Below, one piece after another: positions 1 to 40,875 of a stretch of DNA of 40,875 nucleotides. Position 1 is the first letter of the stretch. Each line of letters begins with the position of its first letter. Source of the DNA: a virus; the IMG/VR virus record IMGVR_UViG_3300036779_000170; one strand, 5' to 3'. The translations under genes were made by a program, and so were the position numbers. The notes under the pieces were generated by a model, which ran no database searches, was not told the origin of the DNA, and saw only the letters and a program-made list of their open reading frames with translations.

Positions 1-127
1 GCGCAGCAGCAAAACGAAGTGCTGCGGGCCGAAGAGACGAAATTGCTGGAAGCCATTCCGGAGTGGAAAGACCCGGAAAAGGCCAAAGCCGGCAAGGCCG
101 CTCTCCTCAAGGCGGGCCAGAGCTACG
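1..127. repeat. Left copy of the 127-nt terminal overlap (identical to 40749-40875)
   Basis: Direct comparison: gcgcagcagcaaaacgaagtgctgcgg...ggccagagctacg occurs at both ends. It lies inside the scaffold ORF, so it looks like an assembly circularisation overlap. Confidence 0.95.
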
Positions 128-387
128 GCTACTCCACGAAGGAGTTGGCCGGAGTTACTGACTCGCGGGCTGTCGTGATCCTGAAAAAGGCCGTGGCGTA
201 CGACGAGTTGATGGCGAAAAAGGCCAACCTCAAGCCGGATTCACGGGAACCCAGCACGAGGCCGGCGCGGCCCGGTGCCACCCCCCAGAAGGTAAACGGA
301 GTAGTGAAGGCGAGTCAGCGTCTTGCGAAGTCGGGCAGCGTGGAAGACGCTGCGGATTATTTCTTTCACGCCACCAAAGGAGGCTGA
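1..387 (+). CDS. Scaffolding protein, C-terminal part (continues 40140-40875 across the circular junction)
   Basis: Same frame as the 40140 ORF through the overlap. Stop TGA at 385-387 lies immediately before the capsid gene. Charged, helical sequence. Confidence 0.7.
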   Translation, partial: AQQQNEVLRAEETKLLEAIPEWKDPEKAKAGKAALLKAGQSYGYSTKELAGVTDSRAVVILKKAVAYDELMAKKANLKPDSREPSTRPARPGATPQKVNGVVKASQRLAKSGSVEDAADYFFHATKGG

Positions 388-388
388 C

Positions 389-1351
389 GTGTCGCTTATC
401 CCTAATACCTTCACGACCTTTACCGCTATCGGTAACCGTGAAGACCTCGCCAACGCGATTTACAATATCTCGCCCACTGAAACGCCGTTTATGAACAGCG
501 TCGGTCGCGACTCGTGCAGTTCCACTCTTACTGAGTGGCAGACTGATGCTCTTGCCGCCGCTGCCTCCAATGCGCAACTGCAGGGCGATGACATCAGCGC
601 TTACGATCCGGTAACTCCCACCGTCAGGGTTTCCAATCGCACCCAGATCTCGCGCAAAACCGCTATCGTTTCCGGCACTCAGGACGCCGTTGACAAAGCG
701 GGGCGCCCCGGTAAAGAAATGTCGTATCAGTTGGCCAAAAAGGCCAAGGAACTGAAGCGCGACATGGAATTCAATATGGTCGGTCTCAATCAGGCCGGCG
801 CCCCGGGTAACGCAACGACCGCTCCCCTGCTCGCTTCCCTGCCGGTATGGATCAAGACCAATACCGATCTGGGCGCGACCGGCGCGAATTCGACTTACGT
901 ATCAGGAACGCCCACCCCGGCGCGCGTCGATGGTACCCAGCGCGCTTTCACTGAGACCATCCTGAAGAACGTACTTTCGCTGTGTTTCCAGAGCGGCGCG
1001 GAGCCGACCATTCTCATGGTGGGAGCGGCCCAGAAGGCCGTGGTCTCGGGTTTCTCCGGCGTGGCCACCCGCTTTCGCGATGTAAACTCGCGCTCGCAGG
1101 CGCAGATCATTGGCGCCGCCGATGTTTATGTTGGCGATTTCGCCACGCTGAACGTGGTGCCCAACCGCTTCCAGCGTAATCGCGACGCCATCCTGGTCGA
1201 CACCAAAATGGCGAAGACATCCTATCTTCGCTCCTTTGAAACCATTCCCCTGGCCAAGACCGGTGACACCACCAAGATGCTGATCCAGGCCGAATTCACG
1301 CTCAAGGTTTTGAACGAGGCGGCTTTTGGTTTAGCCGCCGACTTACTGTAA
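389..1351 (+). CDS. Major capsid protein (HK97 fold, SU10/DUF5309-like by recollection)
   Basis: GTG start 5 nt after AAAGGAGG (376-383). The N-terminus VSLIPNTFTTFTAIGNREDLANAIYNISPTETPF...TEWQTD matches the conserved N-terminal signature I recall for this capsid family. It follows the scaffold gene and precedes a terminator. Confidence 0.85.
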   Translation: MSLIPNTFTTFTAIGNREDLANAIYNISPTETPFMNSVGRDSCSSTLTEWQTDALAAAASNAQLQGDDISAYDPVTPTVRVSNRTQISRKTAIVSGTQDAVDKAGRPGKEMSYQLAKKAKELKRDMEFNMVGLNQAGAPGNATTAPLLASLPVWIKTNTDLGATGANSTYVSGTPTPARVDGTQRAFTETILKNVLSLCFQSGAEPTILMVGAAQKAVVSGFSGVATRFRDVNSRSQAQIIGAADVYVGDFATLNVVPNRFQRNRDAILVDTKMAKTSYLRSFETIPLAKTGDTTKMLIQAEFTLKVLNEAAFGLAADLL

Positions 1352-1365
1352 TCCTCCGCAAACCT

Positions 1366-1400
1366 GGGGACGGCTGGCCATTGGCCGTCCCCGTTTTTTT
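1366..1400 (+). terminator. Rho-independent terminator after the capsid gene
   Basis: GGGGACGGC (1366-1374) pairs with GCCGTCCCC (1384-1392), followed by G + T7 (1393-1400). Confidence 0.85.
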
Positions 1401-1407
1401 CAGCCAA

Positions 1408-1725
1408 ATGCACAGCCAGATTTTCAGTTACGACCCGGAAACCGATATCACCGAGATCTTCCACTGGGACCCGGCCACCGGGGTTGCGGTTATCGAAACC
1501 CGCCAGCCCATCGAAGAACTGCTCGATTCCAACCAGTCGGCCTACGCCTCCGCGAGCCGGCAGACACCGTACAGAGACGGCATCGGTGGCCAGGTGGCGG
1601 CCATTCCGTCAACCGTCTTTGCGCAGCTTCAGGCGTCCGGAATCGCCGACGACGAAAAAGCGTTTAAGAAATTCCTGAACGACGCCGACAACCGCAAACT
1701 GCGCACGAGGCCGGGGATGCTCTGA
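1408..1725 (+). CDS. Hypothetical virion-module protein
   Basis: ORF track 1381-1725. ATG 1408 is the first start downstream of the terminator. The stop overlaps the next ATG. Confidence 0.6.
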   Translation: MHSQIFSYDPETDITEIFHWDPATGVAVIETRQPIEELLDSNQSAYASASRQTPYRDGIGGQVAAIPSTVFAQLQASGIADDEKAFKKFLNDADNRKLRTRPGML

Positions 1726-2354
1726 TGCCGTTCACCAGCTTTACGGAACTGGTTTCCTCGATTCAGGACACGCTGAACCGCGCCGACCTGACGCCGGTCG
1801 CGCCGGATTTTATTGTCCTCGCCGAGTCGGAACTCAACCGCCGCCTGCATACGCAGAACATGATTACGCGCGACGACGCTTTTGTGATCGACGCCCAGTA
1901 TGTACCGCTGCCCGCCGACTTTCTGTCCATGCGGAGTATTCGCATCACGAGCGTTTCGCCCACGCAAAAACTGATGTATCGTACGCCGAATCAAATGGCG
2001 GACTGGATGACCTGTCACAACGACAACGCCGGCAGGCCAACCTATTTCACAATTGCCGGCGGTTCCCTCGAAGTGGAGCGGGCTCCCGACATGGCTTACA
2101 CGGCGGAGATTTCTTACTACTCAAAGATTCCCCCGCTTACCTCAGACAACCCCAGTAACTGGCTGCTGGAGAATCACCCTGATGCCTACCTCTACGGGGC
2201 ATTACTGCAGTCGGCGCCTTATCTCAAAGACGACGACCGCATCCAGGTCTGGCAGAACCTCTACCAAAACATCATTCAGGAAATTACCGGGCAGGACCAG
2301 GAAGCCGCTTACAGCGGCGGAACTATGGCCGCCAGCATAAGGAGCATCGGATGA
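1725..2354 (+). CDS. Putative head-tail adaptor protein
   Basis: Position after the capsid gene. The motif NWLLENHPDAYLYGALLQSAPYLKDDDRIQVW resembles phage adaptor proteins as I recall them. Confidence 0.55.
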   Translation: MPFTSFTELVSSIQDTLNRADLTPVAPDFIVLAESELNRRLHTQNMITRDDAFVIDAQYVPLPADFLSMRSIRITSVSPTQKLMYRTPNQMADWMTCHNDNAGRPTYFTIAGGSLEVERAPDMAYTAEISYYSKIPPLTSDNPSNWLLENHPDAYLYGALLQSAPYLKDDDRIQVWQNLYQNIIQEITGQDQEAAYSGGTMAASIRSIG

Positions 2355-2719
2355 AGACCTTTTTTATCGGTTTAGCCATGATCTGCATGGCGCTGGCGCA
2401 ATCGAAGACGCCGGTGGTTTATAAATCGTCGGATTTCTCGACGTCACTGGGAATGGAACCGCAGGCGGTTCCGACTGTTCGGACCATCATATTTACCGGC
2501 ACCAGCCGGCTGCAGCCGGGTTCGTGGATTTCCTGCGGATCGAATGGCCGCATTATCACCCTTTTGGATGGCAACGGAATTATGCTGCTCAACGGAATTT
2601 CGATAGCCAGCAATTCGGTAATGAGTCTGGGGCCGTTTGCGGGGGCTGTCTTTCCCAAATCAATGAGCATCGTCGCTTCCGCCGCAGGCTGTTTCTATCA
2701 CATCAACGTGGGGCAGTAG
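2351..2719 (+). CDS. Small secreted protein (Sec-type signal peptide) inside the tail module
   Basis: ATGA overlap with the upstream gene. N-terminus [18 protein letters not shown] then K. Visibly lower GC than its neighbours. Confidence 0.6.
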
Positions 2720-2724
2720 GCGAA

Positions 2725-3357
2725 ATGGCCGACACAAACACCACCAATCTGCAACTGGTCAAGCCTGAAGTCGGCGCGTCCTCAGATACCTGGGGAACCA
2801 AACTGAACGCGGATTTTGACGTTATCGACGCACTGTTCAACGCTTCGGCAGCCGTGCTGGTGGCGAACGGTGGCACCGGAGCCGTCAATGCGCCTACTGC
2901 CAGAGCCAACCTCGGCTGCGGCGATATAGCCACCCAGAACGCGGAGGCGGTGGTCATCACGGGCGGCAATATCGACGGAACCGTTATCGGGCAGAACAAT
3001 CCCGCCGATGTTCACTGCACCCGGGTCATCTTTCCGGATTCCACCACACAGGGTTCAGCGGCGGTGTCGTACACGACGGGAAGTTTACACACCGCTGCGT
3101 CAGTTACTCTCACCGCCACCTATCAGCAGTTAACCGTCTATGCGGATGCATCGGCGGGGAATCTCACCGTGACGCTCTATGCTGCGACGGGAAATTTAGG
3201 TCGTATTGTGCGGCTTAAAAAGATGGACACCTCGACGAATACGGTAACCGTGAACAGCGCCGGTGGCGCGATTGACGGCATATCCACTTTCGTTATTTAC
3301 CACCAGTACGATGCGCTTTTGTTTATTAACGACGGCACGGACTGGTGGATTCAGTAA
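2725..3357 (+). CDS. Tail fibre protein
   Basis: The internal ATG of ORF 2524-3357 gives [38 protein letters not shown], a typical phage fibre N-terminus. Confidence 0.7.
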
Positions 3358-3368
3358 GGAGCCGATGA

Positions 3369-4028
3369 ATGGCGTACCTGCAGGGACGAGTTAAGAAAAG
3401 CCAGACCTTCAAGGCATCCGGCACCTTCACACCTTCGCCCGCCTTACTGCAGGCGGGTTGGGTGGATGTGCTGCTGGTGGGTGGCGGCGGCGGCGGATCG
3501 GGACACTCCAATTCCGGTAGTTACGGTGGAGGGGGCGGCGGTGGTTCTGTCGTAACGGCGACGGTGAATATCACCGGGGCAGTTACAGTCACGATTGCCG
3601 GAGGCGGTGCTCCAGGCACCCCTGGGAACAATGGTGGTACTTCCAGTTTCGGAAGTCTGGTAACTGCTGCCGGTGGCCAGGGCGGAGGGCAATTGGTGCT
3701 CGGGAGCAATCCGCAATATCAAATAGGCGGTTCATCCGGTGCCAGTACAGCAATATCCGGTCCTGCAAGTACAAATCCAAGCGGTGGCGCGGGTGCCGGT
3801 GGCAGCAGTACAGCACAATCGGGCGGACCTGGATTGTACGGGTATGGCGGCGGCGGCGGCTCTTCCGGCGCGGGAGGTTCCTGCGGGGCCGGCAATGGCA
3901 CCTCTCAATATAGCGCCGGAGGAAACGGGCAAGCCAATACCGGAGGCGGCGGCGGCGGCGGTTTTTACAACACCTGGGCAGGTGGCACGGGCGGCTCCGG
4001 TATCTGCATAGTTACCTGGTGGGAATAA
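3369..4028 (+). CDS. Glycine-rich fibre-associated protein
   Basis: Contains VLLVGGGGGGSG...GGGGGGS...GGGAPG...GGQGGG, the pattern of phage glycine-rich domain proteins. Sits between fibre genes. Confidence 0.65.
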   Translation: MAYLQGRVKKSQTFKASGTFTPSPALLQAGWVDVLLVGGGGGGSGHSNSGSYGGGGGGGSVVTATVNITGAVTVTIAGGGAPGTPGNNGGTSSFGSLVTAAGGQGGGQLVLGSNPQYQIGGSSGASTAISGPASTNPSGGAGAGGSSTAQSGGPGLYGYGGGGGSSGAGGSCGAGNGTSQYSAGGNGQANTGGGGGGGFYNTWAGGTGGSGICIVTWWE

Positions 4029-5519
4029 ATGCTGATCGAGTTGGATATCCCGCCCGGCGTGTACCGCAACGGAACGCAATACCAAACCCTCGGCAGGTGG
4101 TGGGACGCCTCGCTGGTGCGCTGGTACGAGGGCACCATTCAGCCGGTAGGCGGCTGGATGAAACCAGCCAGTACCATCCCCCAACTGCAGGGCGCGGCGC
4201 GGCAGATGTTCTCATGGCGGGATAACACCCAGAACCGCTGGATGGCCATCGGGACTCATTCCAATTTGTATGTGTACAACGGCGGTTCGATCTACGACAT
4301 CACTCCCGCCGGTCTCACTGTGGGGCGCGAGGATGCCTTCTACGGCGCAGGTTACGGTTTCGGGCCGTATAACGCCGGTCTGTATGGAGCGCCGCCGGCT
4401 AATCCTCCGACACTCGACGCCACCACCTGGTCGTTCGATAACTGGGGCCAGTATCTGGTCGGCTGTTCCACTGGAGACGGGAACCTCTATCAGTGGAATA
4501 TCAACGTGCAGGGACCGGCGCAGCTTATCGCCAACGCACCCACCAAATGCGTGGGCACACTCGTTTCCACCGAACGCTTCCAGTTTGCGCTGGGCGCCAA
4601 TGGCGATCCCCGTAACATCATGTGGTCGGACGAGGGCGACAACACTACCTGGACTCCGGACACGCTCAATCTGGCAGGCGATCTGAAAGTGCAGTCGCAG
4701 GGCCGGATACGCTGCGGGCACCGGTTCCGCGCCGAAATCGTCGTTTGGACTGACACTGACGTCCACTCTGTCTACTTCATGGGGCCGCCGCTGGTGTACG
4801 GCATTCGCCGCGTCGGCTCCTGGTGCGGAGCTATCAGTTCCAATGCGGTGGCCATTCTGGATTCCGGCGCGGTCTGGATGTCCGGCACCGGCTTTTTCCT
4901 GTACGACGGCGGCACCGTCAGTCCTCTGCAGTGCGATATCGCCGATTACCTGATCGGAAACATCAACCTCATCCAGATCTCCAAAATTTACGCGGCGCAG
5001 AACGCCAAATTTCGCGAAGTGTGGTGGTTTTACCCCTCGCTGAACTCGGATGAGAACGACAGTTACGTGGTGTGGAATTACCTGGAGAATCACTGGTCAA
5101 TCGGCAAACTGGTGCGCCTCTGCTGGGAGGATACCGGGGTCTTCAATTATCCGATGGCTGTCGATGATAGCGGGAACCTGTATGAGCAGGAATACGGCTG
5201 GACCGCAGACGGTCAGCCGCTTACCAGTCAGCGTTATGCCAAATCCGGACCCACCCAGATCGGCGCTTCCGGCGACCGGGTTATGTCGGTTAATCAACTG
5301 GTGCCGGACGAAGCCACCCTCGGCCAGGTGAGTTTCGAGATGCGCACCAAACTGACACCGGAAGGACCGGAGACTACATGGGGGCCGTACAACGCCGCTG
5401 AGTACACCGACGTGCGCGTTACCGGGCGTCAGGCGTCTCTCGACGTTTACGGTGCGGCTGACGCCAACTGGCGGCTGGGCCGGGTGCGCATGGACACCAT
5501 CCAGGGAGGCCGCAGATGA
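4029..5519 (+). CDS. Large virion structural protein (tail/nozzle candidate)
   Basis: 496-aa ORF abutting the upstream stop. N-terminus MLIELDIPPGVYRNGTQYQTLGRWWDASLVRW. W/G/Y-rich, beta-rich look. Function is inferred from position only. Confidence 0.6.
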   Translation: MLIELDIPPGVYRNGTQYQTLGRWWDASLVRWYEGTIQPVGGWMKPASTIPQLQGAARQMFSWRDNTQNRWMAIGTHSNLYVYNGGSIYDITPAGLTVGREDAFYGAGYGFGPYNAGLYGAPPANPPTLDATTWSFDNWGQYLVGCSTGDGNLYQWNINVQGPAQLIANAPTKCVGTLVSTERFQFALGANGDPRNIMWSDEGDNTTWTPDTLNLAGDLKVQSQGRIRCGHRFRAEIVVWTDTDVHSVYFMGPPLVYGIRRVGSWCGAISSNAVAILDSGAVWMSGTGFFLYDGGTVSPLQCDIADYLIGNINLIQISKIYAAQNAKFREVWWFYPSLNSDENDSYVVWNYLENHWSIGKLVRLCWEDTGVFNYPMAVDDSGNLYEQEYGWTADGQPLTSQRYAKSGPTQIGASGDRVMSVNQLVPDEATLGQVSFEMRTKLTPEGPETTWGPYNAAEYTDVRVTGRQASLDVYGAADANWRLGRVRMDTIQGGRR

Positions 5520-5535
5520 CCAGGGGGATCTCACA

Positions 5536-7560
5536 GTGAACCTGCCGGTGCAGACAGGCCGTTATAACCGCGCCCGCGAGGCCATGCGCAGTCACATTAT
5601 CGAGGAATCGGGCGGGACCAATGTCGGTGCGGCCTCCGGATCTTACGCGGTTGATGTTGCCGGCGATGTGAATGTCTCGGGCGGTTATTACATCAACGGC
5701 GTTCCCATCTCCACCGGGGCGCAGACGCCGTGGAGTTCGGACATCAACGCCGCGACCCACAACCTGACCAACGTGGGGCTACTCGGCGTGGGAACCACCA
5801 CGCCGGCGTTCCCGGTGGACGTCAACGGCGATATCAACTGTACCGGCACCTTCCGCGTTAACGGAGCGCCGTTCTCACCCGGAGTTCCTACCTCGCGGCA
5901 GATTATTGCAGGCGCAGGCCTGGGCGGCGGTGGCGATCTGACAGCGGACGTGACGCTCACCGCAAACGTGGTAACTGTGTTTGGCCGAACCGGGCCGGTC
6001 ATTGCGACAGCCGGCGATTACACGGCAGCGCAGGTCACCAACGCGGTTTCGACGATTGGTTCTTACCCCAATCCGGCGTGGATCACCTCTCTGGCATGGT
6101 CGAAGATCACCGGCGCTCCCGCCGCTTACGTTCTTCCGGCGGCAACTGTTTCACTGCTGGGCGGCGTGAAGATCGGCTCCGGCGTTAACGTCGCTGCTGA
6201 CGGAACGATTTCAGTTACTCCCGGCGCGTATACATTGCCGCCTGCAAGCGCTGCTGTGCTGGGCGGTGTGAAGATTGGGGCCAACGTCAGCGTGGGAGCG
6301 GACGGCACGATCAGCGTCGCCGCGCCCGGTACCGGACCGGCAGGTCCGCAAGGTCCAACTGGCCCACAGGGACCGGCGGGGCCGGTCGTTCCGGCGACCG
6401 CAACCGTACTCGGCGGGGTAAAGATCGGCGCGAACATCTCGGTCGCAGGTGACGGGACGATTTCGGTTGCAGCACCGGGTGCCGGCTCGCAAACGCCGTG
6501 GACCAGCGATATCAACGCGGCGGGGCACAACCTGTCGAATGCCGGCAAGGTCGGCATCGGCACGACTAGTCCGGTGCAGGCGCTGCATGTTATAGGCGCA
6601 GGGCAGACCACACCATCGGTGACTTTTGACGCTCCCGCAACTGCAACCGTGGGAACTTCCGCCGATGTACAGATCGCCATGGGCACAGCAGCTGCAAGCC
6701 CCTGGGCGGCATGGCTGCAATCCCGGCAATCGGGAAACAGTGCCTGGGGCATGGCGCTTAACCCAATGGGCGGCAACGTCGGCATCGGCAACATCGCCCC
6801 CGCCTATCCGCTGGACGTAACCGGCGACATCCACTGCACCGGCAGCGTGCGCACGCAGACCATCGCGGCGGGCGCGGCGACACTGAGTCTAAATACGAAC
6901 GCCGTAACGCGCCTCGCCATCGACACAGCGGGCCACGTCACGATCAACGCGCCAGACGATTCAGGCTACGCCTTGACAGCGAACAATATGCGGACAAATT
7001 CGTGGGTTGAGGCAGGAATCACCGGGGCCAACGGTTTTTACTGTAATGCTTACTGGAACGGATCAAACCAGGTTTACCGGAGTAACGGCGCGGCCATATG
7101 GATTGCTGCGTCCTCAAGCTCGGTACCCACCGCCATTTTCGCCGCCCCGGTCGGCACGGCGGGCGCAAACGTGCCACTTACTCAAATGCTGACCTTCGCC
7201 GCGCCGAATCACGTAGGCGTATTACAGAGTTCACCGGCCTATGCACTGGATGTAACTGGCGACATCAATTGCACCGGAGTCTTTCGTGTGAATGGCACAC
7301 CGATAGCAACGGGCGGCGCGCAGACACCATGGGCGTCGGATATCGACGCGGCTGGGCACAAGTTGAATAACATCGTGCAACTCGGCGGTCCCGGAACTGC
7401 TGGTGTAGTTATTCTGCTGCCCCAGGTTGGCAACGCGGATGAATCAAAACTGGTTAATTCCGCAGTGATGATGGAACTGGGTTCAGCGGGTGGGTCAATC
7501 GTGTTCAGAGTAAAAGGCAGTGACGGCGTGACGCGGCAGGCAAGTCTATCGATCAGTTAG
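5536..7560 (+). CDS. Tail fibre with internal repeats and a collagen-like stretch
   Basis: GTG 5536 follows AGGGGGA. Three QTPW[ST]SDI[ND]AA.H.L.N repeats, three LGGVKIG...DGTISV repeats, and GTGPAGPQGPTGPQGPAGP. Confidence 0.75.
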   Translation: MNLPVQTGRYNRAREAMRSHIIEESGGTNVGAASGSYAVDVAGDVNVSGGYYINGVPISTGAQTPWSSDINAATHNLTNVGLLGVGTTTPAFPVDVNGDINCTGTFRVNGAPFSPGVPTSRQIIAGAGLGGGGDLTADVTLTANVVTVFGRTGPVIATAGDYTAAQVTNAVSTIGSYPNPAWITSLAWSKITGAPAAYVLPAATVSLLGGVKIGSGVNVAADGTISVTPGAYTLPPASAAVLGGVKIGANVSVGADGTISVAAPGTGPAGPQGPTGPQGPAGPVVPATATVLGGVKIGANISVAGDGTISVAAPGAGSQTPWTSDINAAGHNLSNAGKVGIGTTSPVQALHVIGAGQTTPSVTFDAPATATVGTSADVQIAMGTAAASPWAAWLQSRQSGNSAWGMALNPMGGNVGIGNIAPAYPLDVTGDIHCTGSVRTQTIAAGAATLSLNTNAVTRLAIDTAGHVTINAPDDSGYALTANNMRTNSWVEAGITGANGFYCNAYWNGSNQVYRSNGAAIWIAASSSSVPTAIFAAPVGTAGANVPLTQMLTFAAPNHVGVLQSSPAYALDVTGDINCTGVFRVNGTPIATGGAQTPWASDIDAAGHKLNNIVQLGGPGTAGVVILLPQVGNADESKLVNSAVMMELGSAGGSIVFRVKGSDGVTRQASLSIS

Positions 7561-7567
7561 GAGACTT

Positions 7568-7975
7568 ATGGCAGACAACATTCTCATTTCCCGCTACCTC
7601 ACGCGGCCTATCGTGCGGCAGCGCAACTCGATCACGCTGGCGTCGTGGTCCGCCTACGAAACCGCAACGGCGATCCCCGACACGCCCGACGACGCATGGG
7701 TGCGCGTGCGCGTGCTGGCTGAGAATATCCCGCTTTCGCTGGAGTTTTACACCACGCAAACGCTGACGTACTTCGTCCAGGACCCGACGACGGTAACCAA
7801 CATTCTCCAGTTCATCTCGGAGGACAACGACGACCCGACCGAAGTCTCGCTGGCTGCGCAGAACGACTCGATCATTTCGGCCTTCGCTCAGCGGTACGCG
7901 GACACGACGATCAACCAGCAGCAGGTGGATGCGTGGCGCACACGCAACGGCATCACCGTGAAAGGCAAGCCATGA
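7568..7975 (+). CDS. Hypothetical protein (tail module)
   Basis: ORF track entry, in a series of co-oriented genes. Confidence 0.55.
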   Translation: MADNILISRYLTRPIVRQRNSITLASWSAYETATAIPDTPDDAWVRVRVLAENIPLSLEFYTTQTLTYFVQDPTTVTNILQFISEDNDDPTEVSLAAQNDSIISAFAQRYADTTINQQQVDAWRTRNGITVKGKP

Positions 7976-8220
7976 CGGAACGCGAACCGGAAACAACCGA
8001 AAACGGCAACCGCAAGCTGCCGTCAAAGGCGGCGTCGGACACGGACGCCTTCCCGCTCGACGACGCGCTGATTCGGCTGCTCGAAGACTACCGGCTGCAG
8101 GCAGCTGTCATCAGTGCGCAGGAAAGCGGCGCGCTCACGCTGTTTGTAAGACAGCACGATCTCAAAGGCAAGTGGCAACTGGCGCAGGACCGGCGGGAAC
8201 TGGTGCGAACGCCGGAATAA
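7972..8220 (+). CDS. Hypothetical protein
   Basis: ATGA overlap with the 7568-7975 gene. MTEREPETTENG... Confidence 0.5.
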   Translation: MTEREPETTENGNRKLPSKAASDTDAFPLDDALIRLLEDYRLQAAVISAQESGALTLFVRQHDLKGKWQLAQDRRELVRTPE

Positions 8221-8232
8221 GGAGGTTGAAGC

Positions 8233-10302
8233 ATGTTTGGATTTAATGCGTCCGGGCAGTGGGTAAATTTCGACGAGACCAGTAACACTCAAACGAACCA
8301 GACCCAGAACGCGCAGCAAGCCACCACGATTAACGACCCGGCCCTTCAGCAGGCTGCGGACCAGAACCTCGGCTTCGGCATGAATGCCGCCGCTAACTGG
8401 AATCCGACGCTGGCAACCGCTCCGGCGGGGTTCACGCCGGACCAGATTACCGCAATGAATACCGCCCGGGGGCTCGCCGTCGGCGGGCAGGGCAGTAACG
8501 CGATTGATGAGGGCCTGTGGGGCGCGAATAACGCCGTCAGCTATCAGCCGCAGAATGTCACCGGATCAACTTACGATCCATCGCAGATGGCGTCTCAGGG
8601 ATATAACGCATCAACCCTCGGGGGTGCGTCCGGTTATCAGGCGTCACAGGCCGGCCCGGTAGCAGCTGCAGCCGCTCAGGGATACAATGCCTCGCAGTTA
8701 GGGCAGGCACAGGGATATACGGCGGCTTCCGGAACAGCTGACCAGCAGAACCGCGCCAACATCCAGAACGTGGGAGTGCAGTCCGCTGCTTCGCAGCTTC
8801 CTTCCTACCTGCAGGCCTTCGATCCCAGTTATCAGACCAACGTCATCAATGCTTCGATGAACGATCTGGACCGGGCGCGGCAACTGACGCAGCAAAGCAA
8901 CGCCGCGCAGGCGGCGCAGGCCGGCGCTTTTGGCGACTCCCGCGAGGGCGTAATGGACGCTCAGACCAACGACGATTATCTCCGTCAGGTGGCCAGTCTC
9001 AGCGCCAACGAGCGGCAGAGCGGATTCAACACGGCCCTCAGTGCCCTGCAGGGCGACACCTCGAATCAACTGCAGTCGCAACTCGCCAATCAGCAGGCTG
9101 ATATCGGAGTTTCGGCCAACAACGCGGGCTATCAGAATCAGTTCGGGCTCGCCAATCTGAATGCGCAGAACACCGCCCTTCAGTACGGCGCCGGCGCGCA
9201 GAATCAGTTCTCGCAACTGAACCAGCAGGCCACCAATCAGGCGCTGCAGTTCCAGGCCGACGCCGCCAATCAGGCCTCGCAGCAGGCGGCTGGATTGCAG
9301 GCTTCCACCAACCTCGCCAACGCGGCGGCGCAGAACGCGGCAGGCCAGTTCAATGCCACCCAGAACAATCAATACGGCCTCGCCAATCAGAGTGCGCTCA
9401 ATCAGGCCGGACAATACAACTCGCAACTCGGTTTCAACACCGCGCAGAACAACCAGCAGGCGCTGAATCAGGGAGCGCAATACAACGCCGGCAATCTGCA
9501 GCAGGCAAACCTGGCCAATCAGCAGGCGGGTCTTGCGGGGCAGAACGTAAACCTGAATGCGGCGAATTCGCTGTACCAGGGTGGCCAGACCCAGCAAAAC
9601 ATGGGCATGAACAACTACGGCATGCTCAACAGCATCGGTAATCAACAGCAGGCATATAACCAGGCCTACCAGAATACCTACGACGCCAATCAGGCTTTGA
9701 TAAACAATGCCCCTCTGGTGCAACTTGGCATCGGGCAAAGCGCCGTCAGCAACACTCCGTACACCACGGCGGGGACCAGCAGCGGCACGCAAACCGGCAC
9801 CAGCAATACACAGACGCAGGGCAGCCAGAGTACCTACAATGCCAGCGGTGGTTTCAGCCTTTCCGACATTCGGCTGAAGACTGACATCAAGCCGATGACC
9901 GGAACGAAGCCTGTTGTCTCAATGCCGGTAACGAGGAGAACTATGATTGGCCGACCTGTAGCCGTAAGAACTCCGGTTGGACCGGCGGTCGCGACGCCGG
10001 TCATCAGAAGCACTTCGCTGGGCCTGCCGGAAGTCAGCAAACCCGCTGTCGCCGATCCCATGAAGGCCGTGCATAAACTTAAGCCGGTTACCTTCCGCTG
10101 GAAAGGCACGGGTCAGCCGGATGCGGGATTTTCTGCACAAAATATCGAAGAGGCTCATCCCGCCGCCGCCAGGCAACTGCCAAACGGCCTCAAGGGTTAT
10201 TCGCTTCCTGCCGTGGTCGGACTGCTTACAGCCGGCCTGCAGCACCTCGATAAAAAGGTCTCAAAGAAGCAGGGCCTGCTCGAAGCGGGAGCGGCGGCGT
10301 AA
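8233..10302 (+). CDS. Q/N-rich fibre/needle protein with a C-terminal S74-type intramolecular chaperone domain
   Basis: AAGGAGG lies 7 nt upstream. About 400 aa of Q/N/A-rich heptad-like sequence. The C-terminus SDIRLKTDI...LKPVTFRWK...GFSAQNIEEAHP...GYSLPAVVGLLTAGLQHLDKKV resembles the auto-cleaving chaperone domain of fibres and endosialidases. Confidence 0.7.
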   Translation: MFGFNASGQWVNFDETSNTQTNQTQNAQQATTINDPALQQAADQNLGFGMNAAANWNPTLATAPAGFTPDQITAMNTARGLAVGGQGSNAIDEGLWGANNAVSYQPQNVTGSTYDPSQMASQGYNASTLGGASGYQASQAGPVAAAAAQGYNASQLGQAQGYTAASGTADQQNRANIQNVGVQSAASQLPSYLQAFDPSYQTNVINASMNDLDRARQLTQQSNAAQAAQAGAFGDSREGVMDAQTNDDYLRQVASLSANERQSGFNTALSALQGDTSNQLQSQLANQQADIGVSANNAGYQNQFGLANLNAQNTALQYGAGAQNQFSQLNQQATNQALQFQADAANQASQQAAGLQASTNLANAAAQNAAGQFNATQNNQYGLANQSALNQAGQYNSQLGFNTAQNNQQALNQGAQYNAGNLQQANLANQQAGLAGQNVNLNAANSLYQGGQTQQNMGMNNYGMLNSIGNQQQAYNQAYQNTYDANQALINNAPLVQLGIGQSAVSNTPYTTAGTSSGTQTGTSNTQTQGSQSTYNASGGFSLSDIRLKTDIKPMTGTKPVVSMPVTRRTMIGRPVAVRTPVGPAVATPVIRSTSLGLPEVSKPAVADPMKAVHKLKPVTFRWKGTGQPDAGFSAQNIEEAHPAAARQLPNGLKGYSLPAVVGLLTAGLQHLDKKVSKKQGLLEAGAAA

Positions 10303-12167
10303 TGGGACTGCTCGATATGTTCGCCCGCAAGCCGCAGGATCCGGATGCCTGGTATAACAGCATCAACCCGGGCCTGCTGTCTCAGATGACGGGGATGGAC
10401 AGCTCGTCCGATCCCACCTACGGGCTGCTCAACAGCCAGAACACGGCCTATCAGCAGAACTACCCGGCGGGGCCGCAGGATCTCACCTCCGCAGTTCCGG
10501 GAAGACCGGATATACCGCAGGTCGGTTCGCCACCGCCTGACTCAAGCGGAGGCGCACCCGCGCCTGACCAGAGCGCGCCACTCCCTCCCGCTCAAAACGG
10601 ACCACCCCCGCCAGTGCAGCCGCTGCCTTCGCTGGCGCCGAATGCTCCCGTCATGCAGACGCCCGCAATGCCCACCTCAGGGCCGGAACAACTCACCGAC
10701 CAGCAGCGGAAGTATCTGGCCAAGACGTATAAGGAAGCGGTCGGCAACAAGTTCATGGACGTTCTGCTTGCGCCGCCCGGGCAGCAGCCCTCCATGCTCG
10801 ACAAGATGGCGAAGTACAACCAGGTTGTCACCGAAACTCTGGCGAATCAGCAGGTGGCGAATCAGCGTCCGCTGCTGAACGAATTCAGGGACAAGATGAT
10901 TGCCGCCGGCGGCGATCAGGAGAAGATGAAGCAACTGGTCGGCACTTATGCTCCGGTGATCGGCGCGCAGGCCGCCGATCAAATGTCGCAGACCATAATG
11001 CGACTGTTTCCGCAAAACGAGGCCTTTGGGTCACCCTTTGCAATGAAGGACCCGAAGACAGGGCAAACTGTTCAGGGTGTGATGACAAAGAGGGGGCAGG
11101 CCATTCCTACCGGGGCGTTGGTGGCGCCCGATCTGTTTGATGCGCCGGACGGGACTATTATGGACCGCCACGATCCGTCCTTCAAGATTGATGCCGGGTC
11201 CCCCGAGATGCAGGCATACAAATACAACCTGGCCCATGGGAAAACTCCCATGGAGTCGTTCACCCTGGTTAAGGAAGCGGGCAAAGCCGATCCAAAGACA
11301 ACCGCGCCGAAAATCTTCACGTCCGGTAACGTTCTGATGCAGCAGATGCCGGACGGCACCATTAAGCCGTTGGTGGACCCAGGCACCGGGAAGCCGCTGG
11401 CCAAAGCTGCAACGGCACAGGGGCCGGTGATAAACCTGTCGCCGGATGCTCAACAGATGCTCGCGCAACAGGCTCTTAGTGGTGGCCCGGTACCTTCGTT
11501 TGGCATGCGCGGTGGAGCGACTATAGCTGATATTTACAACAAAGCTGCGACAATGCAACCCGGCGCCGATCTCGCCGGGGCGAAGATGGACTTCGCGGCG
11601 AATAAAGCTACGATCAGTAATCTCCAGAAGCAACAGGCTGTAGTGACTGCTTTCGAGAACACTGCATCAAAGAACCTCGATCTTGCGAACTCGCTTTCCG
11701 CGAAGGTGGACCGCACAGGGTCTCCGGTGATTAACCGCTACCTTCTCCAACTCAAGGGGCAGTACGCTGGCGACACCGACACCCAGTTGCTGAACAACGC
11801 GGTTGAAACGGCTGCCTCGGAATACGCCAAGGTCATGTCCGGCGGCATGGGCAATATAGCCGTAACCGATTCAGCGCGGCAGCATGCCAGGGAAATGCTC
11901 TCATCCGCAATGAGTAAAGGCACGCTGTCCCAGGCCGTTGCGCTGATGAAGCAGGAAATGGGCAATCGCAACGCCGGCTACAACGATGAAATGGCGGCGC
12001 TCAGAGCGGGCAGGGTTCCGCAGCAGGGACCGCCGGCACCTGGTGGTACCCAATCAGGCGGTCGGGTTGTTCCGATAGTTCAGCAGAGCCCGTCAACGAA
12101 AGCATTTCGATATTCCATGGATGGAGGTAAAACATGGCAACCGGGCCGACCACCGCTCCAGCAGTAA
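10302..12167 (+). CDS. Large proline-rich virion protein (internal/ejection protein candidate)
   Basis: TAATG overlap with the upstream gene. 621 aa with a P-rich N-terminal third. Function is inferred from position only. Confidence 0.6.
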   Translation: MGLLDMFARKPQDPDAWYNSINPGLLSQMTGMDSSSDPTYGLLNSQNTAYQQNYPAGPQDLTSAVPGRPDIPQVGSPPPDSSGGAPAPDQSAPLPPAQNGPPPPVQPLPSLAPNAPVMQTPAMPTSGPEQLTDQQRKYLAKTYKEAVGNKFMDVLLAPPGQQPSMLDKMAKYNQVVTETLANQQVANQRPLLNEFRDKMIAAGGDQEKMKQLVGTYAPVIGAQAADQMSQTIMRLFPQNEAFGSPFAMKDPKTGQTVQGVMTKRGQAIPTGALVAPDLFDAPDGTIMDRHDPSFKIDAGSPEMQAYKYNLAHGKTPMESFTLVKEAGKADPKTTAPKIFTSGNVLMQQMPDGTIKPLVDPGTGKPLAKAATAQGPVINLSPDAQQMLAQQALSGGPVPSFGMRGGATIADIYNKAATMQPGADLAGAKMDFAANKATISNLQKQQAVVTAFENTASKNLDLANSLSAKVDRTGSPVINRYLLQLKGQYAGDTDTQLLNNAVETAASEYAKVMSGGMGNIAVTDSARQHAREMLSSAMSKGTLSQAVALMKQEMGNRNAGYNDEMAALRAGRVPQQGPPAPGGTQSGGRVVPIVQQSPSTKAFRYSMDGGKTWQPGRPPLQQ

Positions 12168-13111
12168 ATGACTGGCAGACTGTCAGCGGCCCCGATGACT
12201 GGCAAACCGTCAGCGGGCCTGGTGACTGGCAGACTGTCACCGCAACGCAGCCGCAGCCCGGTGCCTCGAAGCCCGGTTTCATGGATTCCTTTCTGCAGGG
12301 CATCAACCCGCTGAACTCCATCCCGGCGGCGGTGAAAGGTGCATGGGACAGTCTCACTCCAGCCGCAGTCGAAGGCACCAACGCGCTTAACTCCATTACT
12401 CCCGCAGAATGGGCAGCGCATCAACAATCGCTGCAGTCGCGCCGCGCTCAGATTGCCGGGGGCGCCACTCAGCCTGGCATAAAGCCGGGATTGCCTGATT
12501 TTCCGGATGCGCCATCCACTGGCGCCACGGCAGGCCAGTTGGCGGCGACTGGAGTCAACACGGCGGCACTGGGCCTTCTCGCAGAAGGTGCATTGCGTGG
12601 ATACGGTGCGCTTCCAAGCACCGTGCGAGCCGCTGGCAACTTCGACAAGGTGATGGCTGCCGCCGCCAATGAGCCTATCAATGTCGGCCCGGCGGGTGAT
12701 GCTGCATTGCGAGCGCAGCAACTCGCCGATGCGGGAGCAACCCGGCCAAAGATTGTGGGTAACTTTCTGAAGGCCGTGACTGATCCGAATGCGCCGCCGA
12801 TGACCTACGCTGAGGGGCGCGATTTCGCGAGTAATGCTGGTCGCCTGTCTGCCACTGAAAGACAGGCAGCCAATCCCCCGATGCAGCGGCAGGTGTCGAT
12901 CCTGGCAAGGGCGCTCAACGACGCCAACGAGGAGGCGGCGAATCGCGCCGGGGTTGGCAATGAGTACCGTGCGGCAATGGCCGAATACCGAAAGGCACAG
13001 CAGTTAAAGAGCGCAGCGCAGATCGGCGGCAAAATTATCGGCGGCGGTCTGCTCGGCTACGGCCTGTTGAATCAGGGCAAAAGCTATTTGAAAGGACTGC
13101 TCGAACCATGA
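12134..13111 (+). CDS. Virion protein with N-terminal DWQTVSGP x3 repeats and a C-terminal hydrophobic segment
   Basis: ORF track entry. Tandem 27-nt repeats at 12170-12250. C-terminal IGGKIIGGGLLGYGLL. Confidence 0.55.
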   Translation: MATGPTTAPAVNDWQTVSGPDDWQTVSGPGDWQTVTATQPQPGASKPGFMDSFLQGINPLNSIPAAVKGAWDSLTPAAVEGTNALNSITPAEWAAHQQSLQSRRAQIAGGATQPGIKPGLPDFPDAPSTGATAGQLAATGVNTAALGLLAEGALRGYGALPSTVRAAGNFDKVMAAAANEPINVGPAGDAALRAQQLADAGATRPKIVGNFLKAVTDPNAPPMTYAEGRDFASNAGRLSATERQAANPPMQRQVSILARALNDANEEAANRAGVGNEYRAAMAEYRKAQQLKSAAQIGGKIIGGGLLGYGLLNQGKSYLKGLLEP

Positions 13112-13290
13112 AGAAAAACGACGTCGAAAACGAACATCCGAAAACACACGTGTCGAAGGTGGAAGACGATCCGCGCTACAAGGCCATGGTCGAATTCGTG
13201 AAATGGAGCTACGACCGGTCGCGCTTCAACGACCACGAAATCCGCATGCGAACAACGAATTTGCTGCGGGAGATCGGGGAAATGGAATGA
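13108..13290 (+). CDS. Small hypothetical protein
   Basis: ATGA overlaps at both ends. Confidence 0.5.
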   Translation: MKKNDVENEHPKTHVSKVEDDPRYKAMVEFVKWSYDRSRFNDHEIRMRTTNLLREIGEME

Positions 13291-13748
13291 GCCTGTTCAC
13301 CGACCTCTACACCACGCTCAAGCAGCAACCGGGCGACGACCAAATCGGCGGCAACGTGCCGCTGAGTGTGGCCGCCGGTCAGGGAAGCGGCAGCAGCGCT
13401 GGCGGTGCCGGCATAATGCAGCAGCCCGCCAGCGCAGCGGGTTCGTCTTTCTCTTCGCAGTACATGCCGAAAATCGGCGGGTTCACAAGTGGCAGCGGCT
13501 TCAGCATGCCGAGACCGCAGGCTCCCGCCATGCCGCAAATGAACGCGCCGCCGCAGCCGTCCAACCTCGGGTTCAGGCCAACTCCGACGCCGCCGCCAAC
13601 TATGGCGCAGCCGCAGAATATAGTGCCGCAGAACCTGGGGCCGCAAGTGCCGGGGGCACCCGTTACGCCGATTCCGCAGGGGGCGCCGCTGATGGCGCAG
13701 CAGGCTATTTCGAATCCATACCAGCAGCGAGGGTTGCTTCAGCAATAA
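13287..13748 (+). CDS. P/Q-rich protein, last gene of the virion operon
   Basis: The internal ATG overlaps the upstream TGA. MSLFTDLYTTLKQQPGDD..., then low-complexity P/Q/A sequence. Confidence 0.5.
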   Translation: MSLFTDLYTTLKQQPGDDQIGGNVPLSVAAGQGSGSSAGGAGIMQQPASAAGSSFSSQYMPKIGGFTSGSGFSMPRPQAPAMPQMNAPPQPSNLGFRPTPTPPPTMAQPQNIVPQNLGPQVPGAPVTPIPQGAPLMAQQAISNPYQQRGLLQQ

Positions 13749-13916
13749 GAGAAATCAAAGGCTCGAAAGAGCGCTCAAGGGCATCATTTCATCCCCAAAT
13801 AATTTCACCGCGCAGGCAGGTTAAATTGATTTGTCCTTACAGTCCACTCAGGCCCGTGCGAACAATTACGAAGGCTAAAACATCGAAAACATTCAGGGTT
13901 TTCAATGATTTTCCCA

Positions 13917-13946
13917 TTGACACGGCCTGAGTTTCGGCATTAGGAT
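13917..13946 (+). promoter_or_regulatory. Sigma70-like promoter candidate with an embedded GGCCTGA half-site
   Basis: TTGACA (13917-13922), an 18-nt spacer, then TAGGAT (13941-13946), in the 550-bp non-coding leader ahead of the erf operon. Confidence 0.4.
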
Positions 13947-14054
13947 TCATGCACAGGCAGTTTGGACTCGTAAAAGTCTCTGCCGTGAACCGACAGATCT
14001 TTCACACCGCAAAAATAGATCTGCGGACTCCAAAAAGGAATTAAGCGAGTGTGT

Positions 14055-14312
14055 ATGCGACTCCCACTAAACACCGGGCAGGGCGAAGCTCTGCGCATTT
14101 TTCGGAATGATTGCCATAAATTGCGCTGTCGGCAGGACGATGCGGCAATAAAGCGCTCTCTTGAAGTATGGCGAAGCCTCGCCATGGCGGCCAGAACCAT
14201 TCGGGAAAATGTTCCACCCTGCCAGGAGCGCTCAACTGCATTTTCATTTCTCAGCGAGATCGGAAACCTGTGCAGCGAGGCGATTGTGGAGGAAGCGTCC
14301 AATGGTCAATGA
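14055..14312 (+). CDS. Possible small helical protein at the head of the recombination operon
   Basis: ATG within ORF 14049-14312. Overlaps the erf start by 11 nt. Modest third-position GC, so coding status is uncertain. Confidence 0.3.
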   Translation: MRLPLNTGQGEALRIFRNDCHKLRCRQDDAAIKRSLEVWRSLAMAARTIRENVPPCQERSTAFSFLSEIGNLCSEAIVEEASNGQ

Positions 14313-15027
14313 AGTCGCGGTAAGAGACGCGCCGCAGCAGCAGTCCAATGCTGACCTGATGGCGGTGATTTCGCGGGCGGCTGCAGACCCCTCTGTCGAT
14401 ATTTCAAAGATGGAGCGTCTGGTTGCGCTGAAAATGCAACTGGACCACGACGAGCGCGAGCGGCTGTTCTCCGGTGCCCTGGGCCGCGTGCAGGCGCTCA
14501 TTCCTCCCATCGGCAAACATGGACGCACCGACAAGGCGACCTACGCCAAACTGGAGGACATCGACAGAGCCATCCGGCCTCTATATGCGGCGGAAGGATT
14601 CTCGCTGACCTTCAACACCGACTTTCAGGAAGGCCGGGTTCTGATGACCGCCAAACTGCGGCACCGGGACGGGCACTTCGAAGAGAAGTTCCTGACGCTG
14701 CCGGTAGACACCGGCGCGGGCCGCAATGCTATTCAGGCGGTCGGTTCCACCGTCTCCTACGGACGTCGGCATCTGACGAAGATGCTTTTCAATATCGTCG
14801 AGACCGACGAGGACGACGACGGCAGGGGCGTGCCGCTGAAAGTCTCCATTGAGCAGGCGAAATACCTGGAGGAACTACTGGAAGATCTCGGCGGTGATCG
14901 GCAGAAGTTTCTCGACTGGCTGAAGGTCGGCAACTTCACCGACATCAGCGAGACCGACTACGGCAAGGCGGAAAAGTTCCTGGCCAGAAAGCGCGACGAA
15001 AAAGCCAAAGCCGGGAGCCAGAAATGA
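14302..15027 (+). CDS. erf: Erf-family single-strand annealing protein
   Basis: ATG lies 8 nt after GGAGG. Contains ATYAKLEDIDRAIRPLYAAEGFSL and NAIQAVGSTVSYGRRHLTKMLFNIVETDEDDDG, typical ERF signatures. Confidence 0.8.
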   Translation: MVNEVAVRDAPQQQSNADLMAVISRAAADPSVDISKMERLVALKMQLDHDERERLFSGALGRVQALIPPIGKHGRTDKATYAKLEDIDRAIRPLYAAEGFSLTFNTDFQEGRVLMTAKLRHRDGHFEEKFLTLPVDTGAGRNAIQAVGSTVSYGRRHLTKMLFNIVETDEDDDGRGVPLKVSIEQAKYLEELLEDLGGDRQKFLDWLKVGNFTDISETDYGKAEKFLARKRDEKAKAGSQK

Positions 15028-15395
15028 AGCCCCTGTCTGAGGTCAGAACCGCGCGCGATGTCATCGAAAGAGCCGCCGACATCGCGGCGCGATTCGACCA
15101 TGCCGATCCCATTCAGGTTTGGTACTGCGCTCCCATGGAGAACCGCCTTCTGTGGGCGCTTTGCGGCGCCGCCTACCCGGGCTCGACCAGCCACTGGAAT
15201 GACTTCAGGGCGGCGTGGTGGGCGGACCACCTGCGCATTCGCGGGATGGATGTCGAAGTACAGGCCATCGTGCGCAAGTACCTGGACGAGCCGCCTCTGG
15301 ATTCACGCTACCTGCTGCTGGACCCGCGCTACCGGCTGATCCAGTCAGCCGATCTGGCGGACCTGCTGCGCTCCTGCGTGGTGGCAGCGCAATGA
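15024..15395 (+). CDS. Hypothetical protein
   Basis: ATGA overlaps at both ends. Confidence 0.55.
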   Translation: MKPLSEVRTARDVIERAADIAARFDHADPIQVWYCAPMENRLLWALCGAAYPGSTSHWNDFRAAWWADHLRIRGMDVEVQAIVRKYLDEPPLDSRYLLLDPRYRLIQSADLADLLRSCVVAAQ

Positions 15396-16132
15396 TCGTG
15401 CATGGTTGCCTTCAGCAAGGAAGCAGGGAGTGGCTTCAGGCGAGATGCGGCATTCCCACAAGTTCCGAGTTCGGGCGGATCGTTACTCCCGGCGGCGCGC
15501 TCTCCAAATCCGCTGACGGGTATATGCACGACCTGCTGGCGGAACGCATGCTTGACGAACCCCTGGTGCGAGCCGTTTCGATGGCCATGCAAAGAGGCTC
15601 GGAGCATGAAGCCGAAGCCGTCGCGTATTACGAAATGGAGCGCTCCGTCGACACCGTGACAGTCGGCTTCATTACCAACGACGAAGGCACCATCGGCGCC
15701 TCTCCGGATCGGCTGGTGGGTGATGACGGCCTGCTGGAAATCAAAGTGCCGAGCCCCGGCACCCATGTCAGTTACCTGCTTAACGCCACCGGCGCCGGCG
15801 ATTACTACAAGGCGCAAACGCAGGGTCAACTCTGGGTCACCGGGCGCGCATGGGTCGACATTATGTCCTACAATCCGGGCCTTCCCGAGGCCCTCGTGCG
15901 GTTCGAACGCGACGAGGAATACATCGGGAAACTCGCTGCTGCAGTTACTGAGTTCTCTTCCCGCCTCGAATCCTTTACCGCGATGTTCCGCGAGCGCGGC
16001 TGGATTACGGTGCAGAAAGAACCGCCGGCGGAACGGCCCGACGAGCCCAGGCTGTGGCTGACCGACGAAGACCTCGAATGGGCGCTCACGCGATCTATCG
16101 AAATCCACCAAAAGCAGGCGACCGGACAATGA
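15392..16132 (+). CDS. YqaJ/lambda-Exo-type recombination exonuclease
   Basis: MIVHGCLQQGSREWLQARCGIPTSSEF..., ASPDRLVGDDGLLEIKVP, QTQGQLWVTG. The internal ATG overlaps the upstream TGA. Confidence 0.8.
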   Translation: MIVHGCLQQGSREWLQARCGIPTSSEFGRIVTPGGALSKSADGYMHDLLAERMLDEPLVRAVSMAMQRGSEHEAEAVAYYEMERSVDTVTVGFITNDEGTIGASPDRLVGDDGLLEIKVPSPGTHVSYLLNATGAGDYYKAQTQGQLWVTGRAWVDIMSYNPGLPEALVRFERDEEYIGKLAAAVTEFSSRLESFTAMFRERGWITVQKEPPAERPDEPRLWLTDEDLEWALTRSIEIHQKQATGQ

Positions 16133-16635
16133 ACCTTTTGAGTTTAGACCCGGGCACCACCCAGACGGCTTGGATCCAATGGGACGGGCAGCGCATTGTG
16201 CGCATGGGCATGACCAGTAACGAGGGTGTGATCTCGATCTGCCGCCTGCACGACTCCACCAGGAATACGACCCTGGCTATCGAGCAGATTGCCTGTTACG
16301 GGATGCCGGTCGGCGCCGAAGTATTTGAGACCGCCGTTTGGAGCGGGCGCTTCATCCAGGCCTGCGAGCATAGCCGGATCATGCGCATCCCGCGCAAAGA
16401 GATTTGTCTGCACCTGTGCGGTTCGCCGCGCGCGAAGGACGGCAATATCCGCCAGGCACTGATCGACCGGCTGGGGCCACAGGGGACGAAGAAACACCCG
16501 GGTGCTACGTATGGCGTGTCGAAACACCTGTGGGCGGCCCTCGCAGTAGCCTTAACCGCCAGCGACCGCCTGCGGGGCGAAGTGGTTGCAGTGGAAACGC
16601 CGGCGCGTTATCCGGCGTCAGTGGAAGTCAATTAA
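16129..16635 (+). CDS. RuvC-like Holliday junction resolvase
   Basis: MNLLSLDPGTTQTAW..., LAIEQIACYG, AKDGNIRQALIDR. ATGA overlap with the exonuclease gene. Confidence 0.7.
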   Translation: MNLLSLDPGTTQTAWIQWDGQRIVRMGMTSNEGVISICRLHDSTRNTTLAIEQIACYGMPVGAEVFETAVWSGRFIQACEHSRIMRIPRKEICLHLCGSPRAKDGNIRQALIDRLGPQGTKKHPGATYGVSKHLWAALAVALTASDRLRGEVVAVETPARYPASVEVN

Positions 16636-16923
16636 ATGCCGGTGGGGGTGAGCTTCGTCGCTTACATTGGCCGCCGAAAGCACAACAGCAGGCCGGAGGC
16701 TAAAAGGCGCGCGGCAAAGGCCGCAAGAGCCGCGTACTGGCAGCGGTACAAAGAGGTCGGCAGGCTCAGGAGGTTTGACAGGACTGTGCCGACGACCCCG
16801 TGGAAGGGCCTCACGCTGTACCGGTTGTGCGAGGTGGTCGGGCTGAAGCTCAGCGCTCAGTCCACGCTGGATCCGGAGGCGCTGTATCGCCTCACGGGCA
16901 AGTGCAGTACAGACAGGAGGTAA
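16636..16923 (+). CDS. Small basic hypothetical protein
   Basis: The ATG directly follows the upstream TAA. Confidence 0.5.
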   Translation: MPVGVSFVAYIGRRKHNSRPEAKRRAAKAARAAYWQRYKEVGRLRRFDRTVPTTPWKGLTLYRLCEVVGLKLSAQSTLDPEALYRLTGKCSTDRR

Positions 16924-16938
16924 ATCGGTCGGGTAAAG

Positions 16939-17397
16939 GTGTTACGCAGCGGGCGGGATCTGGTAAAGGGAAAGGGTACCGTGAGAATTTCATCGACTAA
17001 AAAGAATCGGGATTACGACGAAGGAATAGAGCGGCATTACACCGTGCAGCAGGTGGCCTTTCGGTGGAACGTTGCGGTACGCACCATCAGGAGGTTGTTC
17101 GAGAACGAGCCGGATGTGATGCGCATTTGCCTTCCCCGGCAACTCGGGTCCAGCCAAAACCAGCGGGGAACACTTCGCATTCCTGAGTCGGCAGTACAGC
17201 GGGTCCACGATTACCTGAGCATGCCTACGGGACAGGTGGAACCACCGGAAGAAGCGGAGCAGCCCAGGGAAGCGGCACCGCCGAAAGCGAAGAGGAAGCG
17301 CGGACGTCCGCGCAAGGCTACGCCTGCGCTGTCCGACGCGGCACCGGTTTCAGAAGAACCGGAGTTCGGGGATGCCCGAAGCGAAGACGCGCTGTAA
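16939..17397 (+). CDS. Excisionase/MerR-type HTH DNA-binding protein (Xis/RDF candidate)
   Basis: YTVQQVAFRWNVAVRTIRRLFENEPDVMRI...TLRIPESAVQRV. Its 3' end overlaps the integrase 3' end convergently. Confidence 0.6.
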   Translation: MLRSGRDLVKGKGTVRISSTKKNRDYDEGIERHYTVQQVAFRWNVAVRTIRRLFENEPDVMRICLPRQLGSSQNQRGTLRIPESAVQRVHDYLSMPTGQVEPPEEAEQPREAAPPKAKRKRGRPRKATPALSDAAPVSEEPEFGDARSEDAL

Positions 17398-18511
17398 GCT
17401 CGTCGAGCAAATCCTGATGCTTATCGAGATGATGCAAATAATGCCGTTCGGTCACCGCAATCGACGAGTGACCCAACAATTTTTGGATGTGGCGAACATC
17501 TCCGCCTTCGGAAAGCATGGCTACTGCGAACGTGTCCCTGAACCGGTGGGGATGCAGGTCTTTCACGCCGGCGATCTCGCCGAGTCTTCCGATCACGTTG
17601 CGGAGGGTCTCACAAAGACTTTTGAGAGTGCCGTCGCCCGACCAGAAAAAAAACTGCGGATTGGAAGCGGGCAACGCCAGCAGCAGTTTCACGGTCTCTT
17701 CCGGCAGTTTGACTTTAATCGAAGTCCTTCCCTGGGATTTGAGAGGTTTCACGGTCAGGTGTCCGGTTGCCGGGTTCAGCGCGCTCCGTCGCAGCGCAGC
17801 CACGTCACTGATGCGCAAACCGGAGTGCAGGAGCAAAGAGATCAAAGCGTGAGCCCGCTGCCGCCCATAAACATTGCTTGGATTCATACCCTGACGGCTG
17901 ACACCAAAACTGTCGCAGGCTTTAATGATGCGGGCTACTTCGTCCTCGTCAAGCGGAGGCGTGCAGAGTTCCTTCGCTGCCGGCTTTGGAACTCTCGCGG
18001 TCGGGTTGTGCGTGATCCAGCAGCGGGGCTCAGATGCGCACCAGGAGAAGAACGATCTGATGATCGTAAGCTCAGTAGCCCAACTGCCCGGGGCCAGATG
18101 TTTCCGCTGGATGCTTCGAAAGTTGCTGATGTCATCCTCATTGATGGCGCTCATAGGAATGCTGCCGGCGGCTTCGACAAATGGCCGCGTCAATTTTTTA
18201 TAACTGTCGATGGTGTTGGCGGCCAGACCGATGTCAGGATTTTCAAGATGGGTATGCCAAAGAGTCATGGCAGCTGCGACGGTCAGGCCAACTTTGACAC
18301 GACGGTCGACGCCCCGGAGAAGATCCTGCACCTTGCGGTTCGCCACTGCAATCTCGCTGGTCTCAAGGCTGTGGCGGATGGGTTCGTTGGCACTATTGAC
18401 GCGGCCTCTTACCCAGATCGTGCACTGGCAAAGGCCGCCCTTGTCACGACCGGTGCGCAGGCATTCCCGCGAGTGGCGACGGTAGGTTATCAGGTTTGTG
18501 GAAGGCTTCAT
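17318..18511 (-). CDS. int: Tyrosine integrase
   Basis: HSGLRISDV, HPHRFRDTFA, LLGHSSIAVTERHYLH (R, HxxR, H, Y). ATG 18511 (MKPSTNLITYRRH) is preferred over the TTG at 18571. Confidence 0.85.
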   Translation of the reverse strand: MKPSTNLITYRRHSRECLRTGRDKGGLCQCTIWVRGRVNSANEPIRHSLETSEIAVANRKVQDLLRGVDRRVKVGLTVAAAMTLWHTHLENPDIGLAANTIDSYKKLTRPFVEAAGSIPMSAINEDDISNFRSIQRKHLAPGSWATELTIIRSFFSWCASEPRCWITHNPTARVPKPAAKELCTPPLDEDEVARIIKACDSFGVSRQGMNPSNVYGRQRAHALISLLLHSGLRISDVAALRRSALNPATGHLTVKPLKSQGRTSIKVKLPEETVKLLLALPASNPQFFFWSGDGTLKSLCETLRNVIGRLGEIAGVKDLHPHRFRDTFAVAMLSEGGDVRHIQKLLGHSSIAVTERHYLHHLDKHQDLLDELTARLRFGHPRTPVLLKPVPRRTAQA

Positions 18512-18716
18512 TACCTTCACAATATCATGATAGGTACACAAAGCGAGTACACGGCCTGCGAGAATATCCAAAACACCAATGTTTTATGGGGTGAGTCGAT
18601 TCGTCCAATAAACCCAAGACTATTGAAAACGTTGATTTTAAAGGACAGACAAGTGGCCCAAGTGTCCTCAAAAGGCCCAAATACCCCCTCTGTGTACACG
18701 CGTGTACGAATGTTTT
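18512..18716. promoter_or_regulatory. Integrase/methyltransferase divergent intergenic region (attP and promoter candidate)
   Basis: GTACAC at 18534, 18547 and 18694. 14-bp palindrome GTACACGCGTGTAC at 18694-18707. AATGTTTTATG at 18578 and again at 18709-18719, the second copy running 3 nt past this feature into the MTase start codon. AT-richer than its surroundings. Confidence 0.35.
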
Positions 18717-19802
18717 ATGCCAAGTGTTTACTACAACGAATTCGATCCAAAGGCGGCGGCATGGCTGCGCGAACTGATGGAAGGTGGCTTGATTCCGGCG
18801 GGGGATGTCGATGAGCGTTCAATTATTGATGTTCGAGCAGCCGACCTCGCCGGATACACCCAGTGCCATTTCTTCGCCGGGATCGGCGGATGGTCTTACG
18901 CCCTGCGCCTCGCCGGATGGCCGGATGACCGTGCCGTCTGGACCGCAAGCTGCCCGTGCCAGCCGTTCAGCGTCGCCGGAAAACAGGAAGGCCACACGGA
19001 TACCCGCGACCTTTGGCCTGCGTTTTGGCGCATCGCATCCGAGCGACATCCTGACCGAATCTTTGGGGAACAGGTTGCGAACTCTGTTGGATTCGGCTGG
19101 ATCGACCGTGTACGCGCAGACGTGGAGAAGGAAGCGTACGCTCTCGGGATTGCGGTTCTGGGAGCACACAGCGCGGGAGCGCCCCACATCAGACAGCGGC
19201 TGTACTGGGTGGCCAACGCCGAACACGCCCAGCGGAGGCCCGAATACCCGCAGTACGCCGACGCATACGGGCGGAATGGATCTGGAGGGCGCGGCGCACC
19301 TGGTTGGCTGGCCGAGTCCATGCACGCCGAACGGCGGCCGCTCAATGGCACCGGAAAAGATGGATGCGACGGGGCGCACGGCGGACGGCAGGAAGCATGC
19401 GGCGTCACTGGAGCATGCGGCGAAGTTTGCGGGCTGGGCGACACCAACTGTTCGGGATCACAAGGATGGAGCGTCCGACCTGACCAATACTCCAATCAAT
19501 GGATTGCTGGGGAGGCAGGTCAGTCTAACGGGGTGGGGAACGCCGACGTGCCAGGACGCGCAACACTACGGGATTTCGGAGTCGGAGAAATCCAGAGATC
19601 CGAAGAACCTGCGTATACAGGTGCATGGAGCGATTTCGACCGGCTCCCCTGCACCGACGGAAAAACGCGGCTCACTCAACCCGGCCTTCAGCCGCTGGCT
19701 AATGGGGTTCCCGCCAGAATGGTGCGACTGCGCGGTTACGGCAATGCAATCGTTCCGCAAACTGCCGCGCTCTTTATCCGCGCGTGTCTCGCGGAGGACT
19801 GA
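18717..19802 (+). CDS. C5-cytosine DNA methyltransferase (frame A)
   Basis: MPSVYYNEFDPKAAAWLRELMEGG. FAGIGG 18873-18890, PCQPFS 18954-18971, GEQV, GAPHIRQRLYWVA to 19214, GYGNAIVPQ 19734-19760. The middle is G/R/A-rich. Confidence 0.8.
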   Translation: MPSVYYNEFDPKAAAWLRELMEGGLIPAGDVDERSIIDVRAADLAGYTQCHFFAGIGGWSYALRLAGWPDDRAVWTASCPCQPFSVAGKQEGHTDTRDLWPAFWRIASERHPDRIFGEQVANSVGFGWIDRVRADVEKEAYALGIAVLGAHSAGAPHIRQRLYWVANAEHAQRRPEYPQYADAYGRNGSGGRGAPGWLAESMHAERRPLNGTGKDGCDGAHGGRQEACGVTGACGEVCGLGDTNCSGSQGWSVRPDQYSNQWIAGEAGQSNGVGNADVPGRATLRDFGVGEIQRSEEPAYTGAWSDFDRLPCTDGKTRLTQPGLQPLANGVPARMVRLRGYGNAIVPQTAALFIRACLAED

Positions 19803-19806
19803 ATGA
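18805..19806 (+). other. Long +1-frame ORF nested in the methyltransferase gene; coding status unresolved
   Basis: 333 codons. G-W-x-[TS]-P modules start at 19207, 19306, 19432 and 19531. Also GWATPTVRDHKDG and LNPAFSRWLMGFPPEW (19675-19722). Confidence 0.35.
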
Positions 19807-19997
19807 AGCTCTTTTGCCGGCATCTCCGGGTGACCTTCCCTCAGACCGCATACGGCGACAAGACCGCCCACGTCACCTGCCTGGACTGCGGCGACGAATT
19901 CGATTACGACTGGCAGACGATGGAGATCGGCCAGAGAAGAGAACCAATTCAAAAAGGAGAAACCCATGTTTGTGATCCGCCTGATACGCAGAACTGA
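19803..19997 (+). CDS. Small zinc-ribbon protein
   Basis: The ATG directly follows the MTase TGA. Contains CLDCGDEF. Confidence 0.5.
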   Translation: MKLFCRHLRVTFPQTAYGDKTAHVTCLDCGDEFDYDWQTMEIGQRREPIQKGETHVCDPPDTQN

Positions 19998-20325
19998 CAG
20001 CACTAAAACCGACTACGACGGCAAGTACCTGATCGACTTCGACCCGGGGCTGCTCAACGAGAAGGACGAGGAAGACCCCTTCGTGCATCTGGTCGTCACC
20101 GACGCTCCGAAGGACGCGCGGAAATTCGAAAACGAAATCGACGCCTGGAATTTCTACCTCGACAAACCGCTCAGCGCTTTCGCGGTAGACCTGCTGGAGG
20201 TCGAAGCCGAAACACCGAAGGCGGAAGAGCCAGAGACAAAAGAGCCAGAGGCAGAAGCGCCGGAGACAAAGGAACCGGAGGTAAAAGAGCCGGAAGCAAT
20301 AGCACCGGAGGCGGAACATGTTTGA
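19966..20325 (+). CDS. Hypothetical protein with a C-terminal E/P/K tandem repeat; paralogue of 22767-23033
   Basis: DGKYLIDFDP...DPFVHLVVTDAPKDARKFENEIDAWNFY aligns with the minus-strand paralogue. C-terminus ETPKAEEPETKEPEAEAPETKEPEVKEPEA. Confidence 0.6.
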   Translation: MFVIRLIRRTDSTKTDYDGKYLIDFDPGLLNEKDEEDPFVHLVVTDAPKDARKFENEIDAWNFYLDKPLSAFAVDLLEVEAETPKAEEPETKEPEAEAPETKEPEVKEPEAIAPEAEHV

Positions 20326-20497
20326 GGACGACGCCCGCGCGTCCGATATCGGCACTATGGGCCGCTGTCCGCGCTGCAACCGGCGGATCTGGATTGAGTC
20401 CGGCTGCTCGCCGCTGTGCAGTTCCTGCGACGACTTCAGCGACTACGACACCGAAAGAGAGCCGGAGCCCCCGGCGGCTGCAGGAGACGAGGCATGA
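20318..20497 (+). CDS. 59-aa Cys-rich protein (below the ORF-track cutoff)
   Basis: Manual translation: MFEDDARASDIGTMGRCPRCNRRIWIESGCSPLCSSCDDFSDYD... ATG overlaps the upstream stop and there is an ATGA to the next gene. Confidence 0.5.
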   Translation: MFEDDARASDIGTMGRCPRCNRRIWIESGCSPLCSSCDDFSDYDTEREPEPPAAAGDEA

Positions 20498-20676
20498 TCG
20501 ACCACCTGATAACCCGCCGTGTGGACAGCACCTGCCGGATGCCGCCGGCGCATCCGGTGGGCGAGGAGTGCCATATCGTCGGGACCACCTGCTGGTGCGA
20601 AATACATTGCCCGCATTGCCATCCCCCGCCCCAGCCAAAGAAGCCGAAGCCCGAGAAATCTGAGAGTCTTTTTTGA
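20494..20676 (+). CDS. 60-aa Cys/His-rich protein
   Basis: MIDHLITRRVDSTCRMPPAHPVGEECHIVGTTCWCEIHCPHCHPPP... ATGA coupling. Confidence 0.5.
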   Translation: MIDHLITRRVDSTCRMPPAHPVGEECHIVGTTCWCEIHCPHCHPPPQPKKPKPEKSESLF

Positions 20677-20700
20677 TTGCGATGCAAAGGAATAACGGAC

Positions 20701-22461
20701 ATGTTCGTCGAGTTCACAGCCAGCGAAGTCGCGGCCTACTGCCGCGTCCGGGTTCCCGGCCTCAAAAAGATCGGCGCCGAATGGCGCGGCCCCTGTCCGG
20801 TGCATGGCGGCAAAGACCCTAATTTTGCCGTGGATCCGCAGACCGGGATGGCCATGTGCCACAGCCGGTGCGGTCGGGGATTCGACATCATTTCGCTGGA
20901 AATGGCCCTCCGGCGGGTTGAGTTCGTACCCGCCAAACTCGAAGTCTTTCGCATAGTCGGCAGGCCTGAGCCGCAGTGGGAAGACCTCAGTTTTGAGGCC
21001 ACCTACGATTACACCGACGCCGACGGTAATCTGCTCTACCAGGTTGTGCGCAAACCCGGCAAGGTGTTCATGCAGCGCAGGTGGCTGGACGGCAGATGGT
21101 CGTGGGCCCTGGGCGACACACCGCGAGTTCCGTTTCGCCTGCCGGAATTACTGGCCTGCAAAACAGTAGTCGCGGTTGTCGAAGGCGAGAAGTGCGCAGT
21201 AAACATGGTCCGCGCCGGCTGGGTGGCAACTACAAATTCCGGCGGGGCTTGCAACTTCAAACCGGAACTGGTGCCGCATTTCGCCGGCAAGCACGTCGCC
21301 GTGTTCGGTGACAATGACGACAAAGGCAGGCAGCATGTCGACCTCGTGGCGAGGCTCCTCGCGCCAGTGGCGGCCAGTCTGAAGATTGTGGAGATTCCCG
21401 ACCTGCCGGAAAAGGGGGATGTATCTGACTTCCTGGCCCGGGGCGGTACCGGCCTCGATCTGCGCAACCTGTATCGCGCAGCGCCTGAGTGGACGCCTGA
21501 GGTGAAACCAGAGACTCCGCTGGTGCATGAGAACGACCGCTACCTCCGCACCTTCGGCGACGAACTGCGCGCCGCCGGCGGATTTGAAGGCTTCTGGAAA
21601 TCGCTGGACATCGAAGGCCTGCCTACTCCCTTTCCGCCGCTGACCCGCAAGCTGGGCGGAATGCGCAAAGGCGAGGTCTACATACTGGCGGCCCGCACCG
21701 GCCAGGGTAAGACTTCGCTGGTTTTGCAGTTCGCCGATGCCGCGCTGACCTCGCGCACCGGCGTTCTCTTGTTTTCGATGGAAATGGGACACCGTGACGC
21801 CTTCCAGCGCCTGGCGGCGCAGCGGGCCAGGGTGGATTTGTCGCACTTCCGGCATCTGCGGCGAACCGGTCTCGACTCCCCGCTGCTCTGGGAGATGACA
21901 ATGGCGCTGCGGGAGGCGACTGAGACTTACGCCCAGTCGTCTTTATTCGTTTCCACCAAGTCTGCGGTTACCCCGGAATTTCTGCATATCGAATCCATGC
22001 GCGTGCGGGAGCGCAGCCAGGTCGGTCTGGTGGTAGTCGACCACATGCAACTTATGGGCGGCGATCCGAAACTTCGATCCGAATACGAGAAGTTTACGGC
22101 AATTAGCCGAATTACCAAACAAATCGCAGTCAACCTCGATGTACCGCTCATCCTCGTAAGCCAGGTTAACCGCAGCAATGCGGAGCGCAGGGGAACTGAA
22201 CTGGAAATGACTGATCTTCGATCCTCGGGCGCCCTCGAAGAGGACGCCGCCGCCGTCCTGCTGCTCTATTACGACAAGGACGACGTGAAAGAAGCCGAGC
22301 GCGATCCCACCGGCGAACGCATAAAACGCGGCCCTATCAGTACGTGGTTAAAACTGGCCAAAAACCGCTATGGCTGCAGCGGCACTTACGAGAAGCTGGT
22401 GCACATGAAAGCAATTACGCGGTTCGATATGAGCCAGCAGGCTGCGGCGGCTCACGCCTGA
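20701..22461 (+). CDS. Bifunctional primase-helicase (CHC2 zinc finger, TOPRIM, DnaB-like ATPase)
   Basis: GPCPVHGGKDPNFAVDPQTGMAMCHSRC, VAVVEGEKC...FGDNDDKG, Walker A ARTGQGKTS, VVVDHMQLM. Confidence 0.85.
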   Translation: MFVEFTASEVAAYCRVRVPGLKKIGAEWRGPCPVHGGKDPNFAVDPQTGMAMCHSRCGRGFDIISLEMALRRVEFVPAKLEVFRIVGRPEPQWEDLSFEATYDYTDADGNLLYQVVRKPGKVFMQRRWLDGRWSWALGDTPRVPFRLPELLACKTVVAVVEGEKCAVNMVRAGWVATTNSGGACNFKPELVPHFAGKHVAVFGDNDDKGRQHVDLVARLLAPVAASLKIVEIPDLPEKGDVSDFLARGGTGLDLRNLYRAAPEWTPEVKPETPLVHENDRYLRTFGDELRAAGGFEGFWKSLDIEGLPTPFPPLTRKLGGMRKGEVYILAARTGQGKTSLVLQFADAALTSRTGVLLFSMEMGHRDAFQRLAAQRARVDLSHFRHLRRTGLDSPLLWEMTMALREATETYAQSSLFVSTKSAVTPEFLHIESMRVRERSQVGLVVVDHMQLMGGDPKLRSEYEKFTAISRITKQIAVNLDVPLILVSQVNRSNAERRGTELEMTDLRSSGALEEDAAAVLLLYYDKDDVKEAERDPTGERIKRGPISTWLKLAKNRYGCSGTYEKLVHMKAITRFDMSQQAAAAHA

Positions 22462-22601
22462 CTGTTAGACTGTCTGATTCGCGCGTTGGCGGATTCCGTG
22501 GAATCGCAGGCCGGTAAAGGCGTGTCCTGAGCGCCCGGCCCGGAAGCCGCTGTTCGGCAGCGGCCCCGGAATCCAACCCGGACGTGCGAAGGGAGGTCTG
22601 T

Positions 22602-22682
22602 ATGACCTTCGTGCTGTCAGTCGCACTTCTGATTTTACTCAGAGTGCGGCGGGTTAAGCTCGGACTCTTTATAGAGTTCTGA
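22602..22682 (+). CDS. 26-codon hydrophobic/basic micro-ORF with a strong SD (type I toxin-like candidate)
   Basis: AAGGGAGG lies 6 nt upstream of the ATG. MTFVLSVALLILLRVRRVKLGLFIEF. Located between convergent operons. Confidence 0.35.
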   Translation: MTFVLSVALLILLRVRRVKLGLFIEF

Positions 22683-22766
22683 TCTTGACACTGTGGGGCG
22701 GCTGGCGCTTGCGAAGTCGGTCGCCCCGCTGACAGCAAACAGTATATATGAACAGCGTTTCGATCC

Positions 22767-23033
22767 TTAACTGATCTCCACGTGGTACGCCGTCAGCGGG
22801 CGGTCTCCCTTGCCGTCCGGCCTGAGGCACCCCGTTGTCTGCCAATAGTAATTGACCGCTTCACGCGCACACGGGAACTGGCGCGCCTCAGCTGGATCGC
22901 AGGTTGTCACGAGGTGAACCCACGGCCTGCCGTCCGGATCGACGCCGCCGCGCGTCGGGTCGTATTCCTGAATAAATCTGCCGTCCAGTTTCGTGGCTAC
23001 GTTGTCACACCGGGAAAGAATTCGGATCGTCAT
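22767..23033 (-). CDS. Hypothetical protein, paralogue of 19966-20325
   Basis: MTIRILSRCDNVATKLDGRFIQEYDP...RPWVHLVTTCDPAEARQFPCAREAVNYY. Confidence 0.6.
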   Translation of the reverse strand: MTIRILSRCDNVATKLDGRFIQEYDPTRGGVDPDGRPWVHLVTTCDPAEARQFPCAREAVNYYWQTTGCLRPDGKGDRPLTAYHVEIS

Positions 23034-23292
23034 AGTGCGGAACCTCAATTTCGTATTCATCATCCGTAAGGCCGGTAACGCGCCCCGCTTTCAGATCCAC
23101 GTTCAGCGGAATAATGCCTGTAATAAAACCATCGCCGCTTCTGACAATACCTTCCAGCCCCAGTGCCACCGCCGCGCCGTTGGGACTCACTAAAATAACT
23201 TCGCCATAACACCATTCGTCATTCGTGCCCAACTTTCGCACGCGGACCCGTTCGCCCTTTATCAGCCCGCGTGGTTGCGCCTGATGAGGCAT
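23005..23292 (-). CDS. Hypothetical protein
   Basis: ORF track entry, in the co-oriented gene chain. Confidence 0.55.
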   Translation of the reverse strand: MPHQAQPRGLIKGERVRVRKLGTNDEWCYGEVILVSPNGAAVALGLEGIVRSGDGFITGIIPLNVDLKAGRVTGLTDDEYEIEVPHYDDPNSFPV

Positions 23293-23592
23293 TCAGTTTC
23301 GGTTCCGCCAATCGTTTGGCACGATGTCCTGCATTTCGTTTTTAACGGCGCTGTAGTCATCGGAGGTTGTACCGTCAGCCTGAATCCAGCCCGCGTGTTC
23401 CGCTTCCGGTATTTCCTTGAAACAGCAGAGGCAGATAATCAAAGCGCCGGGGTTGCGTTTCATGAAGGCTTGGCCGGACGGGGCCATCGCTACCTGGCGC
23501 GAGCAGCGGGAGCAGTTATGGGCATAGACCGTGCCGCGAGCAACAACGAGGGCATCAGCGGCGGGAGCGCAAACCAGTACTGGTGTTGTCAT
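23293..23592 (-). CDS. Cys-rich hypothetical protein
   Basis: ATGA overlap with the upstream gene. CSRCSRQ ... ICLCCF. Confidence 0.55.
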   Translation of the reverse strand: MTTPVLVCAPAADALVVARGTVYAHNCSRCSRQVAMAPSGQAFMKRNPGALIICLCCFKEIPEAEHAGWIQADGTTSDDYSAVKNEMQDIVPNDWRNRN

Positions 23593-23780
23593 TGCTTTTG
23601 CTCCCGCCTGCACAGGGCCACATGCCGCCGCATTTCGCGGGTCCCCAGCGTAACCCCGCAGAGCCGGCAGGCCAGCAGCACTTTAGGCCGCCCGCTCGCT
23701 TTACGTCTCGCCGCTACCCGGCGCCTCCCGATCTCCGAATAAAGCTGACTTGTCGGTACTTCGCTCAGATCGTTTTGCAT
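23589..23780 (-). CDS. Small basic zinc-ribbon protein
   Basis: RRRVAARRKASGRPKVLLACRLCG...HVALC. Confidence 0.5.
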   Translation of the reverse strand: MQNDLSEVPTSQLYSEIGRRRVAARRKASGRPKVLLACRLCGVTLGTREMRRHVALCRREQKQ

Positions 23781-23913
23781 TTTTAACTCCCCCTCCGAAT
23801 GCTTTCGTAATGCACGCTACGCAGGCGTACGGTTTGTAGTTCAGGGCCTCCAAAGGAATGACAGGTGCGAACCAGTCCGGCGGCTGCTCGCGCCCGCACA
23901 CCGGACAGGTCAT
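23701..23913 (-). CDS. Small zinc-ribbon protein (80-nt overlap with the next gene)
   Basis: MTCPVCGREQ...YACVAC. The tail after about residue 40 looks low quality. Confidence 0.45.
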   Translation of the reverse strand: MTCPVCGREQPPDWFAPVIPLEALNYKPYACVACITKAFGGGVKNAKRSERSTDKSALFGDREAPGSGET

Positions 23914-24110
23914 TCAGATTCCTCATAAGGCTTGTAATTCGGGTTGCCGATGTTTAAAGAGTTGGTGAGCTTGACCAGGGTACGAAACAGGTCGCGTTCG
24001 TCCTGTTTGCAGACCGTGCCCGCCGCGATCCCAAGCGCCATCATCAGCATGAGGTACTGATTCTTTGAGATCGTCAGCACGACGTTCTCACCCTGCTCGC
24101 GGTAACTCAC
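23910..24110 (-). CDS. Small hypothetical protein
   Basis: ATGA coupling at both ends. Confidence 0.5.
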   Translation of the reverse strand: MSYREQGENVVLTISKNQYLMLMMALGIAAGTVCKQDERDLFRTLVKLTNSLNIGNPNYKPYEESE

Positions 24111-24505
24111 AGCACCCCGGCCTCCCGCATCTCGCGCACTGTCGACTGGAAGCTAACCGTCGGTCTGGCCTGCGCCGGCGCGACCTGCTTCACAGCGCGC
24201 GCGCGGCGCGCTTTGCCCTTCTTGTCCCCCAGCCCGTAGGCGTTCGGGTCGAAGTAAGCGGTCAGCGGCGCGTCCCAGTTCTTGCGCCCGATATCGGTCG
24301 ACAGAAACTGCTCCCACGCCCGCCGGCCATCCTTTGTCAGCATGAACCCCCTGCCCGGTTTATAGGCGATCCAGCCGCGCACGAGCATACTGCGAAATGG
24401 CCGCTGGTCGTAGTGCTGCGCATAGTCGATGCTCATGGCATAAGCGGGGCCCTGGTCGGCAAAAGTTTTCAGCATTGGATAGCCGCGATTGGACAGGCTT
24501 ATCAT
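24107..24505 (-). CDS. Hypothetical protein (possible winged-helix)
   Basis: ORF track entry with ATGA coupling. SMLVRGWIAYKPGRGFMLTKDGRRAW. Confidence 0.55.
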   Translation of the reverse strand: MISLSNRGYPMLKTFADQGPAYAMSIDYAQHYDQRPFRSMLVRGWIAYKPGRGFMLTKDGRRAWEQFLSTDIGRKNWDAPLTAYFDPNAYGLGDKKGKARRARAVKQVAPAQARPTVSFQSTVREMREAGVL

Positions 24506-25041
24506 GCCTGCACCTCGGCAGCTTTTCGTGCACGGCGGGCCAGTTGCGCCGCATGGCTCGCGGGGTCAACTGGCTTGGCTTTCCCGCGACTCACGGCTAT
24601 GCGCCGGTTCATTTCCTTAACGCGCTCCTCGGGCGTCATCCGGCCCCAGTAGCTTTTTGACAGTTTTGATCTGGCTTCCTTCGGCATCCTGCGCATGCCG
24701 CCGGTCCCTGAGGCCTCCCGGAGCTTCCAGCGCCTGGCTATTTCCGCGCTGCGCTCTTCGGGAGTCATATTGCCCCAGAAATTATGGCCTCTGCCTGCGG
24801 CCCCGTTCTGCGCACCAGCCTCAATCCGCCGCGCCTCGGCAATTACCGCGCTTTCCTTTTTTTTCGGCCTGCCGACCGGTCTGTGCCCGTTGGGTACAAT
24901 GCCGCCGCACTGCGCCAGCAGGGCCTCCAGTTTGGCTATCTCAGCGTCCATGCCCGCTACTGCTACCTCACGCATCCGGCGCAGCCCGGGCAACGCCTGC
25001 GCCAAACCGATTGCCGCAAATTCCGCTAAAAGTCTGTCCAT
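24502..25041 (-). CDS. Basic protein with two W..MTPEER repeats
   Basis: FWGNMTPEERSAEIARRW and YWGRMTPEERVKEMNRR. First gene after the terminator/promoter gap. Confidence 0.6.
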   Translation of the reverse strand: MDRLLAEFAAIGLAQALPGLRRMREVAVAGMDAEIAKLEALLAQCGGIVPNGHRPVGRPKKKESAVIAEARRIEAGAQNGAAGRGHNFWGNMTPEERSAEIARRWKLREASGTGGMRRMPKEARSKLSKSYWGRMTPEERVKEMNRRIAVSRGKAKPVDPASHAAQLARRARKAAEVQA

Positions 25042-25130
25042 GTCGTGTCGTTATTCCCTTTCTCAAACAGCCGCTTTCCTTTCAGCGACATTAAAAGCAC
25101 AATATCACGTTTAAATGCATTAGAAAAGAG

Positions 25131-25172
25131 AAAAACCCCGGCAGGCCTATGGAGGAGCGCGCCGGGGTTTTT
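25131..25172. terminator. Bidirectional rho-independent terminator
   Basis: A5, then CCCCGGC (25136-25142) ... GCCGGGG (25161-25167), then T5. Confidence 0.7.
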
Positions 25173-25232
25173 AAGGAATAAACGAACTCCGGGGATGACA
25201 AGTCGCCCGGTACCGTTATTGTTGCACGTCTG

Positions 25233-25406
25233 CTACTCGTGTTTGCCCATCATTTCGTAGACCTTGCCGGTCAGAAGTTTGATATCAGCGCGCATCTCGC
25301 GGATATCGTCACGGATACCGGATATCTGAAACAGGTTGATTACCAGCGAGGCCAGTACTGCTGTGATCGGCAGGCCCACGGCGATATAAAGTTGCATGTC
25401 CGTCAT
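25233..25406 (-). CDS. 57-aa protein with an N-terminal TM helix (below the ORF-track cutoff)
   Basis: Manual translation: MTDMQLYIAVGLPITAVLASLVINLFQISGIRDDIREMRADIKLLTGKVYEMMGKHE. Confidence 0.5.
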   Translation of the reverse strand: MTDMQLYIAVGLPITAVLASLVINLFQISGIRDDIREMRADIKLLTGKVYEMMGKHE

Positions 25407-25416
25407 TTTGTCTCGC

Positions 25417-25614
25417 TCACTTTTGGCCCGCCTTCCACTCTTCCAGGCGCGCGATCTTCCCCTCGTGCGAGATCATGTATTGCACCAGCATGTCTACGTT
25501 TTTACCAATCGGGTCCAGCTTCGCGTCAATGTAGTACTTAAAAAATGCGATACCCAGCCCGAAAAGAGTCACCAGCAGGCCGGCCACCGATAAAACACCC
25601 TGATCTGTTGTCAT
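25417..25614 (-). CDS. Small protein with an N-terminal TM helix and a C-terminal coil
   Basis: VLSVAGLLVTLFGLGIAFF ... GKIARLEEWKAGQK. Confidence 0.6.
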   Translation of the reverse strand: MTTDQGVLSVAGLLVTLFGLGIAFFKYYIDAKLDPIGKNVDMLVQYMISHEGKIARLEEWKAGQK

Positions 25615-25638
25615 TCGTTTATCCTCTGTTCCATTCTG

Positions 25639-26367
25639 TCACTGTAGCCCCTCAGAGCCATTCAGGCCTTCTGTCTGCGCGCCCAGTATATTCGCCACGC
25701 CCTGATGGCTCCAGAGGCCGCCGCGCCGCGTCCTGTGGCCTGCCTCGTTCAGTAACCGCGCGATGGCAGGCAGTGACTCGCCCGCTTTGCGGTACGCCTT
25801 CGCCAGATTGAGCAATGCCTGCTCTGCCGGGTCAGGTGTTAGCAGGTGGCGGACGCCCTGCTTTCGGTCCTCTGCCGTGCGCCTGGGCGCCTTGTAGCCG
25901 TAAAGGGCCGTTCCAACCCGAAAGCCCTTTTCCTTGATATGGCCCAGGGCGTCCCGGGTTCGCTCCCCGATTGCTTCCCGTTCCCACTGGCTAACCGTCA
26001 TCATGATACTGATCACCATGCGGCCTGAGGCTGTGGAAGTGTTGAGCGCGTCCGCGACCGACACCAGCGACACTTTGCGCTTGTCAAACAAGTCGAGAAG
26101 CGTCCACAGATCGCGTACAGAGCGCGTGAGACGGTCCAATTTAGCCACGATGACCATAGACACCTCGCGGGCTTCAATCAGTCCTACAAGGCGCTGCAGG
26201 CCGTCCCGTTCCATGCAGGAACCAGAGCCCACCTCGGATATCACCTCCACGTCAGGCAAATCCAGCACTCCGGCCTGCTGCCGGATCTTAACGGCCTGCG
26301 CATCCAGCGATACACCGTTCGTGCCCTGTTCGTTGGTCGAAACGCGGGCGTAGCCGAAGGTTTTCAT
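25639..26367 (-). CDS. Short serine recombinase (resolvase catalytic domain plus a partial recombinase domain)
   Basis: MKTFGYARVSTNEQ, VAKLDRLTRS, SQWEREAIGERT, then GYKAP...IARLLNEAGHRTRRGGLWSHQGV. Only 242 aa, with no zinc-ribbon or coiled-coil part. Confidence 0.8.
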   Translation of the reverse strand: MKTFGYARVSTNEQGTNGVSLDAQAVKIRQQAGVLDLPDVEVISEVGSGSCMERDGLQRLVGLIEAREVSMVIVAKLDRLTRSVRDLWTLLDLFDKRKVSLVSVADALNTSTASGRMVISIMMTVSQWEREAIGERTRDALGHIKEKGFRVGTALYGYKAPRRTAEDRKQGVRHLLTPDPAEQALLNLAKAYRKAGESLPAIARLLNEAGHRTRRGGLWSHQGVANILGAQTEGLNGSEGLQ

Positions 26368-26669
26368 TGCGCGGGGCGCTCCCGTTCCAGTTTTTCTATG
26401 CGTTCCCGTAATTTATTGACTTCGGTCGAGAGCCCGCTTAGAGAATTGTCGGATTGCTCATGCCAGCGTGATTGACGCGCCAGCAATTCCATAGTGGTGT
26501 TGGTGTTGCTGTCCACTCGCTTTAAGCGGCGGTCTATTTCGTCGATACGCCAGGTCAGCCGCTCCTCCACTCCTTTCAGTTCGCTGTGAGTGGTAGCGGT
26601 CTCACCTGCGATCAGCGCTGCAATCCGTTCCTCCATTGCCCGTAAATACTCTTTTGTTTCGTTGTCCAT
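26364..26669 (-). CDS. Soluble coiled-coil protein
   Basis: Heptad-rich; ends LRERIEKLERERPAQ. Confidence 0.6.
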   Translation of the reverse strand: MDNETKEYLRAMEERIAALIAGETATTHSELKGVEERLTWRIDEIDRRLKRVDSNTNTTMELLARQSRWHEQSDNSLSGLSTEVNKLRERIEKLERERPAQ

Positions 26670-26687
26670 GTCGTTTGTCCCTTTTCC

Positions 26688-27173
26688 TTATTCCGCTTCT
26701 CTGCGCGCCACGCGGCACGCGCCGCACGCGCATAACCACGCGCGCCCGTTGGCCCTGTCGAGATCCTGATGGGCACTGGCCACGCGTGAATACCACCGGC
26801 CCTGCAGAATCGCCGGCAAAGGCTCTGCGACGTGAGAATTATCGGCGGTGGAAGGCCCCCATGTAACACGCGTGGACGGTGCCGCAGCGTCCGGCATAAG
26901 CCGGTCACTTCCCTTATCCCGTGTTGGACCGCCAGTAACAGATTGCACTTCCTCCACGGCAACCGACGCGGCGCCGCCGTGGTGTTTGATGTGCGACGGC
27001 GAAAACGACCGCATCCGCTCGGTAGCCCGCCGGCGTTCCTCCGGCGTGTATCTCTGCCACCTGGTAGCGGCTTCTGAGCTGCGCGCGTCGAAGTTCAGTT
27101 TGTCCCATTTGCTGCGCGCGGCTTTAATCCGCGCCGCGCGTACTTCCTCGGGTGTTTTACGCGGTCTCGGCAT
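26688..27173 (-). CDS. Basic protein with one W..YTPEER motif
   Basis: TRWQRYTPEERRRATERMR. TAATG coupling. Confidence 0.55.
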   Translation of the reverse strand: MPRPRKTPEEVRAARIKAARSKWDKLNFDARSSEAATRWQRYTPEERRRATERMRSFSPSHIKHHGGAASVAVEEVQSVTGGPTRDKGSDRLMPDAAAPSTRVTWGPSTADNSHVAEPLPAILQGRWYSRVASAHQDLDRANGRAWLCACGACRVARREAE

Positions 27174-27385
27174 TATTGCTTTGTCTCCAGGCGTTCGATA
27201 CGCTGCTCATGTATTTCCGCGATTCGTGCGAGTCCCCGTATATTCTCCGCGTCCTTTTCCGAGTTTTTACTCAGCCGGCGAATGCCGCGATTGTGTTTCG
27301 TGGCCAGCTTCTGCAGATCGAGAATATCCCGGTGCGCCAATTCCAGGTTCATAGTCAGCGCCTCCAGCCGTTCGTCTATCGTCAT
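27173..27385 (-). CDS. Soluble coiled-coil protein
   Basis: Ends IHEQRIERLETKQ. Confidence 0.6.
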   Translation of the reverse strand: MTIDERLEALTMNLELAHRDILDLQKLATKHNRGIRRLSKNSEKDAENIRGLARIAEIHEQRIERLETKQ

Positions 27386-27685
27386 TTACCGGCCCTCCTT
27401 TTTTCCGTTCGAGTGCTCCCGCGTGATTGCCCGGATCAACCCGTCAAGATTCGCCTCCAGGCGTTTCATGCGTTCGTCCGATGACGTGATATAGCGGGAG
27501 GCGGAAGCGGCCAGACCTTCAATGGCCGCTTCCGTGCGCAGGTGAGCCGCTTTCAGTTCGTCGCGCGCCGCCGTCATCTGGTCGTGTGACTTCCCGACGA
27601 TTTCGGCCAGCGCATTGATATTGCGATCCGTTCTGGTTTGCGCCTCGATAAGGCCGGCGAACATGGCTTTGATTTCGGGGTCCAT
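27386..27685 (-). CDS. Soluble coiled-coil protein
   Basis: Helical, with SDERMKRLEANLDG. Confidence 0.6.
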   Translation of the reverse strand: MDPEIKAMFAGLIEAQTRTDRNINALAEIVGKSHDQMTAARDELKAAHLRTEAAIEGLAASASRYITSSDERMKRLEANLDGLIRAITREHSNGKKEGR

Positions 27686-28036
27686 TTATGCTTCCACCTC
27701 CTCGGCTTCCTCTTCGGCCTTTTCCACGTCTTCGATGAAATGCTCCGCGATTTCGTGCCAGTCGACCTCTCCCAGCGCCGCGTTGAGCAGGTCGGTGAAA
27801 AGTGAGGCTCCATCCCCGATTGGATTCATTTCTTCGATCCAGTTTTCCAGCGCCTGGGAAAGATCCAATACCGCGCGTTCCTCGCGGGTAAAGTTCCGAT
27901 CCGCTTCGGCGCCGTCCCAGGCATCCTGCGCCATTTCGCAGCGCTGGGAATACGAGCCCTGGTCGTTATCGATCCAGAGCGCTACATTCCACGTTTCGTA
28001 ATTCGCCCAGCCGTTGTATTTTTTGTCGTTTGCCAT
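27686..28036 (-). CDS. Strongly acidic protein (YNGWANYETWNVALWIDND family)
   Basis: Conserved-looking W-rich N-terminus and an acidic tail EDVEKAEEEAEEVEA. Confidence 0.65.
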   Translation of the reverse strand: MANDKKYNGWANYETWNVALWIDNDQGSYSQRCEMAQDAWDGAEADRNFTREERAVLDLSQALENWIEEMNPIGDGASLFTDLLNAALGEVDWHEIAEHFIEDVEKAEEEAEEVEA

Positions 28037-28099
28037 GTTCGTCTCTTCCTCTTCAGTACCGGATTAACCGGTATACGCCAGCCGTCTGGCGTTTCGGAG

Positions 28100-28534
28100 T
28101 TATGCCGCTATCTTTTCCCGTACCTCCGAGAGCACACTGTCGGACGGGGCGCCGAGTTGCCACGCTACGCCGTCATAAGAGCTCTCCGCATGCCTGAACG
28201 CGCGTACGCAGCATTCGGCAAAGGTAGGCATTCCCGTTACAGCGGACATATGAACGCGGCCCGGGCCTGCAATCTCGTATCCCCAGTTTCCGTGCCTGAA
28301 CTGGCAGACAAGGACCGTTCCGTTTGCGCAGCCGATTACGCATTGCTGGTAATTTTCGACCTGCGTCACAGCTGCTTTAATCTGCTCCTCCACCATGGGG
28401 CGCAGTTTGGCTTTCGCTGTGGCCAGACTGCCGGCGTATACCGATGCGTTCATGCCTGCGACATAGGCGAACCCAGTTTCGTCGTTCGTCCTTCGCACTT
28501 CAAAGGCGATATTTAATTTCGTTTCGTTTGTCAT
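28100..28534 (-). CDS. Hypothetical protein
   Basis: ORF track entry. Two intergenic hairpins follow it (28037-28099). Confidence 0.6.
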   Translation of the reverse strand: MTNETKLNIAFEVRRTNDETGFAYVAGMNASVYAGSLATAKAKLRPMVEEQIKAAVTQVENYQQCVIGCANGTVLVCQFRHGNWGYEIAGPGRVHMSAVTGMPTFAECCVRAFRHAESSYDGVAWQLGAPSDSVLSEVREKIAA

Positions 28535-28567
28535 GTTCGTTCGTTTCCCTTATCGTTTGTTTCCGTT

Positions 28568-28825
28568 CTACTTAATCCGCCGCATCGGTGTGATATTGGC
28601 GTCCGGCTGGAAATACCCGCTGTCAACGCGTTTCTGAAACGTGCTGACCAACTCCGCCTGAGCTGCCTCCAGCGTCGTATCCATGCGGATCTTTCCCAAC
28701 GATCCGCCGCAATCCGAAGCCTTATACCAGGCTCCAACTCCGTCTGTATAAAGGTCTACCCAATGTTTGCCGCTTTTGGATTCCCAACGCGCTATCGGGT
28801 CTAATGTGAATGTCGCTGTCTGCAT
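28568..28825 (-). CDS. Hypothetical protein, first gene of the minus-strand accessory operon
   Basis: ORF track entry. The overlapping ORF 28531-28737 was judged spurious. Confidence 0.6.
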   Translation of the reverse strand: MQTATFTLDPIARWESKSGKHWVDLYTDGVGAWYKASDCGGSLGKIRMDTTLEAAQAELVSTFQKRVDSGYFQPDANITPMRRIK

Positions 28826-28881
28826 TTCGTTCGTTCCTTCTCCCTACATACTGTTATACGCTTTAGTGCATATGTACGTCA

Positions 28882-28951
28882 CTGTTTATTTAACAGGTAG
28901 GTTATAGTACTGGCGCAAGCTATTGATTTCACGTGAAACATTGGACAAAAT
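28882..28951. promoter_or_regulatory. Divergent control region with palindromic operator candidates
   Basis: CTGTTTATTTAACAG (28882-28896). Perfect 12-bp palindrome TTTCACGTGAAA (28927-28938) lies between TTGATT (28923) and CAAAAT (28946). The -10-like box ends 6 nt before ATG 28958. Confidence 0.35.
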
Positions 28952-28957
28952 GAGCGC

Positions 28958-29644
28958 ATGGCTGGCTCTGTCGAAACTGTTTCTTCCCTTAAACGCCTCG
29001 ATTTCCTCTTGCCCGCTGAAGAGAAAGCAATCTGGGATTCCATCTACGCCGGCCTGTCAGTGAAACAAACAGCCGTTAAACTCGGCTTCACCTTCGCCAC
29101 TCTCGAAGCATGGTTCTACGATCCAAAGCGCTTACCATTGCTTAATCGTGCAAGAGCCAGCCTCGCTTCCCAGATGGCCCACGAAACTATTGCCATTGCG
29201 GACTCCGGACACGGGATTCCAGCGTTGAATGGCCGCGAGACCGCGAATTCCACGGCGCCAGAAACATTTCCCGACGCAGCGCGCGACAAACTGCGCATTC
29301 AGGCAAGGCAATGGCTTGCAAGTAAATGGGACAAAGACACTTACGCGTCAACACCGCAAACCGTGGTCAACATTGACGCGAAGTCACTACATATAGATAG
29401 TCTCCGACGTAGTTCGCAGGATCTGCAAACAACCGCACGGTTGAATGAAGGCGCATTCCTGCCGCCGGTGCAAGTAACTGATTCTACGGCACTTCTAAAC
29501 GCAGGGCCGGCTGTAATTAGCCCCCCGGCATCCCCTTCCACCACGCCGTCTGGCGACGGCGGCACTCCTTCTCGTGGCAAAGCGTCGCAGAGAAATGCGT
29601 CTACTACAGACGACGTATCTGAGACCGCAGAAGGTGCTGACTAA
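28958..29644 (+). CDS. HTH protein resembling a small terminase subunit
   Basis: AGLSVKQTAVKLGFTFATLEAWFYD ... DAARDKLRIQARQWLASKWDKDTY matches a TerS family as I recall it. The C-terminal third is low complexity. Confidence 0.5.
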   Translation: MAGSVETVSSLKRLDFLLPAEEKAIWDSIYAGLSVKQTAVKLGFTFATLEAWFYDPKRLPLLNRARASLASQMAHETIAIADSGHGIPALNGRETANSTAPETFPDAARDKLRIQARQWLASKWDKDTYASTPQTVVNIDAKSLHIDSLRRSSQDLQTTARLNEGAFLPPVQVTDSTALLNAGPAVISPPASPSTTPSGDGGTPSRGKASQRNASTTDDVSETAEGAD

Positions 29645-30228
29645 GGGCAGGGGGTTAACTGTAAGGGAAGGTTTACGAGGCCCCGCGTCATATGACGCGG
29701 TAGGCAGGGGAACTGGGCCAGGGGAATCTTCTGTTACAGAAGAAGTGGAAAAAAAAAAAAAAAAAAAAATACAAAAGCAAGAGGCTTTAACTAATACAGA
29801 GGATGTAACTGTCTTGATTTCCTGGTGTTGAATGAAACGGGTTCAATTGGGGAGGGGGGGGCTTACCGCCCCCCCCCTCTGTACCACCGTGAAAGAAACT
29901 CTGTAACAGAACACACTTCTACTAAAGAGGGGACTCGAAAACAGTCCCGAATGTGGTTCGACTTGAACTACCGGATCCCGGCGGCTAAACGGGCCGCCGT
30001 CCCCCGGCTAACGCGCTCAAGTCAGGCCAGTGTTAGTCGAGCTAACACCGCTGTATGCTGCAACCGGTACCGCCTTGGAGGTTATCCCAGAGTATGGGAA
30101 CTTATCCAACCGAACCCGTAACCCTTGCGGGGTTTCAATTAAGTCATTGCAGGCCAGCACACGGCCTTTCGGGGACGCGCCGCGCTCCGGACGCTGGGGC
30201 ACTGGGCCATCACGCCGGGTCGCGGAAT
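29645..30228. other. ORF-free island dense in hairpins and homopolymers (structured RNA, pac/cos or origin candidate)
   Basis: 18-bp palindrome 29683-29700, 17-bp palindrome 29727-29743, A21 at 29749-29769, G8/C9 hairpin 29852-29879, and hairpins at 29930-48, 29953-71, 29979-99, 30030-48 and 30120-34. Confidence 0.6.
29749..29769 (+). repeat. Homopolymer A21
   Basis: Counted directly across lines 29741-29770. Confidence 0.95.
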
Positions 30229-30453
30229 TCATACAAACAAGCCGTCTTTCATAATCACCTTGCACTTGCCGGCTGGACCCTTCATCGGCCCTGTGCCACG
30301 AAGCGCTCTGTTGCGTGCGCTCCATGCCGGGGTTTCCAGAACATAGTCATGACCAATATGCGATTCGGCTCGCATTGGATGGACAGAGTGGCTACTCTTC
30401 GGATTACGGGCTTTACGGCGACGTGATCTACGGCTCATAGACCGACTTACCAC
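30229..30453 (-). CDS. Possible small basic protein (uncertain)
   Basis: GTG 30453 or ATG 30438 (MSRRSRRRKARNPKSS...). Mixed third-position GC. Confidence 0.3.
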   Translation of the reverse strand: MVSRSMSRRSRRRKARNPKSSHSVHPMRAESHIGHDYVLETPAWSARNRALRGTGPMKGPAGKCKVIMKDGLFV

Positions 30454-30454
30454 T

Positions 30455-30727
30455 TCATTGACCGCTTGCGGCGGCCAAACTTTTCTCGCGCGCGGCCTTC
30501 AAATGCCGGCTTCGAGCCGGTCGCGCGGCGAAACATTCTTCGTGCCACGAGCGCCGAGACTCCCATTCCCAGATCATTATGTTGCCGGCGTAAATTGGCG
30601 CCTTGCACAAATGACAGGGGGCGAACCAGCGGGCCTTCAACCGCTGCGCCGTTTTCGGAATGTTGCAGAGCGCGGGCGGGAAGGCTGAAGTGCGGATCGA
30701 ATCGGTCTCGGGCGAGATCACAGGCAC
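30455..30727 (-). CDS. Small Cys/His protein
   Basis: High GC3. APCHLCKAPIYAGNIMIWEWESRRSWHEEC. Confidence 0.5.
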   Translation of the reverse strand: MPVISPETDSIRTSAFPPALCNIPKTAQRLKARWFAPCHLCKAPIYAGNIMIWEWESRRSWHEECFAARPARSRHLKAAREKSLAAASGQ

Positions 30728-30810
30728 GTTCCTTTATGTTGTAAGGTGAAACGCGGCAGGATGCAAGCGAAATCTTTCAGGGTAACCATAAAGGAATGAA
30801 TAAGTTATCC

Positions 30811-30868
30811 TTCAGGCCGCTGGGTTCCACTCAGGCCTCTTGTATGGCCTGAAAATAGTTTGTAAGAT
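30811..30868 (+). promoter_or_regulatory. Operator/promoter-like motif cluster
   Basis: TTCAGGCC (30811), TCCACTCAGGCC (30826-30837), TTGTAT-GGCCTGA-N10-TAAGAT (30840-30868). TCAGGCC-N8-GGCCTGA forms a 7-8-7 palindrome. Confidence 0.35.
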
Positions 30869-30870
30869 TT

Positions 30871-31158
30871 ATGAACGGAACCGAAAGGGAGAAACGAACT
30901 TTGGACACATCGGTAATCACGACTCTCATCAGCACCGGCGGGGCGGTCATTGTCGGCCTGGGCGGGATGTGGATCTCAACCAATCAGATCGGAAAGCGCA
31001 TCGATTCACTGGAGCGGTCTTTCGAAAAGCGGATGGATTCGCTGGAGCGCCGCTTCGAGCGGCTGGAAGACGAATTCCGGACTTTCAAAGAACTGGTCAC
31101 CGGCAAACTCACCGCGCTGGACTCGGACATCGCGAAACTGATGGATGGGCGGGGATGA
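30871..31158 (+). CDS. Small protein with an N-terminal TM helix and a C-terminal coiled coil
   Basis: VITTLISTGGAVIVGLGGMWI, then IDSLERSFEKRMDSLERRFERLEDEF...VTGKL. Confidence 0.6.
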   Translation: MNGTEREKRTLDTSVITTLISTGGAVIVGLGGMWISTNQIGKRIDSLERSFEKRMDSLERRFERLEDEFRTFKELVTGKLTALDSDIAKLMDGRG

Positions 31159-31391
31159 TGATCGAACCACCCACGGCGGATTGGGTGGCGCGGCTGCACC
31201 TCGAAATGGCCGCTGCTACCGAACTGGTATGGAAAATCCAGAACGCGCTCACCGAGGCCGGCGACCTTACGCCGGAAATCGTGGATCTTGCCCGCAGGCT
31301 GGAGTACCGGGCAGGCGTCGTGCGGGGGTTCGTTGCGCGCTGGGAAGGGTTGAAGGCGGCAACGCGGGAAGGACTAAAGCCAGGTGAGTGA
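31155..31391 (+). CDS. Small hypothetical protein
   Basis: ATGA overlap. MMIEPPTADWVARLHLEMAAATELVWK... Confidence 0.5.
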   Translation: MMIEPPTADWVARLHLEMAAATELVWKIQNALTEAGDLTPEIVDLARRLEYRAGVVRGFVARWEGLKAATREGLKPGE

Positions 31392-32269
31392 CAAATTTGA
31401 CATACTGCATTGATTGCCGGCGACTTACCGAGGAACTGGAGCAGGCGAATGCGGCGCTGAAGGACATCAGTAATGCTGCAATTGGATACGGGGAAATTGT
31501 TCCGTTTCTTATCCAACGAATGCTGGAACTGCACGCCGAAGCCATTGCAGCCGCGAAGGACGAGACGTTGAGTTTTGAGAGCGCGGCGCAGAGAATTGCG
31601 GGGCTCAGTGAAGAACTGAAACGGGCGCGTAAATGGATACTGGACACGGAGAATGAAGAGGCTTCGGTGTGCCCTGAAGATGTAGGATTTGTTGAGTTTA
31701 TTCATACGTTGCAGGCAGAATTGAAGCAGACGAAGGCAGACCACGACACCCTTCGGACTCTTTCCAATGTGACCCTTAAAGGTGAATTAGAGGCCTTGGC
31801 CGAACTCCGCGAATCCGAAGCACAACTAGCCGAGGCTCGCCGCCAGCATAGCGTGCTCTTGATTTCATGGGAAAAATTGAAAGCTACTCGGAACGCACAG
31901 GCAGTTCAGTTGGCCGAGTCCCGCAGCCGCATAACAGAACTCGAAGAAGCTCTCCGCAAGGCTGATGAGCGTGACAGTCCTGTCGGGCTGATGCTTCAGT
32001 TGGCCGAGGCGCTGAAGGCGCTAGAAGAAATACGTGATGGAAAGCCAGGTTTCCCTAGTTGGCTTGCTGACGTTGCTCTCTCCCGCCTCGCCCCCGACCA
32101 CGCCAACAAGCTGGCGGAAGCGGTGCGGGAAGTTATATCCAGCGAACGTGAATGGGATCGTCTTACAGCAATTCCTGAAGCGATGGCTCTTGACATCTTT
32201 AAAGCCCATGATAAATGGAAAAACGCAACGCGGGCGCTCGCCGCGCTGTGGGGGAGTCGATTGCCATGA
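31388..32269 (+). CDS. Long coiled-coil protein
   Basis: GTGA overlap. 293 aa, heptad-rich. Confidence 0.6.
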   Translation: MTNLTYCIDCRRLTEELEQANAALKDISNAAIGYGEIVPFLIQRMLELHAEAIAAAKDETLSFESAAQRIAGLSEELKRARKWILDTENEEASVCPEDVGFVEFIHTLQAELKQTKADHDTLRTLSNVTLKGELEALAELRESEAQLAEARRQHSVLLISWEKLKATRNAQAVQLAESRSRITELEEALRKADERDSPVGLMLQLAEALKALEEIRDGKPGFPSWLADVALSRLAPDHANKLAEAVREVISSEREWDRLTAIPEAMALDIFKAHDKWKNATRALAALWGSRLP

Positions 32270-32547
32270 AAAAACAAAAACCGGTATTCAGAGACGGGAT
32301 GGTGCACGTGCGCAGGGCAATGTGCGACACCTGCATCTTCCGCCCGGGGAATCTGATGGACCTTGAGCCGGGGCGCGTGGAGTGGTTGGTGAAGGGAGCG
32401 ACCGAGGCCGAGTCGTGCATTCCGTGCCACAAGACGACATACGGCGAGGACCCGCGCGGCGAAGCGGTCTGTCGTGGATTTTACGAGAAGCACGCGACAG
32501 TGCCGCTGCGGCTGGCGGCGACCATGGGGAAGGTTCGCTTTCAGTGA
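32266..32547 (+). CDS. Cys-rich protein
   Basis: MKKQKPVFRDG...CDTCIFR...CIPCH...CRG. ATGA overlap. Confidence 0.55.
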   Translation: MKKQKPVFRDGMVHVRRAMCDTCIFRPGNLMDLEPGRVEWLVKGATEAESCIPCHKTTYGEDPRGEAVCRGFYEKHATVPLRLAATMGKVRFQ

Positions 32548-32756
32548 CCCTGCCACCTGGAACCCGCGTTGAAAAGATCAACTCGGAACCAGACGACACT
32601 CACCAGGACGGAGCGCCGGCCACCGTGCTGCGCCGGTTTCCGGAAGACCCGGTAAATGATATGGGCCGCGAGTTCGGCTATTTCGTCCACTGGGACGACT
32701 TGCCGGATCTTCAGGTATTCATCGCCGCGCACCGTATCCGCCCGCTGAGGATTTAA
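32544..32756 (+). CDS. Small hypothetical protein
   Basis: GTGA overlap. VTLPPGTRVEKINSEPDD... Confidence 0.45.
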   Translation: MTLPPGTRVEKINSEPDDTHQDGAPATVLRRFPEDPVNDMGREFGYFVHWDDLPDLQVFIAAHRIRPLRI

Positions 32757-32840
32757 ACTAAGGTACGGCTCCGGCGTCAGCCGTAACAGTAAAGCCGAGG
32801 GTTGGGCGATTAATGGATCGGTGAGCCCGGAGCCTGGATA

Positions 32841-33149
32841 TCACCAGTTTGTGTATTCTTTGGCCGGATCTCCACCGGGTCGCCGGCGACCGGTTGCGGC
32901 GTGACGGAACCAGCCTTCCGGCTCACTCTGTTCAGCCGGATTCCATTCGTTAAACGCGCACACGGCGCGTTCCGGCGTCTCGAATCACCAGCCGTCCGTG
33001 TACCAGTCGGCGCCCACCGGTCCAATCGTCAAAAGCGTATTGAACATGCGCCGCATCACCACAACTTCGCGCCCGTTTCCGGTGAGGCCATACGCCACCG
33101 CGAAGCCGCCGAAACGCGCGTCCGCCTCAGGATTATTCGTGCTCTTCAA
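32841..33149 (-). CDS. Small gene interrupted by an in-frame TGA (54 codons, TGA at 32985-32987, then 47 codons)
   Basis: Manual translation. The TTG start overlaps the upstream TGA (TTGA). ...TIGPVGADWYTDGW*FETPERAVCAFNEWNPAEQSEPEGWFRHAATGRRRPGGDPAKEYTNW*. Coding-like GC3 on both sides. Confidence 0.5.
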
Positions 33150-33358
33150 TCGGTTGCTTCCTCAAAGCCAAGCGAGGCCACCTCATCCGCTTTTAAACCG
33201 TGAAGAGCGATGTAGTGGCGCGGGACTTTCCACGTCCGGTCCCCCACCGTTACTTTCGTGTCGGGACCCAGCATCTGGATGTGCCGCTCCACGAGGGCCT
33301 TCATTTCCGGGGAAGTGTAGTGCAGCGGCTGGCCGCAGCGGCACAGTTCCTCGCTCAT
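33146..33358 (-). CDS. Small hypothetical protein
   Basis: MSEELCRCGQPLHYTSPEM...VPRHYIALHGLK. ATGA coupling. Confidence 0.6.
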   Translation of the reverse strand: MSEELCRCGQPLHYTSPEMKALVERHIQMLGPDTKVTVGDRTWKVPRHYIALHGLKADEVASLGFEEATD

Positions 33359-33621
33359 GGTTCAATCACTTCGATCTCTTCGCGCACGCTGAAGCGGCAG
33401 AGGGTGATTTTGTTTTTGGTTTCCCGCGCGATGCGCCGTGCCATGGCACGCAGCGAATCCACCCTCTCTTTATCCGCGCACACCATAGGGAGCATCATCC
33501 CATCCGGCAGGGTAAAAGCCGGCACTCCCTCCCCGTCCGCGTCCTTCGCGATGAATACGAACACTTCATCGATGCGCAGTTGCGTCTTCGGCTTTGAAAT
33601 ATCCTTAAATCCGCTGCTCAT
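33355..33621 (-). CDS. Small hypothetical protein
   Basis: ORF track entry. Confidence 0.55.
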   Translation of the reverse strand: MSSGFKDISKPKTQLRIDEVFVFIAKDADGEGVPAFTLPDGMMLPMVCADKERVDSLRAMARRIARETKNKITLCRFSVREEIEVIEP

Positions 33622-33642
33622 ACCATTTCCAGTGCATTACCT

Positions 33643-33795
33643 TTAACGGGGCAACACGATCACACGCTCATTCGGCGCGTCCATACACAGGCGCCTTATT
33701 TCCGCGTCGAGCCTGCGCTCGCGTTCGCGGCGCAACTCAGGCCGGACCATCTCCGCAATGCGGCGCCACCACCCAATCGGACGAAACACGATCAT
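33643..33795 (-). CDS. 50-aa Arg-rich protein (below the ORF-track cutoff)
   Basis: Manual translation: MIVFRPIGWWRRIAEMVRPELRRERERRLDAEIRRLCMDAPNERVIVLPR. ATGA overlap with the upstream gene. Confidence 0.45.
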   Translation of the reverse strand: MIVFRPIGWWRRIAEMVRPELRRERERRLDAEIRRLCMDAPNERVIVLPR

Positions 33796-34214
33796 TTTGC
33801 AGCCTCCTTCCAGTCCGGTTGATCGGCGCGCGCGGTGCCGGTTCGTTCCTCAACCAGGCGAACCGCCGCTTCGTGCCCGCTCTCAGCGGCGATCCAGTCG
33901 GAGTAACGCCGCTGGTAGCCGACAAGTTCCTGGTCGGCGGCTTCCTCCAGCGGGCGTATACGCCGGAACAGGTCGTCCAGCGACTCATTCGGCCTGCGTT
34001 CCGCAGCCGTCAGAAAAATCATCGTTTCAAAAAGGATCGGCGGGCCGCCGTCACCGAGCTGGTGGTCGAGTCCGAGAAAGACGGTCGACACCCGCCACTC
34101 CCCGACGGTCGTAGACAGGACGACGCGATCCGCGTTCTGCATCCAGCGGCCCCATTCGAAGAGATCTTCGCAGGGAACCGGGGTTTGTCCGATCAGGATG
34201 TAGCGCCCGTTCAT
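33792..34214 (-). CDS. Hypothetical protein
   Basis: VSTVFLGLDHQLGDGGPPILFETMIF looks like a conserved phage family. Confidence 0.6.
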   Translation of the reverse strand: MNGRYILIGQTPVPCEDLFEWGRWMQNADRVVLSTTVGEWRVSTVFLGLDHQLGDGGPPILFETMIFLTAAERRPNESLDDLFRRIRPLEEAADQELVGYQRRYSDWIAAESGHEAAVRLVEERTGTARADQPDWKEAAK

Positions 34215-34398
34215 TAGGTCTCAGTTCACGGCCTTTTCCGCCGGCTGGCCAAAGAAGTTCGTAAAGTTGCCGTCAAAGCCGGTCATGCCGTCAGTGTTAT
34301 CAGCAAGGGCTATATAGGTTCGCCAATTAACCGGACGCCGCTCGCCAGCCGCTCGTATTCCTGGCGAATTATGCGCTTGATGATTGGCGATTCCATGC

Positions 34399-34752
34399 TC
34401 ACCACGACAGCCTCTTTTTTTCCATCAGGCCGTGCTCCTGACACTCCCGAACCGACCATTTCATCCGCCGCCGATACTCGTAATTTTCCTCGCTCAGAAA
34501 ACCCCACCACACATCCGACAGCATTATCACGGCTTCGATACCGCCGGCCTTAATGCGGTCCTTGATGATTTCCGAAAGCAGGTATTTGGCGCGCGCATTG
34601 TTGGTTACAGCGCCGGGAACCGGGATAAACTCCATCGTGCCGTCCGCACGCACCAGATGAAACAGCATTGGAACATCACCGTCGCAGCGAAGCATTTTAA
34701 CGCCGTAGTGCAGCACAGTGTCGGCTATGGTTTTCAGTTCTTCGATTGTCAT
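34399..34752 (-). CDS. Hypothetical protein
   Basis: ATG 34752 (MTIEELKTI...) overlaps the upstream TGA. Confidence 0.6.
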   Translation of the reverse strand: MTIEELKTIADTVLHYGVKMLRCDGDVPMLFHLVRADGTMEFIPVPGAVTNNARAKYLLSEIIKDRIKAGGIEAVIMLSDVWWGFLSEENYEYRRRMKWSVRECQEHGLMEKKRLSW

Positions 34753-35375
34753 GCCGGGAGCCACTTTTCAAAGCGGGCGCGCGCCCGGTCCAGATGTTCG
34801 ATGCCGCCTTTTTCCAGCCGCGCCAGTGCTAACAGATTCGGCAACCCGGTTTCAATCGACTCCAGCACTTCGGACCGCGTGGTCCGGCGACCCTCGGCGT
34901 ACCAGTCCACCGATTCCGGTTCACCCATCATAATGAGCACGCCGAAGCCGTTTTCGACTTTGAAAATCTCGTATCCGCGCGTATGCCAGAGCATCGTCAC
35001 GCCGGGATTTCGCCTGAGACCAAAGCCCGCCATCTCGCCAGCACCTTCAGGGAGGTTATCTTCGCGGCGCACCATGCGTGGATTGCTCATAAACGGGCAA
35101 TTCACCGCGCTCCACTCGGCGCACTCCCGGTGGCACGGCGGCTCACTCGACGTGCGGTTGATGCCGCACATAGGGCCGGCGACGAAGGTCATATGAACGC
35201 CCAGTTTGCCGCCGCACACCCAACACAACTTTTCTTTGATGGCGCGAACGAATTTCTCCGGGTCCATCGCGCGGAATTCCGGTTTTCCGTCCACCCACTG
35301 TACGAACCAGGGAACGACGTAACCCCTTTCATCGACTGGTAAATCGGCCATTCTTTTCGGCAGTGGCGTCATCAT
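34749..35375 (-). CDS. Conserved Cys-rich hypothetical protein
   Basis: YVVPWFVQWVDGKPEFRAMDP...CWVCGGKLG...SSEPPCHRECAEWSAVNCPF. Confidence 0.65.
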   Translation of the reverse strand: MMTPLPKRMADLPVDERGYVVPWFVQWVDGKPEFRAMDPEKFVRAIKEKLCWVCGGKLGVHMTFVAGPMCGINRTSSEPPCHRECAEWSAVNCPFMSNPRMVRREDNLPEGAGEMAGFGLRRNPGVTMLWHTRGYEIFKVENGFGVLIMMGEPESVDWYAEGRRTTRSEVLESIETGLPNLLALARLEKGGIEHLDRARARFEKWLPA

Positions 35376-35599
35376 CGTCTCCCCAGCGGCGAAGTTCGCT
35401 CTTCGAGGCGAACAATGCGCTGCTCGTGGTCGTCCAGTTTCTGTTCAATGCGGTCGAGACGTTTGATGATCTCGTCGAGCCGCCTGTGGATGTCGTCAAA
35501 GCGTTTATTCTGCGACCATGACGCCACCCAGATCGCGCCCACGAACGTGGACATCAGCGGCAGTGTGACCTGGAAGAACGGCAGAATGGCTGGATTCAT
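35372..35599 (-). CDS. Small protein with an N-terminal TM helix and a C-terminal coiled coil
   Basis: The TAATG-coupled start gives MNPAILPFFQVTLPLMSTFVGAIWVASW..., ending DDHEQRIVRLEERTSPLGRR. Confidence 0.6.
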   Translation of the reverse strand: MNPAILPFFQVTLPLMSTFVGAIWVASWSQNKRFDDIHRRLDEIIKRLDRIEQKLDDHEQRIVRLEERTSPLGRR

Positions 35600-35799
35600 T
35601 ATTCGCCCGCCTGCGCCCGCAGCCATGCCCACGGGATGCGAATAGCGCGACCGTATCTCGTGGAAGGGATCGCCCCGGCGGCCACCAACTTTCGCACGGT
35701 TTGCGTCGAAACTCTGAGGAATTCCGCTGTATCGCTTATGCTGGCAAACGCAGAAGTTACCGGCCTTATATCAACCGTAGTATCCGACGCTGTTTCCAT
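35599..35799 (-). CDS. Excisionase-family HTH protein
   Basis: ISDTAEFLRVSTQTVRKLVAAGAIPSTRYGRAIRIPWAWL. Confidence 0.65.
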   Translation of the reverse strand: METASDTTVDIRPVTSAFASISDTAEFLRVSTQTVRKLVAAGAIPSTRYGRAIRIPWAWLRAQAGE

Positions 35800-35819
35800 A
35801 TCAGTGATACTATCACGCT

Positions 35820-36026
35820 ATGCCGTTATTTGAAGTTGCGATCATTCGCAAACCGACCAAAAAAGAGATCGACGAGGGCACCGCCGACGAAGAGCTTATT
35901 CTTGGCCCCATCGCAGTCGTGGCTCGCAATACCAACGCTGCTGTGATTGCTGCCATATCGAAGAATGGTTCCGGTAAGACTCTCGACCCCAATCGGTGTG
36001 AGGTGATCGTTCGTTCTTTTACGTAG
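35820..36026 (+). CDS. Small hypothetical protein
   Basis: ORF track entry. Lies only 20 nt from the divergent HTH gene. Palindrome GTGATACTATCAC at 35802-35814. Confidence 0.5.
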   Translation: MPLFEVAIIRKPTKKEIDEGTADEELILGPIAVVARNTNAAVIAAISKNGSGKTLDPNRCEVIVRSFT

Positions 36027-36183
36027 CCGGTTCTGCCTATGAGCAGCAACCGGCGAATTACAATTCAGCGCAGGCGCTCTACGGCGGACTGCAAAATATG
36101 AACTATCAGGCGGCAACTTCCAACACGATGAAGACCATCACCGGCGCCGATCTTGTTCCGCTGCTGAAACTGGCCAGGGCGGT

Positions 36184-37593
36184 TTAAACCACCTGCAACC
36201 GGCTGACGAGTTTCCGCGACCACGAATTCCCGGCGGCAGTCCCGTAAAGCGCCGTCGAAGAGTCGGACGCCAGCGTCAAAATAAAGCTGTCTCCCACGTC
36301 AGGGGAACGCAAACCCCGTTTCTTCATGTCCTCTTTGGATTCGATTCGCAGTTTGCCGGTTTTCTCCTGGAACCCGTAACGGATCGTCGTAAGCTCGCCG
36401 ATCAACCGGTCGTCCGAGGGAATCAGGCAGTCCCGCTTTTCGAACCACGACTTGGCTTTGAACCAGAGTTCCGCCCGCAGATTCATAAAGGTATTCCCGA
36501 CTGCGGGAGATTCCGAGACATTGATGCCGCGCGCCGGCAGGCCGAGTTGCGCGAGCCGGTCGCAGGCCCCGGCGCCGAGACCAATTGAGTCCACAAGGAT
36601 TTCCACGGGGCGCCGCTCGCTGGGCGTGGTTTCCCATTCCGCCATCACGAGGCCCACTGTCTGCATCAGATCTTTGCCGTGCCAGGTGCGAACTGGTTCG
36701 GTTACCGAATTTCCCTTACGTTTGCATAATGCCGAACAGTCGCTGCCGAAGCGGGCGATGTCGAGACCCCATACAATGCTCGCGAACTGGGAAGGCGCCA
36801 CATCCCGCGACACGGCGGTTTGCACCAGTTCAATCGGTATAACGGTGTCCTCGTCCACCCGGGGGAATTCCCCGAGAATGCGGACCCGGAAGTAATTGGA
36901 ATCCTCGCCGTAGGACTCCAGCGCATCCTTAATATAGTCGCGCGACACGCGCGGCGAATCGACACCCGAGACGTGCATCGTGTACCAGCGGGCTTTGTTC
37001 TTGTGGTGGGTGTCGTAAAAGAAGCCGGAGGTGCGAACCGGATTGCCCAGCAAAACCGTCTGCGCGCTGTGTCCCGCCATGGAACTGGATGCGGCTTCGA
37101 AGACCTGCTCGGGAATGCCGGAGGCCTCGTCAGCGATTAAGAGGACGAAGTCGGAGTGCTTGCCGGCCAGCGCCTCCGGCGCCTCGGGTCGCGAGGTGCC
37201 GGCGGTGAGAAAGCAGTCCTGCGGCACCGACGCCAGTTCAATGGAACTGGATTTGATATTCAGCAATTCCTTCAGTTGCGGCGGCAGTTCGTTAATCCAG
37301 TGCACGATCTCGCTGAAAAGCGCGTCGAACAACTGGGTGGCCGACTGCGAAGTGATCGCAACTTTACAGCGGTAGCGGCACAGCAAAAACCAGATCGAAG
37401 CCCACGACGCGGCGGTCGACTTGCCGACGCGGTGGCCGGACCGGACGGAAATACGGCGCTCGCCGCGCGCCAGCGCGTTCAGAAATTCTTCCTGCCATTT
37501 ATCGGGTTCTGCGCCCCAGACTTCCCGCACCATGCGCACCGGATCGGTGCGGTAAAGCAACTGAAACTGGTCGAAGGGGTTTTCCTGCGGCAT
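36184..37593 (-). CDS. terL: Terminase large subunit
   Basis: Walker A SGHRVGKST, Walker B LLIADEA, and a C-terminal nuclease-like half (VWGLDIARFGSD, DSFILTLA). Confidence 0.85.
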   Translation of the reverse strand: MPQENPFDQFQLLYRTDPVRMVREVWGAEPDKWQEEFLNALARGERRISVRSGHRVGKSTAASWASIWFLLCRYRCKVAITSQSATQLFDALFSEIVHWINELPPQLKELLNIKSSSIELASVPQDCFLTAGTSRPEAPEALAGKHSDFVLLIADEASGIPEQVFEAASSSMAGHSAQTVLLGNPVRTSGFFYDTHHKNKARWYTMHVSGVDSPRVSRDYIKDALESYGEDSNYFRVRILGEFPRVDEDTVIPIELVQTAVSRDVAPSQFASIVWGLDIARFGSDCSALCKRKGNSVTEPVRTWHGKDLMQTVGLVMAEWETTPSERRPVEILVDSIGLGAGACDRLAQLGLPARGINVSESPAVGNTFMNLRAELWFKAKSWFEKRDCLIPSDDRLIGELTTIRYGFQEKTGKLRIESKEDMKKRGLRSPDVGDSFILTLASDSSTALYGTAAGNSWSRKLVSRLQVV

Positions 37594-37604
37594 TGTAGTG
37601 CAAA

Positions 37605-37635
37605 ATTACCACAGTTTTTTAAAATCTGTGGTAAT
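37605..37635. promoter_or_regulatory. Perfect 10-bp inverted repeat in the TerL/portal divergent intergenic region
   Basis: ATTACCACAG (37605-14), an 11-nt A/T spacer, then CTGTGGTAAT (37626-35). A third partial copy GTAACCACA lies at 37636-44. Confidence 0.5.
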
Positions 37636-37646
37636 GTAACCACAAG

Positions 37647-39878
37647 TTGTTCGCCTCTCACCGACAATTTGCGACTACAACCGACCCGCTTGACGAAGAT
37701 GGCCTGCAGGCAGCGGTGGGACAGGCTATTGACGACGCCATCCTGTACGTTGACGGCCAACTCAGCCTGATTCGCTCGCTGGCCACGGATTATTACCGTG
37801 GCCAGCCCTTCGGTAACGAGATGGAAGGCCGGTCGCGCGTGGTTTCGCGGGATGTGGCCGACGTGGTGGGCTTCATTCTGCCGCAATTGATGACCATTTT
37901 CTTTGGTTCGGAGACTCTTGCGGAATTCGTGCCGGTGGGTCCTGAAGACGTGCCGTTCGCCGAGCAGGCGACCGATTACGTAAAGTACATCATCAACAAC
38001 GACAACCAGGGATTCCTGCTTTTCTACGAAGTCTTTAAGGATGCGCTGGTGCGCAAGACCGGCATCACCAAAACCTGGTGGAATACCGAAGAAACCGAGC
38101 AGACTTTCACTTATTCCGGCCTCGATCAGCCCACCGCGATGATCCTGCAGCAGGCTGAGCCGGATGTGGCTCTTTTACCACAGTCCGACGGGACGATTGC
38201 CGGTAAGGTGACGCGGCGGGTGCCGGCCAATAAGGTGGCCGTGGTTTCGGTGCCGCCCGAAGAGTTTCTGTGTTCGCGCAACGCAGTCTCGCTGGAGACA
38301 GCCGATCTGGTGGCGCACCGCCAGGAGTTAACGACATCCGAACTGCGGGCGCTGGGGTTCACCGAAGACGAGATCAAAGAGGCAGGCACGGACTGGTCGC
38401 TTGATTACAACATGGAGCGGATCGCCCGCCAGGTCACCCAAACCATATATCCCGAAACCCCGCTCAATCCATCGCTGCTGCGCCATCTTTATGTAGAGGC
38501 TTACGTCCGGGTGGACAGGGATGACAGCGGCGTGGCTGAACTGCGGCGCCTCTGCTGTCTCGGGCCTGGTCACAAAATCATTCGCAACGATCCCTGCGAC
38601 GAACAGCCGTTTCAGGTGTTCTGCCCGGACCCGGAGCCGCACACGCTGATCGGTAATTCGGTGGCCGATCAGGTCATGGATATCCAGTTAATGAAGAGTC
38701 AGATCCTGCGGCTGACGCTGGATTCACTCGCCCTCGCCATCGTGCCGCGCTTCGGCGTGGTCGACCAGCAGGTGAATATCGAGGACGTTTTGAATACGGC
38801 GCTCGGTGCGCCGATCAGAATGAAAGCGCCTGGCATGGTCACTCCCTTCACCGTGCCTTTTGTGGGGCAGGCCGCTTTTCCTGTGCTGTCCTATATGGAT
38901 GACGTTCGCGAGGATCGCACCGGCGTTTCCAAGGCGAGTCAGGGTCTGAACGCGGACGCACTGCAGTCTTCCACAAAAGCGGCGGTTACCGCTACAGTAA
39001 CCGCCGCGCAGCGCAAGATCGAGTTGCTGGCCCGTATCTTTGCCGAAACCGGCATGAAGCCGCTGTTCAAGCAGATCCTCAAATTAATCGTCACCCACCA
39101 GGACAAACCGCGCATTATCCGCCTGCGCAATCAGTTCGTATCCATGGACCCCCGGGTCTGGAACAGCGACATGGACGTGACCATCAACGTAGGCCTCGGC
39201 GGCGGCACGGCAGAGGACCGGATTGACGCTCTGAACGGGATTGCGCAGAAGCAGGAAATGATCCTGCAGACTTACGGGCCGCAGAACCCGCTGGTTTCCA
39301 TGGCGCAGTATTCGACCACCCTGCGCAAGGCCGTGGAACTGGCCGGATACCGGGATTCCTCCATGTTTTTCTCGCCAGTGCCGGCTGGCTGGCAACCGCC
39401 GCAGGCCCCCGGTCAGCCCCAGCAGTCGCCACAGGAACAGGCGGCCATGATTCTGGCGCAGGCGCAGCAGCAGCAAATCATGGCCAACATCCAGATCGAA
39501 AATCAAAAACTGGCGCTGCAGGCGGCCACTGTGCGCATGAACGACGAACGTGAGCGGGAGAAACAGGCCTCGGACGAGCGCGTTGCGCTGGCGGAAATTC
39601 AGGCCAAATACAGCGCCAACATGGCAGGCGTACAGGTCGACATCAATAAGAATCTGCACGACATCAGGCTGCAGGAACAACAGCAGTTCGCCGACAACCA
39701 TCTGGCCTTGCAGGATCAGCAGCAGAAGCGGGTGCAGTCGGTTATGGATCAGCAACAGTCCCAGGCTGAACTGGCGCAACAGGCGCAGCAGCACCAGGCC
39801 GAGATGGCGCAGCAGGCGCAACAGGCGCAACAGGCGCAGCAGCAGCCGGCGCAGCCTGAGCAGGGGGCCGGTCAGTGA
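37647..39878 (+). CDS. Portal protein with a Q-rich C-terminal tail
   Basis: TTG start. DYYRGQPFGNEMEGRSRVVSRDVADVV...FVPVGPEDVPFAEQATDYV. C-terminus QQAQQHQAEMAQQAQQAQQAQQQPAQ. Confidence 0.85.
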   Translation: MFASHRQFATTTDPLDEDGLQAAVGQAIDDAILYVDGQLSLIRSLATDYYRGQPFGNEMEGRSRVVSRDVADVVGFILPQLMTIFFGSETLAEFVPVGPEDVPFAEQATDYVKYIINNDNQGFLLFYEVFKDALVRKTGITKTWWNTEETEQTFTYSGLDQPTAMILQQAEPDVALLPQSDGTIAGKVTRRVPANKVAVVSVPPEEFLCSRNAVSLETADLVAHRQELTTSELRALGFTEDEIKEAGTDWSLDYNMERIARQVTQTIYPETPLNPSLLRHLYVEAYVRVDRDDSGVAELRRLCCLGPGHKIIRNDPCDEQPFQVFCPDPEPHTLIGNSVADQVMDIQLMKSQILRLTLDSLALAIVPRFGVVDQQVNIEDVLNTALGAPIRMKAPGMVTPFTVPFVGQAAFPVLSYMDDVREDRTGVSKASQGLNADALQSSTKAAVTATVTAAQRKIELLARIFAETGMKPLFKQILKLIVTHQDKPRIIRLRNQFVSMDPRVWNSDMDVTINVGLGGGTAEDRIDALNGIAQKQEMILQTYGPQNPLVSMAQYSTTLRKAVELAGYRDSSMFFSPVPAGWQPPQAPGQPQQSPQEQAAMILAQAQQQQIMANIQIENQKLALQAATVRMNDEREREKQASDERVALAEIQAKYSANMAGVQVDINKNLHDIRLQEQQQFADNHLALQDQQQKRVQSVMDQQQSQAELAQQAQQHQAEMAQQAQQAQQAQQQPAQPEQGAGQ

Positions 39879-40129
39879 CGCCCGAACAACGAATAGAGCG
39901 GGCCGAACAGGCCAGGGAACTCACGAAGAATCCATTGCTGGTTGAAGCTCTGGATTCACTTGAGACCGAAGCTGTCGATAACTGGAAGCATTCCAAGGCC
40001 GGGGATGAAGAAGGCCGGGAACTGGCCTGGCTCAGATATAAGGCGGTTACCGCTCTCCGCAGCCAGCTAATGAGTGTGGTTGACGACGGCAAATGGGCCG
40101 AAGCCGACAAAAAAAGAGCCAGTTTGTAA
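39875..40129 (+). CDS. Small protein between portal and scaffold
   Basis: GTGA overlap with the portal stop. Confidence 0.55.
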   Translation: MTPEQRIERAEQARELTKNPLLVEALDSLETEAVDNWKHSKAGDEEGRELAWLRYKAVTALRSQLMSVVDDGKWAEADKKRASL

Positions 40130-40139
40130 GTAGAAAGTT

Positions 40140-40875
40140 ATGAGTACAGAAGCAGCCAACGCCGGACAAGCAGACGCCTCCGGAACACTTACTCTCGACG
40201 AAGCCGCTGACGTTTTTCATACTATGCTGATGCCCGAAGAAAAGGGTAAATCGGCAGAGGAAGATACCAAAGCGGCAATTGAAGGGGACGACGACCCCGA
40301 CGACGCTGACGAGCCATCCACTTCGCAGGATGACGAAGAAGGCGAAACGCAGGAAGAAGGCTCTGAGGACGAAGAAGAGAGCGCGCCGGAACTCCACACC
40401 GTAAAGGTCAACGGAGAAGAACAGCGCGTCTCGCTGGAAGATCTCAAAGCCGGATATCAGCGTAACGAAGACTACACGCGCAAGACCATGGCTCTGGCGG
40501 AACAGCGTAAAGCTGCCGAAGCCGACCATAGCGCCGTGCGCGCGGAGCGTGAACACTACGCCGCCATGCTCGGACAACTGCAGCAGCAGATCCGGCAGGC
40601 GGAACCGCAAATCGACTGGGAGCAACTGAAACTGACCGATCCGCAGCAGTGGATGGTCATGAAGGTGGAACAACAGGACCGGGAACGGGCCATGGCTGGT
40701 CTGCAGGCAGAACAGGAGCGTGTCAACGCTCAGATGGAGCAGACCAGGGCGCAGCAGCAAAACGAAGTGCTGCGGGCCGAAGAGACGAAATTGCTGGAAG
40801 CCATTCCGGAGTGGAAAGACCCGGAAAAGGCCAAAGCCGGCAAGGCCGCTCTCCTCAAGGCGGGCCAGAGCTACG
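40140..40875 (+). CDS. Scaffolding protein, N-terminal part (open at the window end, continues at base 128)
   Basis: Manual translation: MSTEAANAGQ..., an acidic tract, then VKVNGEEQRVSLEDLKAGYQRNEDYTRKTMALAEQRK. Same frame as 1-387. Confidence 0.7.
   Translation, partial: MSTEAANAGQADASGTLTLDEAADVFHTMLMPEEKGKSAEEDTKAAIEGDDDPDDADEPSTSQDDEEGETQEEGSEDEEESAPELHTVKVNGEEQRVSLEDLKAGYQRNEDYTRKTMALAEQRKAAEADHSAVRAEREHYAAMLGQLQQQIRQAEPQIDWEQLKLTDPQQWMVMKVEQQDRERAMAGLQAEQERVNAQMEQTRAQQQNEVLRAEETKLLEAIPEWKDPEKAKAGKAALLKAGQSY
40749..40875. repeat. Right copy of the 127-nt terminal overlap
   Basis: Identical to bases 1-127. Confidence 0.95.

Follow-up and report, generated by a model that had tools for sequence, protein, structure and literature searches.

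M.EcoHK31I of Escherichia coli HK31, which recognizes YGGCCR, is a natural α/β heterodimeric cytosine-5 methyltransferase (C5-MTase); the original work is that of Lee, Kam and Shaw (1995), as cited in PMC2836561 and PMC3404938. By the accounts given in these two papers, the β chain is encoded in another reading frame of the α gene, and both chains are required. The target-recognition domain (TRD) that is predicted for the enzyme has been placed on α in this literature. In M.AquI, the larger subunit is described as holding motifs I-VIII and the smaller one motifs IX-X (PMC3404938). Long same-strand overlaps are regarded as rare in prokaryotes and double-stranded DNA (dsDNA) phages, and annotation pipelines usually remove them. 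The C5-MTases of Bacillus phages (SPR, phi3T and others) are multispecific, single-chain enzymes with tandem TRDs, each mapped to its target. The phage locus described here most likely belongs to a known but rare kind, that of M.EcoHK31I.

The window that we analysed is a stretch of 40,875 nucleotides of viral DNA (IMG/VR record IMGVR_UViG_3300036779_000170; 61% GC). Its methyltransferase locus lies in the replication/recombination module of a temperate-phage genome, where the neighboring ORFs specify an integrase, a resolvase, an exonuclease, an Erf-like protein and a primase/helicase, alongside small ORFs without a family match. Two ORFs on the plus strand of this dsDNA phage sequence are open and overlap almost completely, as an earlier sequence-only reading had noticed and the ORF list bears out (Table 1). 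Frame B is frame A+1 and ends 4 nt past the stop of A, and it takes up 331 codons to the 361 of A. Both frames offer alternative starts. A GTG at 18702 would extend frame A to 18702..19802 (366 aa), the ATG at 18805 gives a longer B of 333 aa (18805..19806), and a further ATG lies in frame B at 18829. Every motif position proposed earlier for either frame agrees with our coordinate check, and some of the motifs are indeed the same nucleotides read twice: WVANA in A is GWPTP in B.

Table 1. Features of the two overlapping frames (positions in the window).
Feature	Position	Strand	Remarks
Frame A ORF	18717..19802	+	361 aa from ATG 18717; putative α-like subunit
Frame A motif I (FAGIGG)	18873..18890	+	AdoMet binding; near-invariant in 84 homologues
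Frame A motif IV (PCQPFS)	18954..18971	+	catalytic Cys; P80 and C81 invariant in 84 homologues; aligns with PCQ of M.HhaI
Frame A motif VI variant (GEQV for ENV)	19065..19076	+	E118 and Q119 invariant in 84 homologues
Frame A motif VIII (GAPHIRQRLYWVA)	19176..19214	+	R159 and R161 invariant in 84 homologues
Frame A spacer	19215..19616	+	G/R/A/E-rich; sequence unconstrained, yet stop-free
Frame A conserved C-terminal block (AWSDFDRLPCTDGKTRL..PLANGVPARMVRLR)	19617..19733	+	overprinted on the motif IX region of B
Frame A motif X (GYGNAIVPQ)	19734..19760	+	G342 invariant; N343, A344 and I345 near-invariant (84 homologues)
Frame B ORF	18811..19806	+	331 aa from ATG 18811; putative β-like subunit
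Likely B initiation region	18797..18813	+	G-rich SD-like run (GGCGGGGGA, 18797-18805), then ATG 18805 and ATG 18811
Frame B leader	18811..19038	+	about 76 aa; aa sequence not under selection; predicted disordered
Dual-coded block	19039..19205	+	motifs VI-VIII in A; conserved LGNRLRTLLDSAGSTVYAQTWRRKRTLSGLRFWEHTARERPTSDSG in B
Frame B repeat array	19207..19545	+	four G-W-x-[TS]-P modules; target-recognition region by position
Frame B modules	GWPTP 19207-19221; GWPSP 19306-19320; GWATP 19432-19446; GWGTP 19531-19545	+	
Frame B motif IX-like block (LNPAFSRWLMGFPPEW)	19675..19722	+	most conserved block of B
Frame B tail (CDCAVTAMQSFRKL...)	19723..19806	+	conservation passive, imposed by motif X of A

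Frame A has the hallmarks of a C5-MTase. The JGI name of its product is "DNA (cytosine-5)-methyltransferase 1"; the protein matches phrog_363 over its full length (239 bits) and Pfam PF00145 with 56.2 bits (cutoff 22), the Pfam match being confined to residues 75-171, and residues 71-170 of M.HhaI align to it. All four of motifs I, IV, VI and VIII are present. The GEQV variant of motif VI aligns to ENV in M.HhaI and in gp76 of Mycobacterium phage Rita, and the core of motif VIII, which is of the QxRxR type, reads RQRLY. At the other end lies PLANGVPARMVRLRGYGNAIVPQ (19692-19760, plus strand), which includes motif X, and motif X aligns to IIGNGVVPQ in Rita gp76. The order VIII, TRD, IX, X is not found on one polypeptide: motif X lies in A, the segment homologous to TRD and motif IX lies in B, and A has no conserved sequence at the TRD/motif IX position. 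The spacer found there, about 135 residues long, has a column identity of 0.10-0.37, versus 0.76-0.82 in the C-terminal block that follows it. At one related locus, L154, an HNH gene is inserted, and frame A runs open through it to reach motif X. An AlphaFold model of frame A built from a two-sequence alignment had a pLDDT of 34, too low to be of use.

The frame B product matches phrog_1008 with 75 bits over aa 12-323, and the exact 331-aa protein is present in a gene-call database (P0001). Matches to it at E<=1e-3 number 11,191 cluster representatives (50%-identity clusters). The earlier remark that frame B motifs occur in annotated phage methylase-like proteins was correct, as phrog_1008 and GenBank annotations attest. 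Searches of Pfam, NCBIfam and PDB sequences, with the single sequence and with a profile, gave no match for B. Modeled alone with AlphaFold, B had an overall pLDDT of 62 and a pTM of 0.31, and because the confidence of this model is low, a Foldseek search of it against the PDB returned nothing meaningful (best E=0.2). Within the model, the leader has no secondary structure (pLDDT about 55), and the dual-coded block forms a helix (77-95) and a β-hairpin (101-123) with pLDDT 76-89. The family consensus of B over this block is SLASRLRAR...GSTLYxLTWKxRxTPxGRxIxALRASARRTSDS. Further along, one of the modules belongs to a longer stretch, GWATPTVRDHKDG (19432-19470, plus strand); the module count varies from 0 to 11 across the B family. 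Homologues of B with 430-612 aa were considered as possible catalytic fusions and rejected as such; they are B proteins lengthened by repeat expansion and lack any Pfam domain.

That a frame of this length lies open could be a mere consequence of GC-rich, periodic codon usage in A, B being then an untranslated shadow ORF, as the sequence-only reading had allowed in one of its three options. In the window taken by itself, the length over which B is open does not reach statistical significance. With the amino acid sequence and codon usage of A held fixed, shuffled genes had a +1 open run with a mean of 183 and a maximum of 385 codons, a range that includes the 335 codons observed, and the amino acid sequence of A itself offers few +1 stops (7 expected per gene vs 16 for +2). 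The relatives of the locus give a different picture. At about 130 independent related loci, with gene GC of 0.48-0.70, both frames are open and the third is not. At the approximately 105 loci that were retrieved through frame A, the open stretch in +1 measures 228-461 codons, vs typically 40-100 in +2, and the B-type similarity at these loci always lies in +1. Conversely, 45 unique loci retrieved through B alone have 1 stop in frame A vs 463 in the control frame. Low-GC homologues had been singled out as those in which a chance ORF would close; B is still open in them, and in each of the six genes of lowest GC (0.48-0.52), all 200 shuffles fall short of the observed run. Over the set of 84 genes used for the stop, start and junction statistics, the whole-gene shuffle was only moderately significant, since in 42 of them at least one of 200 shuffles reached the observed run; it was therefore replaced by region-specific stop counts, the B-retrieved set, and codon-phase and four-fold-site tests.

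These tests reveal a mosaic of selection. Codon-phase and synonymous-site statistics place A alone under constraint at 18732-19046, both frames at 19047-19205, B alone from 19206 to about 19620, both with B dominant at 19620-19722, and A alone from 19723 onward; the codon-phase entropy map runs in the order A, A+B, B, A. In the dual block, the three codon phases are about equally constrained. In the repeat-array region, the wobble falls on the third position of B, where it stays for about 500 nt, a signature that a shadow ORF would leave unexplained; at the motif IX-like block it is still there (0.39, 0.35 and 0.76 bits for the three phases), and at motif X it is back on the third position of A (0.46, 0.45 and 1.15 bits). 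The test for suppressed synonymous variation that had been proposed for this locus, once run, showed suppression in A at the overlap blocks and freedom in the middle of B. At four-fold sites of A, the entropy drops from 1.60 bits in the A-only region to 0.77 bits in the dual block (p=6e-5) and to 0.30 bits where motif IX of B overlies them (p=2e-6); those of B have 1.62 bits in the repeat array. In the tail of B, the phase pattern follows A, and the four-fold sites of B stand at 0.50 bits because they are first positions of A.

Stop counts tell the same regions apart. Among the 84 genes, which are phylogenetically related so that summed statistics overstate their independence, the spacer contains 0 A-frame stops vs about 204 expected from synonymous shuffles and positions 19047-19212 contain 0 B-frame stops vs 56 expected; the count in the control frame agrees with the expectation in the same shuffles. 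Over the leader of B, where the second codon position of B is the most variable phase (1.27-1.47 bits), B-frame stops are 14 vs 57 expected. The start of B is conserved in position. The first B-frame ATG lies inside a 14-codon band in 71 of the 84 genes, the Asp codons that create B-frame ATGs are GAT in 67-82% of cases vs 40% overall, and an SD-like tetramer is found 4-11 nt 5' of one of the first B-frame ATGs in 78 of the 84 genes, vs 16% per random site. Both frames are maintained by selection as ORFs, beyond chance. Against this combination of openness and homology at loci down to 48% GC, a wobble signature of its own and a positionally conserved start, the idea that B is a shadow of A is extremely unlikely, all the more as B-type sequence is read in frame in single-chain relatives.

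These relatives are actinophage enzymes. In Rita gp76 and in gp4 of Gordonia phage JKSyngboy, a single frame encodes ends of A type and a middle of B type. Rita gp76 runs from A-type motifs I-VIII through B-type xPTP modules and an LNPAFSxWLMGxPxxW block to an A-type motif X. With hhalign, the A profile aligns to its residues 65-162 (99.4% probability, E=1.6e-21) and the B profile to its residues 239-352 (92% probability, E=6e-7); the modules of B are homologous by this method to its LLPTPxxxDGxGG modules. The LNPAFSRWLMGFPPEW of B aligns with LAPAFSEWMMGWPAGW, just upstream of Rita motif X. An A-B-A chimera of our locus aligns as one piece with both actinophage proteins. The same chimera scores 207 bits against phrog_363 and frame A alone 239, a comparison that does not discriminate because this PHROG was presumably built from annotated frame-A proteins, spacer included. 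The single-chain enzymes share with the phage locus a colinear series of PCQPFS, ENV, GAPHRRER and xPTPxxxD modules (seen in Rita gp76), followed by L(A/S)P(A/V)F(S/V)EWMMG(W/L)P(A/R)GW and GNGVVP. They differ from it in being confined to one reading frame, the off-frames of Rita gp76 and JKSyngboy gp4 carrying 5-7 stops, and in lacking both the docking block of B and the C-terminal CRDGK block of A; in Rita gp76, nothing corresponds to the latter ahead of motif X.

As Rita gp76 holds A-type and B-type parts in one frame, the middle of B is, to judge from sequence homology, the displaced target-recognition/motif IX segment of an ordinary enzyme. The novel parts of the locus are the middle of A, an unconstrained spacer, and the N-terminal leader and docking block of B. 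An intact A with an overprinted B, as suggested in the first of the earlier options, comes closest to the mechanism that we favor, and both frames are indeed kept as full-length ORFs. What this option misplaced is the newness, since the middle of B and its LNP..WLMG block are ancestral.

Two further explanations bear on this homology. One could envision that B is translated but is not a methyltransferase subunit, serving for instance in anti-defence or DNA binding, with A alone as the enzyme; this would fit with the failure of B to match Pfam, NCBIfam or the PDB and with the location of all catalytic motifs and motif X in A. However, the C-terminal block and modules of B are homologous to the VIII-X segment of single-chain C5-MTases, A lacks conserved sequence at just that position, and the α chain of M.EcoHK31I alone is described as inactive (PMC2836561). 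We regard a separate function for B as improbable. The resemblance to two compensating frameshifts relative to single-chain enzymes might also suggest an error of assembly or sequencing, or a pseudogene in decay, and PGAP does split a prophage copy in E. coli into two fragments labeled "incomplete." Yet this supposed pseudogene has both frames intact, and hundreds of phage genomes, prophages and metagenomic contigs that were sequenced independently share the same architecture, complete isolate genomes among them (for example K1ind2, in which both ORFs are annotated). An artefact or a decaying gene is scarcely conceivable in the face of such recurrence.

How the two frames are decoded is a separate question. 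The second of the earlier options had a +1 shift near 19206 into B and a -1 shift near 19722-19735 back to A, yielding one chain. It described the colinearity with single-chain relatives correctly; the chimera does align in one piece with Rita gp76 and JKSyngboy gp4, and in the phase map, selection takes the order A-B-A. This option is not supported as a decoding mechanism. Double recoding leaves unexplained why the unconserved middle of A is free of stops (1 vs 463 in the B-retrieved loci; 0 vs about 204 expected), why B is open far 5' of the first junction, and why its ATG, with an SD-like site, is conserved. Nor do the junctions look like recoding sites: a canonical -1 heptamer in the phase of B at the second junction was found in 0 of 84 genes and a homopolymer run in 0 of 168 junction regions, while at the first junction the nucleotide sequence is variable and frame A has neither a stop nor an obvious stall codon. 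To our knowledge, two efficient frameshifts in one gene are without precedent. Double programmed recoding is thus very improbable; the stop-free spacer of A, the conserved ATG and SD-like site of B and the lack of slippery junctions favor two polypeptides.

The locus is, in our view, very probably a split C5-MTase encoded by two almost fully overlapping genes, whose two chains assemble into one enzyme. Translation of frame A from the ATG at 18717 would give an α-like chain with motifs I, IV, VI and VIII in its large catalytic domain, followed by the spacer and a conserved C-terminal block that ends in motif X. Frame B would be translated independently from the internal SD-like site and ATG (18805/18811) into a β-like chain made of a disordered leader, a helix-hairpin docking element, the G-W-x-[TS]-P array at the TRD position and the motif IX-like block. 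The two chains would then associate non-covalently into one active enzyme. That both are made, assemble and are jointly needed for activity is what the analogy with M.EcoHK31I suggests, as this enzyme behaves so in published work. On the same analogy, we propose that the dual-coded block is the element that docks B onto A, because N-terminal deletions of M.EcoHK31I β are described as weakening its association with α (PMC2836561). The assembled enzyme would methylate the phage DNA and so protect it from host restriction. Such an anti-restriction role is suggested by the phage context and by the fact that no restriction gene or restriction-modification (R-M)-type nuclease was detected among the neighboring ORFs tested, although one of the small ORFs without a family match might still specify one.

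The two-frame arrangement extends to thousands of phage genes, which are mislabeled in databases. Hosts of the B-family matches include Proteobacteria, Cyanobacteria, Acidobacteria, Verrucomicrobia and others. Frame B goes by inconsistent names ("Mte8-like," "hypothetical," "DNA repair protein," "methyltransferase"), and the literature that we searched, which omits most subscription journals, holds no account of the phage-wide arrangement or of "Mte8." A search of E. coli genomes found prophage copies of the locus; a plasmid search found copies in phage-plasmids only, with no R-M link. Neither Pfam nor NCBIfam has a model for the family at present, and some of its members are annotated as pseudogenes. 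Phage methylome and anti-restriction work that expresses the annotated frame A alone, from recoded synthetic genes, would probably obtain an inactive enzyme.

As an example of gene overlap, the family is statistically strong, with about 330 shared codons and boundaries of constraint that can be placed with a precision of a few codons. The heterodimer would have arisen by an unusual route, the middle of the enzyme having moved to the other frame with cuts at the VIII/TRD and IX/X boundaries. In M.HhaI, the large domain meets the small one at these boundaries. It is tempting to speculate, though we find it doubtful, that the locus represents a dual-coding gene about 1 kb long, ancient and spread phage-wide, in which a single-chain methyltransferase has been split "in frame space" and β, not α, carries the specificity modules. 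If so, few long same-strand overlapping gene pairs of dsDNA phages and prokaryotes would offer as good a comparative case, and the array of G-W-x-[TS]-P mini-modules on β (0 to 11 or more copies) could mimic the TRDs of multispecific phage methylases.

The multispecific enzymes of Bacillus phages are likewise phage anti-restriction methylases whose variable region is built of several modules in tandem. They differ in that they are single-chain and that their domains are mapped to targets; here, the modules are a putative TRD by position. With classical overprinted viral genes, such as those of phiX174 and the tymoviruses (PMC8227390), the locus shares two same-strand frames under selection and, in each product, one segment that is novel, disordered or of low complexity, and fast-evolving. 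In contrast to these cases, an ancestral single gene is spread here over two frames, so that both products combine ancestral and novel parts, and the overlap covers about 1 kb in a dsDNA phage. M.AquI is also a natural C5-MTase split in the variable region, in which two polypeptides are described as reconstituting activity (PMC3404938). Its split is a simple N/C cut, whereas in the phage locus motif X stays on the chain with motifs I-VIII, the ORFs overlap by about 1 kb, and almost the whole length of the gene is read in a second frame to give the partner chain.

The likeness to M.EcoHK31I goes further. By its published description, α has motifs I-VIII and X, as does frame A, and a second same-strand frame inside α carries motif IX, as does frame B; β has several usable internal start codons, just as frame B has several in-frame ATGs, and the N-terminal part of β contributes to association with α. 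M.EcoHK31I is part of an R-M system, whereas the phage copy has no restriction gene among the neighbors tested. Frame B, moreover, spans nearly all of A, from a non-conserved leader of about 76 aa to an end 4 nt past the stop of A. A further difference concerns target recognition: the TRD predicted for M.EcoHK31I is on α, whereas here the conserved middle and the repeat modules are on B and the middle of A is unconstrained. The two systems may differ in this respect, or the older prediction may need revisiting, and our results suggest re-checking which chain of M.EcoHK31I carries target recognition.

The two-frame finding is real and biologically meaningful: the locus is very likely a C5-methyltransferase split between two overlapping frames, most likely as an alpha/beta heterodimer. 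Frame A, which carries the catalytic motifs, and frame B, which carries the G-W-x-[TS]-P modules, are nearly co-extensive on the plus strand of the window, where the third frame has stops throughout. Each motif listed in the sequence-only reading was found at its assigned position, and reading both frames bore out its claim that WVANA (frame A) and GWPTP (frame B) come from identical nucleotides. The two-frame observation is confirmed. From the window by itself, however, the openness of frame B is statistically unremarkable. In synonymous-codon shuffles that kept the frame A protein and codon usage fixed, the longest +1 open run averaged 183 codons and reached 385, as against 335 observed; relatives were therefore needed to settle the question. 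As a JGI contig the window is complete (40,875 bp); on it, JGI calls frame A as the gene and the Logan pipeline frame B.

Coordinates of the two frames, their neighbors, and the regional signals of constraint
Feature	Coordinates	Strand	Details
Frame A ORF	18702/18717-19802	+	366 aa from GTG, 361 aa from ATG
Frame B ORF	18805-19806	+	333 aa; frame A+1
Integrase	17318-18571	-	
480-aa ORF	17372-18814	+	
64-aa ORF	19803-19997	+	
119-aa ORF	19966-20325	+	
Primase/helicase	20677-22461		
Erf-like protein, exonuclease, resolvase			Neighbors of the locus
Constraint, A only	18732-19046		A third position most variable, 1.3-1.6 bits vs 0.2-0.9 at positions 1 and 2
Constraint, both frames	19047-19205		No phase most variable; all three about equally constrained
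Constraint, B only	19206-~19620		B third position most variable within conserved modules
Constraint, B dominant	19677-19722		B third position most variable; 0.39, 0.35, 0.76 bits
Constraint, A only	from 19723		A third position most variable; 0.46, 0.45, 1.15 bits
Frame A stops, unconserved middle	19212-19605		Observed 0, expected about 204
Frame B stops	19047-19212		Observed 0, expected 56
Frame B stops	18822-19047		Observed 14, expected 57
Control-frame stops	all four tested regions		Observed 153-398 per region, expected 171-387, close to observed

Frame A served to fetch 105 loci from genomes of IMG/VR and GTDB. Every one with a usable match has a +1 frame open for 228-461 codons (gene GC 0.48-0.67), against a longest +2 run of typically 40-100 codons, and B-type similarity falls in the +1 frame without exception. 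In the six lowest-GC genes the +1 run is longer than in all 200 synonymous shuffles. Because these loci had been selected by frame-A matches, a second set of 51 (45 unique) was fetched using only the conserved part of frame B. Inside the B-matched region of the unique loci, frame A (B-1) has one stop in total, versus 463 in the control frame. Region by region, stops were compared with the synonymous-shuffle expectation (see table).

Nucleotide entropy per codon phase, calculated from 84 unique genes, resolves the locus into segments selected in one frame, the other, or both. The frame B leader sequence is unselected, since the B second position is the variable one in 18732-19046. Where A alone is constrained, conserved four-fold-degenerate frame A codons have a third-position entropy of 1.60 bits (n = 30), which drops to 0.77 bits (n = 11, p = 6e-5) in the dual block and to 0.30 bits (n = 10, p = 2e-6) under the LNP..WLMG block of frame B; at four-fold sites of frame B in the middle, the value is 1.62 bits. 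These entropies, which are the check for synonymous suppression suggested in the sequence-only reading, agree with the codon-phase map.

The Pfam PF00145 match of frame A (56 bits) is confined to residues 75-171; its match to phrog_363, "DNA methyltransferase", spans the full length (239 bits). Frame B has no match in Pfam, NCBIfam or PDB; it matches phrog_1008, which bears the same "DNA methyltransferase" label, over residues 12-323 (75 bits). By tblastn against 50,697 phage records, similarity to frame B was found in 242 and to frame A in 440, full-length matches of the two coinciding at the same loci; the hosts include Escherichia, Klebsiella, Salmonella, Edwardsiella, Xanthomonas, Burkholderia, Rhodobacter and Cylindrospermopsis. 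A phmmer search of 1.84 billion cluster representatives with the conserved part of frame B returned 11,191 proteins at E<=1e-3 (6,707 at E<=1e-10). All 1,987 clusters retrieved with frame B by word-index search (E<=1e-10) are unnamed or "hypothetical", and none has a Pfam domain. Longer homologues (430-612 aa) differ simply by extra modules, the W-x-[TS]-P count ranging from 0 to 11 per protein.

Annotation of such loci is uneven. In GenBank, phage K1ind2 has both ORFs annotated ("C-specific methylase" and "Mte8-like protein") and eiAU frame A only. In Cylindrospermopsis phage Cr-LKS3 (OM373202.1) the frame-B ORF alone is annotated, as "methyltransferase" (1432-2397); the catalytic frame-A ORF, open for 322 codons, carries no annotation, and a second "DNA methylase" gene lies directly downstream. 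The prophage copy in E. coli Ec1117 (NZ_CP126602.1; L162:2265-4032) is intact, with A open for 404 codons and B for 343, and PGAP splits it into two "incomplete" DNA cytosine methyltransferase pseudogene fragments. Directly upstream, an MT-A70 family methyltransferase flagged "frameshifted" may warrant similar scrutiny.

A chimera joining the ends of frame A to the middle of frame B aligns in one piece with two actinophage enzymes. One is the 389-aa gp76 of Mycobacterium phage Rita, a conventional C5-methyltransferase made as a single chain, with FSGAGG, PCQPFS, ENV, GAPHRRER, three LLPTPxxxDGxGG modules, LAPAFSEWMMGWPAGW and IIGNGVVPQ in one frame, and 7 stops in each off-frame. The frame-A family profile matches its residues 65-162 (99.4% probability, E=1.6e-21) and the frame-B profile residues 239-352 (92%, E=6e-7), which confirms the colinearity. 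By this alignment and these matches, the middle and C-terminal block of frame B are the displaced counterpart of the motif VIII-X interval, that is, the target-recognition region and motif IX. In M.HhaI the large domain comprises motifs I-VIII together with X, and the small domain the target-recognition region and motif IX; frames A and B would thus correspond to the two structural domains.

One could envision that two shifts, of +1 near 19206 and of -1 near 19725, together rebuild a single-chain enzyme. Several features argue against this. Frame A is kept open across unconserved stretches of about 135 to over 400 codons and, in the IMG/VR locus L154, even through an inserted HNH endonuclease gene; the first junction is variable in nucleotide sequence among genes; no canonical -1 heptamer occurs in B phase at the second junction (0/84 genes), nor a homopolymer run in any of 168 junction regions. 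Furthermore, frame B has its own start signal, and its openness is maintained far upstream of the first junction. Its first ATG falls inside a 14-codon band in 71 of the 84 genes, and the Asp codons that create these ATGs are GAT in 67-82% of cases versus 40% overall. In 78/84 genes, one of the first B-frame ATGs has an SD-like tetramer 4-11 nt upstream, against a background of 16% per site that is effectively higher, at most about 50%, since each gene could contribute as many as four ATGs.

Some relatives depart from the common plan. In L154 (IMGVR_UViG_3300037258_000053, 1598-2971) the HNH ORF (2484-2966) lies in the B frame, between the B stop, which it immediately follows, and motif X of A; frame A crosses the whole insert (about 160 codons) without a stop and continues into GYGNAIVPQ. 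This looks like a homing endonuclease in a dual-coding gene with frame A unbroken. In two independent IMG/VR contigs from different samples (L155 and L156; e.g. L156:1556-2687), an extra 1-nt mid-gene shift moves both frames together: the B-type N-terminal half then runs in frame into the A-type C-terminal block with motif X, and the B-type motif IX block falls in the third frame and lacks a start. Such a copy may be decaying, or may represent one more variant of the split. The frame-B protein of IMGVR_UViG_3300012206_000007 (L122:1725-3575) extends about 280 aa beyond the motif IX-like block, outrunning the end of frame A, with a Cys/His-rich domain resembling endonuclease VII or HNH (…CAVCHH…DVDHDHATGTVRGLLCTACN…). 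In IMGVR_UViG_3300015206_000023 (about 531-1996) the first gene is directly followed, in another frame, by the start of a second frame-A-type N-terminal match (query residues 3-170), which suggests two tandem methyltransferase genes of this family.

The genome is that of a temperate phage, and the locus sits in its recombination/replication module. The neighboring ORFs tested yielded no restriction endonuclease, and no tRNA genes occur in the window. This context makes an orphan anti-restriction methylase the most likely role. Directly after the frame A stop (TGAATG) begins the 64-aa ORF, which contains a Cys pair (CLDCGDEF) and may encode a small, translationally coupled protein of zinc-ribbon-like type. 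The 119-aa ORF has an acidic, Pro/Glu/Lys-rich repetitive C-terminus (…EAETPKAEEPETKEPEAEAPETKEPEVKEPEAIAPEAE). Neither has a PHROG match. The 480-aa ORF, antisense to the integrase gene and with no evident family features, is most likely a GC-rich shadow ORF.

AlphaFold, run on frame B with a 103-sequence alignment, gave a mean pLDDT of 62. The leader (residues 1-75) has no secondary structure, the repeat modules are of low confidence and the motif IX-like block is helical; residues 77-123 (19039-19179, inside the dual-coded block) form a confident helix and beta-hairpin (pLDDT 76-89). In M.EcoHK31I both chains are required and are functional when separately encoded, internal Met codons of beta can start translation, and N-terminal deletions of beta associate progressively more weakly with alpha (PMC2836561, PMC3404938). 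By analogy with these deletions, we propose that the helix-hairpin may be the alpha-docking element. In the literature searched, what appears under-recognized is the very wide distribution of the two-frame arrangement, its precise mosaic of segments constrained in one frame or in both, the placement of a modular recognition region on the beta-like chain, and the systematic misannotation of such loci. Likened by published description, the locus is of the M.EcoHK31I type, known but rare, and not categorically new. Compared on the same basis, the two differ in one respect: the predicted target-recognition domain is placed on alpha in the M.EcoHK31I literature, whereas here the conserved middle is on frame B.

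Follow-up and report, generated by a model that had tools for sequence, protein, structure and literature searches.

Genome ends in described phages

Among cultured phages, the nearest counterparts to the locus described here are Sinorhizobium phage phiM5 (MF074189), a LUZ24-like podovirus, and the bruynogheviruses LUZ24 and PaP3. In phiM5, to which 357-bp direct terminal repeats (DTRs) are assigned by the GenBank annotation alone, a terS-like ORF (phrog_2538, E 2.8e-6) straddles the DTR start. The element GGAGAC9GCCCTCCCCTCGGGCTGGGGG, which the annotated DTR contains, has the terS stop 14 nt before it and the genome end 43 nt beyond it; TerL begins 36 nt downstream of the DTR. In LUZ24 and PaP3, 1.6-1.9 kb without CDS adjoin terS and contain the genome ends. 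The LUZ24 layout consists of terS, ~860 nt of non-coding DNA, a 184-bp DTR with many C5/G5 runs, 836 nt of non-coding DNA with early promoters, and small early genes. In PaP3, ~1.6 kb without CDS and then tRNA genes come before terS, which lies at the record start.

In T7 and T3 the left end is long and untranslated and carries early promoters. Both DTRs are short, with a C5-ATA-G5 palindrome in T7 and a C8 run in T3, and their conserved boundary separates GTGTCCCT (...CCCT) from ATCTGTTA(CAG). A hairpin or palindrome near the T7 junction was reportedly proposed by Chung, Nardone and Hinkle in 1990 as an intermediate in end duplication. To our knowledge, hardly any uncultivated phage has known packaging signals and genome ends, and the proper way to open, annotate and engineer its genome depends on both. 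In T5, the injection-stop (iss) region is large, untranslated and terminus-proximal, with repeats, inverted repeats, palindromes and DnaA boxes (10.1101/866236).

Features of the island downstream of terS

We analysed a 40,875-nt virus sequence (IMG/VR record IMGVR_UViG_3300036779_000170), referred to below as the window, which closes into a circle through a 127-bp overlap of the assembly. Its terS-like product matches PF20901, the family of the LUZ24 TerS, at 28.5 bits (cut-off 27) and phrog_1482 at E 1.9e-7, and homologues of this product reach 7e-20 on PF20901. The gene is followed by an island without ORFs, in which we distinguish three zones (Table 1). An earlier note had described an ORF-free stretch ending at 30228; no convincing ORF is indeed present, but the stretch runs to 30900, twice the reported length. 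Codon-usage scores were at most 0.02 in all six frames of 29645-30900, the gene caller placed no gene within the island in an independent assembly (L002), and neither among 5.8 billion nor among 1.8 billion proteins was there a homologue of the two longest island ORFs.

Table 1. Positions of the island, its elements and selected genes in the window
Feature	Position	Strand	Remarks
terS-like gene (small terminase, Sf6_terminase family)	28958-29644	+	Lone + strand gene after a - strand block
ORF-free island	29645-30900		1256 nt (1.26 kb); directly after the terS-like gene; three zones
Zone 1, terS-proximal DNA element	29645-29912	none	TGTAAC-type sites, palindromes, A21, G8/C9 hairpin
Site B TTAACTGTAAG	29655-29665	+	TGTAAG core immediately past the terS stop
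18-bp perfect palindrome CCGCGTCATATGACGCGG	29683-29700	none	DNA hairpin energy -8.3 kcal/mol, z -4.3
Site A TCTTCTGTTACAGAAGA	29727-29743	none	8-bp inverted repeat round a single central base
A21 homopolymer	29749-29769	+	Right flank AAAAGCAAGAG (29773-83) conserved
Site C ATGTAACTGT	29803-29812	+	Contig L112 (SRR11836439) begins exactly here
GAG8-CTTACCGC-C9TC hairpin	29852-29879	none	Window's form of the family poly-C/G element downstream of terS
Site D TCTGTAACAGA	29900-29910	none	Right arm of the 12-bp inverted repeat
Zone 2	29913-30728	none	~815 nt, no ORF; short hairpins concentrated at 29930-30048 and 30115-31
Zone 3, probable promoter/operator and leader of the small-gene operon	30729-30900	+	Conserved
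Operon of five small genes	30901-32756	+	Gene calls in L002; downstream of the island
Primase-helicase gene	20677-22461
Small serine recombinase gene	25639-26367

The A21 tract, the G8/C9 hairpin, both palindromes and the short hairpins lie where the earlier note had placed them, except that two of its sites are shifted by one nucleotide: TTAACTGTAAG starts at 29655 rather than 29654, and GTAACTGT occupies 29805-29812 rather than starting at 29806. The features exceed chance by far: the longest A/T run in 300 first-order Markov simulations was 12, against 21 observed. A G-run/C-run pair within 40 nt arose in none of the 300 simulations, and G8 and C9 are the sole G/C runs of at least 7 in the whole 40.9 kb. 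The density of perfect-stem hairpins reaches 8 per kb in the island compared with 2.7 per kb genome-wide, and the 600-nt windows at 29401-29801 hold the genome maximum (7 hairpins, against a mean of 1.6 and sd of 1.3).

The island, including A21, is identical in the independent Logan assembly SRR11832737 (L002); its features are real and not an assembly artefact. Long homopolymers are prone to slippage, contig L003 stops, with a base error, 9 nt past A21, and A21 of the window corresponds to A23 in the relative L004, as might be expected of a phase-variable tract or a sequencing or assembly artefact. Against this, A21 has exactly the same length and flanks in three assemblies, and the tract with its right flank AAAAGCAAGAG is kept in L004, whose TerS is diverged (59% identical). 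The tract also lies outside any ORF or recognizable promoter spacer, and the circular assembly closes independently of it. Phase variation, one of the earlier suggestions for this tract, and artefact are thus extremely improbable explanations.

The four TGTAAC/TGTAAG sites of zone 1 (B, A, C and D) are spaced 70-100 bp apart, and 3 of the 9 TGTAAC copies in the whole window fall within 29733-29907. The core of site A, TTCTGTTACAGA (29729-40), forms a 12-nt inverted repeat with 29900-11 that is 100% complementary, with the arms 159 nt apart. Zone 1 is partly conserved in the relatives L004, L005 and L006. Site A is conserved in L005 and L006, site B has the counterpart GGTAACTGTAGGG in L005, and the homologue of site C in L004 is ATGTTACAGATAG.

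The length without coding potential (1.26 kb), the genome's densest cluster of short hairpins and the fold z of -4.66 for 29645-29912 could also indicate a large structured non-coding RNA transcribed from the island. However, the strong z of zone 1 comes from its perfect palindromes, whose folding is the same on either strand, as is usual for DNA sites. The short hairpins are confirmed at 29930-48, 29979-99, 30030-48 and 30115-31, but the train that the earlier note saw in them barely beats shuffles when folded as a single RNA (z -1.8 on the + strand and -1.7 on the - strand for 29912-30230), and z is again -1.8 for 30230-30870. A search of Rfam 15, including GOLLD, ROOL, HEARO and tmRNA, gave no match at gathering scores, and even at E<=10 the sole match was a 24-nt chance match to the G/C hairpin. 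ARAGORN found no tRNA or tmRNA gene. No convincing promoter was recognized upstream and no homologue was available for a covariation test. We therefore consider a large structured RNA very unlikely.

The terS-linked module in related loci

A non-coding module directly after terS is present in the window and in at least 16 related loci, in which the downstream genes vary. The next gene in the relatives codes for TerL, a methyltransferase or a resolvase, or consists of small ORFs on either strand, and the module ends at its start codon. Within 450 nt downstream of terS, 16 of the 22 related loci carry a G/C homopolymer of at least 7; 20 of 28 such runs fall in 3.4% of the sequence. In the window, L001 and phiM5, the terS-downstream runs are the only ones of this length in the whole genome. 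The polarity of the hairpin differs, with the G-run preceding the C-run in the window and the C-run preceding the G-run in the relatives. Distant relatives carry A8-9 runs that reach into the start of the next ORF and may be unrelated to A21.

Searches with the island itself were negative: blastn against 50,697 phage records gave no match, and the palindrome-plus-poly-A DNA pattern had no match in IMG/VR. No close TerS relatives were found in IMG/VR and JGI metagenome contigs, and a scan of GTDB genomes returned one MAG contig, which was unhelpful. The pattern of poly-A plus AAAAGCAAGAG had 53 matches in metagenomes, all of low complexity and without TerS or island similarity. We also discarded the 1.3-kb annotation gap of MW202879, which is under-annotated coding sequence, and MW202496 and MW202711, which have a different small terminase.

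A candidate packaging and genome-end control region

Based on sequence comparison, we tentatively favor reading the island as the terminase-linked, terminus-proximal non-coding region of a phiM5/LUZ24-like podovirus, acting as DNA and not as a structured RNA, with a probability that we put somewhat below even. This reading is favored because the module is linked to terS whatever gene comes next, because the poly-C/G element is conserved downstream of terS and lies inside the annotated DTR of phiM5, and because ORF-free terminal regions adjoin terS in LUZ24 and PaP3. It is also favored because contig boundaries fall at TGTWAC sites (see below) and because neither coding capacity nor a known RNA finds support. 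The packaging site that the earlier note had listed among its candidates is thus the one that the comparative evidence favors.

We infer from this that TerS encoded next to zone 1 may recognize replicated phage DNA there, and that the TerL nuclease may make the end-forming cuts within it. Zone 1 would then correspond to the concatemer junction and to the edge of a short terminal repeat such as those of phiM5, LUZ24 and T7. The TGTAAC-type inverted repeats (B, A, C and D) would serve as protein-binding or cutting sites, and the A21 tract, being rigid or easily melted, and the G8/C9 run pair, as an extrudable hairpin, might position the formation of ends or prime it. Zones 2 and 3 would form an untranslated leader past the terminus, ending in a promoter/operator for small early-type genes; in this they can be likened to the ORF-free left ends of LUZ24, PaP3 and T7 (0.8-1.6 kb).

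Similarity to phiM5 extends to TerL (52% identical, E 1e-162) and to the related portal and capsid, but the two loci differ in several respects. A21, the TGTAAC palindromes and the 1.2-kb gene-free stretch are all missing from phiM5, and the C-run there precedes the G-run. The terminal reading is weakened because the TerL gene of the window is 6.5 kb from the island on the opposite strand, whereas the module abuts TerL in phiM5 and several relatives. It is weakened as well because the hairpin polarity is reversed relative to the relatives, because the circular assembly reads through the island, and because the phiM5 terS-like ORF shows no detectable homology to the TerS family of the window by hhalign. 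In addition, the A21-23 tract has no known counterpart in characterized terminal repeats: LUZ24 and PaP3 have no long A-run on the equivalent strand, with T10 present in LUZ24. Unlike in the window, terS in LUZ24 and PaP3 is transcribed away from the terminus and tRNA genes lie in the region, and LUZ24 TerL is not similar to that of the window.

Compared with T7 and T3, the terminase and capsid lineages of the window are unrelated and the T7 CCTAAAG repeat arrays are absent. Their DTR boundary has the 10-mer TCTGTTACAG in common with site A; with ~0.07 such matches expected by chance, this is suggestive only. T5 is also an unrelated phage, in which the iss region lies inside 10-kb terminal repeats, and nothing in the window points to two-step injection.

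Should the island serve only for packaging and as a leader, its biology would be ordinary and just its form unusual. The comparison suggests a simple, searchable packaging or terminal marker for a metagenomic family of phiM5/LUZ24-like podoviruses: a hairpin with a unique G/C homopolymer, lying at most a few hundred bases downstream of an Sf6-type terS. Through one cultured phage, this marker is tied to an annotated terminal repeat.

Contig boundaries and possible DNA rearrangement

Four contig boundaries, produced by two assemblers, coincide exactly with TGTWAC sites. For L005 and L006 the contig end is the inner edge of site A, for L004 it is the homologue of site C, and L112 begins at site C. 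The extended motif TGTWAYAG occurs once each in L004, L005 and L006, always in the last 12 nt. These boundaries suggest real DNA ends or site-specific rearrangement. Terminally redundant ends are not expected to break a de Bruijn graph, so non-redundant ends or recombination would account for the boundaries better than a DTR would. L003 crosses site A unbroken.

The TGTWAC sites may be targets of programmed DNA breakage or rejoining, which we regard as distinctly unlikely. In one version, a recombinase would flip or swap a cassette, namely a shufflon-like or invertible segment with A21 and G8/C9 beside terS, possibly through the small serine recombinase; in the other, terminase would create non-redundant ends by cutting at any one of several palindromic sites that lie close together. 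Both versions would account for contigs from two assemblers that start or stop exactly at the sites. Either one, if true, would be a new way for a podovirus to tie the formation of its genome ends, or its early transcription, to a DNA switch. The 21-23-nt poly-A tract and the palindromic sites at which assemblies break reproducibly may mark either real ends or such a switch.

The more specific proposal, that a serine recombinase inverts the 159-bp segment carrying A21 and G8/C9 or joins alternative flanks, and so switches transcription or packaging from a shufflon-like non-coding cassette, is quite unlikely. Like invertons of the Mpi and Hin type, the window has short inverted repeats (29729-40 and 29900-11) bounding a segment of less than 200 bp and a small serine recombinase in cis, the gene for which adjoins the terS module in relatives. 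The contig ends at the inner edge of the repeat and the second-assembler start at site C are what would be expected when two junctions coexist in a sample. However, a single orientation and no inverted junction are seen in all three assemblies spanning the region, L003 passes site A without a break, and no promoter was recognized inside the segment. The recombinase matches the Mpi invertase family weakly (E 2.4e-9); its best matches are the XisF, Ccr and TP901-type catalytic domains and not Hin/Gin, and these matches do not place it in the Hin or Mpi family in particular. Moreover, since the sites are nearly palindromic, calling them inverted rests on one central base. As regards other types of ends, a protelomerase with hairpin telomeres was considered and dropped, there being no Pfam match for the large unassigned ORFs scanned.

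Comparison with replication origins

In several distant relatives the module resembles an origin, which weakens the packaging reading. In nine distant loci it contains DnaA boxes (2.2 per kb versus 0.17 per kb elsewhere), in five the IHF consensus AATCAAnnnnTTA, and in three loci 3-5 iterons of 11 nt. In addition, homologues of the first gene downstream of the island are immediately preceded, in L043-45, by a gap of 750 nt that is rich in iterons and by a gene for a RepA_C initiator. The island of the window could accordingly be an origin in which inverted initiator sites (TCTGTWACAGA at 29730 and 29900, plus half-sites) surround A21 as an unwinding element flanked by the perfect 12-bp inverted repeat, with the primase-helicase loaded there. 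Yet the island has no DnaA box (TTATCCACA) within one mismatch, no IHF consensus (WATCAANNNNTTR) and no direct iterons of three or more copies. No initiator gene was recognized beside it, and GC skew in the window follows gene orientation only. The DnaA boxes are absent from L001, L007, L015, phiM5 and C72C1 and thus are specific to a subclade of the distant relatives. They also parallel those of the T5 iss region, for which a different role has been proposed (10.1101/866236). An origin in the window is unlikely on this evidence.

Zones 2 and 3 and the downstream operon

No homologue of zone 2 was found anywhere searched, and its structure is weak. The conservation of zone 3 with the start of L042 (70.6% identical), its motif in common with another operon-upstream region, and the relatives' modules ending at the next start codon would all suit a plain regulatory spacer, made up of the terS terminator region, a promoter with leader for the small-gene operon and, for the rest, functionless, decayed DNA. 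But no canonical terminator follows terS: neither the G8/C9 hairpin nor either palindrome is followed by a T-run on either strand, and terminator scan sites do not exceed those in shuffles. A spacer would also leave unexplained the family-wide poly-C/G element, the A21-23 tract kept across the TerS divergence (59% identity) and the contig boundaries bound to sites, and we hold it to be rather improbable. Repeats D3 and D10 had hinted at a 490-nt tandem duplication inside the island, but the diagonal k-mer count lends it no support.

Repeats of the form TTCAGGCC / TCAGGCCTCTT occur in zone 3, together with a hairpin (30831-52), a putative sigma70-like promoter read by eye (TTGTAT at 30840 and TAAGAT at 30868, spaced by 17) and the Shine-Dalgarno sequence GAAAGGGAG at 30883-91. 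The 85-aa product of the downstream operon has 84 homologues. Of the right-hand contigs reached through this protein, L042 and L112 alone were informative; P0013 and P0049, reached in the same way, lie in plasmid-like or chromosomal contexts that are unrelated. The motif that zone 3 has in common with another region is the block TCCACTCAGGCC, which also occurs in the intergenic region 13815-13855.

Genome organization around the island

The first and last 127 bases of the window are identical (1-127 and 40749-40875), which is the assembler k-mer overlap, so that the genome closes into a circle of 40,748 bp with an arbitrary start inside the scaffold/capsid region. The phage is of podovirus type. 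Its terS is a solitary plus-strand gene lying 3' of the minus-strand block 23005-28825, and its product scored 28.5 bits against PF20901 (cut-off 27), on which its homologues score far better, and E 1.9e-7 against phrog_1482. These profile matches make it a weak but genuine predicted Sf6-type small terminase.

Genes, zones and sequence elements of the window
Feature	Coordinates	Strand	Remarks
Major head protein	323-1351		SU10/LUZ24-like family
ERF and YqaJ recombination genes	14161-16132
Primase-helicase	20677-22461
Small serine recombinase	25639-26367	-	242 aa; in the minus-strand block
terS	28958-29644	+	Sf6-type small terminase predicted by PF20901 and phrog_1482
Zone 1	29645-29912		sites B, A, C and D, 18-bp palindrome, A21, G8/C9 hairpin
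Site B	29655-29665		TTAACTGTAAG
Site A	29727-29743		TCTTCTGTTACAGAAGA
A21 tract	29749-29769
Site C	29803-29812		ATGTAACTGT
G8/C9 hairpin	29852-29879
Site D	29900-29910		TCTGTAACAGA
Zone 2	29913-30728
Zone 3	30729-30900		70.6% identity to the start of L042
TerL	36184-37593	-
Portal	37647-39878	+	SU10/LUZ24-like family

The catalytic domain of the 242-aa recombinase best matches the large serine recombinases XisF, Ccr and TP901-1, and the protein is without the large C-terminal domain of such enzymes. In MW202879 and in contigs L015-L020 a resolvase gene also adjoins the terS module. The first gene past the island (30901-31158) encodes an 85-aa product with weak matches to HSBP1 and DUF2730 and with 84 homologues, some in bacterial chromosomal contexts and others just 3' of a RepA_C initiator and an iteron-rich gap (L043-45).

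Reality, extent and anatomy of the island

All features listed in the earlier note were found in the window sequence, two sites being off by 1 nt. The island is free of genes as proposed, over a longer span than reported: the gene caller placed no genes in 29645-30900, codon-usage scores there are ≤0.02 in all six frames, and its two longest ORFs have no homologues among 5.8 or 1.8 billion proteins. The longest A/T run in Markov simulations was 12, against 21 observed; no simulation placed a G-run and a C-run ≤40 nt apart, and the genome holds no G/C run of ≥7 besides G8 and C9. Perfect-stem hairpins are three times as dense in the island as genome-wide, with the genome maximum in 600-nt windows across its left end, and three of the window's nine TGTAAC copies fall inside 175 nt. 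A perfect 12-bp inverted repeat (TTCTGTTACAGA / TCTGTAACAGAA) encloses 159 nt containing A21 and the G8/C9 hairpin. Zone 1 also carries three CAGGGG(A/G) repeats.

The features are not an artefact: the independent Logan assembly L002 (SRR11832737) is identical to the window throughout the island, and L004, a contig of a close relative (TerS identity 59%), keeps an A23 followed by the same AAAAGCAAGAG. Phase variation or artefact is the least credible account of the region, hardly worth entertaining. Zone 1 is alignable with two further close relatives, L005 and L006, through site A inclusive, and with L004 over the A-run and its right flank.

Zone 2 has no homologue in any sequence fetched, and none of the relatives extends across it. 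Zone 3 resembles a contig from the close relatives' metagenome (L042) and carries TTGTAT-17-TAAGAT and a Shine-Dalgarno sequence ahead of the TTG start at 30901; the simplest reading is that it is the promoter/operator of the small-gene operon. That the island is a plain regulatory spacer seems quite improbable. A second ORF-free stretch (13748-14161, 413 nt) separates the structural genes from the ERF/YqaJ recombination-replication operon. Its TTRTCCTT(A)CAGKCC / TCCACTCAGGCC block recurs in zone 3 (30800-30840) and in L042, and is therefore probably a common promoter/operator. The stretch includes the GGACTCGTAAAAGTCT hairpin (13964) to which the earlier note likened one of the island's hairpins.

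A large structured RNA had also been proposed, and it finds no positive support. Rfam gave no match in the island even at E≤10, barring one chance match, 24 nt long, that hit the G/C hairpin, and there is no tRNA or tmRNA. The folding z of zone 1 (-4.66) arises from its perfect palindromes, for which the two strands fold alike; outside zone 1, z is -1.8 and -1.7 (plus and minus strands of 29912-30230) and -1.8 (30230-30870). A structured non-coding RNA is very unlikely.

A terS-linked module in relatives

TerS homologues were found on at least 40 contigs, most of which have a non-coding module of 200-450 nt directly 3' of terS. The gene beyond it varies (TerL, methyltransferase, resolvase or small ORFs on either strand), and the one universal component of the module is a G/C homopolymer, usually C7-9 then G4-6. 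Such a run lies ≤450 nt 3' of terS in 16 of 22 loci, and 20 of 28 runs are concentrated in 3.4% of the sequence. The poly-C/G element is thus conserved and linked to terS; as a family-wide marker downstream of this gene it appears to be undescribed, as does the expanded A21-23 tract.

The module of one subclade also holds TTAACATAAT, DnaA boxes at 2.2 per kb (0.17 per kb elsewhere), an IHF consensus, iterons of 11 nt and, where the next ORF starts, a run of A8-9. In L025, L026, L028, L030, L031, L033, L034 and L035, TTAACATAAT belongs to a conserved non-coding module that occupies the first 300-450 nt after terS. This module also has an IHF consensus (AATCAAnnnnTTA), DnaA boxes (two or three, perfect or nearly so), GAC8GGTCGGCGCGGCGGCGGGG, 11-nt iterons (0-5 copies), CCCCATAATC and an A8 run that overlaps the next ORF's start. 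By its motif content, the module of these distant relatives resembles an origin joined to a packaging region. This content and the inverted sites on both sides of A21 would suit a replication origin in the window too, but DnaA and IHF elements of the subclade type are absent from it, and we consider an origin unlikely.

Contig boundaries at TGTWAC sites

Assembly discontinuities coincide with TGTWAC sites. All four close-relative TerS contigs (JGI 3300036785) end 9-130 nt 3' of terS: L005 ends in CTGTTATAGA at the inner edge of the inverted-repeat arm (equivalent to window position 29740), L006 in CTGTAACAGAAG at the same site, and L004 in ATGTTACAGATAG at the homologue of site C. TGTWAYAG occurs once in each of these three, always in the last 12 nt. 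In a second data set, built with another assembler (Logan, SRR11836439), the contig to the right, L112, begins with ATGTAACTGTC at 29803, in site C. The one to the left, L003, stops at 29778, and its final 31-mer is exactly G, A21 and 9 nt with one base error. Since the JGI contigs never end in A's, poly-A alone does not explain their ends; relatives with A8 runs only were assembled straight through in ten samples. Four of the six boundaries lie on a site (p about 0.01, an estimate conditional on the boundary falling within zone 1). A de Bruijn graph should not be broken by terminally redundant ends, whereas breaks would arise at non-redundant ends (with a 5' overhang filled in) or where recombinant junctions coexist. 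Palindromic sites at which assemblies break also appear to be undescribed. A recombination or inversion target would agree with these boundaries, the perfect inverted repeat and the nearby serine recombinase, but only one orientation was observed and the recombinase shows no specific likeness to Hin or Mpi, making such a target rather improbable.

Comparison with phages of known or annotated ends

The CHARACTERISED phages compared were phiM5, C72C1, LUZ24, PaP3, T7 and T3. The TerL of Sinorhizobium phage phiM5 (L051, MF074189) is 52% identical to that of the window (E 1e-162) and begins 36 nt past a 357-bp direct terminal repeat, taken from the deposited annotation alone. The 'hypothetical' ORF 1.2, which straddles the repeat start, is terS-like by phrog_2538 (E 2.8e-6), and the phiM5 terS thus appears to be unannotated (ORFs 1.1/1.2 have the coordinates 43581-43949 and 23-301). 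The genome's sole C9 run, in GGAGAC9GCCCTCCCCTCGGGCTGGGGG, sits 14 nt past the ORF 1.2 stop and 43 nt short of the right genome end; the counterpart of the poly-C/G element thus lies in the phiM5 repeat. C72C1 has the same order: terS, TTACATAATGG, C7..G5, C9 and the ATG of TerL.

ORF-free terminal regions comparable to the island exist in LUZ24 and PaP3. LUZ24, whose TerS belongs to the same Pfam family as the window's, has terS, about 860 nt of non-coding sequence, a 184-bp direct terminal repeat full of C5/G5 runs, 836 non-coding nt with early promoters and then small early genes; PaP3 has about 1.6 kb without CDS, and tRNA genes, ahead of terS at the record start. The T7 and T3 repeats hold C5ATAG5 or C8, the C5/C8 run being close to the left end of each, and in T7 (140-175) and T3 (215-245) the junction of GTGTCCCT and ATCTGTTA(CAG) falls exactly at the right boundary of the repeat. 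The T7 boundary 10-mer TCTGTTACAG also occurs in site A; because chance alone would give about 0.07 such matches (an estimate), this sequence match is a lead, not proof.

A possible packaging element

We tentatively read zone 1 as a DNA-level packaging element, a terS-linked region of recognition and end formation, and zones 2-3 as untranslated leader and promoter downstream of the terminus. TerS would bind the TGTAAC sites, the end-forming cuts would fall within zone 1, and A21 and the hairpin may act structurally. The packaging site named in the earlier note gains from the terS linkage, the conserved poly-C/G element and its phiM5 counterpart; against it, no genome end was seen, the window's TerL gene lies far off on the opposite strand, the G8/C9 hairpin has reversed polarity relative to the relatives, and a run of A21-23 is not known from characterised repeats. 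An origin, a recombination or inversion target and a regulatory spacer are each compatible with the packaging reading. The region is quite possibly the terminal/packaging non-coding region of a phiM5/LUZ24-like podovirus.

Other inverted repeats of the genome

The divergent TerL and portal genes are separated by a 53-nt gap with a perfect inverted repeat, ATTACCACAG-N11-CTGTGGTAAT (37608-37640), directly followed by TGTAAC; the repeat is likely a late-gene operator. None of the three longest perfect hairpins of the genome (11-12-bp stems; 27502-27534, 37778-37806 and 38979-39007) falls in the island, and the portal gene contains two of them.
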